The translations under genes were made by a program, and so were the position numbers. A stretch of 64,000 nucleotides of DNA from a virus. Lineage: Duplodnaviria; Caudoviricetes. Within the stretch, counting starts at the first letter, position 1, and each line of letters starts with the position of its first letter. Shown here one piece after another: positions 1 through 64,000 of the stretch. Where the stretch lies: the IMG/VR virus record IMGVR_UViG_3300031555_003048, positions 2,314 to 66,313 of that record. The stretch is one strand, 5' to 3'. The notes under the pieces were generated by a model, which was not told the origin of the DNA, did no database searches, and saw only the letters and a list, made by a program, of their open reading frames with translations.

Positions 1-510
1 GAATGTTCTATTTCTAATGGTCTTGGAATAAGAACTGTTTTATGGGTAGCAGGTTGTTCACATCATTGTTTTAATTGTCAGAATCCAGAAACTTGGGATT
101 CTGACAATGGACAACCTTTTACTAATGAATCTATGCAGAAGCTTTTAAACTGTCTACAAAAAGACTATGTGAGAGGTATTACTTTCAGTGGTGGAGACCC
201 TTTATATCGGTTAAATGTTAGGACTATAGGTGAATTATCCAAACAAATAAAAGAAATTTTTAATAATAACAAAGATCAGTGGTTATACACCGGTTATACT
301 TGGGAAGAAATTACCAATTCTGAATTAATTAATTATATAAAAAATATTGATATAATTGTTGATGGTTGTTATTTGGAAAATAAAAGAAATGTTTCATTGC
401 CTTTCCGTGGCAGTTCTAATCAAAGAATTATTGATGTTCAAAAATCTTTACAAAATAGTAATTTAGAACCTACATTATTTAAAGGTAACATTTATAATTA
501 TATATTTTAG
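1..510 (+). CDS. nrdG: Anaerobic ribonucleotide reductase activating enzyme (radical SAM), 5'-truncated by window edge
   Basis: Frame is open from base 1: ECSISNGLGIRTVLWVAGCSHHCFNCQNPETW (CxxxCxxC), then GITFSGGDPL, DIIVDG, FRGSSNQR. Confidence 0.93.
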   Translation, partial: ECSISNGLGIRTVLWVAGCSHHCFNCQNPETWDSDNGQPFTNESMQKLLNCLQKDYVRGITFSGGDPLYRLNVRTIGELSKQIKEIFNNNKDQWLYTGYTWEEITNSELINYIKNIDIIVDGCYLENKRNVSLPFRGSSNQRIIDVQKSLQNSNLEPTLFKGNIYNYIF

Positions 511-534
511 AATAAGTTAGGAGATTGTGTAAAA

Positions 535-1722
535 GTGAATACTAAAATTAATAATAAATGGATTAGAGGAGCACTACCTGCTATTTTAATTCATATATCT
601 ATTGGAAGTGTATATGCCTGGAGCTTATTTGTAAAGTCAATAGCTCAACACATAAACAAATCCGAAAGTAGTGTGCAATTTGCATTTAGTTTAGCTATTT
701 TCTTTTTGGGTATGTCTGCAGCATTTGGTGGCAAAATAGTGGAAAAGAATATAAAACGTTCAAGTCTAATTAGTTGTTTATGTTTTTGTTCTGGCTTATT
801 ACTAACTTCTATAGCGATTTATTTAAAAAGTTTATTTCTTGTTTACATAGGTTATGGAGTTCTAATGGGAATTGGATTGGGAGTAGGTTATATTACACCT
901 GTTAAAACATTAATGTTATGGTTTAAAGAACATAAAGGATTAGCTACTGGAATTAGTGTGTGTGCTTTTGGTTTTGCTTCAAGTGTAGCAAGTCCTATAA
1001 TTACTTATTTAATAAGTCATACAACACTGACTAACTCCTTTATTATTTTAGCTTTAATTTATTTTGTGCCTATGTTAATTGCACATTTTATAATAAAAAA
1101 ACCTGATGGCTGGAAAGAAGACCCTAATAATAATTTTAAAACATTTAATATGTTTAAAGACATTAAGTTTATTTTTATTTGGATTATAGTGTATTTAAAT
1201 ATTCACTGTGGTTTATCTTTAATATCTATAGCAAGTCCTATGTTAAATGAATTATCCATTAATACTAAAACAATTACTTTAATAGTTAGTATAATGGGCA
1301 TATTTAATGGAGCAGGTAGATTAGTGTTTTCTACGGCTTCTGATAAATTTAAACATCGTGTTAATATATATTTAGTAATTGCAGTAATGTCTTGTGTTAT
1401 TTCTATTATAGCTTCCATATTTAAATTAATTACATTTTATGAAGCTATTTTAATTATAATTTCAGCCTGTTATGGCGCTGGATTTAGTTGTTTACCCACA
1501 CTATTATCTGATATTTATGGAATGAAAAATATTAGTAAAATTCACGGACTGTCTCTAACAGCATGGGCAATTGCTGGACTAACTGGAAATCAAATGAGTA
1601 GCATTATTAAAAATATTACTGATTCATATACAAATGTTCTATATTTTTTAATTGCTTTATATATTATTGAATTAAGTTTAGTTTTTGGACTAAAATATAA
1701 GCTAAGTAGAAAAACAAATTAG
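535..1722 (+). CDS. MFS transporter, oxalate/formate antiporter (OFA)-like
   Basis: About 12 hydrophobic segments; GSVYAWSLF, GIGLGVGYITP, WFKEHKGLATG, FNGAGRL, YGAGFS motifs typical of OFA-family MFS. Confidence 0.85.
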   Translation: MNTKINNKWIRGALPAILIHISIGSVYAWSLFVKSIAQHINKSESSVQFAFSLAIFFLGMSAAFGGKIVEKNIKRSSLISCLCFCSGLLLTSIAIYLKSLFLVYIGYGVLMGIGLGVGYITPVKTLMLWFKEHKGLATGISVCAFGFASSVASPIITYLISHTTLTNSFIILALIYFVPMLIAHFIIKKPDGWKEDPNNNFKTFNMFKDIKFIFIWIIVYLNIHCGLSLISIASPMLNELSINTKTITLIVSIMGIFNGAGRLVFSTASDKFKHRVNIYLVIAVMSCVISIIASIFKLITFYEAILIIISACYGAGFSCLPTLLSDIYGMKNISKIHGLSLTAWAIAGLTGNQMSSIIKNITDSYTNVLYFLIALYIIELSLVFGLKYKLSRKTN

Positions 1723-1723
1723 G

Positions 1724-2284
1724 TTGAAGGAGATGATTGAATTGAATTTACTAATGCCTATAACTGTAACAATTAGTAAAGAAAAATATCTTTTAATTAG
1801 AGAAAGCAACATCAATTTTATTTGTAGTTATTGTGATAATCGCAATAATTGTAAATTTTTGAAGGAATTAAACAGTTTAATTCCAGTATTTCAATTTGAT
1901 AGTAAAGATAGTGAATTTGTTAAACTACAATTGAATTCCATTGTAAAGGAAATAAATAATTATTCTAATCTAAAAGGCATTATATATTTGATTGGTGAAC
2001 ATAATCTTGTAACCTATCGTAAATCATTATATCAATTATCAAAATCTATATTCAATTTGGATAAATCCCTAACACAAATTTTATTTACAAATGTAGAATT
2101 TTTTAATTTAGTTAAACTTACATCTGCCTATCAATATTTAACCTATGTAGATTTGATAATGCAGAATGAACATATTGATTATGTTAATTGTGATAATTAC
2201 TTAGATTGTATTTTTAATAATGCTATCTATGTTGATTTAACTAAATCTTTTTCAAGTGGAAAATTAGTTTACAAAAATTTATGA
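1724..2284 (+). CDS. Hypothetical protein
   Basis: 186-aa ORF tightly packed in the operon. Confidence 0.6.
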   Translation: MKEMIELNLLMPITVTISKEKYLLIRESNINFICSYCDNRNNCKFLKELNSLIPVFQFDSKDSEFVKLQLNSIVKEINNYSNLKGIIYLIGEHNLVTYRKSLYQLSKSIFNLDKSLTQILFTNVEFFNLVKLTSAYQYLTYVDLIMQNEHIDYVNCDNYLDCIFNNAIYVDLTKSFSSGKLVYKNL

Positions 2285-2328
2285 TTTTACAAAATAATTT
2301 TTTGTAAATATAAGGGCGGTGATAACTT

Positions 2329-3042
2329 TTGTATGAACTAAATTTTGATAAAGAACAATGTTGGTATAAAACAGTCTGTGAGCATTTTGATAATACTGAA
2401 ATATGTAATAAAAGATGTGTTCGTTATTCTGAAATAGACTATTTGATGTATTTATCTAATATCCCTAAAGCTCGACAACAGCCCTTTAAACTAATTCCTG
2501 AAAATGCTGATATGGAAGCTTTTAAATATCTTAATGAAATTAAAAAAGATATTACTAATTTTGTAAAAAATGGGGAAAATCTTTATATATACAGTAATAA
2601 TTTTGGCAATGGAAAAACTTCTTGGGCAATCAAAATAATGCAAGAATATTTTAATAGAGTTTGGTATGGTAATAGATATAGATGTAGGGGTCTTTTTATA
2701 TTTGTGCCTTCTTTTTTAACTAATTTAAAAAGAAATATATCTAATCCAACAGAAGAATTTGATAGCTTTTTAAATAGAATTATAGAAGCTGATTTAGTTA
2801 TTTGGGATGATATAGGTGCCAATAAACTTTCTGATTATGACCATACACAACTATTAACTTATATTGACCAAAGAAAGTTAAATTTAAAGTCAAATATTTA
2901 TACTGGAAATTTGGATTATGATAAATTAATGGAATATTTGGGTGCTCGTTTAACAAGTCGTATTTGGAATGATAGTAATATAGTAAAACTTATTGGTTTG
3001 GATAGGAGGGGATTTGATAATGGTTCAACTCCAAATCCTTAA
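2329..3042 (+). CDS. DnaC/IstB-like ATPase (helicase loader)
   Basis: Walker A NNFGNGKTS, Walker B LVIWDDIG, GARLTSRI; directly upstream of helicase. Confidence 0.85.
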   Translation: MYELNFDKEQCWYKTVCEHFDNTEICNKRCVRYSEIDYLMYLSNIPKARQQPFKLIPENADMEAFKYLNEIKKDITNFVKNGENLYIYSNNFGNGKTSWAIKIMQEYFNRVWYGNRYRCRGLFIFVPSFLTNLKRNISNPTEEFDSFLNRIIEADLVIWDDIGANKLSDYDHTQLLTYIDQRKLNLKSNIYTGNLDYDKLMEYLGARLTSRIWNDSNIVKLIGLDRRGFDNGSTPNP

Positions 3043-4387
3043 TAAGATTTTATTATCTAAAGATTTTACAATAATTAAAAATAATGATATAACTGTAGAT
3101 TTTTTTGACCCACCTTACGATACATATTTTAATTTTATATATAACCATTATTTACAATATGGTAATGTGCCAGATAAAGAAACCTTTTTATCTCGATTTG
3201 ATGACTTTGATTTAGTTCAAGTTACAGAATCAGATAATGCTCTTGTAGATATGTTGTTTGAAGAGCACTTGTACAATAAAATGGTTACAGTTATACAGAC
3301 TGTTTCCAATAAAGCACAAGATAATTCAAATGATGCTGTTGAATATTTAAAATCAGAATTACCTAATTTAGTAGTAAGAACACACAAATCTTTTACAAGT
3401 ATTATTAAACAAGCTAATGAACGTTTAAAAGAAGTGGAAGAAAAACAAAATTCTGAAAAGTCTTGGTTTATACCTACAGGATTCCCTGAATTAGATAATG
3501 TAGTAAACGGTTGGTCAAGAGGTGAAGAATTTGTAGTTATATTTGCCCGTACCGGACAAGGTAAATCTTGGGTATTAGTTAAAGCAGCAACTCACGCATG
3601 GGAAATAGGATATAATGTTGGTTATATATCTCCAGAAATGTCCGCTAATAGAATTGGTTATCGTTTTGATACAAACTATAATCATTTTTCTAACTCAGAA
3701 CTATTAACGGGTAGGGTTGATATTCAAAAATATAGAGATTATATTTTATCCTTGGAACAAAAAGAAAATGAATTTGCTGTAGCTACTCCTGCTGATTTTA
3801 ATAAAAGAATCACGGTTAGTAAATTAAGAAATTTTGTTATTGATAATAAATTAGATATGTTATGTATTGACGGTATTACTTATCTTTCTGATGAACGTGC
3901 TAATAGTAGAGATAATAAAAGTACAGCATTAACAAATATTAGTGAAGATTTAATGCTATTATCTGTAGAACTTCAAATACCTATATTGGTAGTTGTTCAG
4001 TCCAATAGAGAAGGTGCCCGTAATGATGAAGAAAGAGGTACACCTGAACTGGAAAACATTAGAGATTCTGATGGAATATCCCATAATGCAACTAAGGTAA
4101 TTTCTTTAAGACAGACTGGACCTGGTTTAGAAATGGGTATTAAGAAAAATAGAGACGGTTCGACTAATGTTCGTTTAGTTTATACTTGGGATATTGATAC
4201 TGGTATCTATACTTATATTCCTGGTGAAAATGATGTCAATGGAATTAGAGTTAGTTCACATACAAGTTCTAATGAAAATACTACTAATAGAAGAAATTCT
4301 GTTAATAGAAATAGTAATAATAATAATTCTTTAGCAAATATTCAACCTGAACGTAAAGTATTTGCCGATGTAACAAGTCCATTCTAA
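3020..4387 (+). CDS. dnaB: Replicative DnaB-like helicase
   Basis: WFIPTGFPELD, FARTGQGKS, LCIDGI, VVVQSNR, DSDGISHNA, KKNRDG; ATG 3020 follows GGAGG. Confidence 0.9.
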   Translation: MVQLQILNKILLSKDFTIIKNNDITVDFFDPPYDTYFNFIYNHYLQYGNVPDKETFLSRFDDFDLVQVTESDNALVDMLFEEHLYNKMVTVIQTVSNKAQDNSNDAVEYLKSELPNLVVRTHKSFTSIIKQANERLKEVEEKQNSEKSWFIPTGFPELDNVVNGWSRGEEFVVIFARTGQGKSWVLVKAATHAWEIGYNVGYISPEMSANRIGYRFDTNYNHFSNSELLTGRVDIQKYRDYILSLEQKENEFAVATPADFNKRITVSKLRNFVIDNKLDMLCIDGITYLSDERANSRDNKSTALTNISEDLMLLSVELQIPILVVVQSNREGARNDEERGTPELENIRDSDGISHNATKVISLRQTGPGLEMGIKKNRDGSTNVRLVYTWDIDTGIYTYIPGENDVNGIRVSSHTSSNENTTNRRNSVNRNSNNNNSLANIQPERKVFADVTSPF

Positions 4388-4398
4388 AAGGAGATTTT

Positions 4399-4833
4399 AT
4401 GAAAATAATTGATTTCGATAAAAAAGGTAATGTTGTAAGATTTTATTTAGGTAAAGATGACCTCAATGATTATTGGGGTGATGATTGGAATGATGTTCCT
4501 TATGAACATAATGCTGGAACTGTTTATGATGAATTTATAAGCGGAACCATTGATGTGGCATTTCCGTTTGTTTATACAATAGTTGAACCTGCCGATGATT
4601 GGCATTATAATCTTAATTCTCCTTTTTGCAAGGACGATATGAGAGAAAGAAAAGTACCTTGTCTCATTATAGTTCCGCTTATGAATGATAGTTTTATGGA
4701 CAGTAAAGCCTTTTCTTATTATGTAGGTGATAGTGGACTGGATAAGATATATTTTAATGATAATGTTGAAGGTCTTAAAAAGTTAGCACAAGAGCAAAGA
4801 GCTTTTATTATAAAGGAGAATTATTATGAATAA
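4399..4833 (+). CDS. Hypothetical protein
   Basis: ORF with AGGAG RBS, in operon. Confidence 0.65.
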   Translation: MKIIDFDKKGNVVRFYLGKDDLNDYWGDDWNDVPYEHNAGTVYDEFISGTIDVAFPFVYTIVEPADDWHYNLNSPFCKDDMRERKVPCLIIVPLMNDSFMDSKAFSYYVGDSGLDKIYFNDNVEGLKKLAQEQRAFIIKENYYE

Positions 4834-5221
4834 GTTTAAGAAAAAGGTCTATGTTGCAGGAATATTTCAGAATAAACCCGAAAATAAGAAGTACATTGAA
4901 GAATGGTGCTTAAAGCTTTCTAAATGGTTTCCAGATTATTTGTTTATCAATGGAGTATCTACTTTTAGTTATTATTATGATGTAACTAATATGAAAACAG
5001 GATTGAAGATGTGTGTGGAATTATTGAAGACTTGTGATGCTATTGTAACTGTAAGTGATTATACTAATTCTATTGGCACTTGGGTAGAAATTATGATAGC
5101 AGAGGAATTAGGATTACATTCTTTTGAACATATTGATACTGAAATTAATAATAATCAACGCTTTGAGACTCAATTACATTCATTTAAAAATACAGTAGAA
5201 CATAGATTTTTTGGGGATTAA
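4826..5221 (+). CDS. DUF4406/nucleoside deoxyribosyltransferase-like protein
   Basis: KVYVAG...LLKTCDAI...SIGTWVEIMIAEELGL pattern. Confidence 0.6.
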   Translation: MNKFKKKVYVAGIFQNKPENKKYIEEWCLKLSKWFPDYLFINGVSTFSYYYDVTNMKTGLKMCVELLKTCDAIVTVSDYTNSIGTWVEIMIAEELGLHSFEHIDTEINNNQRFETQLHSFKNTVEHRFFGD

Positions 5222-5242
5222 TATGAATACTAAAAAATTATT

Positions 5243-6319
5243 TTGAGGGTCACTATAATGTTTCATATAAATAATACGCAGATACTAACTCCTGAAATAG
5301 AAGTTTTACAAGAACTTAAATCACAATTAGCTATTAATGGAATTAATTTATTTAACAAATTTGTGGAAACTGAAAATCATATACAATTTAATTGTCCTGC
5401 ACATAAAGGAGGACAAGAAAGAAAACCTTCTTGTGGTATTACTAAAAAAGATATTGTACAAGATTTAGGTAATGGTAAGAAAAAAGTAATTGAAGCTGGA
5501 ACCGTTCATTGTTTTCAGTGCGGATATACTACATCTTTACCAGAAATGATAAGTGATTGTTTTGGGAAAAATGATGGTGGACTTTTTGGCATTAAGTGGC
5601 TAACTGAAAATTTTATTACACAATCTATTGAAACTCGTAAACCTATTCAATTAAATTTTAATAGAACCACTGATAAATTTAAAGGAATAAACAATAAAAA
5701 TCAATCAATCAATTATGTTTCTGAGGAAGAATTAGATACATACAGATACTTTCACCCTTATATGTATCAGAGGAAATTGACTGACGACATAATCGAATTA
5801 TTTGATGTAGGTTATGATAAAGATTTTGTGCTAAAGAGTAAGGAAACTGGTAAAGAAAAACATTTAGAATGCATCACTTTTCCAGTAAGAGACATTACTG
5901 GTGGTACTTTGTTTATTGCCAGAAGATGTATTCATAATAAGATATTTCACTACCCACAAGATGTTATTAAACCTTTATATGGAATTTATGAACTATCCAG
6001 ACTTAAAGAATTTCCAAAAAAGGTTTATATTTGTGAAAGTATTATTGATGCACTTACTTTGTGGACACATAATAAATATGCTGTGGCACTGAATGGAACA
6101 GGTACACCTTTGCAGTTTAAACAATTAACCAATTTACCTTGTAGAAAATTAGTTTTGGCTACAGATTCTGACGAAGCCGGTATGAAAGCCCGTAATAAAA
6201 TTCGTAACAATGTTCAACATAAATTCTTTGCAGATGTAGTTTTACCTATAGGTAGAAAAGACATTAATGAATGTACTTTTGAAGAACTTGAAAATTTGCA
6301 AGAAATAGAATTAATTTAA
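5243..6319 (+). CDS. dnaG: DNA primase (Zn finger + TOPRIM)
   Basis: CPAH...ERKPSC...HCFQC Zn motif; YICESIIDAL, LATDSDEAG, KDINE; likely start ATG 5258. Confidence 0.88.
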   Translation: MRVTIMFHINNTQILTPEIEVLQELKSQLAINGINLFNKFVETENHIQFNCPAHKGGQERKPSCGITKKDIVQDLGNGKKKVIEAGTVHCFQCGYTTSLPEMISDCFGKNDGGLFGIKWLTENFITQSIETRKPIQLNFNRTTDKFKGINNKNQSINYVSEEELDTYRYFHPYMYQRKLTDDIIELFDVGYDKDFVLKSKETGKEKHLECITFPVRDITGGTLFIARRCIHNKIFHYPQDVIKPLYGIYELSRLKEFPKKVYICESIIDALTLWTHNKYAVALNGTGTPLQFKQLTNLPCRKLVLATDSDEAGMKARNKIRNNVQHKFFADVVLPIGRKDINECTFEELENLQEIELI

Positions 6320-6332
6320 AGGATTAAATATC

Positions 6333-7094
6333 ATGAATGTTCAAACTACATTGTTTAATGATGATTGCTTAAATATTTTGCCTACAATTAGTTCTAATTC
6401 AATTGATTCTGTATTAACTTCTCCACCATATAATTTTGATATAAGATATAATAGTTATGATGATAAACTTAACAATAATAACTATTTTGAATTTCTAACT
6501 AAAGTGTTTAAAGAATGTTATAGAATTTTAAAACCTGATGGAAGACTTATTATCAATGTTCAACCCAATTATAAAGATTATTTACCTACACATCATATTT
6601 TAACTAATTATTTATTTAATATTGGATATAGATTTAAAACAGAAATTCTATGGAATAAAATGAACTATAATTGTGCTGTAACTTGTTGGGGAAGTTATAG
6701 GAGTCCTTCTGCTCCTTTTATAAAATCTACATTTGAATTTATTGAAGTTTTTGTAAAAGATAATTACAAACATAGTGGTAAAAATGAAAATATAGATATT
6801 ACAGATAAAGAATTTCAAGAATGGACTAATAATTATTGGTGTATTCCAGCTGAAAATCGACAAAAAGAATTTGGTCATCCTGCAATGTTTCCAGAAAAGT
6901 TAGTGGAAAGATTATTGAAATTATTTACATTTAAACAAGATTTAGTTCTTGATCCATTTATGGGAAGTGGTACAACTGGTGTTGTTTGTAAATTATTTGA
7001 ACGTAATTTTATTGGAATAGAAATTGATAAACATTATTATAATTTGGCACAAAAGAGAATAGCTAAATCAAGTAAACAAATAAGTTTGTTTTAA
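6333..7094 (+). CDS. DNA amino-methyltransferase, beta class (probably N4-cytosine)
   Basis: Motif IV TSPPY precedes HPAMFP and motif I DPFMGSGTT. Confidence 0.9.
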   Translation: MNVQTTLFNDDCLNILPTISSNSIDSVLTSPPYNFDIRYNSYDDKLNNNNYFEFLTKVFKECYRILKPDGRLIINVQPNYKDYLPTHHILTNYLFNIGYRFKTEILWNKMNYNCAVTCWGSYRSPSAPFIKSTFEFIEVFVKDNYKHSGKNENIDITDKEFQEWTNNYWCIPAENRQKEFGHPAMFPEKLVERLLKLFTFKQDLVLDPFMGSGTTGVVCKLFERNFIGIEIDKHYYNLAQKRIAKSSKQISLF

Positions 7095-7149
7095 TACAAT
7101 TTAGTGGTTTTACATAAATACATACAATAATTTTTGTTTATACTTTATA

Positions 7150-7178
7150 TTTACATTTTGTTTATTATGTGTTATAAT
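7150..7178 (+). promoter_or_regulatory. SigA-like promoter (TTTACA-N17-TATAAT)
   Basis: tttaca ttttgtttattatgtgt tataat upstream of the sigma-factor gene. Confidence 0.6.
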
Positions 7179-7284
7179 ATTTTTATAAATTAAATTTTAG
7201 AATTAAAGAAAAAGATATATAAATGAAACAACAAAACAGTTACAGATGAATAAAGATTACAAATGAAACGAGGAATTACAAAAA

Positions 7285-7962
7285 ATGGAAAATACATTAA
7301 AAATGTTTAAATCTATTAATAATCAAAAATTATATAATTATACACTTGAAGAACTTGGTTCACAATATAAATTAAATCATAACCCACAAATACTTGCCAA
7401 TGTATTTATTCGGAATTATGGTTTAATAAAGTCTTGTGGAACCAAGTTTTTTACTTTACAAGATGACGATATAAGTAGTATTTCTGTTTCTACTTTGGAC
7501 TATTGTTTACTTAATTTCGATATAAATAAGGATTTGAAATTTACTACATATTTTTATTCTATCCTAATAAAAAATTTTAAGACAGAACAGAAATCAAGGT
7601 TATATGATAAACGTAAATATAATTATTTATCTAAGTTAAATTATTTTATTGATAATGAAAATAATGATTTAGATTATTCTGAGGATAATTTATTGAGCGT
7701 TATTAATTTTAAAGATCTTGATTTGTGGGTTGATTATGAACAATGTTATACTATAAATTATTTAGACACCTTACTAAAAATAACGATAAATGAAAGTAAG
7801 TTATTAACAGATAAGGAAAAACAATATTGTAATGTAATAATAGATAGTAATACTGTACTTAGTAAAACGGATTTATCCGAAATATTAAATGTAAGTAGAC
7901 CCACATTATATAGTATAATAAAAAGTTTAAAACATAAAATCAATAAAATCCTTTTAGATTAA
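7285..7962 (+). CDS. Phage RNA polymerase sigma-70-like factor
   Basis: Region-2-like FDINKDLKFTTYFY and C-terminal HTH LTDKEK...DLSEILNVSRPTL. Confidence 0.7.
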   Translation: MENTLKMFKSINNQKLYNYTLEELGSQYKLNHNPQILANVFIRNYGLIKSCGTKFFTLQDDDISSISVSTLDYCLLNFDINKDLKFTTYFYSILIKNFKTEQKSRLYDKRKYNYLSKLNYFIDNENNDLDYSEDNLLSVINFKDLDLWVDYEQCYTINYLDTLLKITINESKLLTDKEKQYCNVIIDSNTVLSKTDLSEILNVSRPTLYSIIKSLKHKINKILLD

Positions 7963-8186
7963 TTTTAAGCATATTAGTTTACACTTTTTTATATATTTAC
8001 AAAATAATATATGTAGTATATAAAGGGTGGTGATTATTATATTTAATAGGTTTATTAAGAAATTTTCTATTTGGTTGTTTCGTAAAGCTTATAAATTAAA
8101 TGGAAACAATTAAATGATAATTTAAGAATCAAACAAAATCACAAAAATTAAAAACAAAAACATTAAACAAGAAAGGTTGGTTAGTT

Positions 8187-8867
8187 ATGGCAAAATTTGG
8201 TGTTAATGATGCTGAAAATTATGGTGGACAAGGAGGTAACTATTTTTCATTAAAAGATGACGGTGATAGTGCCGTTGTACGTTTTATGTATAACACTATT
8301 GAAGATATTGATGGATATGCTGTTCATAAAGTTGATATTGGAGGAAATAAATATCGTTATGTTAGTTGTTTGAGAGAATATAATGATCCTCTTGATACTT
8401 GTCCTCTGTGTGCAAACAGAAATTTTCAGCAAGCTAAATTTTATTTTAATCTTTTTGATGTAGAAACTGAAGAAGTTCGTCTTTGGGAAAGAGGCAAACA
8501 GATACTTAAAACCCTTATACCTGTACTACAGCAAATTAAGGGACCTATCTGTGGTACACCTATCAGAATAATTAGACATGGCGTTGCTGGTGATACTTAC
8601 ACCAAATATGATTTTGAACTTATAGAATCTGATGGTTGTACACTTGAAGATTTACCTGAAACTATTGATCCTATGGAAAATATTATTCTTTCCTATTCCT
8701 TTAATGAACTGCAGGACTATAATAGAACACATAGACTTCCTAATATAGATTCTTTTGATAGTAGTTCTAATGGAAATAATAATTACACTAATAATACTAA
8801 TACAGAATCAAATATTAGAAGAAGATATTCTGGTAGGAATGGTACAAATCCAAATAATGCTTTTTAA
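8187..8867 (+). CDS. Single-stranded DNA-binding protein (gp32-like)
   Basis: YFSLKDDGDSAVVRF, CPLC, VRLWERG, GDTYTKY, low-complexity tail; precedes polymerase. Confidence 0.7.
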   Translation: MAKFGVNDAENYGGQGGNYFSLKDDGDSAVVRFMYNTIEDIDGYAVHKVDIGGNKYRYVSCLREYNDPLDTCPLCANRNFQQAKFYFNLFDVETEEVRLWERGKQILKTLIPVLQQIKGPICGTPIRIIRHGVAGDTYTKYDFELIESDGCTLEDLPETIDPMENIILSYSFNELQDYNRTHRLPNIDSFDSSSNGNNNYTNNTNTESNIRRRYSGRNGTNPNNAF

Positions 8868-8920
8868 TTAAATTCTTAAAATTTAATTATGTCATAGTAA
8901 TTGAAAAGAAGGTGGTTTAA

Positions 8921-11284
8921 TTGGCATTATTTAATTTACCTAAACGAACTACTTTGTCTGATAAAGATATACTTAATAAGGCTAATAGTGTTAGGGCTTC
9001 TAACACTATTACCTTTAAAGGTGGAGGTAATCTTGTAAATAAAATTGCTTCTATATCAAATTTAGTTCAAACAAAGTTAGGTAAATATAAAGATGATTAT
9101 GATGTAATTAGAAATGAACCAGAAAAATTACATTCTTATATAGATAGTTGTATAAAAAATGGTATATGTGCTATAGATACAGAAACTACTGGACTTGATC
9201 CTATGTTAGATGAAATGGTAGGTTTTAGTATCTATACTCCTAATGAAAAAGCTGTCTATGTTCCTCTTAATCATATAAGTTATATTACAACACTTAAAGC
9301 TGATAATCAAATAAGTATTGATGTTGTAGCTCAAGAATTTCAACGTTTAGTTGAACATAATGTAAAAGTTATAATGTTTAATGCACCTTTTGATATAAGA
9401 GTAATATGGAGTCATACAGGTGTTAGACTACATTGTTATTGGGATTGTTATATTGCAACAAGACTACTTAATGAAAATGAACCTAGTAATGCTTTAAAAG
9501 CGTTGCACGTCAAGTATGTTGAAAAAACAGAAGACGAAGCTTGGACATATGGTAAACTGTTTGATGATATTACTTTTTCTTATATACCGATTAAAGATGC
9601 ATATATTTATGCTGCAAGAGACGCTAAAGTTACATTTGAGTATTATGAGTATCAATTACCTTATCTAACTATTGGTACAGAGGAGTGTAAGTTACATAAT
9701 TTAGAAGGACCAGCTAATGTATTTTTTAACATTGAAATGCCTGTAATGGATTCATTTATTGATATGGAACAAACCGGTATTTTATTAGATAAAGAATATA
9801 GCGCTAAACTTTCTAAACGTTACCACGATTATGTTAACGTCTCTAAACAAACAGTAACAGATATTTTAAATGATTTAAAACCAGAAATTGATAGTTACCG
9901 GCGCTCACATATAAATAGTGGATTAGAAGACCCAGTAAATCCCAATAGTACAAAACAACTGTCTACTATTATTTATGATATATTAAAGGTACCTATTGTA
10001 GATGATAGAAATCCTCGTGGTGTTGGTAGAGAAATACTTGAACAAATAGACCATCCTCTTTGTAAAGCTATTGTGGAGCAAAGAAAGTTGGAAAAACTTT
10101 TATCTACTTATGTAGATAAAATGCCGGAAATTACTAATCCAAATGATGGTAGAGTTCATTGTAAATTCAATCAAGTAGGTGCAGATACTGGTCGTACCTC
10201 CTCTAACTCGCCCAATCTACAGAATATACCGTCAAGAGCTTGGAAACTTATTAATGGTACTAAAATAGATGCAGGACACGATGTAAGACAAATGTTTAGA
10301 GCCAGTCCTGGTAATATTCTTATATCTTGTGACTATTCAGCTCAAGAACCTCGTATTACTGCTCATTTAAGTAAAGATGATAAGATGGTTCAAGCGTATA
10401 AAGACGGTAAAGATGTTTATTCAGAAATAGCAGCTATAGCTTTTAATAAGACATATACAGAGTGTCTCGAGTTTGTTGTTGATGAAAATGGTAAGAAAGT
10501 TTTAGATGATAATGGTGAACCCATTACTAATATGGAAGGTAAAGAACGTAGAACCTCCGCAAAATCGATTGTTTTGGGTATAAACTATGGAAGAAGCATT
10601 CCTTCTATAGCTGAACAATTACATTGTGATACAAGTAAAGCACAACAAATTTATGACGATGTACTTAATAAATTTTCTGGATTAAAGTCTTTTAAAGAAC
10701 AAAGTGAAGCTAATGCTCGTCGTTATGGTTATGTAGAAACTATCTGGGGTAGAAAAAGAAGATTACCGGATATGCAGCTTCCTTATTATGAATTTAAATA
10801 TAAAGAAGGAGCCCTTCCCGATGATTTTGACCCTTTAGGTGATTCTAATACATCTTATAGTACAGAAGTTCCCATAGATGTTTGTCAATCTTACACTAAA
10901 AAATTTCTTAATGCTTCTTGGAAACAAAAACAACAAATTAAAGATGAATTAGATAAAAAAGGTATTGAAATTATAGATAATACTAAAAAAATCGGAGACG
11001 CTACACGACAGGTTGTTAACGCACGAGTTCAAGGTTCAGCTGCAGATTTAACTAAATTAGCTATGATTAAACTTTATAATAATCAAGAGTTACGAGATTT
11101 AGGTTTTAAGATGTTAATTCCTATTCACGATGAGATATTAGCAGAATGTCCTAAAGAGAATGCTAGAAGATGCGGTGAACTTATGGAACGAATGATGATA
11201 GACGCAGCAAAAGATTTAATTGTACCAATATCTTGTGATGCCGAGTATACCGAGCAGTGGTATGGAAAATCTGTAGAAATATAA
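8921..11284 (+). CDS. polA: Family A DNA polymerase with 3'-5' exonuclease
   Basis: Exo I DTETTG; motif A DYSAQEPRI; motif B RTSAKSIVLGINYG; motif C IHDE; TGRTSSNSPNLQNIP. Confidence 0.95.
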   Translation: MALFNLPKRTTLSDKDILNKANSVRASNTITFKGGGNLVNKIASISNLVQTKLGKYKDDYDVIRNEPEKLHSYIDSCIKNGICAIDTETTGLDPMLDEMVGFSIYTPNEKAVYVPLNHISYITTLKADNQISIDVVAQEFQRLVEHNVKVIMFNAPFDIRVIWSHTGVRLHCYWDCYIATRLLNENEPSNALKALHVKYVEKTEDEAWTYGKLFDDITFSYIPIKDAYIYAARDAKVTFEYYEYQLPYLTIGTEECKLHNLEGPANVFFNIEMPVMDSFIDMEQTGILLDKEYSAKLSKRYHDYVNVSKQTVTDILNDLKPEIDSYRRSHINSGLEDPVNPNSTKQLSTIIYDILKVPIVDDRNPRGVGREILEQIDHPLCKAIVEQRKLEKLLSTYVDKMPEITNPNDGRVHCKFNQVGADTGRTSSNSPNLQNIPSRAWKLINGTKIDAGHDVRQMFRASPGNILISCDYSAQEPRITAHLSKDDKMVQAYKDGKDVYSEIAAIAFNKTYTECLEFVVDENGKKVLDDNGEPITNMEGKERRTSAKSIVLGINYGRSIPSIAEQLHCDTSKAQQIYDDVLNKFSGLKSFKEQSEANARRYGYVETIWGRKRRLPDMQLPYYEFKYKEGALPDDFDPLGDSNTSYSTEVPIDVCQSYTKKFLNASWKQKQQIKDELDKKGIEIIDNTKKIGDATRQVVNARVQGSAADLTKLAMIKLYNNQELRDLGFKMLIPIHDEILAECPKENARRCGELMERMMIDAAKDLIVPISCDAEYTEQWYGKSVEI

Positions 11285-11303
11285 ACAGAAAGGATATAAA
11301 TCT

Positions 11304-12224
11304 ATGGCTTTTGATTTTTATTTTGCAGGTTCACAATGTGAAGAAACCACTAATCTTTTATATGAATTAAATGCAAATGTACTTAAATCTTATGTTAATG
11401 ATATGAAAGAAATTAATGAATGGTTTAAACGGAAACAAAGTGGTTGGACAGGTAAGTTATTAATTGATAGTGGTGCTTTTACTGCTCATCGTAAAGATAC
11501 TGTGTTAGATATTGACAAATATATTAAATGGTTAAATGATAATGATTCTACCATAGATTATGCTATAGAACTTGACCATATACCAGGTAAATGGGGTGAA
11601 ATTAAGACATTTAAAGATGCCGAAATTGGAGCTGAAGAATCTTGGAACAATTATCTTTATATGATAGAAAGATGTATCTCTCCTACTAAAATACTCCCTG
11701 TTTTTCACCAAGGTGAGAATTTAACTTATTTAAAAAGAATTGTAGATTATCAAATTAACAGTCAATATATACCTTATATTTGTATTTCGGGTAATAAAGA
11801 GTTAACGAGTTCACAAAGAGAAGATTGGTACGCTCAATGTTATAGTGTTATTAAACAAAGTAATAATCCTAATGTAAAAGTACACTGTCTCGGGAGTGCT
11901 ACACTTTCTAATGCTATTAAATATCCATTTACTAGTATGGATGCTACAACCTGGATTATGACTGGAGCTACGGGTGAAATTCTTACTGATTATGGAAATG
12001 TTTTAGTAAGTAAAGAATCCCAAAAAGATAAGACTAATATACACCATCTACATAGTGACATTCAGAAAAAAATAATTGACTACTGTCAACAATACGGTAT
12101 TACTTTGGAGCAGATTCAAGAAAGTTATCGTTATCGTATGTTAATAAATATACATTATTTATATGATAGAAGTCATACAACACATTATAAAGAACGAAAT
12201 TTAATTAAGCGAACACTATTTTAG
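11304..12224 (+). CDS. dpdA: TGT-fold transglycosylase, DpdA-like (7-deazaguanine insertion into DNA)
   Basis: LLIDSGAF, ELDHIPG, PVFHQGE, VHCLG, SMDATTW motifs; adjacent to queC/D/E/folE. Confidence 0.72.
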   Translation: MAFDFYFAGSQCEETTNLLYELNANVLKSYVNDMKEINEWFKRKQSGWTGKLLIDSGAFTAHRKDTVLDIDKYIKWLNDNDSTIDYAIELDHIPGKWGEIKTFKDAEIGAEESWNNYLYMIERCISPTKILPVFHQGENLTYLKRIVDYQINSQYIPYICISGNKELTSSQREDWYAQCYSVIKQSNNPNVKVHCLGSATLSNAIKYPFTSMDATTWIMTGATGEILTDYGNVLVSKESQKDKTNIHHLHSDIQKKIIDYCQQYGITLEQIQESYRYRMLINIHYLYDRSHTTHYKERNLIKRTLF

Positions 12225-12245
12225 TATAAAGGAGTAATTAACTTT

Positions 12246-12968
12246 ATGAAGAAGGTATTATTGTATAGTGGTGGAATGGATAGCTGGTTAATTAGTCAAA
12301 TTTGGAAACCTGATATTAAATTATATGTTAATATGCATACAAGATACTCGGAAGAGGAACTTAAACGAATTAGTAACGATAGTACTGTAACTATTGTTGA
12401 TTTTCCTTTAGGTCAGTGGGAACAAGATAATGCAATTATACCACTTCGTAATCTTTATTTAGTTATGGTTGTATGTAATATAACAGGTAATGAAGATGTA
12501 GAAATTTGTCTTGGTGCTACAGCTGGAGATAGGGTTTTAGACAAATCTAACATATTTGTGGAAAAAACTAATGAACTTTTAAATTTTTTGTACCAACCAC
12601 AATGGTGGATACCTGAAGGTAAGACCATTAAACTTAATATAGATTTTAAGTCTAAAACTAAATCGGATTTAATTCATATGTATTTAGAACAAGGTGGAGC
12701 TATTAGTGAAGCATTTAATCAATCCTTTAGCTGTTATAATCCAATTAATGGTCACGAATGTTGGCATTGTAAACCTTGTTTTCGAAAGTTTGTATCATTT
12801 GAATTAAATGGTTATAAGTTTAATTCTGACACTATTTCTACAGTAATTAATTATATTAATACAGAAATAAAACCTCAAATACTTAATGGTAGTTATGGTA
12901 GAGGTAAAGAGGAAGAACAAGATATTTTAAGTATTTTAGATAAATATAAGGAGTACATTAATCAATGA
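12246..12968 (+). CDS. queC: 7-cyano-7-deazaguanine synthase-like PP-loop ATPase
   Basis: LLYSGGMDS, IPLRN, SCY...CWHCKPC Zn motif. Confidence 0.85.
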   Translation: MKKVLLYSGGMDSWLISQIWKPDIKLYVNMHTRYSEEELKRISNDSTVTIVDFPLGQWEQDNAIIPLRNLYLVMVVCNITGNEDVEICLGATAGDRVLDKSNIFVEKTNELLNFLYQPQWWIPEGKTIKLNIDFKSKTKSDLIHMYLEQGGAISEAFNQSFSCYNPINGHECWHCKPCFRKFVSFELNGYKFNSDTISTVINYINTEIKPQILNGSYGRGKEEEQDILSILDKYKEYINQ

Positions 12969-13294
12969 AACAAAAGATTATAGCTATTGATTTTGATGGT
13001 ACAATTACTGATGATACTCCTTATCCTATTTGTGGTAACTTACGAGAAGAAGCGGCTTATTATATTATGAAACTGTATGATTTAGATTATACTTTAGTAT
13101 TATGGACAGCTCGTAAGGGTAAAGATTTTACCGAATGTATAAATAAGTTACAAAGTTGGGGATTACTTAAATATTTACATTTACCAGAAAATGTAGAAGG
13201 TAAAATTTATGCTGATTTTTATATTGATGATAAAGCTATTCCTGGTAAAATAAATTGGAATAAACTTTACAATTATATATGTAAAAATATATAG
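12965..13294 (+). CDS. HAD-superfamily hydrolase
   Basis: IAIDFDGTI, LWTAR, KIYADFYIDDKA. Confidence 0.8.
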   Translation: MKQKIIAIDFDGTITDDTPYPICGNLREEAAYYIMKLYDLDYTLVLWTARKGKDFTECINKLQSWGLLKYLHLPENVEGKIYADFYIDDKAIPGKINWNKLYNYICKNI

Positions 13295-13347
13295 TTTACA
13301 CATTTTGTTATATTTACAAAATTATATATTGAAGGAGTTGATTTAAT

Positions 13348-13704
13348 ATGTTTTATGTAAGTAAACGTATGGAGATTGCTGGAGCACATAAACTCTATTT
13401 ACCTTATGAAAGTCCTTGTGCGGGATTACACGGTCATAATTGGATTATTACTGTTTATTGTAAATCCCAGACAAAAAATGATGAAGGTATGATAGTTGAT
13501 TTTGCAAAAATTAAGAAAGAAATACACGGTAAATTGGACCATCAATATTTAAATGAAGTTTTTGATTTTAACCCTACCGCTGAAAATATAGCTGAATGGA
13601 TATGTAATAAAGTAACTGAATTGTGTGAAGTTGGTTATTGTTATAAGGTTTCTGTACAGGAAAGTGAAGGTAATGTGGCTATATACGAGAGGAATGAATA
13701 TTAA
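13348..13704 (+). CDS. queD: 6-carboxytetrahydropterin synthase
   Basis: AHKL...CAGLHGHNW, DFAKIK, LDHQYLNE, PTAENIA, VQESE. Confidence 0.95.
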   Translation: MFYVSKRMEIAGAHKLYLPYESPCAGLHGHNWIITVYCKSQTKNDEGMIVDFAKIKKEIHGKLDHQYLNEVFDFNPTAENIAEWICNKVTELCEVGYCYKVSVQESEGNVAIYERNEY

Positions 13705-13706
13705 TT

Positions 13707-14393
13707 ATGTTAATTAGTGAGATATTTTCCAGTATAGACGGTGAAGGTAGTCGTTCTGGTTATCTTGTTACTTTTATAAGAACTGTAGGTTGTCCTTTAA
13801 GATGTAGTTATTGTGATACCCGTTATGCTTTTGAGCCAGATGAAAATACAAAAGATATGAGTATTACTGAAATAGTTCAAAAATGTCAAGAACTTAAAAA
13901 TAAAAGAATTACATTAACTGGTGGAGAACCTTTAATTCAACCTAATATTTGGAAATTAATTGAAGAATTAGTAAAATTAAATTTTCAAGTTAATGTTGAA
14001 ACATCTGGTTCCATTTATGTAGATAAAACCAAATTTAATTTCTTTTTAGCCGAAGCCTACTACTGCGGAAATTTATTTTTTACTTATGATTATAAATGTC
14101 CATCTAGTGGAATGAATACTAAAATGGTAGATAAAATATTTAATGAATTAGGTACTAATGATATAGTGAAATTTGTAGTAGGTAGTTTAGAAGACCTAAA
14201 CTGTATGAAAGATTATATTGATAATCTTGAGTTTAAACATCATTATAAAAATAAATATTATGTTAGTCCTGTTTGGGGTAACATAGAACCGTCACAGATT
14301 GTAAATTACTTAAAAGAAAATAATTTACAAAATATAAGATTACAACTACAATTACATAAAATTGTATGGGATAAAAATATGAGAGGAGTGTAA
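13707..14393 (+). CDS. queE: 7-carboxy-7-deazaguanine synthase (radical SAM)
   Basis: EIFSSIDGEG, GCPLRCSYCDT, LTGGEPL, VETSG, QLQLHK. Confidence 0.95.
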   Translation: MLISEIFSSIDGEGSRSGYLVTFIRTVGCPLRCSYCDTRYAFEPDENTKDMSITEIVQKCQELKNKRITLTGGEPLIQPNIWKLIEELVKLNFQVNVETSGSIYVDKTKFNFFLAEAYYCGNLFFTYDYKCPSSGMNTKMVDKIFNELGTNDIVKFVVGSLEDLNCMKDYIDNLEFKHHYKNKYYVSPVWGNIEPSQIVNYLKENNLQNIRLQLQLHKIVWDKNMRGV

Positions 14394-14398
14394 GATTA

Positions 14399-14980
14399 AT
14401 GGCGTATAATTACGAACTAGTAAAAGAAAGTATACGAAATATACTTATAGGTATTGGAGAAAATCCAGATAGACCTGGACTCGTCGAGACACCTGATAGA
14501 GTAGCTCGTATGTATAAAGAGGTATTTGAAGGTGTTCAATATACAAATGACGAAATTGGACAGAAGTTTAATAAGTGTTTTACTGATGTGGATACCAAAG
14601 ACCTTGTAGTTGTAGGTAATATACCCGTATTTAGTTATTGTGAACATCATATGGCACTTATGTATAATATGAAAGTATCTGTAGGCTATCTCCCTAATGG
14701 GAAAATTATAGGACTTTCCAAAGTAGCTCGTATTGCTGATATGGTTTGTAAACGACTTCAGGTACAAGAGCGTATTGGTACAGATATATGTGATATATTA
14801 CAAAAGGTTTTAGATACAGATGATATCATTGTTGTAATTGAAGGTGAACACTCCTGTATGACTGCGAGAGGTATTAAAAAACCTGGAACTATTACAAGAA
14901 CAGCTTCTCTTCGCGGAGCCTTTAAGGAAAATTATAATTTAAGAGATGAATTTTATTCGTTAATCAAGGAGAAATCATGA
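14399..14980 (+). CDS. folE: GTP cyclohydrolase I
   Basis: ETPDRVARMY, SYCEHH, GLSKVAR, RLQVQER, HSCMTARG. Confidence 0.96.
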   Translation: MAYNYELVKESIRNILIGIGENPDRPGLVETPDRVARMYKEVFEGVQYTNDEIGQKFNKCFTDVDTKDLVVVGNIPVFSYCEHHMALMYNMKVSVGYLPNGKIIGLSKVARIADMVCKRLQVQERIGTDICDILQKVLDTDDIIVVIEGEHSCMTARGIKKPGTITRTASLRGAFKENYNLRDEFYSLIKEKS

Positions 14981-15510
14981 GTAAGATATTATATACTGAA
15001 TTAGATATATCTACAGCTGTGATTAATATAGCAATTGAATTAAACAAGAAGTATGAAAATTCAAATAAACCTTTAATGCTTGTAGGTGTTCTAAATGGTA
15101 GTTATATGTTTTTATCTGATTTAAGTAAACATATAGAATTACCTTGTGTTATAGAATTCATTAGAGTTAAGAGTTATGTTAATAATAAACGTACCAACAA
15201 TTTAACTATAATCTATGATGGGTTATTGAATTATAACTTAGATGACTATAACATTGTCTTTGTTGAGGATATTGTTGATACTGGTTATACAATAAAGGCA
15301 CTTATAGATTATATAACTTCACATTATAGTGTAAGTCAACATGATGTAGAAGTTTGTTCTTTAGTATATAAAAAGTGTAATAATCAAACTTATTATGTAC
15401 CCAATTATATAGGATTTACTTTAACTGAAAATCTTTTTATTTCCGGTTATGGTATGGATAATAATAACGTAGATAGGAATTTACGTTATATTAGTTATGT
15501 AGATAATTAA
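14977..15510 (+). CDS. hpt: Hypoxanthine/purine phosphoribosyltransferase
   Basis: VGVLNGSYMFLSDL, PRPP loop VEDIVDTGYT, FISGYGMD. Confidence 0.88.
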   Translation: MSKILYTELDISTAVINIAIELNKKYENSNKPLMLVGVLNGSYMFLSDLSKHIELPCVIEFIRVKSYVNNKRTNNLTIIYDGLLNYNLDDYNIVFVEDIVDTGYTIKALIDYITSHYSVSQHDVEVCSLVYKKCNNQTYYVPNYIGFTLTENLFISGYGMDNNNVDRNLRYISYVDN

Positions 15511-15537
15511 ATTTTAGAATTTTGGAGGTATTTAAAA

Positions 15538-16626
15538 ATGAGTTTTTCCGTCAGCACATCAGTTTTACAGAGATTGGTTACAAAAGTACAGAGGGGTGCT
15601 TCTAATAATAAATTGTTACCCCTCACCAGTTTTGTTAGTATTAGTTTGAAAGATAATAAGCTTAAACTTACTACTACAGATATGACAAATTATGTAACAG
15701 CTACGGAATATAATGTAACTGGAAATGATTTTAGTGTAGTAGTTTCTCTTGAGAGTTTTGGTAAGTTAGTAGGTAAGACCACCACCCAAGAAATTGTGCT
15801 TGAACTTACAGAAAATTCTTTACAGTTTATTGGTAATGGTACTTATAACATTGATTTGCCCCTCAATGAAGAAGGTGAACCTGTTAAGTTTCCCATGTAT
15901 GAATTTACTCCTACATATGAAGCTGTAGATGTAAAGTACCAAGATATTAAGTCTATAATTACAGCTAACAAATCTTGTTTAGCTTCTGATATGTCACAAC
16001 CTGTTTTAACCTACTATTATTGTGGTAATGATAATGTTATATCCGCTGATCAGTATAATATTTGTATTAATAATGTTCAGTTGTTCAATGAACCTGTTCT
16101 TATTTCTAATATTATGATGGACTTGGTTGCTTTGTTTGGTGACGACACTATTACTGTAACTCGTAATGATTCTGCTATTATGTTTAGTTCACCCACTTAT
16201 TGTGTATATGGTAAGCTGTTTACTGATTTAGATAGTTATCCTTCTGAACCCATTCAAGCATATCTGTCCACTCAATTTGAATATAATTGTAAGGTTAGTC
16301 GAGAACTTCTTTTGGGTGCCATAGATAGACTTTCTATCTTCATGGATAAGTTAGATAGTGGTAAACTTATTTTTGAATTTACAGATAGTAGCGTTACTAT
16401 TTATAATGCAAATAGAACCTCCCATGAAACTATTAAATATTTGAATTCTACAGATATGACGAGAACTGGTAATTTTACTTGTAATGTGAATTCAGAATTG
16501 ATACATTCACAGTTAGTTTCTAATTCAGATGACAATCTTGACATTTATTATGGTGAAGAACCCGGTGGTTGTATTAAGATTGTAGATAATGATATCGTTA
16601 AAATAACATCACTTATGGAAGATTAA
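15538..16626 (+). CDS. dnaN: DNA sliding clamp (Pol III beta-like)
   Basis: 362 aa; LKLTTTD in the N-terminal domain and VSRELLLGAIDRLS match beta-clamp architecture. Confidence 0.78.
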   Translation: MSFSVSTSVLQRLVTKVQRGASNNKLLPLTSFVSISLKDNKLKLTTTDMTNYVTATEYNVTGNDFSVVVSLESFGKLVGKTTTQEIVLELTENSLQFIGNGTYNIDLPLNEEGEPVKFPMYEFTPTYEAVDVKYQDIKSIITANKSCLASDMSQPVLTYYYCGNDNVISADQYNICINNVQLFNEPVLISNIMMDLVALFGDDTITVTRNDSAIMFSSPTYCVYGKLFTDLDSYPSEPIQAYLSTQFEYNCKVSRELLLGAIDRLSIFMDKLDSGKLIFEFTDSSVTIYNANRTSHETIKYLNSTDMTRTGNFTCNVNSELIHSQLVSNSDDNLDIYYGEEPGGCIKIVDNDIVKITSLMED

Positions 16627-16643
16627 TTATTGGAGAATACTTT

Positions 16644-17453
16644 ATGTCTAATATTAAATTTAAAGATATTTGTAAATTAATTAATGTTTCTAAAAATCAA
16701 GATCCGGAGAAGTCCATTGCGGACTTCTTCGTTTCAGATTTAGAATATTCAATTAGAAAACAAGATCAGGTAAATAAAGAAACAATTGTATCTAAAACAT
16801 ATAAGCCATCCAGTTTACATTGTATTCGTAATATGTATTATCAGGTTACTGGTGCAGAAGTTGACGACATTTCAGATGTTTCTGCTGAACTTATTGGTAT
16901 AGGTGAAAGTGGTACAGATAGGCATTGTAGAATACAAGAGGCTATTTGTCATATGAAAGATAATGGAATTGATTGTGAATATGTAGATGTAGAATCTTAT
17001 ATTAAAGAATTTAACTTACCCGATTTAGTCGTAGTGGAAAAAACTGATTATGAAACTAAACTTATAAATACAAAATATAATTTTAGATTTTTGTGTGACG
17101 GTATTATTAAATATAGGGGTAAATATTACATATTAGAAATAAAAACGGAAATATCCTTTAAGTGGAATAATAGAACAAGTGTTGACCCCTCACATTATAA
17201 TCAAGCCACAGCTTATGCTTTAAATTTTGGAATAAATAATATAATTTTCTTATATGAAAATAGAGATACTTGTGCTAAGAAATGTTATTTATATAATGTT
17301 ACAAATTCACAGATAGATAATCTAATCAGTTTGATTAGTGATTGTGATAGTTATGTTTCTAAATTAGTTGTTCCTCCTAAACCAGATAATTTAAAATATA
17401 ATAGTAAAATTTGTAATTATTGTTCATATAAAAATAGATGTTTATTGGAGTGA
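16644..17453 (+). CDS. Cas4-like PD-(D/E)XK exonuclease
   Basis: PSSLHC, GTDRH, CDG...ILEIKT, QATAY, C-terminal CNYCSYKNRC Fe-S motif. Confidence 0.8.
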   Translation: MSNIKFKDICKLINVSKNQDPEKSIADFFVSDLEYSIRKQDQVNKETIVSKTYKPSSLHCIRNMYYQVTGAEVDDISDVSAELIGIGESGTDRHCRIQEAICHMKDNGIDCEYVDVESYIKEFNLPDLVVVEKTDYETKLINTKYNFRFLCDGIIKYRGKYYILEIKTEISFKWNNRTSVDPSHYNQATAYALNFGINNIIFLYENRDTCAKKCYLYNVTNSQIDNLISLISDCDSYVSKLVVPPKPDNLKYNSKICNYCSYKNRCLLE

Positions 17454-17990
17454 TTGTATTTGAACAAGAAAAATTTAGGTAAAGAATTTGAAAATAAGAT
17501 AAAATCTTGTTTAAATAAACCAGAATTAAATTTTAGTTTAGATAGACTACCGGATCCACTTGGAGGTTTTGTTGGTGTTAGAAATATAAGCGATTTTCAA
17601 GGCTATAAACTACCCTTTCAGTATTATTTAGAATGCAAATGTACTTACGGTAACACACTTAATTTTAAGTCTAATATTACTGATGACCAATGGGAAGGAT
17701 TAACGGAAAAAAGTAAGATTTTAGGTGTATTAGCTGGTTTTTGCATTTGGTTTATTGACTATGAAGAAACTGTTTTTGTACCTATACAGGAAATGAATAG
17801 ACTACGTTTTATAGAAAATAAAAAATCTTTGAACATAAAAGACTTAGACAATATTAATTTATTTAAAATTGTTGGTGAAAAGAAAAGGGTTTATTTTGAC
17901 TATGATGCTGATACTTTTATTAAAAATTTAGATAGATTGTGTAAAGAGTATTGGAATATTGATTTTGTGCAGGTGAAATTTAATGAGTAA
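17454..17990 (+). CDS. recU: Holliday junction resolvase RecU-like
   Basis: GKEFE, SDF, YLECKCT, ITDDQWEGL. Confidence 0.72.
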   Translation: MYLNKKNLGKEFENKIKSCLNKPELNFSLDRLPDPLGGFVGVRNISDFQGYKLPFQYYLECKCTYGNTLNFKSNITDDQWEGLTEKSKILGVLAGFCIWFIDYEETVFVPIQEMNRLRFIENKKSLNIKDLDNINLFKIVGEKKRVYFDYDADTFIKNLDRLCKEYWNIDFVQVKFNE

Positions 17991-18528
17991 ACTGTTATTA
18001 TCACATTTAATGGATAGTCCTGAAAATCAAGAAGCTATTGAATCTGTTGTAAATACCGTAGAACAAAATTCTACTGTAATTGATAATATAGTTTTTGATA
18101 TAACTCATAAATGTACGGGTGAATTGGATGATTATATTCAATATATGCGTGATGTTTTAAAAGACTGTGGGGAAGGTAAACCCATTTCAAATACTATATT
18201 AGAAGATATTACAATGGTTTTACCTGTGTTGTTATACACCATTACTGATAAACAAGAAAGTATTGGTATTAAAGAAGACATTGCTAAAGCTACTAAAAAT
18301 GAAATATTTAATAATATTTATGGTAGTATAGAAAAAGGAACTGTACAGGATAAAACATCACAAGCTGAATTGGCTTCACAAGAAGAAATTGTTACACATA
18401 TTATTTTTCAACATTGCTATAAAATCATTAAAGCTAAAGCAGATTTAGGACTTGAGTTATTACAATCTGTTAAAAAAGTTTTATCCAAACGAATTACTGA
18501 ATTAGAAATAACACGTTCTGTCAAATAA
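17983..18528 (+). CDS. Hypothetical protein
   Basis: Helical 181-aa ORF between recU and recA. Confidence 0.65.
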   Translation: MSKLLLSHLMDSPENQEAIESVVNTVEQNSTVIDNIVFDITHKCTGELDDYIQYMRDVLKDCGEGKPISNTILEDITMVLPVLLYTITDKQESIGIKEDIAKATKNEIFNNIYGSIEKGTVQDKTSQAELASQEEIVTHIIFQHCYKIIKAKADLGLELLQSVKKVLSKRITELEITRSVK

Positions 18529-18553
18529 TATTTTTAAGAAAGGTAAGATTTAA

Positions 18554-19699
18554 ATGTCCAATTTAACTGATACTATAAAAGAAATTAATAAAAAATATAA
18601 GCAAAATTTAATTGTAAAAGGTGCTGTTAGTTATAATGTAACTAAAATACCTTTTAGTAGTGATACTGCAAACTATATGACTTATGGTGGAATACCCTTG
18701 GGAAGAGTTGTAGAATTTTTTGGAGAAGAAAATGGTGGTAAAACAACTACAGCCTTAGATGTGGTAAAAAATGCCCAAAGTTATTTCAAAAATGAGTGGC
18801 AAGATGAAATGAACCGTTTAAATAACAGCAATAAATTAACGAAAGAACAACAAGCTCGACAAACTTATTTAGAAGATAGAGGTCCAAGAGCTGTAGTTTG
18901 GATTGATGCCGAAAATACATTTGATGACACTTATGCTGAACATTTAGGTGTAGATGTAAATAGTCTAATAAAAATGGTTCCACAAGAACAATATGCAGAA
19001 GAAATTTTTGAAATGGCAATTGAACTTATTAATTCTGGCGATGTTGGCTTTATGGTTTTGGATAGTTTAGGTATTTTAATGTCCAAACAGCAGTATGAAA
19101 AGAATATTGAGGATAAAACCTATGGAGGCATTGCAATGGCACTCACTCGATTTAGTAAGGAATTGTGCATGGTTTGTGGAAAAAATAATTGTACTTTTAT
19201 AGGCATTAATCAGCTAAGAGATGATATGAATTCTATGTATGGTGGACAGACTACTCCAGGTGGTAGAGCTTGGAAGCATCATAGTTCTTTGCGTATTGAA
19301 TTTAGAAAAGGTAGTTTAATTGATGAAAAATATAAAGATATTCCAAAGAAATCAGAAACTGCTTTCGGTCATACCGTTCAGATGCAAATAAGGAAAACCA
19401 AAACTTGTAAGCCGGATAGATTAGTTGGTAGTTATACATTAGTTTATACAAAGGGTATAGATGATTTACATGATTTAATTGATTTGTGTGTTATCGATGG
19501 TTGTATTAATAAAGCTGGAGCATGGTTTACATTTTTAAATCCGTCAACAGGGGAGCCATTAAATGATTCTACTGGAAATGTTTATAAAGTTCAAGGTGAA
19601 AATGGTGTAAGAAGAGCTCTTGAAGATGATTCCAATCTTTTAAATATATATAAGAAATATGTAAAATACTTAATTAAAGGTGATATTGCTGATTTTTAA
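18554..19699 (+). CDS. recA: RecA-like recombinase
   Basis: GGIPLGRVVEFFGEENGGKTT, VLDS, FIGINQLRD, TTPGGRAWK, KAGAWF. Confidence 0.95.
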   Translation: MSNLTDTIKEINKKYKQNLIVKGAVSYNVTKIPFSSDTANYMTYGGIPLGRVVEFFGEENGGKTTTALDVVKNAQSYFKNEWQDEMNRLNNSNKLTKEQQARQTYLEDRGPRAVVWIDAENTFDDTYAEHLGVDVNSLIKMVPQEQYAEEIFEMAIELINSGDVGFMVLDSLGILMSKQQYEKNIEDKTYGGIAMALTRFSKELCMVCGKNNCTFIGINQLRDDMNSMYGGQTTPGGRAWKHHSSLRIEFRKGSLIDEKYKDIPKKSETAFGHTVQMQIRKTKTCKPDRLVGSYTLVYTKGIDDLHDLIDLCVIDGCINKAGAWFTFLNPSTGEPLNDSTGNVYKVQGENGVRRALEDDSNLLNIYKKYVKYLIKGDIADF

Positions 19700-19913
19700 T
19701 CAACTGAGATTGCTGTATATGAAAATGATTCTGACAATGAATCTATAGAAAATGAATCTTCTATTGCTTATGATTCATTGAACTAAAAGTAAAGTTAATT
19801 TTTTATTTACATTTTGTATATAAAAAATACTTTAATTCCTCTTATTTATGTGTTATACTTTATATGTACTAAAAATTGTACTAAAATAATACATAAATAG
19901 GAGGACTTATAAA

Positions 19914-20408
19914 ATGAGTCAGAACAGGAAAGAAATTTATATTCAGAATAGAATTAGAATACTTACACATAAGATAAATGATACACTGAGACTTAAAAGA
20001 ATATTTTCTATTATTGCTGGAAGTACGGCTTTTATTACTTGTATTGTATTATTTATGTATGGCACTATGGTAGAAAATAGTGGTTTTAAGTTGTTTCTAT
20101 TTATGGCTTTGATTTGTATTATACTTTGTGGTACTTTTGTATTTAGCATTGTAGTTATTAATATAAGTGATAATAAATTGGCAAAATGGGGCAATGAACG
20201 ACATTATCTTATAACTCGTGCAGAACATATTCGTACTGAATTTGAAATTGCTAATGCCTTTGCCCATTGTTATTGGAATGCCTTTGCAGATATTGAGGAA
20301 CTTACAGAAGAAAAAATAGATACAAATCTTATTGTTAAAAATAGGGTGCTAATAGATTTTGATGCAATTTATAAAAATAAAGATGAGGAAATAACAATAG
20401 ATGATTGA
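19914..20408 (+). CDS. Membrane protein (2 TM)
   Basis: Two hydrophobic stretches; follows promoter-like intergenic region. Confidence 0.6.
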   Translation: MSQNRKEIYIQNRIRILTHKINDTLRLKRIFSIIAGSTAFITCIVLFMYGTMVENSGFKLFLFMALICIILCGTFVFSIVVINISDNKLAKWGNERHYLITRAEHIRTEFEIANAFAHCYWNAFADIEELTEEKIDTNLIVKNRVLIDFDAIYKNKDEEITIDD

Positions 20409-21072
20409 TTTGAATTTTATATGTAAAAAATTAAATGTATATATTGAAATCGATAACTCTATTTCAGATATTGGTTTTAGTTATAATATATTTGATAATA
20501 AACATAAATTTATAGGTAGGATTAATTCTGTGCATTTGAAAGATACAGATGATTTATTATCCTTTATTTATAATCTATTAAATGAAACTACATTAGATTC
20601 ATTACGTATTGATATAAATTCAGATAAAAACTATGTATGCTTGCTTAATGATTATCCTTGTGATATTGTATATCAAGGTTTACATTTTAACTGTGTAACA
20701 AGTGCCTATGAAGCACAAAAAGAAAAATCTGAAATAAAGAAATTGTTTTACACACATCTGGATGCAACACAATCTTTACAATTAAGTAAGATTAATAATC
20801 TTTCTGATAATAGGATACAATTAAACAGTACACACATAGATATAATGCATGAATTACTGAAAGATAAATTTAGTAATAATAAAGATTGTTTAAGTAAACT
20901 ATTATTTACTAAAAGTAATATTCTTGTTTATAACAATTCTTGGCATGATAATTTTTGGGGTATTTGTAGTTGTGAAAATTGTTCAGATAAGAATTATAAT
21001 CATCTGGGTAGATTGTTAATGAATATAAGAGATGAGTATCTGTTAAATGAAACGAAGAAAGAAAATAACTAA
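20401..21072 (+). CDS. NADAR (YbiA-like) domain protein with N-terminal extension
   Basis: FNCVTSAYEAQK, IMHELLKDKF, WHDNFWG, NHLGRLLMNIRD. Confidence 0.8.
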   Translation: MIDLNFICKKLNVYIEIDNSISDIGFSYNIFDNKHKFIGRINSVHLKDTDDLLSFIYNLLNETTLDSLRIDINSDKNYVCLLNDYPCDIVYQGLHFNCVTSAYEAQKEKSEIKKLFYTHLDATQSLQLSKINNLSDNRIQLNSTHIDIMHELLKDKFSNNKDCLSKLLFTKSNILVYNNSWHDNFWGICSCENCSDKNYNHLGRLLMNIRDEYLLNETKKENN

Positions 21073-21367
21073 TTTTTATATAGAAGATGTTTCGGGAGTT
21101 CATGTTGTTAATATTGTAAATGGCGTTGATCATATTCTAACCACTTTAATTGTAGCAAAGAATTCATTTTATATTCCACCAGACATTTCACCTTTTCTTA
21201 ACATTAAATACTTACCTGAAGTGCGGTTGGTTTATAAAGAAAATAAGTTAGACTTTAGTTATTATATTTATGATATAACAATAACATTGGAAAATGACAC
21301 CTTAGAAATAACAGATGAAGTTTTAAAATATTTAAATTCAACTATTTTTGATTTAGAAATGCTATAG
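21047..21367 (+). CDS. Hypothetical protein
   Basis: 106-aa ORF in operon. Confidence 0.5.
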   Translation: MKRRKKITNFYIEDVSGVHVVNIVNGVDHILTTLIVAKNSFYIPPDISPFLNIKYLPEVRLVYKENKLDFSYYIYDITITLENDTLEITDEVLKYLNSTIFDLEML

Positions 21368-21386
21368 TTTTACGGAGTAATTATTT

Positions 21387-22682
21387 ATGAGCGTTGTTTT
21401 AGATGAATATCAAACTGCTGTGGTGAATTCGAATGAACGTAATATTGTTGTTATTGCTGGTGCAGGTAGTGGTAAGACACGGGTTTTAACTGAACGTATT
21501 AGAAGAATTTTGAATGAAGGTGTGGATCCTGCTACTATTGTGGCAATTACTTTTACAAAAATGGCAGCAGAAGAATTAGTAGAAAGACTTTCTGATATTA
21601 ATGGATATGAAAAAATGTTTGTTGGTACCATTCATGCATTTGCCAATAAAATTTTAAGTTCTACTAATTTATATTATAACATATTAGATGATGAATCTGA
21701 AATGTATATTATGAAAGATTTATGTTCCATTAAGAATTTTCCAATACGTTTTGAAATGTATTTAGATTATAAAAATCAACATTATGATTCTGGTAAGGTT
21801 TATCAATACATTACCCGTAAATATGGATTTAATAAAAGTAAACAATTAAGACATATTTTGGAATATGATAGTAATGATGAGTTTCCTGTGACTGTTAAGA
21901 GTTATGCAAAATCACATAATTATATTACATTCGATGAACTTATAAATTTATGTTCTGATTATCTAGAAAAGAATAATATATTTATTGATTATTTATTTGT
22001 AGATGAATTTCAAGATATTGGAAATCTTGAGTATAATTTTATAAAAAATTTGTATGCGGATCATTGTTTTGTTGTAGGTGATGATTATCAAGCGATTTAT
22101 GGATTTAAAGGTGCTACAGATATTTATTTCAAACAATTGTTAGATAGTGATAAATGGTATTCCATTATGTTACCTAACAATTATCGTTGTGGTGAGTATA
22201 TAATTAAATTAGGTAATTCTATTATTTCTAATATAGTGGAAAATGAACCTGTAAAACCTGCTATTTGTAAATCTGGTAAGAAAGGCGATGTTAAGTATAT
22301 ACCTAATATAAATAGTATTGTTAATATAATTAAAAATAATTCAAATATACAATATAGTGATTGGTTTATCTTATGTCGGGCAAATAAAGAAGTTGATAAT
22401 GTTATTTTACTTCTTACTGATAATAATATACCGTGTACTACATTCAAAAAGTCTATGTTAGATAGTAATGAATTGGATTCTCTTATGAAATCTAATACGG
22501 TTAAAGTTTTAACTGTTCATTCTGCTAAAGGATTAGAAAACAAGAATGTAATAATTGCCTATAGAAATCCACTATATGCTAATTGGAATTACGATGATAC
22601 TGGTAATATTAAGAAACCTGAAGAGATTAAATTATACTATGTTGCTATTACAAGAGCCATAGATAATTTATATATTTTGTAA
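21387..22682 (+). CDS. UvrD/PcrA/Rep SF1 helicase
   Basis: AGAGSGKT, ITFT, GTIHAF, VDEFQD, VGDDYQAIYGF, NYRC, TVHSAKGLE, YVAITRA. Confidence 0.95.
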   Translation: MSVVLDEYQTAVVNSNERNIVVIAGAGSGKTRVLTERIRRILNEGVDPATIVAITFTKMAAEELVERLSDINGYEKMFVGTIHAFANKILSSTNLYYNILDDESEMYIMKDLCSIKNFPIRFEMYLDYKNQHYDSGKVYQYITRKYGFNKSKQLRHILEYDSNDEFPVTVKSYAKSHNYITFDELINLCSDYLEKNNIFIDYLFVDEFQDIGNLEYNFIKNLYADHCFVVGDDYQAIYGFKGATDIYFKQLLDSDKWYSIMLPNNYRCGEYIIKLGNSIISNIVENEPVKPAICKSGKKGDVKYIPNINSIVNIIKNNSNIQYSDWFILCRANKEVDNVILLLTDNNIPCTTFKKSMLDSNELDSLMKSNTVKVLTVHSAKGLENKNVIIAYRNPLYANWNYDDTGNIKKPEEIKLYYVAITRAIDNLYIL

Positions 22683-22706
22683 AAATATAAATGGAGGTAA
22701 AAATTT

Positions 22707-23462
22707 ATGTGCGAAAAGTCAACTAAGTATGCTAGAGGTACTGTTTGGTGGGTGAATACCATAGATGATAGTATGTGTTCCACCTCCCAGAAAGGAAGAA
22801 GACCATTTCTTATTATTTCTGCCGATGAATTTAATATTAGATTTGGTAAAGTAACTGTTATTCCTATGTCATCCCAGAGTAAGTATGATAAATACGATTA
22901 TTCTGTACCAACATCTATTGACGGTAAAGTAGTCTATGCTCTCGTAGATCAAATAAGACAAATGGATATTGTTCATCTTCTACATTATGCCTATACTATT
23001 AATAATGTTGTATTGAAAGATATAGATATTATCTTGGCTAAAATTTATACTGATATTAGACCTAATAGTTGTTGTCAAAACAAAACACACGATACTATTA
23101 ATTTATCTAAGGCTACCCATAAGACTGATAATATTAATGAAACTAATAATATTAATAAAATATCTACCCTAACTAACAAAAGAAATGTACCTATAACTAA
23201 TGAAATCCGACATATCAAGAGGGAGAAGAATCACCCAAGAACTTATAAAGGACGTATTGGTTCCGCGATGCCACAGGGTTTTTATACTATATTAGATAAT
23301 AATATTATATGGTGGAACGATTTTCTTAATTATGGCGTAGATTTTGTGAAAAATAAGTATAATTTAAAGGATGACACCCGCTTTGCAAAACGTAAATATC
23401 TTGTTAGAAAAATACTTATTGACAATCACTATGATTTAACCAAACCAATTGTTAAATCATAA
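22707..23462 (+). CDS. MazF/PemK-like endoribonuclease domain with C-terminal extension
   Basis: RGTVWWV, QKGRRPFLIIS, VTVIPMS, ALVDQIRQMD. Confidence 0.78.
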   Translation: MCEKSTKYARGTVWWVNTIDDSMCSTSQKGRRPFLIISADEFNIRFGKVTVIPMSSQSKYDKYDYSVPTSIDGKVVYALVDQIRQMDIVHLLHYAYTINNVVLKDIDIILAKIYTDIRPNSCCQNKTHDTINLSKATHKTDNINETNNINKISTLTNKRNVPITNEIRHIKREKNHPRTYKGRIGSAMPQGFYTILDNNIIWWNDFLNYGVDFVKNKYNLKDDTRFAKRKYLVRKILIDNHYDLTKPIVKS

Positions 23463-23483
23463 AATATATAAAGGAGAAGTTTT

Positions 23484-23756
23484 ATGAATGTAATCAATGC
23501 CATCGGTAATACAGTTTTACTTAAACAATTGAATTTAGAAGAAACTACTCATTCTGGTTTTATACTTTCTTCCAAAACACAATCTCCTATATACGAAATT
23601 AAATCTATAGGGGATATTGCAAAAAAGGAAAATTTATTTAAAGTTGGAGATAAGGTATTGATTAGAAACACAGTAGGTTCCGATATATATGTAGATAATG
23701 CTATCATATATAAATCTGTTAAATGGTGGGAAATTGATGCCATTGTAAATGATTAA
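23484..23756 (+). CDS. groES: GroES-like co-chaperonin
   Basis: IGNTVLLK...EETTHSGFIL (mobile loop), KVGDKVL. Confidence 0.7.
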   Translation: MNVINAIGNTVLLKQLNLEETTHSGFILSSKTQSPIYEIKSIGDIAKKENLFKVGDKVLIRNTVGSDIYVDNAIIYKSVKWWEIDAIVND

Positions 23757-23780
23757 TATTTTTATAGGAGGTATTTATTT

Positions 23781-24893
23781 ATGAATCAAAAAGAATTAGC
23801 TGAATTAAAGAAAAATTATTCTAAAGAAAATGGTATGTTTACTATAAATAGGATTGCTTCCTATTATATTAATTCGGATAAAGAAATTGTTTATAGTGAT
23901 GTGAAGGAAGAAGGAATTATAGATCAATCAACATTTGATTATTTAAATATGTATTTGATGTCTACACTGAAAGGTCGTATAGGTAAAGGTAATAAAGAAT
24001 ATACCTTTGTGAATGAATCTAAACGTGATCTGTTTCATAATTTAGTGCTTTCACGTCTTTGTGAAAAGGATATATTGGAAGAGTTTGTTCAAAATATAAT
24101 TGATAATTATGATTATATATCTAATTATGCCATTTTTATTGCACATTATACCTATTCAGTTTTGAAGAAAGGTAATGATGTATTGGACGATAGAAATGAT
24201 GATAGTTCTGAAGAATATAATTATAACTTTATTATAACTTCAATCTGTCCTATAGAAACAATTAATGATGGTTTTGTTTATAATGGTGAATCTTTTATTT
24301 GCGATTCCGAATTAAAAAATATCGTTCAGCTCCCTGTTAATGGTATGTTATATCCAGTATTTAGTGATAGATGTGCTGACATAAGTTCTGTTTTAATTTA
24401 CGAAAAAACACCTAATAAACCTAATAAGTCTATCGTAGAAAATGTTTGTGAGGCAGAATTTACGTTTTCTATTAAGCAACAGAAAGAATCTTTTAATGAT
24501 ATGTTAAATTCTGTTATAGGGGATAAGATGAGTTATAGTTTGGCTACTGATATTAATATGGCTTTAATTGAAAAGTTTGATATGCAGAAACTAAATACTG
24601 ATCCAGCTGTACTTAATAAAGAAGAAGTTATTCAACTTTTGATTGAAGCTGGTGTTGATCCTGATAATCGTGATTATTTAGATAAATATTATGACAAAAC
24701 TTTTAATGATGCTAAATTAGATACATCTGCTCTTATTGATACAAAAAATAAAGTACAGACTGGTAATTTTACTATTACATTTTCTAATGACGCCACTTCT
24801 GAACTTAAAACACAGATAGTAAACGGTAAAAATTGTATTGTTATTCCTATTGACGAAGCTATTGATATTAATGGAATTACTGTAATGCACTAA
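23781..24893 (+). CDS. DUF4317-like protein
   Basis: N-terminus KELAELKK...INRIASYYIN and GMLYPVFSDRCAD recall DUF4317 of Clostridia. Confidence 0.6.
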   Translation: MNQKELAELKKNYSKENGMFTINRIASYYINSDKEIVYSDVKEEGIIDQSTFDYLNMYLMSTLKGRIGKGNKEYTFVNESKRDLFHNLVLSRLCEKDILEEFVQNIIDNYDYISNYAIFIAHYTYSVLKKGNDVLDDRNDDSSEEYNYNFIITSICPIETINDGFVYNGESFICDSELKNIVQLPVNGMLYPVFSDRCADISSVLIYEKTPNKPNKSIVENVCEAEFTFSIKQQKESFNDMLNSVIGDKMSYSLATDINMALIEKFDMQKLNTDPAVLNKEEVIQLLIEAGVDPDNRDYLDKYYDKTFNDAKLDTSALIDTKNKVQTGNFTITFSNDATSELKTQIVNGKNCIVIPIDEAIDINGITVMH

Positions 24894-24924
24894 ATTTTTA
24901 ATATTAGTTTAACTATAATTAAAG

Positions 24925-24955
24925 GATATGTTTTTATATCATATAAAAACATATC
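24925..24955. terminator. 15-bp perfect inverted repeat (terminator or operator)
   Basis: gatatgtttttatat-c-atataaaaacatatc, followed by tttt. Confidence 0.55.
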
Positions 24956-25022
24956 TTTTACTTTACAAAAATTTTAATTTTTACAATATAATTATATATT
25001 GTAGGATCGGAGTATAAAATTT

Positions 25023-25382
25023 ATGTTAAATTCAAATAAAAAACCAACTCGTTATTATAGCAAAAAACAAGAAAATAGAACAGCTAAGATATTAGGCGGT
25101 GATACTGTTCCAAATAGTGGGGCAGCAAATTTTTGTGGTGGTGATGTTAAACTCGATAATTTTTTAATTGAATGTAAAACATTAACTACCGAAAAGCAAA
25201 GTATGTCTATTAAGAAAGATTGGTTAGAAAAAACAAAGCAGGAAGCTATATCACAGAGAAAAAGGTTTTATGCTTTAGCTTTTGATTTTGGTAGTAATGA
25301 TAATTATTATGTAATAGATGAAAAGACATTTAAATATTTTTTAGATATTTTAAATAAACTGGAGGAAAATGAAGATGAGTAA
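25023..25382 (+). CDS. Hjc-type resolvase / PD-(D/E)XK endonuclease
   Basis: KQENRTAKILGG...PNSGA...GDV...FLIECKT. Confidence 0.7.
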   Translation: MLNSNKKPTRYYSKKQENRTAKILGGDTVPNSGAANFCGGDVKLDNFLIECKTLTTEKQSMSIKKDWLEKTKQEAISQRKRFYALAFDFGSNDNYYVIDEKTFKYFLDILNKLEENEDE

Positions 25383-27510
25383 AATAGCATTAGCACTTAA
25401 ATATAGACCAAAAACTTTTTCCGATGTAGTTGAGCAAAATGCTGTAAAAGCTACACTAATGAATCAATTGGAAACCAATACAGTAAAAAATTGCTATTTA
25501 TTTACTGGGGCAGCTGGCACAGGAAAGGCACAACCCTTATATTCTAAAGTTTTAACACCTACTGGATTTATAGAGATGAAAGATGTTGTTGTAGGAACGG
25601 ATGTTATTGGTTGTGACGGAAAAGTTCATAAGGTGTCAGCCATATATAATAGAGGTGTTCGAGATATATATGAATTAACTTTCAATGATAGAACTAAAGT
25701 TAGATGTTGTAATGAACATTTATGGACATTCCAAAAACAGTATGATAATATTAAAAAAGGTTATTCTACATTATCTTTGTCCGAAATTTTGGATAAACCC
25801 TTATACAAACAATGGTATAGTAAAAAGGACGGTACCTATTATAAAACTTGGTTATACCATTTACCTGTTTGTTCCTCTGCCGATTTTCCTAAAAAGTCAG
25901 TTTTTATTCCACCCTATATAATGGGGTTACTTATAGCAGACGGTGGTTTAACGGATATTTCCTCTGTATCAATTTCCTTATATGAAATAGATGTTAGGGA
26001 GAAATTCCAGCAAATAATAGAAACTTTAGGTTATACAATACATCTAAAAAGTTCAACGCACCCGGAAGTTCACGATTATAATATTGTTCGTGCAAATCCT
26101 AAGAAAGGACATATTTCGGGTACTTCCAATCAAATATATGTAGAAATAAAAAATTATGGATTAAATGTTAGAAGTGAATGTAAGTTTATTCCTGCCGATT
26201 ATTTATATAATGATGCGGAAAGTAGATTAGAATTATTACAGGGTTTATTTGATGGGGATGGTTATATAGATTTTAGAACGGGTTCCTCCATCAACTATAC
26301 TACTACGAGTCCACAACTTGCGGAGAATATTGCTTTTCTTGTTAGATCCTTGGGTGGATTCTGTACTTTAAGTGGACCTAAATCCTCTTTTTATAAGGTT
26401 AATAATGAAAGATTGGAAGTGCTGTCTCATTATGATTTATATATTAAATTTCCCCCTGATATAATTCCAATAACAAGTCAGAAGCATTTAGCAAGATATA
26501 AGTCTGGACACACAGCTCCTAAAAAGACTTTAAGAGATATAAAATATATAGGCAAGGAGCCTTGCAAATGTATTATGGTAGATAGTGCAGAACATTTATA
26601 TATAACAGATGGTTATACTGTTACACACAATACAACCGATGCCAGAATATTTGCCAACGACATTAATAAAGGTAAAGGTTCCCCTATTGAAATGGATGCT
26701 GCTTCTAATAATAGTGTTGAAGATATGAGAAGAATTATAGAACAAGCTAAATATCAATCTATGGAAGGTGAATATAAAGTTTTCATACTGGATGAGGTTC
26801 ATTCATTTAGTAATGCCGCATGGCAGTCTTTTCTTAAAATTTGTGAAGAGCCTCCAGCCAAAACAATTTTTCTACTTTGTACAACTGATCCACAAAAAAT
26901 TCCAAATACAATACTTTCTCGTGTACAGAGATACGATTTCAAAAAAATCTCTTTTAAAGGAATTGTTAATAGACTTAATTATATTATAAATGAAGAAAAC
27001 AAAGAAAATGCTAATATAGTTCCTACTGAAGATGGTATAGAATATATTGCTAAATTAGCAGATGGTGGTATGAGAGATGCTATCACTACTTTAGATAAGT
27101 GTATCAGTTATAATAAAGAATTAACTCTGGATAACGTCATTAAAGCCTTAGGTGGAGTTAATTATGATATTATGTTTAGTTTAGCAGAAAGCATTTATAA
27201 TTTTGATGCTAAAACAGTTATTGAAATTACTGAAAATATATATAATTCAGGTGCTAACATAAAACAGTTTGTTAAGGATTTTAGCAATTTTATCTTAGAT
27301 TTATGTAAATATGGATTAACTAATGCATTTGATTATTTATATATTCCAAGCCTATATGTGAATAAACTTAAATCTTATACGAATGAACATTTTGCATTTT
27401 TTAATCAGTTGTTAGGTGAAGTGATTAAGTTGAGTAATACTATTAAATGGGAAAGTAATCCTAAACCGGTTATTGAATCAACATTCATTCTTTTATGTCA
27501 GAAGGTGTAA
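25369..27510 (+). CDS. dnaX: Clamp-loader ATPase DnaX (gamma/tau-like), intein-containing
   Basis: LALKYRPKTFSDVV, GAAGTGK|intein|TTDARIFA, EMDAAS, ILDEVH, EEPP, LCTTDPQKIPNTILSR. Confidence 0.95.
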   Translation: MKMSKIALALKYRPKTFSDVVEQNAVKATLMNQLETNTVKNCYLFTGAAGTGKAQPLYSKVLTPTGFIEMKDVVVGTDVIGCDGKVHKVSAIYNRGVRDIYELTFNDRTKVRCCNEHLWTFQKQYDNIKKGYSTLSLSEILDKPLYKQWYSKKDGTYYKTWLYHLPVCSSADFPKKSVFIPPYIMGLLIADGGLTDISSVSISLYEIDVREKFQQIIETLGYTIHLKSSTHPEVHDYNIVRANPKKGHISGTSNQIYVEIKNYGLNVRSECKFIPADYLYNDAESRLELLQGLFDGDGYIDFRTGSSINYTTTSPQLAENIAFLVRSLGGFCTLSGPKSSFYKVNNERLEVLSHYDLYIKFPPDIIPITSQKHLARYKSGHTAPKKTLRDIKYIGKEPCKCIMVDSAEHLYITDGYTVTHNTTDARIFANDINKGKGSPIEMDAASNNSVEDMRRIIEQAKYQSMEGEYKVFILDEVHSFSNAAWQSFLKICEEPPAKTIFLLCTTDPQKIPNTILSRVQRYDFKKISFKGIVNRLNYIINEENKENANIVPTEDGIEYIAKLADGGMRDAITTLDKCISYNKELTLDNVIKALGGVNYDIMFSLAESIYNFDAKTVIEITENIYNSGANIKQFVKDFSNFILDLCKYGLTNAFDYLYIPSLYVNKLKSYTNEHFAFFNQLLGEVIKLSNTIKWESNPKPVIESTFILLCQKV
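25528..26631 (+). mobile_element. Intein with LAGLIDADG homing endonuclease, class-3 signature
   Basis: 368 aa from AQPLYSKV to VTHN, +1 Thr; GLLIADG and QGLFDGDG motifs; Ala1, EHLW, CKCIMV, THN. Confidence 0.93.
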
Positions 27511-27516
27511 ACACTA

Positions 27517-28344
27517 ATGGTAAGCAGAAATGATATTATAGGTCAAAAAAATGTATTAGATAGAATAGATAATTTAGTTGAAACTAATAATTTTCCTCGT
27601 TTTTGTATTATAGTAGGTCCTCCAAAATCGGGTAAAAGATTAATTGCTAATTACATTTCCGATAAATTAAATTGTCAATTTGTGCCTTCCAGTATTAAGA
27701 TTGACGACGTTCGAGATGTAATTAATTCTTCCTATACCGTGATGGATAATGTTTGTTATATGTGGGCAAATGCTGATGATATGAGTATAGGAGCTAAAAA
27801 TGCTATACTTAAAATAACAGAGGAACCCCCACTAAACTCTTATTTTATTATTACTTTAAGAACTACAGAAAATATGTTGCCAACAATATTAAGTAGGGGT
27901 ACTACATTATATTTACAGCCTTACACACCAGATGAATTATCTGCTTATGGTAATAAACGAACATTTATTGTAGATGATATAACTGCAAATATGTGTTCTA
28001 CTCCAGGTGAAATAAATATGATTATACAATATGGGGAAGAAAAATTTTTAAATTTTGCTAATAGTGTATTAGATAATATCGGTATAGCTTCTATATCTAA
28101 TTGTTTAAAATTATCTAATAATTTTGCTCTAAAAAAAGATGATGATAAATACGATATAAGTTTATTTTTACATTGTATATCTACATTGAGTTTAATTAGA
28201 TATAAAGAAACACTGAATATAAAATATAATGAGCTATGTATTAAAACTTGTGATATATTGTCGGAATTTAAAGTGTCTTCTGTTAGTAAGTTAGCAGTAT
28301 TGGATAAATGGTTACTTTTAGCGAATCAAATTTTAGGAGGTTAA
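27517..28344 (+). CDS. holB: Clamp-loader delta-prime-like subunit
   Basis: IIGQ, GPPKSGK, NAILKITEEPP, LPTILSRG. Confidence 0.82.
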   Translation: MVSRNDIIGQKNVLDRIDNLVETNNFPRFCIIVGPPKSGKRLIANYISDKLNCQFVPSSIKIDDVRDVINSSYTVMDNVCYMWANADDMSIGAKNAILKITEEPPLNSYFIITLRTTENMLPTILSRGTTLYLQPYTPDELSAYGNKRTFIVDDITANMCSTPGEINMIIQYGEEKFLNFANSVLDNIGIASISNCLKLSNNFALKKDDDKYDISLFLHCISTLSLIRYKETLNIKYNELCIKTCDILSEFKVSSVSKLAVLDKWLLLANQILGG

Positions 28345-28351
28345 TTAATTT

Positions 28352-29302
28352 ATGACTATAATGGAATTAAAAGAGAAAATTAACAAATCTCCTAAATTAG
28401 ATGGATTATATATATTTACTGGGGATGAACCCATAATATTAAATGCTTATATTAATATGATTATTAAGAAAAGTGGTTATAAAGAAAAACACTTTAATTC
28501 TATAAAAACAGTGTATAATCAATTGAAATCTAAATCATTACTTTGTGAAAATAATTGTGTTTTTATTATAAGGGATGATAAAGAATTTGTTGGTTGGACA
28601 GAAACTGATTGGAGTAAAATTAATGATAATTTAATCAAAAATAATATTATTATTTTAGTTTGTGATAATCTTAGTAAGTCAAGTAAATTTTATAAACATT
28701 TTCAAACACATATTACAATATTCGATAAACTCAATATAGACATATTAGCAAAATATGTACAAAAAGAATTACCCGGATTGAATATTGAATATGCTAAAGA
28801 ATTAGTTACTATATGTGAAAATATGTATAGTCGTATTTTGTTAGAATGTGATAAACTTAAACATTTATCCCAAGCATTAAAGTTATCAAATTTTGATGAT
28901 TGTTATTTATATGCTATGGATAATTCTTTTATTTGGATTCCGCCAGAGGACGCTATTTTTTCTTTTGTTGATGCCTGTCTAAATCGAAATATTTCTGATT
29001 GCTATTATTATTTAGAAGAATGTAAGCGTATTAATGAAAATGAATTAAACATATTATCTAATTTATATACAAAGTTTAGAGCTTTATTACAAGTACAAGT
29101 TGTGGGTTATTCTAAGAATATAACTGACATAACAGGATTGCAATATTATCAAGTAAAACAAGTTTCTGATTTTGTTAATAGATATTCAACAGAAGAATTA
29201 TTAAGGGCTTTAAGATTAATACATTATTGTGAATCGTGTATTAAAAGAGGTGATATGGAAGCAAGTATGACTATTGATTATATGTTAGTTAATCTGTTGT
29301 AA
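28352..29302 (+). CDS. holA: Clamp-loader delta-like subunit
   Basis: LYIFTGDE, ILLECDKL, AIFSFVDA, LRALRLIHYCESCIKRG; follows dnaX and holB. Confidence 0.72.
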   Translation: MTIMELKEKINKSPKLDGLYIFTGDEPIILNAYINMIIKKSGYKEKHFNSIKTVYNQLKSKSLLCENNCVFIIRDDKEFVGWTETDWSKINDNLIKNNIIILVCDNLSKSSKFYKHFQTHITIFDKLNIDILAKYVQKELPGLNIEYAKELVTICENMYSRILLECDKLKHLSQALKLSNFDDCYLYAMDNSFIWIPPEDAIFSFVDACLNRNISDCYYYLEECKRINENELNILSNLYTKFRALLQVQVVGYSKNITDITGLQYYQVKQVSDFVNRYSTEELLRALRLIHYCESCIKRGDMEASMTIDYMLVNLL

Positions 29303-29306
29303 GGAG

Positions 29307-29606
29307 ATGTGTAGTTTTATGTCAGATAAGTTATATGTAGATTTTTCCAATTATAAAGACTTATATTTAAATTCTTTTATGGAATGGTTACAACATCCTA
29401 AATGTAATTATGTTATTAGAGATACTGATGGTAGTAATAATAACAATGATAATTACCCTGAAAGTGATAGCGAACATATTTGTTTATGTAAAAGGTGCAA
29501 TCGAAAAATTACAGATGAAAATTCCATAAAAGTTGGTATGGGTCCCACTTGTTATCAAAAATATTTGAAAGAAATAAACACAAATAAACTACATATTTTA
29601 TTTTAA
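29307..29606 (+). CDS. DUF6011-like Zn-finger protein
   Basis: CKRCNRKITDENSIKVGMGPTCY. Confidence 0.7.
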   Translation: MCSFMSDKLYVDFSNYKDLYLNSFMEWLQHPKCNYVIRDTDGSNNNNDNYPESDSEHICLCKRCNRKITDENSIKVGMGPTCYQKYLKEINTNKLHILF

Positions 29607-29625
29607 CAAATTAAATATTTCTAAT

Positions 29626-29667
29626 ACTACTCTATTTATTGTTAATTGTAACAATAAATAGAGTAGT
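29626..29667. terminator. 19-bp perfect inverted repeat ending the replication module
   Basis: actactctatttattgtta-attg-taacaataaatagagtagt. Confidence 0.65.
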
Positions 29668-29772
29668 TATTTATGTAAATTTACAAAATTTTATTTTTAT
29701 ATATAAAAACTATTGTAATTTAGTTAATAATATGTTATAATAAATTTAGAAATTTTATTAATTAATAGAGAA

Positions 29773-30459
29773 GTGGTGATAATTTTGGCATTAAATTTTA
29801 AAGAAACAGAACAAGAATTATTAACACTTATAGAAAATAATCCAAAGGATGAAAAAATATATACTCTTATACGAGATATTGCATTTAATTATTTATTTAA
29901 TGTTATGCGTCCAGGTAGTAGTTATTATGATTATGACATAATAGCATCAGATTTAGCCGCAGATTTATTTTTAAGAATAATAAAGGGAGCTAAAATAGAA
30001 CATTTTACAAACTATATATCTCATATATTAAAAGCATATTATTTAAAATTGTATGAAGATATTAATTGGAGTGTTGTTATAGATACAACTTTAAATAACG
30101 ACTTAGAACAATCAATAAAAACAAGTTGTATGAGTAGTCGAAATGATGATCACGATAAAATAGAAAATATATTAACAGGAATTTATTTTAGTCAATTTGA
30201 AAGTATAATTACGGACGTTATGAAATCAACCAAATTTAAATATAACACAAAAGAAAGATTAAATTTAGAGATTTCCATTTTATTAACTCTAAATAAAGGT
30301 AAAGAAGTATATTTTAGAATTGGTGACGAACTTAAACCCTATATAAAATTTATAATTACACAAATAAAACAAAAAATGACAATAGATGGAATTTGTGGTA
30401 GAGAAACATATAGTGTATATAATTTAAATAATGATGGCAGTTATTTGGATGATTTGTAA
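29773..30459 (+). CDS. Hypothetical protein
   Basis: 228-aa ORF after a promoter-like region. Confidence 0.65.
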   Translation: MVIILALNFKETEQELLTLIENNPKDEKIYTLIRDIAFNYLFNVMRPGSSYYDYDIIASDLAADLFLRIIKGAKIEHFTNYISHILKAYYLKLYEDINWSVVIDTTLNNDLEQSIKTSCMSSRNDDHDKIENILTGIYFSQFESIITDVMKSTKFKYNTKERLNLEISILLTLNKGKEVYFRIGDELKPYIKFIITQIKQKMTIDGICGRETYSVYNLNNDGSYLDDL

Positions 30460-30485
30460 TTATTTTATGTGGAGGTAATTAATTA

Positions 30486-30866
30486 GTGACTCATTTAGAT
30501 AATTTAGATAGTTTATCTCAACCCGAAATATATTCCTTAATCTGTGAATGTTTGTATGCTCTAAAAAATAACCCTAAATATTCAATTATAAGTGAATTAG
30601 CTTTTTTACTCGAAAAAGATTCTTTCATTAAATTTATAAAATATTTTGGTGGAATGACTATCACTGTTCCTACTATAGATGAATTTAAAGAAACAATTAG
30701 TTTATTGCTGTTGTATCAAGCAACAGAAATTGATAAGTTACCTTGGAGACAGGCTTTAGAGTTTGCTGGCTATGACCAATCTTTGAGTCGTTCTGCCCAA
30801 CGTAAACTTTCTATATTAAAAAAGTCTATAAAAGAATATAAAGAAGGTGCTCGTCATTATGAATAA
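30486..30866 (+). CDS. Hypothetical protein
   Basis: GTG start with GGAGG RBS. Confidence 0.65.
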   Translation: MTHLDNLDSLSQPEIYSLICECLYALKNNPKYSIISELAFLLEKDSFIKFIKYFGGMTITVPTIDEFKETISLLLLYQATEIDKLPWRQALEFAGYDQSLSRSAQRKLSILKKSIKEYKEGARHYE

Positions 30867-31230
30867 TACTGATAAATTTTCATCCACTTGTTTATATTTA
30901 TATGGTTCTTTTTGTAATTGTGAAAATGTAGATAGAAATACATTTTTTAATTATTGTGTAGATAGTAGACTTAATAAATTAATTTCAGATAATTCTAACC
31001 AATTAGATTATGTTTTAGATAGTGTAGAAAAGTTTATTGATAGTATTATTACTGATAAACCTTTATATGAAAGATGTAGCAATTACAAAGAAAAAAATAA
31101 AAATATTGTAAAATATAATATATCTTGGATAGGTAAATTGATTAAAAAGTACAATAAATCTTGCATTAGTTCATCTAAATTATTACATAAATTAATGATG
31201 GATTTACGAGGAGGTGAAGGTGTTGCGTAA
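30847..31230 (+). CDS. Hypothetical protein
   Basis: Overlapping, operon-like packing. Confidence 0.55.
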   Translation: MLVIMNNTDKFSSTCLYLYGSFCNCENVDRNTFFNYCVDSRLNKLISDNSNQLDYVLDSVEKFIDSIITDKPLYERCSNYKEKNKNIVKYNISWIGKLIKKYNKSCISSSKLLHKLMMDLRGGEGVA

Positions 31231-31636
31231 GTTAGGAACTATTTTATCTCCAGAATGTAAATCTTATGCTAAGGATATACAAGATATTACGGGAGTAGAC
31301 GAATATATTAATTTACAGTATTTAAGATTAATTGAAAATTTAGTTTGTCAAAGAATCTGTGAAAAAGTTTTAGATAATAAAAAAGAAGAATTATTTTTTG
31401 AACCTATTACTGTTGAAATACCCTTAATGGGTAATTTAATAATAATTCCAGTAAAAAACACAAATAGTAAAGGTGGCAATATGTCATTTAATTTCAGTTT
31501 TGAACCACTTGTTACCTTTAGAAAACATATTCAGAAAATTTATAATACTAATGATTGTGAATTAATTTCTTTATTATCTGAAAATTATTCAAAACAATTA
31601 ACTGAAACTTATGATAATGTATTAGGAGAATTATAA
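31214..31636 (+). CDS. Hypothetical protein
   Basis: GGAGG RBS, operon packing. Confidence 0.6.
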   Translation: MKVLRKLGTILSPECKSYAKDIQDITGVDEYINLQYLRLIENLVCQRICEKVLDNKKEELFFEPITVEIPLMGNLIIIPVKNTNSKGGNMSFNFSFEPLVTFRKHIQKIYNTNDCELISLLSENYSKQLTETYDNVLGEL

Positions 31637-32232
31637 TGACAAAAAACAAAATTTCCACTAATTTATCTGCGTCTTATTCTCCATTAAATGAAATGAAATT
31701 GCTTGCACAAGGTAAAATACATGAACCGTTTTTATCTGATTTAAATGGAAAAAATGTAGATAATCAAGCTAAATTATTTTTAGCTGCACAAGCAAGAAAT
31801 GAATTACAGAGAATAATTAGATTAGCTGAATTTTTGGATAATATAGAAGCTAAATTTATGACAGCTGTAAATAAAAAGTTAGTTGAACAGCCGGATAATA
31901 TTAACTTAATTATGACCGCTATGGATATGACAACTCAATCTTTAAAACGTTCACAAGAATTAATTTATAATGTACTTAAAGATGATAGTTTACAAACCTT
32001 AGTTGTCAATACGGTTAATTTAATTCCAGGTGCGGAACAATCTTCAATCATGTCCAGAAAATCGAGAGATGCTATTAGAAGCGTGGCTACTAAATTAATT
32101 TCAGATTTACAATCTGAAAACATCGTAGAGCAAGCTGTTATAGATATAGATTCTGACATGGAAGAAACAAATAATGAAATGACAGAAAAAGAACTTATTG
32201 ATTCTAAATTAAACGAATTGTTAGGTGAATAA
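31636..32232 (+). CDS. Hypothetical coiled-coil protein
   Basis: TAATG stop/start coupling; helical, acidic tail. Confidence 0.65.
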   Translation: MTKNKISTNLSASYSPLNEMKLLAQGKIHEPFLSDLNGKNVDNQAKLFLAAQARNELQRIIRLAEFLDNIEAKFMTAVNKKLVEQPDNINLIMTAMDMTTQSLKRSQELIYNVLKDDSLQTLVVNTVNLIPGAEQSSIMSRKSRDAIRSVATKLISDLQSENIVEQAVIDIDSDMEETNNEMTEKELIDSKLNELLGE

Positions 32233-32235
32233 TTT

Positions 32236-32619
32236 ATGAATTATGTATTTTTAACAATAGATACAAATGAAGATATAATTCCTATTTCAATAACTTTTAA
32301 TAATAGTGGAGAATTTGATGTATTAACTGGATATACATTGTCAAATACTGAACATAGAAACTTTAATAAAGATCAGTATAAATGTTTAGATGTTGGAATA
32401 GAAGTTCCTGGTGTAGGTATATTGAGAGATGGAGATAAGATTAAATTAAATTTATTTGATAAAACATTTTATACACTTCATTATGGTTGGTACACAACCA
32501 ATGACGGATTAGATTTATTTGGTTGGTATTTAGTTAATAATGAACGAGTACAATCATTTTTTAAACGTTATATAGATACTGTAGAAATAATGCAATTTTG
32601 TGGAAAATGTAATAACTAA
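32236..32619 (+). CDS. Hypothetical protein
   Basis: 127-aa ORF in operon. Confidence 0.6.
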   Translation: MNYVFLTIDTNEDIIPISITFNNSGEFDVLTGYTLSNTEHRNFNKDQYKCLDVGIEVPGVGILRDGDKIKLNLFDKTFYTLHYGWYTTNDGLDLFGWYLVNNERVQSFFKRYIDTVEIMQFCGKCNN

Positions 32620-32802
32620 GTTCTTTAAAGTAGGACATATTTTTACGTTGATTTATACTGTTATTATTTAATTTAATTATTTATGTAACTTGTTTTTAGA
32701 TGGAGGTCAAAACAATTTTACTAAAGTAATCAATTATTAATTTTAAGTAAATCCAAATATGTCCTACTTTTTAGATATATTTTAAGATTGGAATGATTTA
32801 CA

Positions 32803-33357
32803 ATGGCTTCAAAGAAACCCGGTGTAGATGGTGATTTATATAAGGATAATGCTGTTTTATTTATAGATACTACTTCATTTAGTAATACTACAAAAAGTAT
32901 AATTAATAAGTATGAAGATAATTTTATGCTTGTTATGGTAGGAAACTGTGTATTTTCTATAACTTTTAATTATGGTTATTTATCTGATACAAATGCTGGA
33001 AGTGAACGTCTTTTAACTGAAAATAAAAATAATGCGGATAGCACTATTACTGAACTTATTACTGGATTTGATGTTGTAGCAAATGGTTATGTAATAACCA
33101 GACGTAGATATGGTAATCCTGGTGTTAAAAAATCTTCTGCCTATAATGATGCGAGAGCAATTTTAAAATATATATATGATGGAATAAAAGCAACTTTGGA
33201 TGCAGATACTTCTGATAAAGATTATAAACTTACTACACTCTGTTCTTATCCTAAGAGATATGAAACTAAGACAGTTTCTGAATTAAAATCAAAGGGTTAT
33301 CCTTATAATGGTAGTAATTATTTGAATAGAGATGGTGGAGTTAATCATTATGAATAA
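32803..33357 (+). CDS. Hypothetical protein
   Basis: 184-aa ORF. Confidence 0.65.
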   Translation: MASKKPGVDGDLYKDNAVLFIDTTSFSNTTKSIINKYEDNFMLVMVGNCVFSITFNYGYLSDTNAGSERLLTENKNNADSTITELITGFDVVANGYVITRRRYGNPGVKKSSAYNDARAILKYIYDGIKATLDADTSDKDYKLTTLCSYPKRYETKTVSELKSKGYPYNGSNYLNRDGGVNHYE

Positions 33358-33376
33358 GTTTAGGAGATGAGTATTT

Positions 33377-33937
33377 ATGACATCTTATATTGTGTCTGAT
33401 TTAAAACAATTAATTTATGTTCCACAAAATAATTTAGGCATTAAAATAGTATTAGAAGTTGTACGAAATATACGAAATTATAATGATACTACATTTAAAT
33501 TAATTAAACTTAAATTATATGGTTGTACTATTTGTTCTTTATTGTATGATATTGAATCAAACAATACAAATTACGATTTCCCCTATGTGTACAATATTGA
33601 AGAGATCATAAGTATTCTAAATAAAAATGGGTTTAATATTATCTACCAAAGTAAAATTGAATTGAATGAAACAGAATATCAAATTTTAAATAGTATTTAT
33701 TCTTTAGGTTATAATTATATACAGTGTGGTAGGTATAACCAAAATATAGAACCTCTTGTTATTTATATATCTAAAAATCCTACAAATTCTTATAGTGCAA
33801 ATCAGGAATTTGTTAGATTAGATGAAATTACTTCTGATTTTGATGTTAATGATTTTGTATGGTTAAGAGAAAAACCTTATGAAAGTTTTTCTATTCCATT
33901 ATTGTTAAATAGAGAATATCCGGAGCCTTTGACATAA
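33377..33937 (+). CDS. Hypothetical protein
   Basis: AGGAG RBS; 186 aa. Confidence 0.6.
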   Translation: MTSYIVSDLKQLIYVPQNNLGIKIVLEVVRNIRNYNDTTFKLIKLKLYGCTICSLLYDIESNNTNYDFPYVYNIEEIISILNKNGFNIIYQSKIELNETEYQILNSIYSLGYNYIQCGRYNQNIEPLVIYISKNPTNSYSANQEFVRLDEITSDFDVNDFVWLREKPYESFSIPLLLNREYPEPLT

Positions 33938-33944
33938 ATTTAGT

Positions 33945-34361
33945 TTGGAGGTATGTATAGTGGCTTTAGGAAATAACAAATTATTTCGTATAAAAGTTAA
34001 AGGTATTAATAGAGGAAATTTAGCCCGTAATTCTTCTCCCGGTGTTACATATATTGTGTCTTCGTCAATGGACAAGGCTTATAATGCTTTGTGTATTTTG
34101 TATGGCAGTGATCCTAATTATACAGATATTAAGGATTTTGAATTAGAAACTATTGAATTAGTTGCCGATGAATCTAATCCTAATACCTGTTTAACTGATA
34201 CATATAAACTAATTATGGCAGATAACTTTTTTGAAAGGTTTACTGTTAATAATAAATTAGATATACAGGCCGTTAAAGATTTTGTAGAAAATGAAAATGT
34301 CATTAATAATAATGATAAAGATGATGAAGATGATGATACTGAATTGGAGGAAAATGTATGA
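33945..34361 (+). CDS. Hypothetical protein with acidic tail
   Basis: 138-aa ORF. Confidence 0.55.
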   Translation: MEVCIVALGNNKLFRIKVKGINRGNLARNSSPGVTYIVSSSMDKAYNALCILYGSDPNYTDIKDFELETIELVADESNPNTCLTDTYKLIMADNFFERFTVNNKLDIQAVKDFVENENVINNNDKDDEDDDTELEENV

Positions 34362-35368
34362 TTTATATATATCATCATACAGATGATGATGGGTATGCTT
34401 CTGCTGCTACTGTTATTACTTATCTTATTCTGTCACATACTATTAATGATTGGAATAGTTCAGAACTCAAACTTATTCCTTATAATTATACAAAGTTAAA
34501 TACTTTTGTTCCTTATGATGAAAATGATTTTTCTTTAGGAGATAGTATTTATTTAGTGGATTTAAGTGTTTCTACAGGTACTATTGAAAAATTTATAAAT
34601 TTTATTGATTTATTATATAGACGAAATTGTAAATTTACTTGGATAGATCATCATATAAGTTCTTTAGATGATTCCTTTCAAGTATTATTGAATAAACATT
34701 TTGAACAATATCATTTTGAAAAATATATAGATTCTAATTATTGTGCGGCATATAATTGTTGTAGATATTTATTGAATTATAAATTAGGTATATCTGCTAT
34801 TCCTGAAATTATAAGAATCATTGATGATTATGATTGTTGGAAACTTAGATTAGAAGGTACAAAAGAATTTATAGTTGGATTTAGTTTACAAGATAAACAT
34901 AATCCTTTAAATTCAGATTGGTATAAATGGATAACACAGAGAGATGAAAGCATTCACATAGTAAAAGAATGTATTGAAAGAGGTAAAATTGTTAATCAAT
35001 GGTTAAATATTGATGATACTACTAAATTTAGTATTAGTGCCTTTGAAACTACTTTTTGTGGACTATTGTGTTGTGCCATTAATGTAAGACGTAACTCTGA
35101 TATTTTCAGAACAGATAAAGACTATGATATTTATTTAAGTTATATCTATAATGGAGATAATTATATTTATAGCATATATAGTAAAAAAGAAGATGTTTAT
35201 TGTAATAAAATTGCTGAATTATTTGGTGGTGGCGGACATAAAGGAGCCGCTGGATTTACAAGTAACAAATTAGTTGTAAATAAACATAAAAATTTATACT
35301 ATAGATATAAAGATTTTAAATTAACACATAAATATAGAAAGTTATTGAAAAGAAATGGTGATAACTAA
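34358..35368 (+). CDS. DHH/DHHA1 phosphoesterase (NrnB-like)
   Basis: HHTDDDG, VDLS, WIDHH, DDYD, GGGGHKGAAGF. Confidence 0.9.
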   Translation: MIYIYHHTDDDGYASAATVITYLILSHTINDWNSSELKLIPYNYTKLNTFVPYDENDFSLGDSIYLVDLSVSTGTIEKFINFIDLLYRRNCKFTWIDHHISSLDDSFQVLLNKHFEQYHFEKYIDSNYCAAYNCCRYLLNYKLGISAIPEIIRIIDDYDCWKLRLEGTKEFIVGFSLQDKHNPLNSDWYKWITQRDESIHIVKECIERGKIVNQWLNIDDTTKFSISAFETTFCGLLCCAINVRRNSDIFRTDKDYDIYLSYIYNGDNYIYSIYSKKEDVYCNKIAELFGGGGHKGAAGFTSNKLVVNKHKNLYYRYKDFKLTHKYRKLLKRNGDN

Positions 35369-35907
35369 TGTTAATCAAGCCAGAAAATAATAATTATTTG
35401 ATAAATATAGATAATATTTCAAGAATATTTAGAGATGGAAATAATGGTTTAGTTTGTGTAGTTCCGTCTGCTACAAGTAATACTGGATATGAACAATTTG
35501 TTTTGTTAAGTAGTGGAGCTGAACAATACCATTTAAAAAGTATTTCTGCTTTATATAAACAATATGTTATAACGGAAACAGGTGAACTTTTTATACCACC
35601 AAAAGTATATGAAATTTCTAATGATACAAATGCTATAACGGCAAGAAATGTGTCTATTAATTTTGTAAATGGTACTGGCAGACTTAGCGTTGATAATAAA
35701 GTATCCTATGGTTTTAATGTATATCACAATGGAAAACTTTTAGTTGAAGGTTTAGATTATATTACAATATTACCCTTATATAAAGGAACACACCAAACAT
35801 ATAGATTTATATTTTATTTCATTCAATCCAGATCTTATTACTATTATTCACTTACAATCAATGATGATTTAAAGTCTGTAGGTTCTGATGTTAGTGTCGA
35901 AGATTAA
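35368..35907 (+). CDS. Hypothetical protein
   Basis: TAATG-coupled, 179 aa. Confidence 0.55.
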   Translation: MLIKPENNNYLINIDNISRIFRDGNNGLVCVVPSATSNTGYEQFVLLSSGAEQYHLKSISALYKQYVITETGELFIPPKVYEISNDTNAITARNVSINFVNGTGRLSVDNKVSYGFNVYHNGKLLVEGLDYITILPLYKGTHQTYRFIFYFIQSRSYYYYSLTINDDLKSVGSDVSVED

Positions 35908-36020
35908 TTAAATATTTACATTATTTTAATTACTTAATAACAATATTACTTTACAAATATGTTATACTATATTTAAGTAAAAATACACTTAAATATTTAT
36001 ATTTGTGAGGTGATGATGAT

Positions 36021-36458
36021 TTGAAAAAATCCACATTGAAAGTAAGGAGTAAAGCCATAACTGTTTCTAAAGTTTTGGCAAATGATATTAGAGAAGGTAG
36101 AACTTTAATAATAAAACCTTTACTGTCTAAGACTGTAATAAATTCAGATGATTTATTTTATCTAAAAGAGCCCTTGGCGGAAAATAATACTTTTACTACC
36201 AAAGATACAGCTCTTACATTTATAAAAGTTTTATCAAATAAAGTGGTTAATATACAATCTTTAACTGATACAGACATTGAACATTTGAATATAGAACATA
36301 ATGATATTAAAACATATTATAATAATCAACTATTGGATATGGTTGGTGTTTGTGTAAAAAATAAAGATTCTATTAATAAACTAATTAAAACTTATTCCTA
36401 TGATAGTAATCCAACAATTGAATTAATTGAATTGGAAATAATTACACCTGATTGTTAA
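36021..36458 (+). CDS. Hypothetical protein
   Basis: GAGGTG RBS, 145 aa. Confidence 0.55.
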   Translation: MKKSTLKVRSKAITVSKVLANDIREGRTLIIKPLLSKTVINSDDLFYLKEPLAENNTFTTKDTALTFIKVLSNKVVNIQSLTDTDIEHLNIEHNDIKTYYNNQLLDMVGVCVKNKDSINKLIKTYSYDSNPTIELIELEIITPDC

Positions 36459-36616
36459 AATTATTTATTCATACAAACTTTATTATTATATAAATTTAAT
36501 AACTACTAATAATGTAAGTATGTGTTATTTAAAATTATTTTAATATACATATATTTACATTATTAATTTTTATATTTACATTTTGGTTATTAAATTATTA
36601 TATTATAAAAAAGGTT

Positions 36617-37117
36617 GTGTGTAGAATGAATTTTAATATAGATACAAATGTTATAATTGCTATAGCAGGAGGTATCTGTAGTATATCTGCTGCCTATGTG
36701 GTAGTTAAAAAATCTATAAAGGGTGTGACTGATAAAGTAAGAGAAAGTATAAAGAAAGAACTTAAAGATGATATTAAAAGAGATGTAGTTGATCCTATGT
36801 ATAAACAGGCATTGGAACAGTATAAAGAAGATTTTAAACTTATCACGAACCATTTAGATTCTTTAACAGAAAAATTAGAAGAACAATTGGATGAACAGAA
36901 AGAACTCAATGATGTCGCCCATGAATTTAGAATTTCTACTCTTAAAGGTCTTATAGTTCAATCACATAGTACATTCACACAATTAGGTAAAATTGAACCT
37001 ATGGTGTTAGCTACTCTTGAAGATATTTATAAAACATATAAGGATATTGGAGGAAATCATTTCATTGATGATTTAATGGAGGAAATTCGTGATTTATCTA
37101 AAGAATCTAAAGATTAA
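36617..37117 (+). CDS. Membrane-anchored coiled-coil protein (holin-like?)
   Basis: N-terminal TM helix; C-terminal YKDIGGNHFIDDLMEEIRDL resembles a family common near Bacillota phage lysis genes. Confidence 0.45.
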   Translation: MCRMNFNIDTNVIIAIAGGICSISAAYVVVKKSIKGVTDKVRESIKKELKDDIKRDVVDPMYKQALEQYKEDFKLITNHLDSLTEKLEEQLDEQKELNDVAHEFRISTLKGLIVQSHSTFTQLGKIEPMVLATLEDIYKTYKDIGGNHFIDDLMEEIRDLSKESKD

Positions 37118-37145
37118 CATTTGCAATAGGATAATATAAAATGGA

Positions 37146-38042
37146 GTGGTTTTGATGGGTGAATTAATTACTACTGATGCTAATACTACGGTTAATAGTA
37201 ATATAGATTATGATTTTTTAGGTACAGAATACTATTATGCTAATTATAATCCTTCTGGTGGTTATAAAGCCTGTAAAACTGTTGTGTATCATTTGTTTTT
37301 AAATACGGATAGATATCATCAAAGTTTAACACCAGATATACCTCAAGTGGATATAAATGAACAATTGTTATTTATACATCTGTATAACGGGGATGAACAA
37401 TTTAACATTGTAAATGCTGATAGTATTAAAATTACTTTTGAATGTAATGGTAAAACAGTTGAGGGAGATCCAGAACGATTAGATTTATATAATCCATATA
37501 GAGGAACATTTACTTATATAATGAATAAAAATGAAACTCAATATGTTGGATTAAACACCATGACTATTACAGTAACTATAGGTTCTGAAACAGCTAATTT
37601 TGTTACTTGTTATAATGTGGTAGCTAATGTTACTATTGGTAATATAGATGGTACTACATATGAAGGAATGACATTACAAGATTTAATAGATTTAATAAAA
37701 AATCATATTGAAGATAAAACAATTCATTGTGATGATTATAAAAACTTAAACATATATAATGCGTTTATAACTGTTAATACATATGAAGATTTAAACACAA
37801 TAGATAAATCTTTGTTAATAGATGGAAAAATGTTTAGAGTTAATAATCCTACTGTTACTTACTATTATTATGATACACAATCTAACACGTTTAAACCTTT
37901 ATTGTTTGATAATGTTGTTTTTGATGATACATCTTTATTATCAAATTATTTAGCACAAACTAAATATTATTATGAACAAGCCCAAGATATCTTATCACAA
38001 GTACAACAGATTAAACAAGAAATGGAAGAGCTTAGAGGTTAG
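37146..38042 (+). CDS. Hypothetical protein, possible BppU/baseplate-like N-terminal domain
   Basis: Beta-rich N-terminal half (LFIHLYNG...ITFE...GTFTY...TITVTIG). Confidence 0.35.
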   Translation: MVLMGELITTDANTTVNSNIDYDFLGTEYYYANYNPSGGYKACKTVVYHLFLNTDRYHQSLTPDIPQVDINEQLLFIHLYNGDEQFNIVNADSIKITFECNGKTVEGDPERLDLYNPYRGTFTYIMNKNETQYVGLNTMTITVTIGSETANFVTCYNVVANVTIGNIDGTTYEGMTLQDLIDLIKNHIEDKTIHCDDYKNLNIYNAFITVNTYEDLNTIDKSLLIDGKMFRVNNPTVTYYYYDTQSNTFKPLLFDNVVFDDTSLLSNYLAQTKYYYEQAQDILSQVQQIKQEMEELRG

Positions 38043-38082
38043 TTATTTATTTTTATATGATATCATTTTGGAGGTAATTTTT

Positions 38083-38445
38083 ATGAAAGCTATTATAAGA
38101 GAACATCCTTTAAACTATTCAGATGAAGATATGTATGATATTGTAGAAGAAACTATGGAAGCTGCTTCCATCATGACTTCTTTATATGAAAAATGCTTTT
38201 ACTGTTATGCTTTAAAAAATGAATTTGGTTTCACTAATGAACAACTTCAACATTTAGAAGATGTTATGCAGAAATATTTAGTTGAAAATGTTGTTGATAA
38301 TATTTTGGATAATTATCCTATGGAAGATGCCAAAAAATATAAAGATGATATTTACTATAAGACATATAATTATTTAACAAATGAATATAACTTAAATTTA
38401 ACATCAATTTATGATGACGAGAATGAAGAAGAGAAAGAAGAATAA
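38083..38445 (+). CDS. Hypothetical acidic protein (N-terminus MKAIIRE)
   Basis: ATG 38083 after GGAGG. Confidence 0.6.
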   Translation: MKAIIREHPLNYSDEDMYDIVEETMEAASIMTSLYEKCFYCYALKNEFGFTNEQLQHLEDVMQKYLVENVVDNILDNYPMEDAKKYKDDIYYKTYNYLTNEYNLNLTSIYDDENEEEKEE

Positions 38446-38449
38446 TTGA

Positions 38450-38665
38450 ATGAGATTAAAACCTAAGTATGATTCAAATAATTCCACTATAATAATAAGC
38501 TGTTCAAATAATGAACAGCTTATTGTAACAGAAAAAATATTAAAAGCTTTTAGTTATAGTTATGAAAAATATAGTTTGGGTAATGATAAGTGCACATTTA
38601 CTCTTAAATCAAAGTCCAAAGATGATTATAAAATATTTTTAAACTTATGGAAGTCAAACATATGA
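38450..38665 (+). CDS. Hypothetical protein
   Basis: 71-aa ORF. Confidence 0.45.
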   Translation: MRLKPKYDSNNSTIIISCSNNEQLIVTEKILKAFSYSYEKYSLGNDKCTFTLKSKSKDDYKIFLNLWKSNI

Positions 38666-38746
38666 ATAGAATTTAATGACTTGTAAAGTTAATAATTTAT
38701 TTATACTTTATTTTTTATTTTATAACACATTCTGTATTATTTTGTG

Positions 38747-38768
38747 TTATAATATAATTACAGTAAAG
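38747..38768 (+). promoter_or_regulatory. Phage promoter motif TTATAATRTAATTACAGTAAAG, copy 1
   Basis: 22-nt motif also at 40931 and 49266, each at the head of a transcription unit. Confidence 0.65.
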
Positions 38769-38770
38769 AG

Positions 38771-39298
38771 ATGATATTGAAGGAAGTGATTATTATAAAA
38801 CTTCAAATAAATGAAAATGAATATCTTTTTGAAATGGCTAATATTCGTGGTAAATCTGTTAAAGTTCCACATAAACTTCCATTTTCATTTTATTTTTCTT
38901 CAAAAGATTGCGTAGAAGGTAAATCATTGTTTCACGGAATTAGAGTTAAACCTGTTTTAAATCCTGAAAAGATGTCTATATCTATGGCAGGTACTTTAAA
39001 ACTTTGTGATGATTGGGAATTTATACCACCAGAAGGAGAAAAGGTAGATTCTAAACTTAAAAAGCAGATAATTGAATTTTTTAGAACATATAAAACATTA
39101 TTTGCTGCTGTTTGGGAAAAGGTTTTATCTCCTGATGCCCTGTATGATTATTTTAGAGGAACAATTGACTTTCGTGAATTAAAGGAAGAATTTGATTTTT
39201 ATGATATGTTTAGTAAAGAATTAGATAATATTTATGATTTAGACAGTTTAACTGATTTTATAAGAACAAATAATTTATTCAATTTATGGGAATCTTAA
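38771..39298 (+). CDS. Hypothetical protein with KLQINE near its N-terminus
   Basis: 175-aa ORF after promoter; shares the motif with the 53-62 kb array. Confidence 0.65.
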   Translation: MILKEVIIIKLQINENEYLFEMANIRGKSVKVPHKLPFSFYFSSKDCVEGKSLFHGIRVKPVLNPEKMSISMAGTLKLCDDWEFIPPEGEKVDSKLKKQIIEFFRTYKTLFAAVWEKVLSPDALYDYFRGTIDFRELKEEFDFYDMFSKELDNIYDLDSLTDFIRTNNLFNLWES

Positions 39299-39443
39299 TA
39301 TTTGTTGTTGTATTAAACTCAAATATAAATTATTTAATTTATAAGGCTGTAGTGATTAAAAGCCTATTATAAATAAGTTCACAAAGTACAACTTGTTTTG
39401 CATAAATCTATGTACAAGATTTTAAACAAGGTGAACAGATATT

Positions 39444-39518
39444 AGGTAAATGGTGTAGTGGTAGCATAGACTCATTTGTAGAGTAAGGGATATCGTTCGA
39501 TTCGATATTTTACCGACC
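39444..39518 (+). tRNA. Atypical tRNA-Gln(TTG)-like
   Basis: Cloverleaf with T arm tatcg-ttcgatt-cgata and CCA; loop at-ttg-ta (A32, U37); mismatches at 1:72 and 27:43. Confidence 0.6.
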
Positions 39519-39675
39519 ACGAAGAAAATATCTTAAAATTATTTATAGTAGAAAAATTAATGTAAATTAAATTAAATGTTAGTCGCAGAGATTGAATTGA
39601 CTGTAGGTGAGTAATGGCCATACAAATCCTACCATTAATTCCACAAGATGAAAAGTTTGTGGCAGCCTTATGTAT

Positions 39676-39750
39676 GCGCTTGTAGCTTAGTGGTAAAGCA
39701 CTTGACTTTTAATCAAGGGAGCGTGGGTTCGAGCCCCACCAAGCGCACCA
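39676..39750 (+). tRNA. tRNA-Lys(TTT)
   Basis: gcgcttg/caagcgc acceptor, cttga-ct ttt aa-tcaag, GTTCGA, CCA. Confidence 0.95.
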
Positions 39751-40044
39751 CTATATCTATATAGACAGATTATATAGATAGTTGTTAGTCATATACAATA
39801 TTCCTTTTTATAAAGGTATATTGATATATATAGCATAACAAAACCTCATATTTCTCTGCTGGGTAATGCTGAGTTTTTGTTTTCTCCGTCGAATAGCTGC
39901 GGCTCCTACATATTAAGCTATTCTGACAAGTCAAGACGGTGGAGTGAATTACCTAAATGAGTTCTGTTTTCATAATGTTGTCCGACTCATTTAGCTGTGG
40001 TAGAATATTCACAATGAATGAACAGGGTGGGGTTCATTCAAAAT

Positions 40045-40121
40045 GGAACCTTCGTCTAGTTGGCTAAGGCATTCGGCTCATAACCGAAATATCTTGGGTT
40101 CGAGTCCCAAAGGTTCCACCA
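40045..40121 (+). tRNA. tRNA-Met/Ile2(CAT)
   Basis: ggaacct/aggttcc acceptor, ttcgg-ct cat aa-ccgaa, CCA. Confidence 0.93.
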
Positions 40122-40161
40122 TTTTTATTTTTAAAATATAGGAAAGGTTATATATTAATTT

Positions 40162-40344
40162 ATGAAGATTGAAATAACAGTTAATAAAAGTAATGATAAA
40201 GAAGGTTATTTTACAGCATCTGCTACTACTTCCCTTAAAAGAAAAGAAAAATTTGGAATAAATTGTACTCCAGAAGATATAGGAAAACAAGTAGCAGAAT
40301 TAATTGAAAAATTAGATAATAGTGGTTTGATTGGAAAAAAGTAA
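40162..40344 (+). CDS. Small hypothetical protein
   Basis: GAAAGG RBS, 60 aa, lies between RNA genes. Confidence 0.5.
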   Translation: MKIEITVNKSNDKEGYFTASATTSLKRKEKFGINCTPEDIGKQVAELIEKLDNSGLIGKK

Positions 40345-40781
40345 ATTTAACAATTTATTTACGGTATTATTATTACTTTTTAACAAAAAGTAGTATATAA
40401 TATATATATTACATAGAACAGCAACTAAATAGGTTACAATCAACATTATTAAGTTTGAATAAGGGGCAAATTATTTGAGCTTAAATATCAATTTAATTGT
40501 TTTATGTAATATTTGACTTGTCAATGTCACTAAACCTGATAAGTGAGAGAACAGCTTGAAATACTTTTATATTCTTTTTATTTAAATAGTAATATCTCTC
40601 TGTTTAAATAAACCTAAAAGTTTGTAAAAGTTAATTGTAATTCCTTTTGTCAACTTGTAGCATAATTGCAGTAACAATATGTATATAAGGAGTTAAAAAC
40701 TTGTGACAAGAATGTAGAACATCTTTTTACTGAAAGATAACTATACGAAGCTATCGTTAGAGGATTGCCGATAGCACATAC

Positions 40782-40855
40782 GAGAAAATAGCTTAATTTT
40801 GTAGAGCATTGGTTTTTAAGAATCACAGGTCTTAGTTCAATTCTAAGTTTTCTCC
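40782..40855 (+). pseudogene. Degenerate tRNA-like element
   Basis: gagaaaa/ttttctc acceptor, D arm and T arm cttag-ttcaatt-ctaag present; no canonical 7-nt anticodon loop; no CCA. Confidence 0.55.
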
Positions 40856-40930
40856 ACAATTTATTTTTAATGTTAATAATTAGTTTACAAATAGTTTATT
40901 ACTACTTAACACATTCAATTAAAATATGTG

Positions 40931-40952
40931 TTATAATGTAATTACAGTAAAG
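40931..40952 (+). promoter_or_regulatory. Phage promoter motif, copy 2
   Basis: ttataatgtaattacagtaaag. Confidence 0.6.
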
Positions 40953-41169
40953 ATAAGAAATAACAAAGATATATAAGAAAGGTTGTAAATTAAATGAAAT
41001 TTACAAGTGGTTTTATTCAATACTAATAGGTTTAACTGATTGAACCTGCCAAAAATCAATTAGTCTAAAGATATGTTTGGCACTTACTGGATCCGGACAG
41101 TAAGGAGGCAGAGAATATACAACTCGTTAAGAACATATTTTTAGTAGCAACTATTAGTTAATAAGATAT

Positions 41170-41606
41170 GCGGCTGTGGCGGAACAGGCAGACGCAAGGG
41201 ACTTCGTTATAAAGGCAAGGTTTTATTCAATGACAGTTTATGAAGGTTATACAGCTAAATACTGAAAATGAAACTGTGGACCACATGGATGGTAATTTTT
41301 CTAACAATAGTTTTGTTAGAGAAATGAACGAATACTTGCCCAGCAGGAGCCTGGTAGAAGAAATTCTATCAGTGGAGGACGCTAATTCGGGGAACTCTTT
41401 GGTCGAGAATCCCGAGCAAGATTAATTATTTTAATCGTGTGTAGAGACCTTACACGTCCCACCTAAGTCAGATATATGATCTGATATGGTGAAGAGCAAG
41501 TCCAGACTACAACACACAATTTATTGTGTGGCTATCTAAAGATAGAGTAGTAAGAAAATCCCTCGGTGGAAACATCATACGGGTTCGATTCCCGTCAGCC
41601 GCACCA
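41170..41606 (+). tRNA. tRNA-Leu(TAA) split by a group I intron (exons 41170-41204 and 41555-41606)
   Basis: Joined exons give gcggctg...aggga-ct taa aa-tccct, long variable arm, GTTCGA, cagccgc-A-CCA. Confidence 0.92.
41205..41554 (+). mobile_element. Group I self-splicing intron (350 nt) in the anticodon
   Basis: P-like AATTCGGGGAA, Q-like AATCCCGAGC, R-like GTGTAGAGAC, S-like AAGAGCAAGTCCAGAC; terminal G; inserted after U34. Confidence 0.9.
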
Positions 41607-41815
41607 TATCATCATAAGAGGGTCGGTGTAAATCCGATTAAATGCTTTCCCACCAAAATCCCGACGGGAAACACCCTTGAAAAACTTTTTAATGATGCTT
41701 TGGGATATGCATCATAAATAACGTTGGAAGTTTACTGGTGTTTTTAAGGCGTTATTATGTGGTTTTAATTGGCACAAATGGTTTCCACACAAAAAACCTT
41801 TTTCGTGCCACATAA

Positions 41816-41890
41816 GCTGGATTAGCACAGCGGTAGTGCATCCGCCTTGTAAGCGGAAGGTCATCCGTCCGAATCGGATATCCAGCTCCA
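41816..41890 (+). tRNA. tRNA-Thr(TGT)
   Basis: gctggat/atccagc, tccgc-ct tgt aa-gcgga, CCA; T loop reads TCCGAAT. Confidence 0.9.
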
Positions 41891-41934
41891 TTTAAAGTAA
41901 AAATACAAATTATACATTTTGGAGGTTAAGCATT

Positions 41935-42576
41935 ATGACTACTGAGAAGATGACTATTCACGAAGCTCTTAGCGAATTGAAGATTCTTGGTTCAAGAATT
42001 GAAAGAGAAATTGCTTATGCTAATTTTGTTATTACTAATAAGCATAGTAATGATAAGATTAACGGACAAAGTATTGAAGAATATAAGACCAATGTATCTT
42101 CTATTTATCAGAAGATTAGAGACCTTATTAGACGTAGAACTGCTATTAAGAAAGCCGTTGTAAAGTCTAATGCTATTACAGAAGTTACTATCGGTGATGA
42201 AACAATGACAGTAGCAGAAGCTATTGAGTATAAGAATACAGGTATTGATTATCTTGTAGCTCTTAATAATAAATTGTCTAATGAGTATGCTAATGTAAAA
42301 ACTTCCATCACAAGAAATAATGGTGATGTCCTTATAGAAAAGGCCAATGACTATGTAATTAAGCTTTATGGTGGTAAAGATAAGGATGTTAGTGCTTCTA
42401 CAATAGAAGATGCAAGACAGAATTATATCAACACACATAAACTTGATATCATTGATCCTATTAGTATTGATAAGGAGATTAAGGAACTTACTGATTACAT
42501 TGATAATTTTAAGTCAAAAGTAGATAGTGCTTTGAGCGTTTCTAATGCTATAACTACTATTGAAATTTCCTATTAA
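41935..42576 (+). CDS. Helical hypothetical protein within the tRNA array (possibly distant DIP1984-like)
   Basis: GGAGG RBS; MTIHEALSELK...MTVAEAIE...VDSALSVSNAITTIEI. Confidence 0.7.
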   Translation: MTTEKMTIHEALSELKILGSRIEREIAYANFVITNKHSNDKINGQSIEEYKTNVSSIYQKIRDLIRRRTAIKKAVVKSNAITEVTIGDETMTVAEAIEYKNTGIDYLVALNNKLSNEYANVKTSITRNNGDVLIEKANDYVIKLYGGKDKDVSASTIEDARQNYINTHKLDIIDPISIDKEIKELTDYIDNFKSKVDSALSVSNAITTIEISY

Positions 42577-42732
42577 TGGTTTTAATTTTCGGAGGGTCTT
42601 AACGGACTCTCCGGAATAAATAAACAAATATGATTGTAATGTGAAAATTAAGAATTAAGATTCCTCGTATAATAGGTTAATTATACAACTACTTAATACA
42701 TTTAACATTGAGGGTTAATTATGTATTGAATT

Positions 42733-42804
42733 TCCAAAATAGCCAAAAGGATAAGGCGTCAGTCTTTGGAACTGAAGATGTCGGTTCGATTCCGATTTTT
42801 GGAC
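42733..42804 (+). tRNA. tRNA-Gln(TTG), no encoded CCA
   Basis: tccaaaa/ttttgga, tcagt-ct ttg ga-actga, GTTCGATT. Confidence 0.85.
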
Positions 42805-43038
42805 AAGAAATGTATTGTTAATCGGTCACTATGGATCGATTAAATAAAGATGCTATAAAGTTCAAACTTCAAAATTCAATCATTAAAGTTACAACATTCA
42901 AAGTTTATAAATGTATTTAAAGTTAAAAGTGTAAAGAATAGAAGCTCAAAGCTATATGAAATCCTTGATTAAGGGTTAATGTGATAATCTTATGAACAGT
43001 TAATCAACCCCAAGGCTGCATTTACAATCATTATTTAC

Positions 43039-43121
43039 AGGGATATGGTGGAATAGGTAGACACGGTTGCTTCAAATACAACTGCGAAAGCATAAGGGTT
43101 CAAATCCCTTTATCCCTACCA
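43039..43121 (+). tRNA. tRNA-Leu(CAA)
   Basis: agggata/tatccct, gttgc-tt caa at-acaac (C31:A39 mismatch), variable arm gc-gaaa-gc, A73, CCA. Confidence 0.82.
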
Positions 43122-43124
43122 TTT

Positions 43125-43207
43125 GGGGATATGGTGGAATTGGTAGACACGACAGTTTTAGGTGCTGTTGCGAAAGCATAAGAGTTCGAGTCTCTTTATC
43201 CCCACCA
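43125..43207 (+). tRNA. tRNA-Leu(TAG)
   Basis: ggggata/tatcccc, acagt-tt tag gt-gctgt, variable arm, CCA. Confidence 0.88.
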
Positions 43208-43308
43208 GTTGAGGTTCAAGTAGCAATATTTGAAACTCTTTGTGGATATGAATATAACTAAATAACTTTTGCATATCGGCTATTTATACAATTCATATCC
43301 ACATTTAT

Positions 43309-43384
43309 TGGGATATAGCCAAGAGGTAAGGCACGGGATTTTGATTCCCGCATTTCGGTGGTTCAAATCCACCTATCCCAGCCA
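43309..43384 (+). tRNA. tRNA-Gln(TTG)
   Basis: tgggata/tatccca, cggga-tt ttg at-tcccg, G73, CCA. Confidence 0.93.
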
Positions 43385-43642
43385 GTAAGGAAAAGCGTTT
43401 GGTTCTATTTAAGACAGCATACTTTTATATTTAATTGGAATTAATAGAACATCAAGCCCGTTGTCAGATAGCTTTTCTTTATTCCAAAAAATTTACAACG
43501 AGTGAAAGCCTAACCATTTAGAATAAGTATTTGCTTGACCTAAAAATCAAGAGAACATAGAGTAGCAACTATGTGTGGCGGAAAGTAGTTGTAAGTTTTT
43601 TATAAATGAAACTAATGTCTGACCCCCATTAGTTTCATTTAT

Positions 43643-43763
43643 GTAAGCATAGACAAAAGAGAATAACATTAGGTTTATTCTGGTAAAGTCAGCCCATTTA
43701 TCAGGGTGCGTAAGATGGTTGCAAACATCTTATTTGTTGGTTCGAGTCCAACTGCTTACGCCA
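43643..43763 (+). ncRNA. Expanded tRNA-Cys(GCA)-like RNA (121 nt) with two inserted hairpins
   Basis: gtaagca/tgcttac acceptor + G + CCA; T arm gttgg-ttcgagt-ccaac; aagatg-gttgcaaa-catctt; extra hairpins in the D loop and after the D arm. Confidence 0.7.
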
Positions 43764-43846
43764 TACCATTCCAATGTTAATCCTTGATTGGGATGGGAAA
43801 TGCACGTTTGATGAAGCTAATGTCTGTCACCATTAGCTTCGTTTAT

Positions 43847-43923
43847 CGGGATGTATCTCAGTTTGGTAGAGTGCTTGCTTTGGGAGCAAGATGCCGCAGG
43901 TTCAAGTCCTGTCATCCCGACCA
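43847..43923 (+). tRNA. tRNA-Pro(TGG)
   Basis: cgggatg/catcccg, cttgc-tt tgg ga-gcaag, CCA. Confidence 0.94.
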
Positions 43924-44092
43924 AATGCCCTCCGAGGTTTGCGGATTGACGGTGAAAGCTCATTCAGTAGCACTACATATTTCCAGATGAGTCTGTATGA
44001 AAGTAGGTTAGACTGATATAGAACTCCCTACATTCTATATGTTTTCGGACAATATGAGAAAGGCACTATTCATTTTAAAGGTTATGATTTAA

Positions 44093-44599
44093 GTGAGGAA
44101 GGATAAGAAATTTACAAGAGGAAATGGTGATATTGTTTCTTATAAAGAAATGATTGATATTATATGTAATTATATAATTAAAGATATAAATGCTGAATAT
44201 GAATTAACTGTCGGTACAGATAGTCAAACTCATTCTAATACTAAAATGGTAGAAGTTATTGCTTTACATAATGTGGGTAATGGTGGAATATTTTTCTATT
44301 ATATTGAATATGTAAGACGAATGACTAATGTAAAAGATAAGATAATAGAAGAAACACAAAGAAGTTTAAATAATGCTAAAGGTCTTATAGACAATATTCA
44401 GTTTAAACTAATTGACAATGATATTGATATAGAAAATTTAAATTTACGTCTTCAGATTCATTGTGATGTTGGAAATAAAGGTAAGTCTAAATCTTTAATT
44501 AAACAGATTACAAATTGGGTTAATGCTTTAGGATATGATTGTACTATAAAACCAGATAGCTATACAGCTTCAGGAATAGCAAATAAAATTTCAAAATAG
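44093..44599 (+). CDS. RNase H-like YkuK (DUF458) family protein
   Basis: LTVGTDSQ, GNGGIFFY, IHCDVG, IKPDSYTAS. Confidence 0.85.
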   Translation: MRKDKKFTRGNGDIVSYKEMIDIICNYIIKDINAEYELTVGTDSQTHSNTKMVEVIALHNVGNGGIFFYYIEYVRRMTNVKDKIIEETQRSLNNAKGLIDNIQFKLIDNDIDIENLNLRLQIHCDVGNKGKSKSLIKQITNWVNALGYDCTIKPDSYTASGIANKISK

Positions 44600-44698
44600 G
44601 TGTATTACAGTGAGTCAGTAGAAATTAATTTCTTGAAGTGGATTCATTAGAAAGTACGTTTTAAATGGTTAAACGGTTCTTTTATAGACGGTGGTTTA

Positions 44699-45043
44699 AT
44701 GAGAGAAATTCTATTTAAAGGCAAATCAGAACAGATATGGTATTATGGTGGTGTTTTTAAGTATAATATGCATTGGTTCATTGCCACAGAAGATGGTAAT
44801 ATATTTCGTGTTTCCCCTACAACAATTTGTCAATATACAGGATTAAAAGATTCTGAAGGCCGGATGATTTTTGAGGGGGATATTGTAAAGACAAGTGAGG
44901 TCGTGTCTGCTTATGGAACAGATACATTCACAATTGACTTTGCTGAAGGTAATTTTTATATCTGTAATACTGGTACTATTGCTACATTACGCTCGTGGGC
45001 TGAAATGGTTAAAGTTGTAGGAAATATCTATGACAACAATTAA
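44699..45043 (+). CDS. YopX family protein
   Basis: MREILFKGK...CQYTGLKD...IFEGDIV...VVGNIYDN. Confidence 0.9.
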   Translation: MREILFKGKSEQIWYYGGVFKYNMHWFIATEDGNIFRVSPTTICQYTGLKDSEGRMIFEGDIVKTSEVVSAYGTDTFTIDFAEGNFYICNTGTIATLRSWAEMVKVVGNIYDNN

Positions 45044-45323
45044 ACTTTACTTTCGTACAGGGTGGTATTATACAATGTATAATTTTGATAAAACATTTCA
45101 CATTACTCCAGAAGAAACAAGAAAGCAGATTGAGTTTGCTCGTAGAAATCTCACGGCAGATAAATACTGCTGCGTATGTGCAAATTCCATAGATAAACCT
45201 GATACTGAAATGGGTTATCCAACAGAACGCTGCTATTGTTCTGTCAGCGGAGAATATCGAGACGGATGTTCTGGTAATGCTTGCAAAAATTGGAAAGCAA
45301 AATATCCTGAATATGAGGAATGA
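45030..45323 (+). CDS. Hypothetical Cys-rich protein
   Basis: CCVCAN...CYCSV...CSGNACKNW. Confidence 0.6.
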   Translation: MTTIKLYFRTGWYYTMYNFDKTFHITPEETRKQIEFARRNLTADKYCCVCANSIDKPDTEMGYPTERCYCSVSGEYRDGCSGNACKNWKAKYPEYEE

Positions 45324-45351
45324 GAAAATTGGTTTTATGTGAGGTGAGACG

Positions 45352-45636
45352 ATGACTATAGAAGAAGCCATTAAAGACTTAGAAGAAGATGGTATAATGC
45401 TTGGTGCTGGCGACTATGTTGATGTAGAAGCACTAAAGGTTGCCGTAGATGTAATGAGAGATTATCAAAGAATAGTGTATGAAAATGAACGTTTAAAACA
45501 CGAAAACAAATTAGCCTTTAAGGAACGTGATGAGTTGCGTAAGCTTATTGTGGAGAATGAAATGTTAAAAGTCCCTGCAATGAATATAACTATAACCAAA
45601 GAACAAGCCGACAAATTAGGGTTCAACCTTGAGTGA
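45352..45636 (+). CDS. Hypothetical protein
   Basis: GAGGTG RBS; MTIEEAIKDL start. Confidence 0.6.
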   Translation: MTIEEAIKDLEEDGIMLGAGDYVDVEALKVAVDVMRDYQRIVYENERLKHENKLAFKERDELRKLIVENEMLKVPAMNITITKEQADKLGFNLE

Positions 45637-45885
45637 GGTGAACAAGTGAAAGTACACGAAATAGTTGTCCCGTGTAATCAGTACGAAGAAAATTATAGTA
45701 TTAGATGTAACGCAACTATAATCTCTACAAATACTTATAAATCAATATAAGAAATCTTATAAAGACTATTTCCTTTTTCATAGTGTTTGATTTGGAAATT
45801 CTTGTGAAAATCTACTCTCATTTGGTATAACACTCCCAAGGCTTAAATTCCGGTGGTGCGTCACCGTACATATCTATAATTGCTT

Positions 45886-47157
45886 TTAAAGTGCAGATTT
45901 TATAGATTTATTATATTCTTGTTGTCCATAATTTCTTAAATTAATAGCAGCATTTATATCTCTATCAATAACATTTCCACATTGATCACATTTATAAATT
46001 CTATCATTTAATTTAAGATTATGTTTAATAGAACCACAACAAGAACAGGTTTTACTCGAAGGATAAAATCTATCAACAATATAGAGAGGTATATTTTGTT
46101 CTTCACATTTATAAGTAAAATAAGTTCTTATAGTATTAAAAGATTGATTTTGTATATGTTTTGACAAATGTTTATTTTTCATCATTCCACTTACATTTAA
46201 ATCTTCAATAGCTATGAAAATTGGATTTCTTTTCACAATAGAAGATGTAAATTTATGATTATAGTCTTTTCTTATATTTTTAAGTTGTGTTTCAATTTTA
46301 TATATTTGTTTTTGAAGTTTTACTATATTTTGAGTTTTAACAAATTTAGTACCTACTTTATTAGCTTCAAATTTTCTTGAAAGTTTTCTTTGTAATCTTA
46401 TTTTTCTTTTTTCAAGTTTCTTTATTCTATTAGTTTTATTAATGTTTTTATATTTTTCTCCAGTAGATAAAATAGCTAAATCTTTAATACCTAAATCAAT
46501 ACCAATAGGTTCTGATTTTGATTGTTCTTTATTTACTATGTCAACATCTATAGCAGCAACAAAATACCATTTATTATCACTAAATTTAACTTTAGCATTA
46601 TAAATCTTAAAATCTTTACCGGATTGTCCTTGTGGAAATGGATTATGTTTACCTATTTTTACCCAACCAATTTTAGCAATAAATATTTTATCTCCTTTAA
46701 ATTGAACGTGCATACAATCTTGATGAAACCCTTCATCACAATTAAGTTTTTTCTTAAATTTAGGATGTCCATTTCTATCATAAATTGTTAAAGGATTACC
46801 GATTCTTTTACTATGAGCTATCTGTTTTGCAGAATAAGGCTTATAATTAGGTTGTTTTACTTTCTTAAAATAATTGCTATAAGCAGTTTCTAAATCTTTA
46901 ATAGCTTGTTTAGTGATATCACAACTAACACTCTTTAGCCACTTAAAGCTGTTATCATTATTTTTTAAATTTACAATTAAATGATGTAACTCTTTAAAAG
47001 GAATTAACTTACCATTTTCTTTATAAGATTTCATTTGTAAATCTAAAGCCCAATTATATATGAAACGTCTTGTACCGGCAAATTGCCAAAATAGTTGTTC
47101 TTGTTCTTTAGTAGGTATTAAAAGAACTTTTTTACCCCTCTTAAAAGTATTACTCAT
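45886..47157 (-). CDS. tnpB: RNA-guided endonuclease TnpB
   Basis: HTH start RFIYNWAL; RuvC IGIDLG, IAIEDL, DRDINAA; Zn finger CSCCG...CDQCG. Confidence 0.93.
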   Translation of the reverse strand: MSNTFKRGKKVLLIPTKEQEQLFWQFAGTRRFIYNWALDLQMKSYKENGKLIPFKELHHLIVNLKNNDNSFKWLKSVSCDITKQAIKDLETAYSNYFKKVKQPNYKPYSAKQIAHSKRIGNPLTIYDRNGHPKFKKKLNCDEGFHQDCMHVQFKGDKIFIAKIGWVKIGKHNPFPQGQSGKDFKIYNAKVKFSDNKWYFVAAIDVDIVNKEQSKSEPIGIDLGIKDLAILSTGEKYKNINKTNRIKKLEKRKIRLQRKLSRKFEANKVGTKFVKTQNIVKLQKQIYKIETQLKNIRKDYNHKFTSSIVKRNPIFIAIEDLNVSGMMKNKHLSKHIQNQSFNTIRTYFTYKCEEQNIPLYIVDRFYPSSKTCSCCGSIKHNLKLNDRIYKCDQCGNVIDRDINAAINLRNYGQQEYNKSIKSAL

Positions 47158-47782
47158 TATTATCATCACTTTCACTTTGTAATAATTCTTCCATAATACA
47201 TTTTGTTTTAGTTGCACGTTTTCCGTGTAACTTACAACTAAATACAGTTATAATTTGCATTAAATCTTCCATAAGTTCTTGCTCAATAGTTTTATCTTCA
47301 CTATCTAATATAACAATTTGAGTATTATGTAAATCGGCAAATTGTTTTATTAAATCAAAACCAAATCGAACTAATCTGTCCTTATATAAAACATAAATTG
47401 TATTTACTTTATTACTACAAATAAGTTCAAGTAATGTAGTTAAGCCTTTTTTAGTATAATTAATCCCACTACCTATGTCTTGAATTATTTTATATGGTTG
47501 ATTTAATGATTTTAAGAATAATTCAATATTATCAACTTGACGTTTTAAATCATCTTTTTGTTTATTGGTAGAAACTCTACAATAGCCAATATTAATTCTA
47601 TTATCAAATACTTTGTACTGTTCCATAAAAGTATTTAATTGTTCTAAAGAATAATAGCGATAACCATTACTTCGTTTTTGTGCCGGAATTAATAGTTTTG
47701 ACCTTTCCCAATTTCGTAATGTTTGTGCAGAAACACCTAACATAGTAGCAGCTTTATGAATACTTAAATAAGTTATTGACAT
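47150..47782 (-). CDS. tnpA: IS607 transposase (MerR-HTH + serine recombinase)
   Basis: AATMLGVSAQTLRNWE, IGYCRVST..QKDDLKRQ, DIGSGIN, YKDRLVRFGF. Confidence 0.95.
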   Translation of the reverse strand: MSITYLSIHKAATMLGVSAQTLRNWERSKLLIPAQKRSNGYRYYSLEQLNTFMEQYKVFDNRINIGYCRVSTNKQKDDLKRQVDNIELFLKSLNQPYKIIQDIGSGINYTKKGLTTLLELICSNKVNTIYVLYKDRLVRFGFDLIKQFADLHNTQIVILDSEDKTIEQELMEDLMQIITVFSCKLHGKRATKTKCIMEELLQSESDDNNE

Positions 47783-47998
47783 CTTATACTTGCCTCCTTA
47801 ATTTATAATGTTTACTATAAATTAATAATTACATAATATATGTTTAAATATTATGTGCTATAATTAATTTATTAACTACATTATAACATACAAGTTATAA
47901 AAAGTCAATAGATAATTTAATGTATTATAAATTGTTTACAAATTATTTACAATTTCTATTAAGAAGTGAAGATACTATTGAGAATGGAAGTGAAATAA

Positions 47999-48340
47999 AT
48001 GTTTAACACCAAAGATAAAATAGAGAATGATTTCTGGGACGGAGTATTCGAATCTATATGGGGAACGTACAGGAACGAAGAAAATGAATTGTATCGTAAT
48101 GTTTATAAGAATGAAATAGATGAGTTTATTAACAGTCTAAGAAATGACCTGGATATTCTTTTAAAGGTCTATGGAAGTTATAATCTCCATGACACTGAAA
48201 GATTGTTTGCAATCCAGTTCTATGGTACATTCCACGATTTAGAGAATCCTGAAAATCTTGAAAATCTGGCTATGAGATTTGATAAGATATACAATGGAGA
48301 CTTAGGCGACAAATCTAAGAATCCATATGATGAAGCATAA
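47999..48340 (+). CDS. Hypothetical protein
   Basis: 113-aa acidic ORF. Confidence 0.6.
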   Translation: MFNTKDKIENDFWDGVFESIWGTYRNEENELYRNVYKNEIDEFINSLRNDLDILLKVYGSYNLHDTERLFAIQFYGTFHDLENPENLENLAMRFDKIYNGDLGDKSKNPYDEA

Positions 48341-48454
48341 GAATTGTTGCAACAGTGTCACAATAATGAGGAAATAGACGATATAGATGGATAGTAGACT
48401 ATAAATCTGTTGCTTTGGTTTCGGCAGTTCAGGTTCATTCTTTCCTACCGATAA

Positions 48455-48529
48455 GGCCCGGTAGTCAAGTGGCAAAGACATCGCCCTTTCACGGCGAAGA
48501 CCGGAGTTCAACTCTCCGTCGGGTCACCA
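48455..48529 (+). tRNA. tRNA-Glu(TTC)
   Basis: ggcccgg/tcgggtc, tcgcc-ct ttc ac-ggcga, CCA. Confidence 0.92.
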
Positions 48530-48563
48530 CATTGTTCGTTCTACCTCTCGTTTTGTTTACAGG

Positions 48564-48602
48564 AAAATGACATATCAGTTTATCTGATATGTCATTTTTC
48601 TT
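48564..48602 (+). terminator. Intrinsic terminator
   Basis: aaaatgacatatcag-tttat-ctgatatgtcatttt followed by tcttt. Confidence 0.75.
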
Positions 48603-48660
48603 TACAAAAATACTGAAATTTATAAAATATAAAGATATCTTAGAATTAGAAGGTGATTAT

Positions 48661-49215
48661 ATGTATGCGTTAATGATGAATAAATCTTTTATATGTGTAT
48701 CTTCTGGATTTGAATTACAACCAGTTAATCAAATCAGTTCTGCTACATTATTTGATAGTTTTTCTAATGCTAATAATTTTGTGAATACACATATTCAAAA
48801 GAAAATTAGATATAAATATAAAATTGTCAATTGTGATGATTTAATGCTGTCCGATGAATCTTTATCTAAATTAGTTTTAGATACAGTTACAGATAAAACA
48901 ACTAAATTAATAGATGAACAGATACAAATGTTAAACAATGCTTTATCTTTAATGGACAGAAAACAGCAAGATATATTACATTATATTGAAGCTAATGAAA
49001 AGTTCAATTTGTACCAATCTTGGAAGATAGTTCACAAGCTACAAAAGATAAGAGCTAAACGCCGGAAGATAAAGAAATGCTTGGTAACTTTATTTTCTTT
49101 TAAACAATCTATAAGTTTAGAACAGCTTTATCTAAATCAATGTGAAAGTAATTCCTATAACAATCGTGTAATTGAAGATATGGAAAGTTACATAATGAAT
49201 GATGACACGGAGTAA
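48661..49215 (+). CDS. Hypothetical coiled-coil protein
   Basis: ATG 48661 after GAAGGTG; QQDILHYIE...KLQKIRAKRRKIK. Confidence 0.6.
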   Translation: MYALMMNKSFICVSSGFELQPVNQISSATLFDSFSNANNFVNTHIQKKIRYKYKIVNCDDLMLSDESLSKLVLDTVTDKTTKLIDEQIQMLNNALSLMDRKQQDILHYIEANEKFNLYQSWKIVHKLQKIRAKRRKIKKCLVTLFSFKQSISLEQLYLNQCESNSYNNRVIEDMESYIMNDDTE

Positions 49216-49265
49216 TATTTAATTATTTGTTTACATTTATATAAAACTATTGTAATAACTATAGT

Positions 49266-49287
49266 TTATAATATAATTACAGTAAAG
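49266..49287 (+). promoter_or_regulatory. Phage promoter motif, copy 3
   Basis: ttataatataattacagtaaag, identical to 38747. Confidence 0.65.
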
Positions 49288-49322
49288 GAAACAGTAATAA
49301 GGGTTTTAATTATTGGAGGATT

Positions 49323-49586
49323 TTGAATATGAAATATCTTGTTAAAATATGGTGGGAAAATGAAAAGACAGCAGATATAAAGATAATGTCGGAAAGAGAG
49401 CTGGTTAAGTGGTTTGATATGTCAGACTGCTACCCTTCATTTGATTACGAAATCTATGCAGTGGATACTCACGCTAAGAAAGCACCTTTTAAGATTACTT
49501 ATGTAGGTTGGCAGCCTAACTGTTTTATAGAGTTTGTAGATGAGTATGGAGATGTTGCAGCAGCTGGCTATGGTACAGATCATTAA
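49323..49586 (+). CDS. Hypothetical protein
   Basis: GGAGG RBS, 87 aa. Confidence 0.6.
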   Translation: MNMKYLVKIWWENEKTADIKIMSERELVKWFDMSDCYPSFDYEIYAVDTHAKKAPFKITYVGWQPNCFIEFVDEYGDVAAAGYGTDH

Positions 49587-49605
49587 ATAAGAAAGGAAAG
49601 ATAAT

Positions 49606-50142
49606 ATGAAAGTTCTTATAGTTATAGATATGCAGAATGATTTTATAGACGGAGTGCTTGGTACGAGGGAAGCTCAAGCAATCGTGCCTCTTGCCTGTGA
49701 GAAGATAAAGAACTTTAAGGGAGCAATACTCTTAACCGCTGATACTCACAATGAGAACTATCTTAATACACAGGAAGGAAAATTTCTTCCTGTTCCTCAT
49801 TGTATAAGAGATACAATTGGTTATGATATTAACGATGATATATATGCGGCTATATGCAAAAAGCCTCATTTAAAAATACATAAAAATACTTTTGGAACCT
49901 TCACTCTGCCAAAATGGATAAAAGAAATAGCTCATGATTCTGGAGAAGAGATTGAAGCTATTGAGCTTATTGGAGTTTGCACGGATATATGTGTAATCAA
50001 TAATGCTCTTATCCTTAAAGCGGCGTTTCCCGAAGTACCAATTATGGTTGATGCGACTTGCTGTGCTGGCGTAACACCCGATCTGCATGAGGCTGCTCTT
50101 AAAGTAATGAAGAGCTGTCAGATAATTGTGAAGGAGGGCTAA
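49606..50142 (+). CDS. pncA: Isochorismatase-family cysteine hydrolase (nicotinamidase-like)
   Basis: LIVIDMQNDF, TADTH, PHC, KNTFG, GVCTDICV. Confidence 0.85.
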   Translation: MKVLIVIDMQNDFIDGVLGTREAQAIVPLACEKIKNFKGAILLTADTHNENYLNTQEGKFLPVPHCIRDTIGYDINDDIYAAICKKPHLKIHKNTFGTFTLPKWIKEIAHDSGEEIEAIELIGVCTDICVINNALILKAAFPEVPIMVDATCCAGVTPDLHEAALKVMKSCQIIVKEG

Positions 50143-50144
50143 CT

Positions 50145-50345
50145 ATGAAGCTCACATCTGAAATAATTTATCAGATCAATAAAGATATGAGTGAACTTCA
50201 GATGCAAGAATATGAAAGGGATATACGGGAGTTTGAATGTGTTGAGAAAGGAGAGCTTCAATACTTCCTCGCTTATCTTTGGAAAAGGTATGAGAGACTT
50301 GAAAAGTGCTGGGAAAATGTCTGTGATGAATTAGAAAGATCTTGA
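50145..50345 (+). CDS. Hypothetical protein
   Basis: GGAGG RBS, 66 aa. Confidence 0.55.
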   Translation: MKLTSEIIYQINKDMSELQMQEYERDIREFECVEKGELQYFLAYLWKRYERLEKCWENVCDELERS

Positions 50346-50364
50346 TAATAAAGGAGGGCTGATT

Positions 50365-50658
50365 ATGGCTCTGAATATATGGCTTGATGATATAAGACCT
50401 GCTCCTTCTGGATATATATGGGTTAAGTCAGTCAACCAAGCTCAAAAAGTTATTTTAGGAGCCGAGAATCTTGGGGAAGATATACTTGAGCTTAATCTTG
50501 ATCATGATCTTGGTGATTATGCTAAGGACGGTGGCGATGGTATTAAGTTAATACTGTGGCTTGCAGAAACTGAGAGACATTATCCGATTGAACTCCATAC
50601 TCTTAACCCGGTTGGGCGTGAAAATATGCAAGCAATTATAGATCGGTATTGGCCGTAA
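50365..50658 (+). CDS. Cyclic-phosphate-processing receiver-domain-like protein
   Basis: IWLDDIRPAP, LDHDLG, G..LILWL, LHTLNPVGRENM. Confidence 0.75.
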   Translation: MALNIWLDDIRPAPSGYIWVKSVNQAQKVILGAENLGEDILELNLDHDLGDYAKDGGDGIKLILWLAETERHYPIELHTLNPVGRENMQAIIDRYWP

Positions 50659-50669
50659 GTAAAAAAGGA

Positions 50670-50915
50670 ATGATAATTATGCCGAACGTTACTCCACTTC
50701 CAACTTCAATACACATAGAGTTTCCTTATGATGTGACTATCACAACAAAGGAAGAAGCTGTTGATTATGTTATCAACCAGTGTAAGAACTGTCCTCGTTA
50801 CATAGCTAACTGGGATTGTTCTGGTAAAACTTTATACAAATGCATAACTGTGACGCATGATCTCGTAAATAATGTAAGAGAGCAGTTTCATCTTTTTACG
50901 AATGAAAGATTATGA
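50670..50915 (+). CDS. Hypothetical protein flanked by 14-bp direct repeats
   Basis: CKNC...WDC..C motif; flanks read gatcggtattggcc. Confidence 0.5.
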   Translation: MIIMPNVTPLPTSIHIEFPYDVTITTKEEAVDYVINQCKNCPRYIANWDCSGKTLYKCITVTHDLVNNVREQFHLFTNERL

Positions 50916-50962
50916 TACAAAAAATGGATCGGTATTGGCCATGAGGAAGAAAAAATTTTATT

Positions 50963-50990
50963 TTGACTTTTCTAAAATTTTTGATATAAT
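50963..50990 (+). promoter_or_regulatory. Consensus SigA promoter (TTGACT-N16-TATAAT)
   Basis: ttgact tttctaaaatttttga tataat upstream of the pentapeptide gene. Confidence 0.7.
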
Positions 50991-51057
50991 ACTCGTTTTG
51001 CAGAGATAACTTTTCCAGATCTAAAGTGGTAAATTTTATAGACAAAGGAGAATTATA

Positions 51058-51963
51058 ATGGACATTACTCTGTTAAATATAATAATTGAAAAACATAGAA
51101 AATGGATAGGGCATCAGGAAGGTGGGGAAAGAGCTAACCTTTGCGGGACTGACCTTCGCGGGGCCAACCTTAGTGGAGCTGACCTTCGCGGGGCTAACCT
51201 GCACGAAACTAACCTTAGTGGAGCTAATCTTTGCCGAACTAATTTTAATAGGGCTGACCTTTGTGGGGCTAATCTTTACAGGGCTAATCTTAGTGGAGCT
51301 GACCTTTGTGAGGCTAACCTTAGTGGAGCTGACCTTTGCCATGCTAACCTTTATGAGGCTAACTTTAGTAGGGCTAATCTTTATGCAACTGACCTTTGTG
51401 AAGCTGACCTTAGTAGGGCTAACCTTTATGGAGCTAACCTTCGTGGAACTAATCTTAGTAGGGCTGACCTTAGAGGAGCTAACATTCGTGAGGCTAATTT
51501 TATTAGGGCTAACATTCGTGAGGCTAATCTTAGTGGAGCTAACCTTAGTGGGGCTAATCTTAGTGGAGCTAACATTCGTGAAGCTAATCTTAGTGGAGCT
51601 AACCTTAGTGGGGCTAATAATATACCATATATACCTATGGCTTGTCCTGACAATGGAAGTTTTATTGCGTGGAAGAAAGCCGGAAAATATATTATAAAAT
51701 TGCTTATACCTGATGATGCTATGCGTTCATCAGCAACCGGTAGAAAATGTCGAGCAAATAAAGCCAAGGTTTTGGAAATTCAAAATGTAGACGGAGAAAA
51801 GGCTGATATTAATTCAGTGGCAAGTGATTATGATAGTAGTTTCATATATGTAGTAGGACAAGAAATAACGGTTCCTAATTTTGAAGAAAACAGATTTATG
51901 GAGTGTGCCCCAGGAATACATTTCGTTATCAATCGGCAAGAAGCAGTTGAGTATGCAAGATAA
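51058..51963 (+). CDS. Pentapeptide repeat protein with DUF5758-like C-terminal domain
   Basis: Roughly 30 A(N/D)Lxx repeats; C-terminal SFIAWKK..IIKLLIP..A.RSSAT.RKCRA..AKV...ECAPGIHF. Confidence 0.92.
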   Translation: MDITLLNIIIEKHRKWIGHQEGGERANLCGTDLRGANLSGADLRGANLHETNLSGANLCRTNFNRADLCGANLYRANLSGADLCEANLSGADLCHANLYEANFSRANLYATDLCEADLSRANLYGANLRGTNLSRADLRGANIREANFIRANIREANLSGANLSGANLSGANIREANLSGANLSGANNIPYIPMACPDNGSFIAWKKAGKYIIKLLIPDDAMRSSATGRKCRANKAKVLEIQNVDGEKADINSVASDYDSSFIYVVGQEITVPNFEENRFMECAPGIHFVINRQEAVEYAR

Positions 51964-52082
51964 GAAAACCATATAATGGAATAGCTTATTCCGAACAGAC
52001 ATATAACGTGTGGAATAATTTTTGGTGGTAATACCATTCATCAAAATAAATATAAATACAAAGTAATTAAGGGGGATGTACA

Positions 52083-52325
52083 ATGAAAGACAAGCAAAAT
52101 CAAATTGAAAATGCTTGTGACTATTGTAAAGGTGGTATTTCCGTCATAGGTAAAACAGTTCATGAAACACTTAGCATTCAAACAAGTGATAAAGGTATAA
52201 GGGTACTTATGACTGAATGTGACCCATGTCCGACTTATGCACACTGCGGATTACACCATATTAAGTCAAGAGCTGTCTACCTTATAAACTTCTGTCCTAT
52301 GTGTGGAAGAAACTTAATAAAATAG
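52083..52325 (+). CDS. Small Cys-rich hypothetical protein
   Basis: CDYC...INFCPMCGRNL. Confidence 0.6.
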   Translation: MKDKQNQIENACDYCKGGISVIGKTVHETLSIQTSDKGIRVLMTECDPCPTYAHCGLHHIKSRAVYLINFCPMCGRNLIK

Positions 52326-52338
52326 GAGATGAAATTAA

Positions 52339-52530
52339 ATGTTATATGATGTAACTGCTTATGGAATTATAAAAAGTCTTACAAATGATGTAAAGGAAAA
52401 CCATCCTAATTTATCTGATAATGAAATTAAAAAGTTTGTTTTAAATGCCTTGCTAGCAAATTGTGTTAATGAAACCATAATGGAACAGGTGGATTATCTT
52501 ATAGAAAATAACGGTTATCAAGGAGAATGA
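52339..52530 (+). CDS. Hypothetical protein
   Basis: AGGAG RBS. Confidence 0.5.
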   Translation: MLYDVTAYGIIKSLTNDVKENHPNLSDNEIKKFVLNALLANCVNETIMEQVDYLIENNGYQGE

Positions 52531-52533
52531 AAA

Positions 52534-52827
52534 ATGAATAAAAGAATAAAGAAAAAGAATGACATAAAAAGATTCAATGAGTTTTTCTTCAAAGCCAAAA
52601 ATCTTGTAACTACACTTGATATTGATTATTATTTTAAATACAGTCATTATGACTTTTTCTTACACTGCTTACACTGTCTTGATTTACCCAATTCTGATAT
52701 ATATTGGGAAGAATATGATAAGTGGATAGGTTCTATTAATGGTAAAAGATATTGGTCTTATGCAAGAAAAAAGAATAACATACCTAAATATATTGGGTAT
52801 AAAAATAAAGTGATTAAATATAAATAG
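52534..52827 (+). CDS. Hypothetical protein
   Basis: MNKRIKKK start. Confidence 0.5.
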   Translation: MNKRIKKKNDIKRFNEFFFKAKNLVTTLDIDYYFKYSHYDFFLHCLHCLDLPNSDIYWEEYDKWIGSINGKRYWSYARKKNNIPKYIGYKNKVIKYK

Positions 52828-52946
52828 TAAAAAAGAATAAAACAACATATTATAATAATAAACTACTAATAGTATAATAATAGGTGTTTAGTAATGAACA
52901 CCCTTGTTCTACTATTAGTATTTTTTATATAAAGGAGTTTATAAAT

Positions 52947-53429
52947 ATGATTATTAGAGAATATAGAAATAAATTTCGACCTAAATATGAATATTTTGCC
53001 AGATATAGAATTACTTTCAATGATTATGATGAGGAAATTGCAAATAATTTAATAGGTCTTATTAATTCTTATTTTATTGTTTATGACAATGTTAAAGATT
53101 TAGGACCCCGTGGAATTGAATTTATGATACATAATGATAATATTAGCTATATTAATAAATTATTTATAGAAGATTTTTTAAATGAATATGATTATGGTTA
53201 TATTGCTAATGTGGAAGATATTGGTTGTCCTAATGTATATAAAGATGATAAATGGTATTGGATTGATTCACAAGAATTAGCAGATATAGATGAATTAGAA
53301 GAAATTTGGCATAATAGTTTTGTTGGCTATGGTGATTATGATGATAATTATCCTACTACCTTTAATGCATTTGTTCGTCAATGTGTAGATGGTAATGAAT
53401 TAAAATTAGTGGAATGGATAACTAATTAA
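52947..53429 (+). CDS. IxE-leader array protein (MIIRE)
   Basis: ATG after AAGGAG; acidic. Confidence 0.7.
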   Translation: MIIREYRNKFRPKYEYFARYRITFNDYDEEIANNLIGLINSYFIVYDNVKDLGPRGIEFMIHNDNISYINKLFIEDFLNEYDYGYIANVEDIGCPNVYKDDKWYWIDSQELADIDELEEIWHNSFVGYGDYDDNYPTTFNAFVRQCVDGNELKLVEWITN

Positions 53430-53445
53430 AGTTAGGAGTTTACCT

Positions 53446-54195
53446 ATGAAATTAAGAATATTAGAAACATATAATGCTAAAAATAATTTTGTATCTATTA
53501 ATAACCCAGATAATATAGCTGCAAATTGGTTTGGTAATAAAAAAGTAGGTAATGTTACTCTCAATGATTATATGCGTTATGAAAAAGGTCAAGATGCTAT
53601 AATTGAATATATGTCACCTAATGAATATTTAGATAGGTGTATTAATGACATATTTAATTCTACATATGAAAAAGTTGTGGGTGTTGTTAAACAACATAAT
53701 GCTAATATTATATCTAAATATGCTAATGATATGTTAAATGGGGATAAATTTCCTTTACCTTATTTAGATTATGTTCATAAACAACAAGAAGGTAGACATA
53801 GAGCTTTAGCAGTTATTGAAGCCTTTGGTGAAGACAGCATAATGCCTGTTATAGTTATAAGACCGACTGACCCAACAGAAGAAGAACTTAAACAATATGC
53901 TAAACAGCGCTGGCCCAATGATCCTGCATGGGGATTAGAATATGTAAAAAGTAAGTATGATAAATTTAATATTGACAACACTATTGAGGATGAAACTGAT
54001 GGTTTAGATAATATTGAAACCAAATATAATGATACTGATTTTGATTTAGATAGTGAATTAGATTCTTTATATGATGATATAGATGAAGAAGATTTCCTTA
54101 ATTTTGTAAATAATAGATACCATACCAATTATAATTCAGTCACAGATATAGATGCTATAACATTTACACAGGCACTTGATAAATATTTCTCGTAG
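53446..54195 (+). CDS. IxE-leader array protein (MKLRILE) with ParB/Srx-like domain
   Basis: KYANDM..GDKFPLPYL...QEGRHRALA...PVIVI. Confidence 0.7.
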   Translation: MKLRILETYNAKNNFVSINNPDNIAANWFGNKKVGNVTLNDYMRYEKGQDAIIEYMSPNEYLDRCINDIFNSTYEKVVGVVKQHNANIISKYANDMLNGDKFPLPYLDYVHKQQEGRHRALAVIEAFGEDSIMPVIVIRPTDPTEEELKQYAKQRWPNDPAWGLEYVKSKYDKFNIDNTIEDETDGLDNIETKYNDTDFDLDSELDSLYDDIDEEDFLNFVNNRYHTNYNSVTDIDAITFTQALDKYFS

Positions 54196-54311
54196 TATTA
54201 CATTTGTTTTATAAATAAATTTAATTATTTATTTACATTCTATAATAATATTAGTAATAATTATATAGTATAATAGTATAGTAGGAAAACCATATTTGGA
54301 GGTATTATACT

Positions 54312-54728
54312 ATGAATTATACTGTTAATGAAAAACTTAAAAATGAATTATTTGCCGATATTTATATGGATTTTGTTAAATGTAGTAGCAATCAATGTTG
54401 GGATATTCCTAATTTTTATACTATAATTCTTTATGATTGGATAGATAATCAAAAGAAAGTTTTTCATATTGAAAGTGAAGAAGAATTATATTTCTTTGTA
54501 AAGAACTTTGCATATAGAGATATTATTTATATTATGAAATGCCCTTGGCGAAATGGCAATGATTTGAATAGTAGATTCAATGTAGATTGTATTAATGGAG
54601 TAATATATAATGAATATTTAGAAGAATTTGATAATAATGAATTTAAGTATTTTAATTCAATTTGTAATCAGTTTGGAGTTGAAAATTATGGTGAAGATAA
54701 TAACCCCTGGACGTCCAGAGTTTATTAA
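54312..54728 (+). CDS. Hypothetical protein (MNYTVNE)
   Basis: GGAGG RBS. Confidence 0.6.
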   Translation: MNYTVNEKLKNELFADIYMDFVKCSSNQCWDIPNFYTIILYDWIDNQKKVFHIESEEELYFFVKNFAYRDIIYIMKCPWRNGNDLNSRFNVDCINGVIYNEYLEEFDNNEFKYFNSICNQFGVENYGEDNNPWTSRVY

Positions 54729-55176
54729 GGTTAATATTAATCAGTTTGTAGAATGTGTTGTAAAAACATTTAAGTTATCTTTAAATGAAGAACATATTAC
54801 TTCAAAGGATAAGTTAAAACAATACAGAGATTATATTGACGGAGCAGAAGTTAAAAAAGAATTGGGTAATTTACTTAATGATTTTGTTAATAAATATAAA
54901 CGAAATGACTATATAAGAAAAGTAGATTTCTATGTTAGCAAAAAAGAAGGACTCTCTAATTACATTGAAATTACTTTTAATGCTCCTTTTGGTGTTAAAG
55001 AATGGCTAAAACATATGAAAATAAGAATTTCTGACCATCCTAAACACAATGATAGAAAGATAGATGAATATATAAAATTAGAAGGTAAATCAGTAGAAGA
55101 TATAGAAAATGAATTAGATATAATAATTAATAGACGGATTAGAAGATTACAAAGAGAAGAACAAGGAGTAAGTTAA
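54688..55176 (+). CDS. Hypothetical protein (internal KLSLNEE; IRISDH motif)
   Basis: ATG 54688 after GGAG. Confidence 0.6.
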   Translation: MVKIITPGRPEFIKVNINQFVECVVKTFKLSLNEEHITSKDKLKQYRDYIDGAEVKKELGNLLNDFVNKYKRNDYIRKVDFYVSKKEGLSNYIEITFNAPFGVKEWLKHMKIRISDHPKHNDRKIDEYIKLEGKSVEDIENELDIIINRRIRRLQREEQGVS

Positions 55177-55178
55177 TT

Positions 55179-55313
55179 ATGAAACTTAAAATTAATGAAA
55201 GTGGTTATAGCCATAAAAAGTATAATTTGATTTCTGAAGATGAATATAATTGATAGTCAACTTACTCATAATAATATAGAAGATTTTATAGCTGATATGA
55301 ATGATAGACTTGA
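55179..55313 (+). pseudogene. Frameshifted IxE-leader remnant (MKLKINESGY..., stop at 55253)
   Basis: AAGGAG RBS; 24 codons then TGA; another frame continues IIDSQLTHNNIEDFIADMNDRLDNFV. Confidence 0.55.
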
Positions 55314-55365
55314 TAATTTTGTTTAATTAGAATAAAAGTAGCTAATTAGAAAGGATTTAGTTAAT

Positions 55366-55866
55366 GTGATTAAACTTACTATACCAGAAAGCAATGATTG
55401 GAATACCAATACGCCTAATATTAAAATTAATTTTATGCGTCAAATAATGAAAGAAAATAATAATTATGTTGGAGAACCTTGTGTAGGTATATTTTGGTAT
55501 GACACTAATGAAAATGAATTATTTGGTGTTCGTTCTAATTTAGCAGAAGATACTAAATATTATTATTCAGATATGTTAAATCAATATGTAAGAACAACTA
55601 AATTTTTACATTATGCCATTTGGCAAAAAGAATCTAATAGAGGTAAAGACGAACGATTCCAAACTTTAGATTATACTAAATATCCAAGGGGTAGGATATT
55701 TGAAGTTAAAGATAAAGGTTTTGAAGTATATGTTGGTAATTGGATAAAAGATTATCCACAATGTAAACAATTAATTATAGATGAATTTGATTTACCTCAA
55801 AATACTGAATTTATAATTGATGCACATTGGGATTTAGGTCACGGTTGGTCAGACAAAGAATTTTAA
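55366..55866 (+). CDS. IxE-leader array protein (MIKLTIPE)
   Basis: VGIFWYD...YPRGRIF...DAHW. Confidence 0.7.
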   Translation: MIKLTIPESNDWNTNTPNIKINFMRQIMKENNNYVGEPCVGIFWYDTNENELFGVRSNLAEDTKYYYSDMLNQYVRTTKFLHYAIWQKESNRGKDERFQTLDYTKYPRGRIFEVKDKGFEVYVGNWIKDYPQCKQLIIDEFDLPQNTEFIIDAHWDLGHGWSDKEF

Positions 55867-55904
55867 AACAAATATCAAAAATGAATTATAGAGGTGAAAC
55901 TACA

Positions 55905-56429
55905 TTGAAATTAAGAATTAATGAATCAAAATATAATTTAGATTGGAAAGAAATAGGAACAGAAACTATTTATATAGGTGATGAAAGATATAGACTTCCT
56001 ATATATGAAAAACGTTTATATCCTACTATTGTAATTCAAGTTGTACCAGAAGAAAATGATAATAAGGAAGAAATTGTTTGGACAGTTTATTATACACCTG
56101 AATTTGGTAGAGCCGGTTTTAAATTTGTTGAAACAGGTTTCTTTGATAGCGTAGAAGCTATGGATTATGTAGATAATGAACTTATAGGTAAGTTTGATAT
56201 ATTTGACATTATTAATAATGCCATAAACGAAGATGTAGATACCAATTCGAAAGATTTGGCTGAACAAGTATTAGAAACATTTAAGTCTGATGTAGATAGA
56301 TTAAAAAGTATATACGCTTCCTATATGAAACTATATAAGGAAAATAAAGATAACTCAGATAAGTTATTAGATATAGCTGATAAAATAGCTTCTATTACAA
56401 TTAATATACCTGATGTATTTAATAAATAA
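55905..56429 (+). CDS. IxE-leader array protein (MKLRINE, TTG start)
   Basis: GAGGTG RBS then ttgaaattaagaattaatgaa. Confidence 0.72.
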   Translation: MKLRINESKYNLDWKEIGTETIYIGDERYRLPIYEKRLYPTIVIQVVPEENDNKEEIVWTVYYTPEFGRAGFKFVETGFFDSVEAMDYVDNELIGKFDIFDIINNAINEDVDTNSKDLAEQVLETFKSDVDRLKSIYASYMKLYKENKDNSDKLLDIADKIASITINIPDVFNK

Positions 56430-56455
56430 TATTTGTAGAAAGGAATTGATTATAT

Positions 56456-56830
56456 ATGTTTATAAGAGAAGATATGATGGCACAAGTTAATAAAATGGAG
56501 GATAGAATAATAGACTATCTTGGTTGGGAAGAAGCTTTTAAGGCTATTTCTAAGGCATTAGATGTAGATACTAAGAATAGTATTTACGAATATATAATTA
56601 GAAATTATGAGATACCCTTATATGAATTTGGGGGCTATAAATTTGACCCAAATGGAGATTGGACTGATATTTGGTATTCTGTAATAGAGCCTATTATAGA
56701 CGAGCATTTCGGTTCCGAAACATTTGAAGATGACGTGGATGCCATAATTAATATGTTTATGGATGAATTTGGTGAATTTGATTCTGTAAGAATTGCCTGT
56801 GAAAAGTTCTTTGATGAAAATTATATTTAA
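56456..56830 (+). CDS. IxE-leader array protein (MFIRE)
   Basis: RBS gaaaggaattgattatatatg. Confidence 0.72.
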   Translation: MFIREDMMAQVNKMEDRIIDYLGWEEAFKAISKALDVDTKNSIYEYIIRNYEIPLYEFGGYKFDPNGDWTDIWYSVIEPIIDEHFGSETFEDDVDAIINMFMDEFGEFDSVRIACEKFFDENYI

Positions 56831-56855
56831 TTTAAAAGAAAGGATTTGATTATAT

Positions 56856-57254
56856 ATGAAATTAAGAATTAATGAATCTACTAAACGTAATATAATGGAA
56901 TTACCTACATCAGAAAGACTTGATATATTAACTAAACTGTTTGATAAGTACCCTTTTGGTGTAAGTACAGAGCAAGCTATGGCATGGTTTGAGCTAAATG
57001 GATTTGACACTTCTAACTATACTAATGAACAATTTAATAGCGATTGGGATGATTGGCTTTCCTTTTATGATTATGATGACGAAGATAATGTAGTTGATAC
57101 TTATAATGAAATTGAAACCAAAGAAGATGCTTATAATTGGTTACAAAATAAGTTAAGCGAATATGGAAATACATATCATTTTAATAATGAAGATAGGTAT
57201 AAGTTAGATAGACTTATAGATAGATTTGGTAATACTTATTTTTGGAATAGATAA
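56856..57254 (+). CDS. IxE-leader array protein (MKLRINE)
   Basis: RBS gaaaggatttgattatatatg. Confidence 0.75.
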   Translation: MKLRINESTKRNIMELPTSERLDILTKLFDKYPFGVSTEQAMAWFELNGFDTSNYTNEQFNSDWDDWLSFYDYDDEDNVVDTYNEIETKEDAYNWLQNKLSEYGNTYHFNNEDRYKLDRLIDRFGNTYFWNR

Positions 57255-57274
57255 TAGTAAAGGAAGAATTTATT

Positions 57275-57514
57275 ATGAAAATTAAAATTAAGGAATCCGA
57301 ATATGGTTTAGGTGGTAGAAACTATTCTAACTTGAACCCAGTTTTACAGGAGTATATAGATTTTCTTCAAGAAGATGGTATTGAGGTTTTAAATGTTGCC
57401 TATAAACTTAAAACAATAACTGTTAAACGGAAGGCTTCATTTTACTTACAGGATAGAGATTATTTTGGAAAAGATTTATATAAAGACGGTTGGTCAGTAA
57501 TAGCACAACTTTAA
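57275..57514 (+). CDS. IxE-leader array protein (MKIKIKE)
   Basis: AAGGAAG RBS. Confidence 0.7.
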   Translation: MKIKIKESEYGLGGRNYSNLNPVLQEYIDFLQEDGIEVLNVAYKLKTITVKRKASFYLQDRDYFGKDLYKDGWSVIAQL

Positions 57515-57550
57515 CTTTTTTAGTTTATATATAAGAAAGGATAGTTTATT

Positions 57551-57832
57551 ATGAAATTAAGAATTAATGAAGATACAAGAACTAATGGTTATTATATAGT
57601 ATATTACGGCGGTAATTGGAATCACGGTTCCTATAAGTGTAACACACAAATGGAATTGCGTGAGTTTTTATCTTCAAATATATTTGATAGTATTACTAAG
57701 ATAGAATATGTTGTTGATGAAACAGATAAGTGGAAAGAATTTGCTAATGTATTATATCAAAATGTAGATAGAAATTCTATAAGTGATGAACAGTATCGTA
57801 AATTGTTTGATAGAGGTATTACTGCTAAATAA
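57551..57832 (+). CDS. IxE-leader array protein (MKLRINE)
   Basis: GAAAGG RBS. Confidence 0.72.
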   Translation: MKLRINEDTRTNGYYIVYYGGNWNHGSYKCNTQMELREFLSSNIFDSITKIEYVVDETDKWKEFANVLYQNVDRNSISDEQYRKLFDRGITAK

Positions 57833-57890
57833 ATAGATCTGGCAATACTTATTTTTAGCTGTTCAGAAAATAGGAAAGGAAGTTATAATT

Positions 57891-58169
57891 ATGAAACTTA
57901 AAATTAATGAAGATGAATGGAGAAAATCTTGGCAAGATTATTTACCTACTGACGTAAGAAGTAGATTAGAAAGATGTAAAAATATAAAAGATGATATTTC
58001 TATTCTCACTAATTGCTATTATAATCATAAACTTAAAGGCAAAGGTAATTTTGTAGTAGAGGACGCTTTAGTTCATATACTTGAACTTCTTGATAGTAAT
58101 AGTCAGTATTTTGATTTAACTAAAGATGAATATGATGATATTTTATATTTGGCTATGAAACCCTATTAA
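57891..58169 (+). CDS. IxE-leader array protein (MKLKINE)
   Basis: GGAAAGGAAG RBS. Confidence 0.72.
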   Translation: MKLKINEDEWRKSWQDYLPTDVRSRLERCKNIKDDISILTNCYYNHKLKGKGNFVVEDALVHILELLDSNSQYFDLTKDEYDDILYLAMKPY

Positions 58170-58182
58170 AAGGAGAATAATT

Positions 58183-58977
58183 ATGAAATTAAGAATTAAT
58201 GAAAAAGACACATCAATGAAGTATAAAACTTATAGCAATATTGAAAAGTGCTTTAATATTTTGGTCAATGAGAAAGGTTATTCTAAAGAAGAAGCACAGA
58301 ATATTATTGACAATATATTAACTGACTATAAATATAATCCAAATTCAAATGATTCCCTTTTAAGGCGAATAAATTTAGTATTGCCGAAAGACGAATATGA
58401 AAAAGAATACAGAATTGCTGAAAGATTTACAAGACTGAAAGAGAAAGAAACACCTAATATAGAAGTAAAACATGAAGGTATATTAGAAGTTCCAAAAGGT
58501 AAAAATGTAGATGATTTACCATTAAGTCATTTTGTAAATTTAGCTAATAAGAAAGGTTTATCTAAAATTACTAAAGCTCTTAATAATCTTCAAGTTTGGA
58601 ATAAAAATGATGACCCTAAACTTTCCAAATGGGCTGGAGACATGATTGATAAACTTAATAAGAAGTTAAAGAAAGATGAAAGTTTAAATAAGAGTTTAGT
58701 TAAAGAAAGTTCTAAAGAATCTTATTGGAAATATTATCTAAATGATAAAGCTATTGAACGTATGGAAAATTCGGACCGTTATTTTGATGAACGTAGCATA
58801 AAACAGGTTAAACTTTATCCTTGTGAAACTGAAGATGAATGTTATGAAGGTGATTTTTGGTCAGTAAGAAAATCTGATTATCCATACACAGCTATATTTG
58901 GTACTAAAGATGAAGCCTACAGAGAACTTATGTATAGTCTGAATAATAGTATGTACGAAAGAGAAAACGATTTATAA
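58183..58977 (+). CDS. IxE-leader array protein (MKLRINE), multi-module
   Basis: AAGGAG RBS; internal KKDES and LVKESSKES junctions. Confidence 0.75.
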   Translation: MKLRINEKDTSMKYKTYSNIEKCFNILVNEKGYSKEEAQNIIDNILTDYKYNPNSNDSLLRRINLVLPKDEYEKEYRIAERFTRLKEKETPNIEVKHEGILEVPKGKNVDDLPLSHFVNLANKKGLSKITKALNNLQVWNKNDDPKLSKWAGDMIDKLNKKLKKDESLNKSLVKESSKESYWKYYLNDKAIERMENSDRYFDERSIKQVKLYPCETEDECYEGDFWSVRKSDYPYTAIFGTKDEAYRELMYSLNNSMYERENDL

Positions 58978-58992
58978 TGAAGTTGTTTTATT

Positions 58993-59148
58993 ATGATAAT
59001 TAAAGAAACTAATAATGATACTGTTAAAGTGGAAGAAGAAATTACAGAAGAAAATGGTTCTAATACTTATTCTGCTATTCATAGTTATGGTATAAATTTT
59101 GATTATTTATGGATGAATAAAAAACAAGGTGATAATTATGATAATTAA
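58993..59148 (+). CDS. IxE-leader mini-ORF (MIIKE, 51 aa)
   Basis: Not in the ORF track; its start matches that of ORF 60001. Confidence 0.5.
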   Translation: MIIKETNNDTVKVEEEITEENGSNTYSAIHSYGINFDYLWMNKKQGDNYDN

Positions 59149-59902
59149 AGAACGTTTAGAACAAACCAAATATGGTTTTGTAACTAATTATGCTGGTGAT
59201 ATTGTAAATTTTATGGTTAATAAACCTAAAATATATAGAATAACCTATTACCCTGGTTTAGATATTTATGCTATATGTGACGGTTACGAAAATATTCACC
59301 TATCAAATGACCGTTCTTTAGAAGAATTAGGATATGTTGATGAAGTTTTACACGATGAAGATTTCATTAATTTCCTATTTATCCCCACTGAATTTATAGA
59401 TGATAAGGAAAAGTGGGAAGTATATGGAGTTGGTGAAAATGAAAGAGCCTATTTAACCCCTATAACAACAGGTTATATTATTACTTATGATGGAGAAACT
59501 TTAACTCAGGATATATCAGAGTTATACGAAATTCTAAAAAGAAGACATTTACTTGTTGATCTAAAACCTAAAAACGATATTTTATTTCCTGAACTTAATC
59601 TAGATAATTGGGATGCCTATAATTATCTAGCTATGAATGTTTCCGCCTATCTTAAAAGTAATTCTGGTAGATTAATAATGGGTACTCCAGAAAAACAAAT
59701 GAAAGCCTTAAGACAACTTAAACAATATATAACAACTCACGAACGTCCTAAAAATTCTAGGTTTAAATATTGGGGATATTGGTTTGGCTACGATGATGAA
59801 GAACTGGATGAAATAGAACAAAAATTAAACAAACATTATGATGAATTACACGAATCTATTTTAAAATTAAAAATCAGAGAGATAAATACAATGTTAAAGT
59901 AG
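59138..59902 (+). CDS. IxE-leader array protein (MIIKE)
   Basis: AAGGTG RBS; ends LHESILKLKIREINTMLK. Confidence 0.72.
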   Translation: MIIKERLEQTKYGFVTNYAGDIVNFMVNKPKIYRITYYPGLDIYAICDGYENIHLSNDRSLEELGYVDEVLHDEDFINFLFIPTEFIDDKEKWEVYGVGENERAYLTPITTGYIITYDGETLTQDISELYEILKRRHLLVDLKPKNDILFPELNLDNWDAYNYLAMNVSAYLKSNSGRLIMGTPEKQMKALRQLKQYITTHERPKNSRFKYWGYWFGYDDEELDEIEQKLNKHYDELHESILKLKIREINTMLK

Positions 59903-60000
59903 ATTCTGGTACTAAGGACGAAGCTTATGTACAATTTATGATTGATTGGAATAATAGTGAACATGAAAATATAATTTATAAAATAAGGAGTTGTTAGGAC

Positions 60001-61251
60001 ATGATAATTAAAGAAAATAATAATTTAAGGGATGAAATATTTGCATTTTTAGATGAGACTGGTGGTTATACAGATTATAATCAAAAAATAGAAGATGTTT
60101 CAGAAGAATTTGGACTTTCCGAGGATGAAGCTGAGAATTTTGTTTGGAGTTGGGCTTCCAATTCTGATTTGGACTTGGAAGAATCTTATGATAGTGATTA
60201 TACTGTACATTATGGGGATAGAATAACTGCTAAAAATTTTCGAGAACTTATAGATAAACTTGAAGCACACGGTTATTCTTGTGAACACTATTATGATATA
60301 GATTATCCTGATAGTAATTGGCTTTATATCATTAAAGATGGAGATTCTTACGAAGCTGAGTTTTATAAATATCGTGATGGTGAGTACGAATTATATTTAC
60401 ATAATATTCGCCCTACAAAAGAAAAATCTTATAATGAATCTTATGATAGTGATTATACTTATGAAGATAAATATGAATACATAAAAAGTAAAACTGTTTT
60501 GGATAGCGATGGATTTACCACAGATTACACTATGTATTATGATAATGAAGATGATAAATATATATTCATTTATGGTGATGCTGATATTTATGATCCTTAT
60601 AATTCTGACCCTGATTGGGAGTGTGAAACTGAAAGAGAAGCTAATGAGTGGTTTAATAGTTATAATGAATATGATGATAGTTACCAGTTTGATGACTACA
60701 GATATTATGATGGATTAGATGAAAAATTATCCATTAGAGAAGCAGAACAGAAATATAATAGTGCCATAACTTCTATTAATTCAGGTAAATTACCTGCTGT
60801 ATTTTCTAAAGTAAGATTTGAACCTAATACTATAAATCTTGACTATGGTGGAGGTAAATTTGATAATGTTGCTGAATATCTGAAAGATAAATACAATGTT
60901 ACTAATTTAGTTTATGATAAATATAATAGAAGTTCTGGACATAATTCGGACGTGCTAAAACAAGTAAAAGAAAATGGAGGTGCCGATACAGTTACTTGTT
61001 CTAATGTTCTTAATGTAATTGCTGAACCCGAAATAAGACAAGAAGTTTTGAGAGATTGTAAAAAATATCTTAAACCCAACGGTACTTGTTATATCACGGT
61101 TTATGAAGGTAATGGTTCCGGTGAAGGTAAAGCCAACGATAAAAGACAGTCTTATCAAACTAATATGAAATTAGATGATTATATTGATGAAGTATCTAAA
61201 GTATTTTCTAATGTAAAGAAAAATAAAGGTATGCTTGTTTGTACTAAATAA
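60001..61251 (+). CDS. IxE-leader multi-module protein with C-terminal SAM-dependent methyltransferase
   Basis: MIIKE start; LEESYDSDY, YNESYDSDY and LSIREAE junctions; NLDYGGGKFD, YDKYNR, CSNVLNVI. Confidence 0.78.
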   Translation: MIIKENNNLRDEIFAFLDETGGYTDYNQKIEDVSEEFGLSEDEAENFVWSWASNSDLDLEESYDSDYTVHYGDRITAKNFRELIDKLEAHGYSCEHYYDIDYPDSNWLYIIKDGDSYEAEFYKYRDGEYELYLHNIRPTKEKSYNESYDSDYTYEDKYEYIKSKTVLDSDGFTTDYTMYYDNEDDKYIFIYGDADIYDPYNSDPDWECETEREANEWFNSYNEYDDSYQFDDYRYYDGLDEKLSIREAEQKYNSAITSINSGKLPAVFSKVRFEPNTINLDYGGGKFDNVAEYLKDKYNVTNLVYDKYNRSSGHNSDVLKQVKENGGADTVTCSNVLNVIAEPEIRQEVLRDCKKYLKPNGTCYITVYEGNGSGEGKANDKRQSYQTNMKLDDYIDEVSKVFSNVKKNKGMLVCTK

Positions 61252-61259
61252 CATTTTTT

Positions 61260-61627
61260 TGTCATACTTTGCCGGGTTGTTATAATCACGGTACTGAATT
61301 TCATAAAAAGCTAAACTGATTTATAATTTAATGGGATATAAAATAGATACTAAAGCCAACCAAGATACCTCTAAACATTTTAATAATAATATTATTATTA
61401 TGGATGAACCCCCTTATAAAGTGGTTTGTGATAATTGTGGTGCAGAACAAAAATTTGTCCGGCTAACGCAACAATTAAAAAATGCAAGCTACTATAAATG
61501 TTTTCAGTGCAATAAATCCTACTTAGTTACATATAAATTAGATAAAAGAACTGGTCAATATAAAGAGTTAATACCGAGGAAAACTATTGACGCTATAAGA
61601 GAATTACATCATATACTGGCAATTTAA
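61260..61627 (+). pseudogene. Truncated, frameshifted SprT-like metalloprotease remnant with Zn ribbon
   Basis: CHTLPGCYNHGTEFHKK (61260-61310), shift in an A5 run into AKLIYNLMGYKI...CDNCG...YKCFQC; N-terminal HExxH portion missing. Confidence 0.6.
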
Positions 61628-61668
61628 TAAGCATAATTTTTATACTTAAAGAAAGGAATTGATAGGAA

Positions 61669-62475
61669 ATGAAGATTAATGAAGCTAATAGTTATGGTTG
61701 GGAAGTGCCTGAAAATATGGCTCGGGAAGCATATGAATTTGCTTGTGATAGAATGGGTAAAGAATTTGTAGACGACCAAATAGTTGACGGTCTAAGTATG
61801 TATGAACTTGCTTCTTCTTTAGCATATCTTTTTAGAATATGGAATTTTGAAGAGTGGGATGAATATTTAGAAAATGAAGATGATGAATATATAGATGAAT
61901 CATTGATTAGAGAAGCTATGAATAAACTTCTTTATGCAAGTGACCTTGACATTGAAGACAAATTAGTAATCCCTAATGATAAATATTCTTTTGTTATTAC
62001 AGATAATGGTTGTTATGACCTTACGAAGAAGGGTATTTACCCTGTTTATACCTGGGTAGGTAAACAACATAGCAGTTCCAGAAGTTTAACTCCTAAGCAG
62101 TTAGATAAATTGGAATCTTTTGTATATAATATAGTTGTTCCTGCTATGGCAAAATATTGTAATGTGGATGAAAAAGATGTAAAAGTAAATGATTTTACAA
62201 ACTCCACAGATATGTATAGGGTTTGGGTAGACATTACAGATAAGAAAGAAAACGAATCTTGTAAGAAGAAATCTAAAAAGAAATCTATGAAAGAGTATAT
62301 AGATGAAGCACACGGCGTAATTAAGTGTGTAGAAACTGGTGAAGAATATGGATATAGTAGCTTAGTTGATAGAGAGTGGATTATAGCTGATTTAGTAGAT
62401 AAGGGATATACTTATAAAGATAGACCTGTTAGAATAGAAACTGGTTACAGAGAATACGATAATTATCTTGATTAA
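61669..62475 (+). CDS. IxE-leader multi-module protein (MKINE)
   Basis: GAAAGG RBS; internal LIREAMN and SMKEYIDEA. Confidence 0.72.
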   Translation: MKINEANSYGWEVPENMAREAYEFACDRMGKEFVDDQIVDGLSMYELASSLAYLFRIWNFEEWDEYLENEDDEYIDESLIREAMNKLLYASDLDIEDKLVIPNDKYSFVITDNGCYDLTKKGIYPVYTWVGKQHSSSRSLTPKQLDKLESFVYNIVVPAMAKYCNVDEKDVKVNDFTNSTDMYRVWVDITDKKENESCKKKSKKKSMKEYIDEAHGVIKCVETGEEYGYSSLVDREWIIADLVDKGYTYKDRPVRIETGYREYDNYLD

Positions 62476-62500
62476 TTTAGTTATCTTAATTGAATGTCTT

Positions 62501-62540
62501 ATAAGGGTTATTTTATATAGATAACCCTTATTTTGTTTCT
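62501..62540 (+). terminator. Intrinsic terminator closing the IxE array
   Basis: ataagggttat-N9-ataacccttat followed by tttgtttc. Confidence 0.75.
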
Positions 62541-62665
62541 GTTTTATATTTAATAATTTGTTTGCAATAATATAAAACTATAATAATTATAGTTTGTTAT
62601 AATTATTATAGAGAAATGATAATTTCTAATATAAAAGTATAACTATAGGTAATGGTATTAGCGAT

Positions 62666-62974
62666 ATGGACCCTACTATATTTTCATATTGTAGACGTCC
62701 TACATTATATACTAATAATAAGTATGTAATAAATTTTTGTAGAGAATATGGTATGTCAGTAATAATTAAAGATAATACTGACGAAATTGTAAATAGTTCA
62801 AAAGAATTGGAGACTTCTGTGAATAATACTATTTACACTAAAATAGGAAAAGTCATTCTTAACTATTTTAATGATGTAACTTTTGAACCTGATGGTATTT
62901 ATATTCATTGTTCCAATAAAGACAAAGCTATTAAATTGTATAAAGAAGTTTCTAATGCTATTGATGAAAGATAA
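62666..62974 (+). CDS. Hypothetical protein
   Basis: 102-aa ORF after a promoter-like region. Confidence 0.5.
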   Translation: MDPTIFSYCRRPTLYTNNKYVINFCREYGMSVIIKDNTDEIVNSSKELETSVNNTIYTKIGKVILNYFNDVTFEPDGIYIHCSNKDKAIKLYKEVSNAIDER

Positions 62975-63098
62975 TACTTAAATTCTAACTTTAATAATTT
63001 ATTTACAATCATAATAAACTTTAATAACATTTATCTGTTATACTATAAGAGTAGAAACGGATAAATGTTATTTTTTATATTTAACGAGGTGATAAATT

Positions 63099-63363
63099 AT
63101 GATTGTAGAAAAAATGTATTATAATGTAACATATAATGGATTTAACATTACAGATGGTATGGAAATTCCTTTAATTTGTAATAAAAAAAATACAATATTA
63201 GATTAAGGCAATGTGTAAAACCCGATATAACAAATAAGCAATTATTAACAGTTGAACTTATGGCTTTTGTATATGATACTAAAACTAATAGAGGTATAGC
63301 TTGTTTACCCTATAAAAGTTATGAATGGAATATAGAGCGATACGAAGATATATTTAGAGTTTA
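63099..63363 (+). pseudogene. Gene frameshifted in an A8 run (or sequencing error)
   Basis: GAGGTG RBS, MIVEKMYY...CNKK; second frame continues YNIRLRQCVK...EDIFRV to the stop. Confidence 0.45.
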
Positions 63364-63407
63364 AACAATTTAAGTCCACTTTAAGAAGAAATGAGGTTAA
63401 AACTTAT

Positions 63408-63588
63408 GAAGGCCACTGGAATTATAAGAAGAATTGATGATTTAGGTAGACTTGTTGTTTCAAAGAATATTAGAGAACAACTTAATATCGAAGCCGGAAA
63501 TGCTTTTGAAATATTTATTGATATAAATGATGGTGCAGTTGTTTTTAAGAAAGTTAATTTTTCCAGTAATGATAATGAAGATATTTAA
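63408..63588 (+). CDS. AbrB/SpoVT-family DNA-binding regulator
   Basis: MKATGIIRRIDDLGRLVVSKNIREQLNI..GNAFEIF. Confidence 0.88.
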
Positions 63589-63638
63589 GAGCAGAGTGTA
63601 ATCTATATACAGAATATGGTTTTGGAGGTTGTTTAAAT

Positions 63639-64000
63639 ATGATTAATCCTGATAAAGAAAGATTAGAACTGATAGAAAAGATAAAATCAAAAATACAAGA
63701 AGAAATAGACAGTAATATAAATCATTATAAATCTTATCTTCGTGAAAATGTAATTACAAATCTTTTATTTAAGCAAATTTGTTTTAATGTAACAGCGATT
63801 TCTAATTTAGAAAACTTTATAAATTTACCTTATGCTTTTTTGGAAATATATGAAAGTAATTTATATAGATTGGAAAATTTGTATATTAAAATTATGTTGG
63901 AAGAGTCTTTTAATGTTGTACATAGATATATTTTTCTATGTCAAGATTGTGGCAGCATTGTTCCTATCACAGATGAAATGTTTAACTCTCTTGAATTTAT
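63639..64000 (+). CDS. Hypothetical protein, 3'-truncated by window edge
   Basis: GGAGG RBS, open to the end; contains CQDCG. Confidence 0.55.
   Translation, partial: MINPDKERLELIEKIKSKIQEEIDSNINHYKSYLRENVITNLLFKQICFNVTAISNLENFINLPYAFLEIYESNLYRLENLYIKIMLEESFNVVHRYIFLCQDCGSIVPITDEMFNSLEF

What the first reader, a model, noticed from the sequence alone, without database searches (positions are those of the whole stretch)
43643..43763. 121-nt tRNA-Cys-like RNA with two extra hairpins
Seen: perfect acceptor (gtaagca/tgcttac), G73-CCA and canonical T arm. The D stem gac/gtc encloses an inserted hairpin agaataa-N8-ttattct (43660-43681) before the conserved GGTAAA. A second hairpin gccc-N8-gggt (43692-43707) sits between the D and anticodon arms. 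The anticodon loop is 8 nt (gttgcaaa) around GCA. Established: Cys tRNAs normally have U73, and standard tRNAs lack these insertions. Inference: a non-canonical tRNA-like RNA (decoy for anticodon nucleases, synthetase or RNA-repair substrate, or precursor needing unusual processing). tRNAscan would probably miss it.
Basis: partly seen in the sequence, partly recalled or inferred. Interest (0 to 1): 0.78.

Follow-up and report, generated by a model that had tools for sequence, protein, structure and literature searches.

The report
Five-arm tRNA-shaped gene in phage
A rumen/gut phage carries a real but oddly built 121-base tRNA-shaped gene, with an extra hairpin in its D-loop and a long side arm whose loop copies the cysteine anticodon loop; it belongs to a small phage-only family and probably does not work as an ordinary tRNA.

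Summary
Positions 43643-43763 (+) fold exactly as described: 7-bp acceptor, G73-CCA, canonical T arm, D stem enclosing a 7-bp hairpin, and two further hairpins that each have an 8-nt loop. ARAGORN misses the gene, and Rfam's tRNA model scores it 26.5 bits, below the cut-off of 29.

It sits in a phage tRNA array. It is one half of a 204-nt cassette that close relatives lack. A copy about 97% identical lies in a different upstream context in another metagenome.

Two distant phage relatives (L111, L125) share the order acceptor, D arm, hairpin 1, hairpin 2 (loop GUUGCAAA), T arm. Their hairpin 2 stems carry compensatory changes. None of 33 pattern hits in 596 Gb of prokaryote genomes is tRNA-like.

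Covariance-model alignments, ARAGORN after in-silico removal of the D hairpin, and the 2+2-nt connectors all place the GCA-bearing hairpin in the variable-arm position (class II-like). That leaves the GCCC hairpin in the anticodon position.

Function is unproven. I favour a non-decoding tRNA mimic that displays a tRNA-Cys-like loop. A decoder with an 8-nt loop (possibly AUA) is the main rival. The scan has noted comparable five-arm phage tRNAs on other DNA. I class this as a new variant of a known kind.

The parts
43602..43642 (+). 16-bp leader hairpin (loop TCTGACCCC) that abuts position +1 of the tRNA-like gene
   Evidence: Sequence and fold of 43385-43930. It is conserved in relatives L103/L105, where it directly precedes tRNA-Pro.
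43643..43763 (+). The 121-nt five-arm tRNA-shaped gene, including the encoded G73-CCA
   Evidence: In run X6, contig homology starts exactly at 43643.
43643..43649 (+). Acceptor stem 5' strand GTAAGCA. It pairs 7/7 with 43753-43759. U8 and A9 follow at 43650-51.
43652..43690 (+). D arm: 3-bp stem GAC/GTC with A13·A22, A14, and G18 G19 within GGTAAA (43682-87)
   Evidence: The Rfam alignment places UAG..AA and AGUC as the D arm.
43660..43681 (+). Extra hairpin inside the D-loop (7 bp AGAATAA/TTATTCT, loop CATTAGGT), inserted before G18 G19
   Evidence: It is unchanged in the X6 variant. Removing it in silico makes ARAGORN call a tRNA with a long variable arm.
43692..43707 (+). Hairpin H1 in the anticodon position: 4 bp GCCC/GGGT and an 8-nt loop ATTTATCA (A + UUUAUCA)
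   Evidence: All three substitutions of the X6 variant lie here or next to it: 43692 G>T, 43702 C>T, 43709 C>T.
43710..43733 (+). Hairpin H2 in the variable-arm position: 8 bp and an 8-nt loop GTTGCAAA (G + the tRNA-Cys anticodon-loop sequence UUGCAAA; UUGCAA is a palindrome). Flanked by GC (43708-09) and TT (43734-35).
   Evidence: Compensatory pairs against L111, L125 and EA1.
43736..43752 (+). T arm GTTGG-TTCGAGT-CCAAC
43753..43763 (+). Acceptor 3' strand TGCTTAC, discriminator G73, encoded CCA
   Evidence: (in register with the other tRNAs' CCA)
43764..43846 (+). 83-nt spacer with a 10-bp hairpin (43766-96) and a second, diverged copy of the leader hairpin (43810-43). Together with the gene it forms the 204-nt indel (43643-43846), bounded by direct TTTAT repeats (43638-42 and 43842-46).
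   Evidence: Alignment with L103/L105; X6 contig 5 joins 43642 directly to tRNA-Pro; fold

Best explanation
This is a real, selectively maintained, tRNA-shaped RNA gene with five arms, carried as a cassette in a phage tRNA array.

Architecture. It is class II-like:
- a normal 7-bp acceptor stem, T arm and G73-CCA;
- a D arm whose loop carries an extra 7-bp hairpin just before G18 G19;
- a short arm in the anticodon position (H1: 4 bp, 8-nt loop A+UUUAUCA);
- a long variable arm (H2: 8 bp, 8-nt loop G+UUGCAAA) joined by 2 nt on each side.

Inferred maturation. It is co-transcribed with the neighbouring tRNAs and matured like them (RNase P at 43643, encoded CCA), folding into an L-shape with two protruding arms.

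Inferred function, which is the weakest step. It is not an ordinary decoder. It is a tRNA mimic whose conserved variable-arm hairpin displays a look-alike of the tRNA-Cys anticodon loop. The loop contains the palindrome UUGCAA, so it can pair with itself or with the anticodon loop of tRNA-Cys. The partner would be a tRNA-Cys-specific enzyme or nuclease, or tRNA-Cys itself. This would fit the phage-host conflict over tRNAs.

The confidence given covers structure and mechanism together. The structural part alone I put at about 0.75, and the mimic mechanism at about 0.3.
For: Structure:
- The fold is robust.
- Core tRNA nucleotides are present: U8, A14, G18 G19, A21, the TTCGAGT loop and C61.

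Cassette and selection:
- Relatives L103/L105 have leader hairpin-TTTAT-tRNA-Pro, whereas the window has 204 extra nt.
- Run X6 holds the gene from exactly 43643 onward behind different upstream DNA. It has 3 substitutions inside the gene, all in or beside H1, and none in the acceptor, D hairpin, H2 or T arm.

H2 as variable arm:
- Rfam tRNA alignments of the candidate and of L111 (30.5 bits, above the cut-off) place it there.
- Model R1 alignments to tRNA-Gln and to L125 agree.
- ARAGORN calls a long-variable-arm tRNA once the D hairpin is removed.
- Connectors are 2+2 nt in both the candidate and L125.

Family:
- L111:7292-7423(-) and L125:4874-4999(-) have unrelated acceptor and D sequences but the same arm order and the same H2 loop.
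- In H2, 3 of 8 pairs change on both sides. The covariation score is 0.58 against 0.20 in shuffles (3 of 500 reach it), and slid controls give at most 0.15.
- 0 of 33 pattern hits in genome contigs are tRNA-like, and there is no match in cultured phages.

Against decoding as the family function: the arm in the anticodon position has loops of 8, 34 and 35 nt in the three members.

Context: tRNA array, cREC (PF20274), YkuK-like RNase H-fold protein and isochorismatase nearby. cREC is proposed to process 2',3'-cyclic phosphate RNA ends in phage RNA repair (PMC7824862). Phage tRNAs are known to counter anticodon nucleases (PMC10264068, PMC11464382, PMC11555353; listed, abstracts only).
Against: - There is no expression, processing or charging data.
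- Only three family members (plus one near-identical variant) were found. L111 and L125 were retrieved with a pattern that fixed the H2 loop, so the loop's invariance is partly imposed by the search.
- L111 has a weak T stem (3 of 5 pairs), and neither L111 nor L125 encodes CCA, so they may not share the candidate's function.
- No nuclease or enzyme partner is identified.
- H1 has only 4 bp, and two registers compete. The X6 change G43692T weakens one register and strengthens the other.
- For the candidate alone, a class I reading with a 5-nt variable loop is geometrically possible.
- An 8-nt anticodon loop does not by itself exclude decoding; yeast mt-tRNA-Thr(UAG) has one (PMC7609411).
Confidence: 0.45

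Rival explanations
1. It is a working decoder tRNA with a class II body. H1 is the anticodon arm with an enlarged 8-nt loop, read as an extra A followed by U32-U33-UAU-C37-A38. It supplies the AUA (Ile) codon, or reads UAA through UUA. The long arm and G73 might direct charging, for example by SerRS, or the GCA-like loop might recruit a synthetase.
For: - AUA is the most used A-ending codon for which the array has no tRNA: 498 of 13,675 codons. The other phage tRNAs (Lys UUU, Glu UUC, Leu UAA, Thr UGU, Gln UUG, Pro UGG, Leu UAG) all read A-ending codons.
- The 7 nt UUUAUCA of the loop carry U33 and A38.
- Natural 8-nt anticodon loops can decode (PMC7609411).
- SerRS recognises a long variable arm plus G73 (PMC7609411).
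- The X6 variant keeps UUUAU.
- Class II-shaped tRNAs for Ile(UAU), Cys, Gln and Trp occur in related phage arrays.
Against: - Position 37 is a pyrimidine (C in the window, U in X6), which is very unusual for a decoder and incompatible with t6A37.
- tRNA-Ile has A73 (my knowledge of IleRS identity), whereas this gene has G73.
- The stem has only 4 bp.
- Serine at AUA, or read-through of UAA, would be harmful. UAA ends 61 of 77 long ORFs, and there is no sign of stop recoding.
- Family members L111 and L125 have 34-35-nt loops in this arm.
Confidence: 0.25
2. One reading: a class I tRNA-Cys(GCA) in which H2 is the anticodon arm (8-nt loop, or a 7-nt loop with a bulged G), and the D-loop hairpin and H1 are two insertions. 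It decodes UGU/UGC or serves as a tRNA-Cys decoy.
For: - The H2 loop is G + UUGCAAA, the full canonical tRNA-Cys anticodon-loop signature (U33, GCA, A37, A38).
- If only the inner 5 bp pair, the candidate has a 5-nt variable loop TATTT.
- A13·A22 resembles tRNA-Cys (my knowledge of E. coli tRNA-Cys).
- BLAST finds weak similarity (86% over 35 nt, E = 0.3) from the loop to the T arm with a Cys-like unit in Enterococcus phages.
Against: - G73 instead of U73, the main CysRS determinant (established knowledge; PMC9976931 was listed but not read).
- The outer H2 pairs covary (columns 3/22 and 5/20), so the helix is 6-8 bp and only 2 nt remain before the T stem.
- L125 and L111 leave 0-2 nt, which is impossible for a class I core.
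- Both covariance models and ARAGORN prefer H1 as the anticodon arm.
Confidence: 0.12
3. It is a decaying or hitch-hiking pseudo-tRNA: a tRNA gene (Gln/Cys-type body) damaged by hairpin insertions, with no function of its own.
For: - It is absent from the closest relatives, so it is dispensable.
- It scores below Rfam's threshold.
- The anticodon-position arm is aberrant.
- L111 has a degraded T stem, and L111 and L125 lack CCA.
- Phage arrays in these samples contain many irregular tRNA-like genes.
Against: - All 34 predicted base pairs are standard pairs and the core nucleotides are intact.
- The second copy, in another context, has changes only in or near H1.
- H2 is kept by compensatory changes on otherwise unrelated tRNA bodies.
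- The insertions sit at the two structurally tolerated sites, the D-loop alpha region and the variable region.
Confidence: 0.12
4. It is a precursor that needs unusual processing: the hairpins are removed, or the RNA is cut and re-ligated, to give a standard-size tRNA.
For: - Related phage loci carry tRNA genes with 45-65-nt inserts after the anticodon, some shaped like tRNA minihelices ending in ACCA.
- An RNA-repair-type gene (cREC) lies nearby.
- A group I intron-like insert splits tRNA-Leu(UAA) at 41171-41607.
Against: - No known bacterial mechanism removes 16-24-nt hairpins from D-loops or junctions.
- The hairpins carry no ribozyme or bulge-helix-bulge signature, and Rfam finds nothing.
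- Removing any pair of hairpins in silico still leaves a 6- or 8-nt loop.
Confidence: 0.06

Closest known systems
Class II (long variable arm) bacterial tRNAs, especially tRNA-Ser and tRNA-Sec
   Same: 7/5 acceptor/T helices, a 3-bp D stem, a stem-loop between the anticodon arm and the T arm joined by 2+2 nt, and G73 as in tRNA-Ser/Sec (SerRS identity elements: PMC7609411).
   Different: - The variable arm is longer (8 bp) and has an 8-nt loop with a conserved sequence.
- The D-loop holds a 22-nt hairpin.
- The anticodon arm has 4 bp and an 8-nt loop with no Ser or Sec anticodon.
- It is not detected by ARAGORN and falls below Rfam's cut-off.
Canonical bacterial tRNA-Cys(GCA)
   Same: The loop sequence UUGCAAA, a Cys/Gln-type D arm (GxC AA.. 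GGUAA GxC) and an A13·A22 mismatch.
   Different: - G73 instead of U73.
- The GCA loop has 8 nt, sits on an 8-bp helix and lies in the variable-arm position.
- There are two additional helices.
Natural and engineered tRNAs with 8-nt anticodon loops (yeast mt-tRNA-Thr(UAG), frameshift suppressors) and aptamer-tagged or allo-tRNAs
   Same: An enlarged anticodon loop, and extra hairpins tolerated on a tRNA body (PMC7609411; PMC7590224 and PMC5389517 were listed, abstracts only).
   Different: Allo-tRNAs have 8/4 or 9/3 acceptor/T helices, whereas this gene is 7/5. No decoding has been shown here, and here both extra loops are 8 nt.
Bacterial and phage Y RNA-like YrlA and other tRNA mimics (tmRNA tRNA-like domain)
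   Same: A tRNA-like D/T elbow on a non-decoding RNA encoded by phages. An Enterococcus phage YrlA-like RNA also has a hairpin with the loop GUUGCAAA (PMC4201824).
   Different: YrlA has a closed acceptor-like stem and a Ro-binding helix formed by its 5' and 3' ends. The candidate has an open acceptor stem with GCCA and gives no YrlA or tmRNA hit in Rfam.
Anticodon-loop-variant phage tRNAs that evade tRNA-targeting defences (T5 tRNA-Lys against PARIS; mycobacteriophage tRNAs)
   Same: Encoded in a phage tRNA array, with altered anticodon-loop features and RNA-conflict genes nearby (PMC10264068, PMC11464382, PMC11555353, abstracts only).
   Different: Those are standard cloverleaf tRNAs that still decode. 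Here the body has five arms, and decoding is doubtful.

Membership tests
Canonical tRNA (Rfam RF00005) | 7-bp acceptor stem, 5-bp T stem with a T-psi-C loop, and D-loop G18 G19 | tested here: met
   7/7 and 5/5 pairs, TTCGAGT loop, GG at 43682-83.
Canonical tRNA (Rfam RF00005) | Score at or above the curated gathering threshold (29 bits), and detection by a tRNA finder | tested here: not met
   26.5 bits. ARAGORN does not call it at default settings.
Canonical tRNA (Rfam RF00005) | 5-bp anticodon stem with a 7-nt loop (U33, purine at 37) | tested here: not met
   H1 has 4 bp, an 8-nt loop and C37. H2 has 8 bp and an 8-nt loop.
Class II tRNA (Leu/Ser/Tyr type) | A stem-loop variable arm between the anticodon and T arms, joined by about 2+2 nt | tested here: met
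   GC-H2-TT. The Rfam alignment puts H2 in the variable region. ARAGORN calls a 99-nt long-arm tRNA once the D hairpin is removed.
tRNA-Ser | G73 plus a long variable arm (SerRS identity) and a Ser anticodon | tested here: inconclusive
   G73 and the long arm are present, but neither loop holds a Ser anticodon. Serylation cannot be tested with these tools.
tRNA-Cys | U73 discriminator | tested here: not met
   G at 43760.
tRNA-Cys | GCA anticodon in a 7-nt loop of the arm stacked under the D stem | tested here: not met
   GCA lies in an 8-nt loop on the hairpin next to the T stem, which aligns to the variable region.
Allo-tRNA | 8/4 or 9/3 acceptor/T-stem configuration | tested here: not met
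   The configuration is 7/5.
YrlA / Y RNA-like (RF02553) | tRNA-like module with a capped acceptor-like stem, plus a Ro-binding helix formed by the two ends | tested here: not met
   No YrlA hit at E<=10 on 43560-43850. The acceptor stem is open and ends in GCCA.
tmRNA tRNA-like domain | Acceptor/T arm with G·U at 3·70, no anticodon arm, and an mRNA-like domain | tested here: not met
   ARAGORN (which includes tmRNA) and Rfam give no tmRNA call here. The 3·70 pair is A-U.
Proposed phage family 'H2-arm tRNA-like RNAs' (candidate, L111, L125) | Order acceptor, D arm, H1, H2 (loop GUUGCAAA), T arm, with the H2 stem kept by compensatory changes | tested here: met
   The loop's invariance is partly forced by the search pattern.

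The most novel reading that the evidence does not exclude
Phages have evolved a portable module: an 8-nt-loop hairpin that copies the tRNA-Cys anticodon loop (palindromic UUGCAA). They graft it onto the variable-arm position of unrelated tRNA bodies (Gln/Cys-like here, Leu-like in L125) and perhaps onto YrlA-like RNAs. The resulting five-arm RNA would act in trans, by kissing-loop pairing with host tRNA-Cys or with itself, or by trapping a tRNA-Cys-specific nuclease or enzyme. That would be a new class of tRNA-scaffolded anti-host or anti-defence RNA.
Probability: 0.2. Interest if true: 0.85.

Novelty: new variant of a known kind. Interest (0 to 1): 0.6.

Why it matters
Phage tRNA arrays are usually read as codon supplements or as spare parts against anticodon nucleases, and annotation pipelines drop anything that is not a cloverleaf.

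This gene shows that a tRNA body can carry two extra helical arms, in the D-loop and in the variable region, and still be kept intact and moved between phages as a unit. One arm bears a conserved anticodon-loop look-alike on otherwise unrelated bodies.

If it is charged and decodes, it widens the known structural limits of a working tRNA, with five arms and 8-nt loops. If it is a mimic, it would be a new kind of small phage RNA in the conflict over host tRNAs.

Either way it is a concrete, testable 121-nt object. It also suggests that phage tRNA counts from standard tools are underestimates.

Tried and rejected
**Searches that found no homolog**
- An exact 25-mer of the 3' end found nothing in viral contigs.
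- Related-loci searches with the proteins at 44093-44599 and 37146-38042 found nothing in viral contigs.
- 70 loci sharing the phrog_1491 protein hold no homolog by blastn, nhmmer or model R1. R1 matches only ordinary tRNAs, best tRNA-Gln, plus an armless tRNA-like gene at L003:2697-2771 whose homology stays ambiguous.
- The pattern on the H1 loop gave one chance hit in a coding region.
- The T-loop variant GTTCAA gave 6 chance hits.
- The genome contigs pattern gave 33 chance hits, none tRNA-like.
- There were no blastn matches of L111 or L125 in cultured phages.

**Searches that found other things**
- The pattern GGTAAAG..TTGCAAA..GGTTCGA found two other odd tRNA-like families (L074 group, L073 group). 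They are not homologs of this gene.

**Dead ends and uninformative steps**
- My script for 'long tRNA-like' genes mostly returned ordinary tRNAs plus duplicated 3' ends.
- The MAFFT alignment of the three full-length members was not structural, so no family covariance model was built.
- L125 does not fold into the cloverleaf by free energy alone (z = -0.7) and has no Rfam tRNA hit.
- The promoter/terminator scan was uninformative: 5 promoter-like sites against 7.4 expected, and 0 terminators.
- The genome search 'relatives' is not available for virus records.
- The YrlA-like RNAs of Enterococcus phages are at least 95% identical, so they cannot test conservation of the GUUGCAAA hairpin.

**Readings tested and dropped**
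- Stop-codon recoding: extensions under TAG or TGA read-through are only adjacent genes in the same frame.
- Expression: no RNA holder is listed among the sequencing runs. The contigs laid say nothing about transcription.
- DNA for the two ENA contigs encoding the identical YkuK-like protein could not be fetched.
- T-box induction by an uncharged Cys mimic was considered and set aside. G73 and the D-loop arm at the elbow fit poorly, by inference only.

Full report
**1. What is in the sequence**

The window is most of a 66.3-kb IMG/VR virus record. It has 27% G+C, uses the standard code and is densely coded on the + strand.

RNAfold gives the five-way cloverleaf as both minimum-energy and centroid structure: -34.6 kcal/mol, z = -3.6, and 0 of 200 shuffles fold as well. 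The same fold survives when 546 nt of context are folded.

ARAGORN finds 11 tRNAs in the window but not this gene. Rfam's tRNA model reaches 26.5 bits against a gathering score of 29. No ORF overlaps the gene. Its GCCA end is in register with the encoded CCA of the other tRNAs.

**2. It is a discrete, mobile unit under selection**

ENA contigs L103, L105 and L106 come from a close relative whose YkuK-like neighbour protein is 80% identical. They have the same tRNA-Gln, a 262-nt spacer and a leader hairpin, and then TTTAT followed directly by tRNA-Pro.

The window has 204 extra bases at this point, 43643-43846. They comprise the 121-nt gene plus an 83-nt spacer that ends in a second, diverged copy of the leader hairpin. 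The insertion is bounded by direct TTTAT repeats.

I laid public contigs on the stretch. In run X6, one contig joins 43642 straight to tRNA-Pro. Another contig carries the gene from exactly 43643 onward behind unrelated upstream DNA.

That second copy has three substitutions inside the gene: 43692 G>T, 43702 C>T and 43709 C>T. All lie in or beside hairpin H1. None is in the acceptor stem, the D-loop hairpin, H2 or the T arm. This pattern argues against plain decay.

**3. Relatives elsewhere**

No close homolog exists in the phage collections searched. Patterns that fixed the H2 loop plus the T loop returned chance hits and two tRNA-like genes:
- L111:7292-7423(-), from a metagenome contig that also holds a 19-tRNA array;
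- L125:4874-4999(-), from a small phage contig that encodes a portal protein and a terminase.

Their acceptor and D-arm sequences are unrelated to the candidate's, and L125's D arm is Leu-like. The order of arms is nevertheless the same: acceptor, D arm, hairpin H1, hairpin H2 with loop GUUGCAAA, T arm. H1 there has 5-8 bp and a 34-35-nt loop.

The H2 stems differ by compensatory changes. The candidate has GUAAGAUG/CAUCUUAU and L111 has GUGAUAUG/CAUAUCAU. On a four-row alignment, 3 of 8 pairs change on both sides. The covariation score is 0.58 against 0.20 in shuffles (3 of 500 reach it), and slid controls give at most 0.15.

The same pattern scanned over 596 Gb of prokaryote genomes gave 33 hits, none with a T arm or an acceptor stem. 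The tRNA-like hits are therefore not chance, and the family looks phage-specific.

One caveat applies. The loop was fixed by the search, so its invariance is partly imposed. What is independent is its association with the five-arm layout and the covarying stem.

**4. Which hairpin is which**

Five points favour the opposite assignment.

(i) Rfam's tRNA model aligns H1 to the anticodon arm and puts H2 into the variable region. It does this both for the candidate and for L111, which passes the threshold at 30.5 bits.

(ii) My single-sequence model R1 matches ordinary tRNA-Gln genes best, with H1 aligned on their anticodon arm. It also aligns L125 arm for arm.

(iii) When the D-loop hairpin is removed in silico, ARAGORN calls a 99-nt tRNA with a long variable arm and a 4-letter 'anticodon' in H1.

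(iv) H2 is flanked by 2 nt on each side (GC/TT here, GA/AT in L125), as class II variable arms are. Its outer pairs covary, so the helix is 6-8 bp. A class I reading then has no variable loop left, and in L111 and L125 it fails outright.

(v) Under this reading the two additions, the D-loop alpha region and the variable region, are the two places where tRNA structure tolerates extra length.

G73 also contradicts Cys identity.

Both extra loops have the same form: one purine followed by a 7-nt anticodon-loop-like string. H1 has A+UUUAUCA and H2 has G+UUGCAAA.

**5. What it does**

Nothing here shows function. My commitments are as follows.

The RNA is most likely transcribed with the array and matured like a tRNA. 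This is inferred from the intact acceptor/T minihelix, the encoded CCA and the exact 5' boundary of homology.

Across the family, the arm in the anticodon position is the variable part (8-, 34- and 35-nt loops), and H2 is the conserved part. I therefore favour a non-decoding tRNA mimic whose variable arm displays a tRNA-Cys anticodon-loop look-alike.

UUGCAA is a palindrome. The loop could therefore kiss itself or the anticodon loop of tRNA-Cys, or occupy a protein that reads that loop.

The neighbourhood fits a conflict over RNA: a tRNA array, cREC (PF20274), a YkuK-like RNase H-fold protein and an isochorismatase (cREC is interpreted in PMC7824862). Phage tRNAs that defeat anticodon nucleases are documented.

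The main rival is a true decoder. AUA is the most used A-ending codon that lacks a phage tRNA (498 of 13,675 codons), and UUUAUCA contains U33-UAU. Against this stand C/U at position 37, G73, the 4-bp stem and the long loops in L111 and L125.

**6. Comparison and novelty**

The gene fails the tests for:
- a canonical tRNA (score, finder detection, anticodon arm);
- tRNA-Cys (U73, position of the GCA loop);
- allo-tRNA (it is 7/5);
- YrlA and tmRNA.

It meets the class II layout.

I found no paper describing this design. A 2023 survey notes that IMG/VR holds undescribed tRNA-like candidates (PMC10690425).

This scan's own earlier notes on other DNA mention phage tRNAs with a D-loop arm, class II-shaped tRNAs for class I amino acids, and an Ile(UAU) tRNA with a second anticodon-like arm. 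These are unchecked leads, not support. I did see class II-shaped Cys, Gln, Trp and Ile tRNAs myself in L111 and L003.

I rate the candidate a new variant of a known kind, with interest 0.6.

Noticed in passing
window 41171-41607 (+): A tRNA-Leu(UAA) appears to be split after U34 by a roughly 350-nt group I-like insert. The acceptor is GCGGCTG/CAGCCGC-A-CCA and the anticodon stem AGGGA/TCCCT. Rfam sees only the 3' end, as a tmRNA-like fragment.
   Followed up: partly
window 40782-40855 (+): A tRNA with a 6-nt anticodon loop (ARAGORN 'tRNA-???', anticodon 'ta') that scores 50 bits with Rfam's tRNA model. It is another irregular member of the array.
   Followed up: partly
window 43602-43642 and 43810-43843 (+): Long, perfect 'leader' hairpins with the loop TCTG(A/T)C.. 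end 0-3 nt before the 5' ends of the tRNA-like gene and of tRNA-Pro. They look like the recombination points at which tRNA cassettes are exchanged.
   Followed up: partly
window 44093-44599, 49606-50142, 50365-50658 (+): A YkuK/DUF458 RNase H-like protein, an isochorismatase-family protein and a cREC (cyclic-phosphate-processing receiver, PF20274) protein flank the tRNA array. This suggests an RNA-repair and NAD-conflict gene set.
   Followed up: partly
window 45770-47782 (-): An IS607-type element (serine recombinase TnpA and TnpB) with a RAGATH-18 RNA (68.6 bits) has inserted inside the tRNA region.
   Followed up: no
L027:7850-7988, L028:7554-7699, L120:248-371, L117:3654-3775: Phage tRNA genes (Gln UUG, CUA and others) carry 45-65-nt inserts just after the anticodon. 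In L027 and L028 the insert is itself a tRNA-like minihelix with a 7-bp stem and a T arm; L027's ends in ACCA. They are too short to be group I introns, and I know of no described mechanism.
   Followed up: partly
L111:422-510, 972-1058, 3165-3253 (-); L003:2476-2565 (+): Class II-shaped tRNAs (long variable arm) for Cys, Trp, Ile(UAU) and Gln occur in rumen/gut phage tRNA arrays.
   Followed up: partly
L127 (Enterococcus phage EA1) 232-470 and 1400-1880: Unannotated tandem tRNA-like units with a capped acceptor stem match Rfam YrlA at 28-46 bits, below the cut-off of 69. The 232-470 unit is at least 95% identical across 29 of 31 Enterococcus phage records (conservation of 1400-1880 was not tested). 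It contains the hairpin CAGG-GUUGCAAA-CCUG.
   Followed up: partly
L074, L077 and 18 further loci; L073, L076 and 7 further loci: Two more irregular tRNA-like gene families occur in gut phage contigs. One is near-identical in 20 contigs and has a 15-nt loop in the anticodon position. The other is Cys-like (U73, GCA) with inserts in the acceptor strand and after the D arm.
   Followed up: partly
L003:2697-2771 (+): A 75-nt tRNA-like gene next to tRNA-Glu has a 7-bp acceptor stem, the same T stem as the candidate (GTTGG/CCAAC), G73, one hairpin and TTGGTAAAT, but no anticodon arm and no CCA.
   Followed up: partly

Follow-up and report, generated by a model that had tools for sequence, protein, structure and literature searches.

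A block of otherwise unrelated genes at 52.9-62.5 kb of the 64,000-nucleotide stretch of DNA analysed here (the window) shares a short N-terminal leader that is probably a head-loading tag clipped by the prohead protease, in the manner of the capsid-targeting sequence (CTS) known from phage T4. Reading M-K-L-x-I-(N/K/R)-E, the leader would be an N-terminal propeptide recognised by the T4 gp21-type prohead protease of the phage; the tagged protein would be drawn into the assembling prohead core, the protease would cut the tag off after the Glu residue, and the mature cargo would stay in the head with the DNA, along with which it may enter the next host cell. The array would represent a fast-evolving set of cargo genes, which in relatives adjoins terminase, portal, protease and capsid genes, and those array proteins that consist of several modules and keep internal leader-like sites may be cut into separate pieces. 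The principle is already known from T4 biology, and leader sequence and array would be a variant of it. The window derives from an uncultured gut/rumen T4-like giant phage. Because every cultured relative infects Bacillota and the G+C content is 27%, a Bacillota host in the gut or rumen is likely, in line with the earlier note on this DNA.

The leader and the genes that carry it

The earlier note had described about 15 consecutive genes beginning with an I-x-E peptide, together with two outliers. Every one of the leader starts it listed was re-examined and is present (Table 1), and between 13 and 15 leader genes can be counted in the block, where one ORF is so short that it is probably a remnant. 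The series is not uninterrupted, since the canonical leader is missing from three genes within it, while its end at a terminator was borne out. Replication, tRNA and early-type genes surround the array.

Table 1. Leader genes, interspersed genes and boundary signals of the array, with the two outlying genes (the arrow marks the predicted cleavage point)
Position	Strand	Feature	Remark
38083..38445	+	Outlying leader-like gene, MKAIIRE↓H	Good ribosome-binding site
38771..39298	+	Outlying gene, MILKE at start, KLQINE↓N at residues 10-15	
52883..52902	+	Weak terminator-like hairpin	Just 5' of first leader gene; possible left edge of block
52947..53429	+	Leader gene, MIIRE↓Y, 160 aa, pI 4.3	
53446..54195	+	Leader gene, MKLRILE↓T, 249 aa	G002 homologue begins MILILE↓S
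54312..54728	+	138-aa gene, MNYTVNE	Weak leader variant only
54688..55176	+	162-aa basic gene without leader	Start codon uncertain; homologues in G001, G002, G007
55179..55253	+	ORF of 24 codons, MKLKINE↓S	Probably leader-gene remnant
55366..55866	+	Leader gene (GTG), MIKLTIPE↓S, 166 aa	VGIFWYD-motif family
55905..56429	+	Leader gene (TTG), MKLRINE↓S, 174 aa	
56456..56830	+	Leader gene, MFIRE↓D, 124 aa	
56856..57254	+	Leader gene, MKLRINE↓S, 132 aa	G001 homologue begins MKLRIKE
57275..57514	+	Leader gene, MKIKIKE↓S, 79 aa	G001 homologue begins MRLRINE
57551..57832	+	Leader gene, MKLRINE↓D, 93 aa	
57891..58169	+	Leader gene, MKLKINE↓D, 92 aa	Leu codon is CTT
58183..58977	+	Leader gene, MKLRINE↓K, 264 aa	Internal module at residues 88-154
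58993..59148	+	Leader gene, MIIKE↓T, 51 aa	
59138..59902	+	Leader gene, MIIKE↓R, 254 aa	
60001..61251	+	Leader gene, MIIKE↓N, 416 aa	Several modules
61259..61286	+	Near-consensus sigma-70-type promoter	TTGTCA, 16-nt spacer, TG-TATAAT; inside array
61331..61627	+	98-aa basic gene without leader	
61669..62475	+	Leader gene, MKINE↓A, 268 aa	
62501..62531	+	Intrinsic terminator, 13-bp stem then T run	Closes block

All leader forms, including short ones such as MIIKE and MKINE, correspond to a single motif, [L/M](-5)-x-I(-3)-x-E(-1), typically 5-7 residues long and with N, S, D or T as the usual next residue. Taking the rate inside proteins as baseline, N-terminal [LM]xIxE is found in 17 of the 107 genes of the window (G000; 0.44 expected), and the corresponding figures are 16 against 0.63 in G001, 19 against 1.35 in G002 and 13 against 1.5 in G007. 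The strict form [KR]LxIxE has seven N-terminal matches in the window, all of them within the array, and the DNA pattern for MKL(R/K)INE has 7 matches against 0.08 expected. In the leaders gathered from G000, G001 and G002, I at -3 and E at -1 are present in 42 out of 42, while 11 different residues are tolerated at -4. Selection on the leader acts at the peptide level, because synonymous codons vary freely: both the Leu codons (TTA 18, CTT 10, CTA 3, TTG 2) and the Ile codons (ATT 29, ATA 13) at the conserved positions match genome-wide use, and the leader DNA is not conserved further than its peptide demands.

The protein bodies behind the leader show no BLAST similarity to each other, and a single SAM-methyltransferase domain was their only match to a Pfam or PHROG family; no match to known anti-defence proteins was obtained. 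They are acidic (median pI 4.6 vs 5.7) and rich in aromatic residues (p = 0.002), so that the previous description of the bodies as unrelated, acidic and aromatic-rich was accurate. Different domains appear on leader proteins (methyltransferase, LRR, DUF5662, the VGIFWYD family), and the leader locus differs between relatives, the tagged proteins being otherwise unrelated. The 166-aa family encoded at 55366 is widespread, and its members carry the leader described above (class A), a second leader presented below (class B) or none, with D or N in some homologues where the leader Glu would be expected. An AF2 model of the 55366 protein (pLDDT 93) presents residues 1-9 as coil, with a mean pLDDT of 81 over residues 1-10, and the predicted fold has no match in the PDB. 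Modules are shuffled between genes, with leader-like sites at their joints. The internal module of the 58183 protein is a separate 84-aa gene with a class-B leader in G008, and in the 60001 protein the methyltransferase domain (residues 279-372) is directly preceded by a second, internal leader-like site, KLSIRE↓A, at residues 242-247. In G002 this domain stands alone, encoded by a separate leader gene of 192 aa; in G007 and G010, homologues of the methyltransferase lack a leader at the N-terminus. A dedicated modifying enzyme of the RiPP/radical-SAM kind was not found with the tagged genes, with the exception of a single pair in G007.

Head genes and predicted cleavage sites in related phages

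The same leader is found on other proteins in two related contigs and in two near-complete relatives of 272 kb (G002) and 202 kb (G007). The window record, a 66-kb fragment, yielded no head gene and no match to the gp21 family (Peptidase S77/U9). A member of this family is present in the closest near-complete relatives, G002 and G007, in both as a Peptidase_S77 (T4 gp21) protease fused to a scaffold (E = 7.6e-11 and 1.5e-14, respectively, both above the Pfam cut-off), together with a capsid protein resembling gp23 and a portal resembling gp20 in a distant T4-type head module. It counts against the head-loading reading that the protease has to be taken from these relatives, whose RecA-like protein is around 70% identical. 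The cultured relatives SP-15, LIS04, HSE3 and GXN1 have T4-like head genes, and the head module of the window's lineage resembles that of the Bacillota phage SP-15.

The cleavage motif of T4 gp21 is (I/L)-x-E (PMC12991175). The scaffold domains show an approximately threefold enrichment in [LI]xE (17 vs 5.5 expected in G002, 16 vs 4.6 in G007), the figures for T4 gp22, a known gp21 substrate, being 16 vs 5.75; [LI]xES appears 7 times against 0.74 expected, and none of the control motifs (E.[LI], [LI]E, [LI]..E, [LI].K/D/Q) is enriched in the scaffold. At the capsid-protein site homologous to T4 gp23 E65↓A66, G002 has LLE↓A, G007 has LAE↓A and six further relatives have (L/M)xE↓(S/T). In G007, the capsid protein begins MASMINE↓A and also contains RNIRIAE↓S. 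LRLVE↓S and LKLNE↓S are found at the protease N-termini. Indirect support for the claim that the leader is a prohead-protease site is therefore strong: its final three residues match the cleavage motif deduced for the protease from the scaffold and capsid site of relatives, and in a sister clade, described below, leader and sites differ together.

Gene order supports a putative link between leader genes and the head module, which is flanked by leader genes in G002, G007, G009 and GXN1. The G002 homologue of the window methyltransferase module is located directly upstream of the terminase, and five array genes have their G007 homologues at one end of that contig, the other end holding more leader genes along with the head module.

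A second leader class in sister phages

The sister phages G008, G009 and G010 carry another leader, MK(R/K/V/I)YI(K/R)(S/A)(S/A), on 20-25 genes each. These class-B genes include homologues of window genes, and both leader classes are sometimes found on the same protein family. The capsid site of these phages is VTA↓A or ITA↓A, and their capsid propeptides contain 3-5 copies of [IV]xA[SAG] (0.5-0.6 expected) and no [LIM]xE. No enrichment in LxE was detected in the two class-B scaffolds examined (G009 and G010), and their own motif was significant in G009 and not in G010. In the protease, an Arg located 3-4 residues after the catalytic His (H85 in T4; catalytic residues of gp21 according to PMC12991175) is invariant in nine Glu-type proteases and is Pro in G009 and G010. 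Because leader, capsid site, scaffold and protease residue all change in the sister clade, the leader appears to track protease specificity, in what is essentially one phylogenetic contrast between class A and class B.

A more far-reaching reading, which we consider possible and advance only tentatively, is that the P1 preference of the gp21-family protease of G008-G010 shifted from Glu to Ala/Ser, together with the Arg-to-Pro change by the catalytic His, and that the capsid propeptide and some 20 cargo leaders followed. The leader would then be a programmable address co-evolving with the protease, cargo modules would swap leaders between phages, multi-module proteins would be polyproteins cut inside the head, and common gut/rumen giant phages would deliver with their DNA a swappable payload of 15-25 proteins. 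If the head-loading reading holds, widespread uncultured T4-like giant phages of gut and rumen would carry a protein payload much larger and more variable than that of T4, and a 7-residue tag would suffice to recognise it in sequence data, so that candidate injected proteins of unknown fold, possibly anti-defence or host-takeover factors, could be listed directly in metagenomes. Two naturally orthogonal tag-protease systems, I-x-E and I-x-A/S, would also become available for studying substrate choice by head proteases and cargo loading.

Known systems and alternative explanations

T-even internal proteins are a diverse set sharing only a CTS (PMC3012670), and the T4 CTS and the polymorphic T-even internal-protein loci are attributed to Mullaney and Black (1996) and Repoila et al. 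(1994) in PMC3012670 and PMC5694885. The T4 leaders, as read from NC_000866, are MKTYQEFIAE (IPII and IPIII), MLLIPE (gp68), MEGLIE (gp67) and MAKINELLRE (gp24). As in IPI, IPII, IPIII and Alt, a short N-terminal peptide ending in (I/L)-x-E is found here on otherwise unrelated proteins of a variable locus, in a phage lineage whose protease belongs to the gp21 family and whose gp22-like scaffold is likewise rich in this motif. However, the window leader shares with MKTYQEFIAE only the I-x-E end, and is either an analogue of the T4 CTS or very distantly derived from it, not the same peptide. The number of tagged genes per genome is also different (15-20 here, 3-4 in T4), the protease is fused to the scaffold in the relatives of the window, the probable host is a gut/rumen Bacillota, the sister clade has a non-Glu version, and the present system is a prediction from sequence. 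The length of the leader, compared with the 10-19 residues of the CTS in T4 internal proteins, counts against head loading, although it equals that of the gp67 and gp68 propeptides, and so does the acidic nature of most bodies, unlike the basic IPII and IPIII. The D or N in place of Glu in the 166-aa family and the leaderless methyltransferase homologues, both noted above, likewise count against it. T4 gp67, gp68, gp22 and gp24 have very short propeptides of the same architecture (compare MIKLTIPE and MKINE in the window), but they are conserved structural or core proteins encoded by single genes, with no variable array. In phiKZ, 201phi2-1 and SPN3US, a protease related to gp21 cuts many proteins of the head interior at a short Glu-ending motif and paralogues have identical N-termini, but the motif is (S/A/G)-x-E, most propeptides exceed 100 residues and substrates were identified by mass spectrometry (PMC5694885, PMC10052503).

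The near-consensus sigma-70 promoter in the array, so that expression may not be late only, and the neighbourhood of early-type genes do not fit head loading well, and no clear late-promoter signal was found. The promoter and the early-type neighbours would be more in keeping with a peptide tag serving another end, either late clipping in the cytoplasm, by the prohead protease or another factor, as an on/off timer of early proteins or docking to some other phage or host machine, an option we regard as unlikely. T4 gp21 produced on its own, as free protease, shows activity in the cytoplasm (PMC12991175), the acidic bodies resemble many early host-takeover proteins, and the leader coil, modelled with fair confidence by AF2, may pack on the body. 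On the other hand, leader genes flank the head module in four phages, and the residues that precede the minimal cleavage triplet, K-L in class A and K-x-Y in class B, are conserved too, which points to a second function in binding. To our knowledge, this protease family has been studied in T4 only, where all known N-terminal substrates are prohead components.

Three further explanations seem far less credible. PeSL elements are known from T4-type hyperplastic regions, and the leader could be a similar cassette recombination linker, or else a translation-initiation or mRNA operator, with the peptide as a by-product: four leader starts are identical in DNA (ATGAAATTAAGAATTAATGAA), some leader genes are also alike in the upstream ribosome-binding-site region, Lys2 is encoded by AAA in 30/30 leaders vs 71% genome-wide, and module shuffling, with leader-like sites at the joints, is clear. 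This is very improbable in view of the genome-wide proportions in which Leu, Ile and Glu codons vary, the freedom at -4 while L, I and E are invariant, and the variable distance from the start codon (MVRKLRINE, MIKLTIPE, MIIKE), nor could it explain why the leader end co-varies with capsid and scaffold protein motifs. We give similarly little credit to a single, very divergent paralogous family of which only the N-terminus is still recognisable; true paralogues or module sharers do exist (24646 and 25572 in G002, both BspA-type LRR; window 56856 and G001 51668), but most bodies lack similarity, lengths and domains differ, members of a single family may have a class-A leader, a class-B leader or no leader, and even then the N-terminus would need a functional constraint. 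It is hardly plausible that a modifying enzyme, such as a radical-SAM maturase, uses the leader as its recognition tag: a 63-aa MKLRINE gene of G007 lies directly upstream of a radical-SAM ORF, but no radical-SAM match was obtained in G009 despite its 24 leader genes, the only one in G002 falls short of the family cut-off and resembles NrdG, the two in G001 correspond to QueE and NrdG-like genes, and no enzyme gene consistently adjoins the arrays.

With regard to the favoured head-loading reading, the cultured Streptococcus phage vB_SagM-GXN1 makes the idea open to bench work, since next to its capsid gene it has a small family of genes with an analogous leader, MRLVKLNE or variants of it.

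The leader motif and the proteins that carry it

All the leader starts claimed in the earlier note were found again in the window, and a single motif, [L/M]-x-I-x-E, with these residues at positions -5, -3 and -1, covers MKLRINE, MKLKINE, MKIKIKE, MKLRILE, MIKLTIPE, MIIKE, MIIRE, MFIRE and MKINE. Using a gene set from a simple gene caller and the rate inside proteins as the expectation, [LM]xIxE was present within the first 12 residues in 17 of the 107 window genes (0.44 expected). The strict form [KR]LxIxE occurred at seven N-termini, all of array genes, and at three internal sites in 17,299 positions, and the DNA pattern for MKL(R/K)INE was found 7 times versus 0.08 expected. The description of the block as a consecutive run of leader genes held for the starts and only in part for the run itself, given that the ORF at 55179 has just 24 codons and the genes at 54312, 54688 and 61331, within the block, lack a canonical leader. 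The terminator proposed at 62501 was confirmed.

The bodies behind the leader had been described as unrelated, acidic and rich in aromatic residues, and this was borne out: BLAST among the array proteins showed no kinship, their median pI is 4.6 versus 5.7, and the aromatic enrichment was recovered. Searches with Pfam and PHROGs assigned the array bodies to no family, except that the 60001 protein contains a SAM-methyltransferase domain; none of them resembles a known anti-defence protein, and neither the array (by megablast) nor its 166-aa protein (by tblastn) matched cultured phages. Just two homologues of the 93-aa array protein were present among 5.8 billion proteins. The 166-aa protein has 173; its near homologues begin MKLxIPE, many others MK(R/K)YI(K/R), and the bacterial ones have neither type of start. 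In its AF2 model (pLDDT 93) residues 1-9 are coil, and no fold match was obtained in the PDB (best Foldseek E 0.04, TM 0.25). Among homologues of the 166-aa protein (P0106, P0115, P0118 and P0120), some Bacteroidia-type sequences have its VGIFWYD domain behind a YoeB-family toxin domain (PF06769), a fusion that hints at a toxin-antitoxin or immunity role for the VGIFWYD fold.

The window is taken from a 66-kb IMG/VR record (bases 2314-66313), whose genes all share one strand and comprise replication, deazaguanine, tRNA and accessory genes. This record is a fragment, since no head or tail genes were found in it, despite the CheckV estimate; its 91% estimated completeness is at odds with the lack of structural genes, and relatives are of 200-270 kb. 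Scanning for the leader pattern and searching with a RecA-like protein brought up relatives, and N-terminal leader enrichment was evident in G001 (104 kb, also a fragment, with a homologous array; 16 vs 0.63 expected), G002 (272 kb, 96% complete; 19 vs 1.35) and G007 (202 kb; 13 vs 1.5). No such enrichment was observed in the more distant relatives G003-G006, and the exact leader of the window type (class A, M-K-L-x-I-x-E) was not found in the cultured phages SP-15, LIS04, HSE3 and GXN1. As for interrupted genes in these records (see table), the window DnaX gives two pieces by tblastn, the inserted part matching Hint/intein-type proteins, so that an intein is likely, while the split polymerase gene of G001 points to introns and/or insertion of a homing endonuclease.

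Coordinates of features in the window and related phage genomes
Feature	Genome	Coordinates	Remarks
166-aa array protein	window	55366-55866	
93-aa array protein	window	57551-57832	
Near-consensus sigma-70 promoter	window	61259-61286	inside the array
Near-consensus extended -10 sigma-70 promoter	window	50963-50990	precedes the 301-aa gene
301-aa gene	window	51058-51963	local G+C 39% vs 27%
DnaX clamp-loader gene	window	25369-27510	713 aa vs 343 aa in G001
Family-A DNA polymerase gene	window	8921-11284	intact
Family-A DNA polymerase gene	G001 (L003)	6152-10065	three ORFs, 247-aa ORF intervening
Major capsid gene	G002 (L053)	14479-16324	two pieces, 571-bp gap
Major capsid gene	G007	12873-17083	three pieces, inserted ORFs between
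63-aa MKLRINE ORF and 235-aa radical-SAM ORF	G007 (L114)	185391-186053	63-aa ORF directly upstream
BspA-type LRR leader gene pair	G002	24646-26453	BLAST similarity to LRR-like G002 proteins
BspA-type LRR leader gene	G009	36988-38271	Pfam LRR_5
BspA-type LRR leader gene	G010	155903-157333	Pfam LRR_5
BspA-type LRR leader gene	G008	49072-50784	Pfam LRR_5
Leader genes, four or five, MRL(V/I)(K/R)L(N/T/L)E	GXN1 (L148)	132585-134706; also 98803, 122076	

Head module and candidate protease substrates in the relatives

Diverse internal proteins of T-even phages share only a capsid-targeting sequence, which is removed by gp21 (PMC3012670, PMC5694885), and T4 gp21 cleaves after the Glu of I/L-x-E (PMC12991175). 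In the T4 genome (NC_000866) IPII and IPIII start with MKTYQEFIAE, core and head proteins with MEGLIE (gp67), MLLIPE (gp68), MLKEQLIAE (gp22), MNEPQLLIE (gp21) and MAKINELLRE (gp24), and the gp23 cut site is LTE65|A66. The prohead protease and (I/L)-x-E sites that the earlier note proposed to look for were located in G002 and G007, although not in the window's own record, where head genes are missing. In both relatives a Peptidase_S77 (T4 gp21) domain forms the N-terminus of a 570-620-residue ORF, the rest of which is scaffold-like, and a gp20-type portal and an interrupted gp23-type capsid protein are also encoded; in the annotation of SP-15, too, an endonuclease ORF splits the capsid gene. 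The nearest cultured proteases are those of Streptococcus phage GXN1, Listeria phage LIS04 and Bacillus phages SP-15 and HSE3, followed by classical T4-like phages, and annotation of the cultured relatives gives T4-like head, neck and tail genes. The protease by itself is no predictor of leader arrays: it occurs without large arrays in G003, G004 and the cultured relatives.

The scaffold part of the protease ORF is rich in [LI]xE (17 vs 5.5 expected in G002, 16 vs 4.6 in G007), with [LI]xES found 7 times vs 0.74. An excess was also observed in SP-15, LIS04, HSE3, GXN1 and G004, and in T4 gp22 (16 vs 5.75 in shuffles), with none in T4 gp20 and gp18; six control patterns in the scaffold (E.[LI], [LI]E, [LI]..E and [LI] followed at the same spacing by K, D or Q) showed no enrichment. 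The protease N-termini read LRLVE|S in G002 and LKLNE|S in G007. When capsid-protein N-termini were aligned, the counterpart of T4 E65|A66, about 21 residues before a conserved PNLIA motif, was LLE|A (G002), LAE|A (G007) or, in six relatives, (L/M)xE|(S/T). The capsid protein of G007, moreover, starts with MASMINE|A and carries RNIRIAE|S.

Leader genes also lie close to head genes. In G002 a stand-alone homologue of the window methyltransferase module, which starts with MKLNINE followed by a second KLSINE, shares a position immediately upstream of the terminase, portal, protease and capsid genes with two further leader genes. One contig end of G007 is taken up by homologues of five genes of the window array, the other by the head module and additional leader-like genes, while in the sister phage G009 leader genes are a few kb downstream of the capsid gene. 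High-scoring internal leader-like sites concentrate in array-region proteins; the methyltransferase fusion of G007, for instance, has PMKLRITE|S at residue 75, and the window 60001 protein has KLSIRE|A. Modules with a gene each in one phage occur fused in a second one, consistent with fusion of cassettes and possibly also with cutting of the products into modules.

A second leader class and the alternatives to a proposed cleavable tag

The sister phages G008, G009 and G010 (160-175 kb; IMG/VR, loci L116-L141) carry a different leader, MK(R/K/V/I)YI(K/R)(S/A)(S/A) (class B), on 20-25 genes each, in arrays. N-terminal I.[AS][AST] was found 21-24 times vs about 5.5 expected in these three and in no other genome, and N-terminal [LI]xE was not enriched in them. 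G009 has a third, longer leader, MK(R/K)(T/Q)FT, on four or five of its genes; at least three of these leaders have (I/V)xAS as their last residues (NIEAS, YVKAS, VIAAS). BspA-type LRR proteins are among the leader-bearing proteins of both classes (see table) and would represent a recurrent type of cargo in gut/rumen phages of this group.

Several features of the head proteins of G009 and G010 differ from class A. L-x-E was not found at the N-terminus of their gp21-family protease, [LI]xE in their scaffold stays close to expectation (4 vs 3.7 and 3 vs 3.1), and the capsid site is VTA|A or ITA|A in a conserved ATN..NI context. Their capsid propeptides contain 3 and 5 [IV]xA[SAG] (0.5-0.6 expected) and zero [LIM]xE, whereas those of G002 and G007 contain 4 and 5 [LIM]xE and zero [IV]xA[SAG]. 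An Arg 3-4 residues past the catalytic His, invariant in nine Glu-type proteases including that of T4, is Pro in G009 and G010. For the class B scaffold, the motif I.[AST][AST] reached significance in G009 (7 vs 2) and not in G010 (3 vs 1.8); it was picked after seeing the data, and the capsid propeptide was relied on instead. From these differences in capsid, scaffold and protease it follows that the leader end changes together with the inferred protease substrate motif, as a cleavable propeptide would predict, bearing in mind that the comparison of classes A and B amounts in essence to a single contrast in evolution.

The shared leader could also, though with low probability, be explained by an element acting at the DNA or RNA level, or by descent of its carriers from a paralogous family, but neither predicts that the leader end should change with the protease substrate motif. 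In 42 leaders from the window's record and two relatives, codons at the invariant positions track genome-wide usage (Leu: TTA 18, CTT 10, CTA 3 and TTG 2, vs 48, 28, 9 and 10% genome-wide; Ile: ATT 29, ATA 13; Glu: GAA 38, GAG 4), position -4 accepts 11 different residues, with mainly N/K/R at -2 and N/S/D/T at +1, and the spacing between start codon and motif varies (MVRKLRINE, MIKLTIPE, MIIKE). Genome-like codons, a free -4 position and variable spacing argue for selection on the leader peptide rather than on a nucleic acid element. A tag for a radical-SAM modifying enzyme was rejected as the role of the leader; the sole leader/radical-SAM pairing found, in G007, could represent a peptide-maturase pair.

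We favour, as a rather probable mechanism, a leader that directs proteins into the head and is clipped there, and infer that leader proteins would be packaged, clipped and injected. The principle of the leader tag is already established in T-even internal proteins; what is new is that the leader is very short and belongs to a gut/rumen phage lineage whose head module is SP-15-like, that the set reaches 15-20 genes per genome, and that a second leader class varies in step with a non-Glu specificity predicted for a gp21-family protease.

A cultured analogue and promoter signals

Streptococcus phage vB_SagM-GXN1 (PQ819873.1) has its own leader variant (MRLVKLNE|S, MRLVRLTE|D, MRLVKLTE|S, MRLIRLNE|D), and MRLIRLLE|D probably marks a further such gene. 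Three of these genes directly follow the capsid gene, and none was annotated by the depositors in the stretch viewed. Neither the leader strings nor the name GXN1 gave a match in the literature searched. This phage offers a bench-testable analogue of the leader.

Regarding timing, the sequences ahead of the G002 head genes showed no common motif, and the late-promoter candidate TATAAATA occurred too often in genomes this rich in A+T, and was uninformative in G008-G010. Near-consensus sigma-70 promoters were located inside the array and ahead of a 301-aa gene (see table), an overlapping alternative frame of which reads like pentapeptide repeats.
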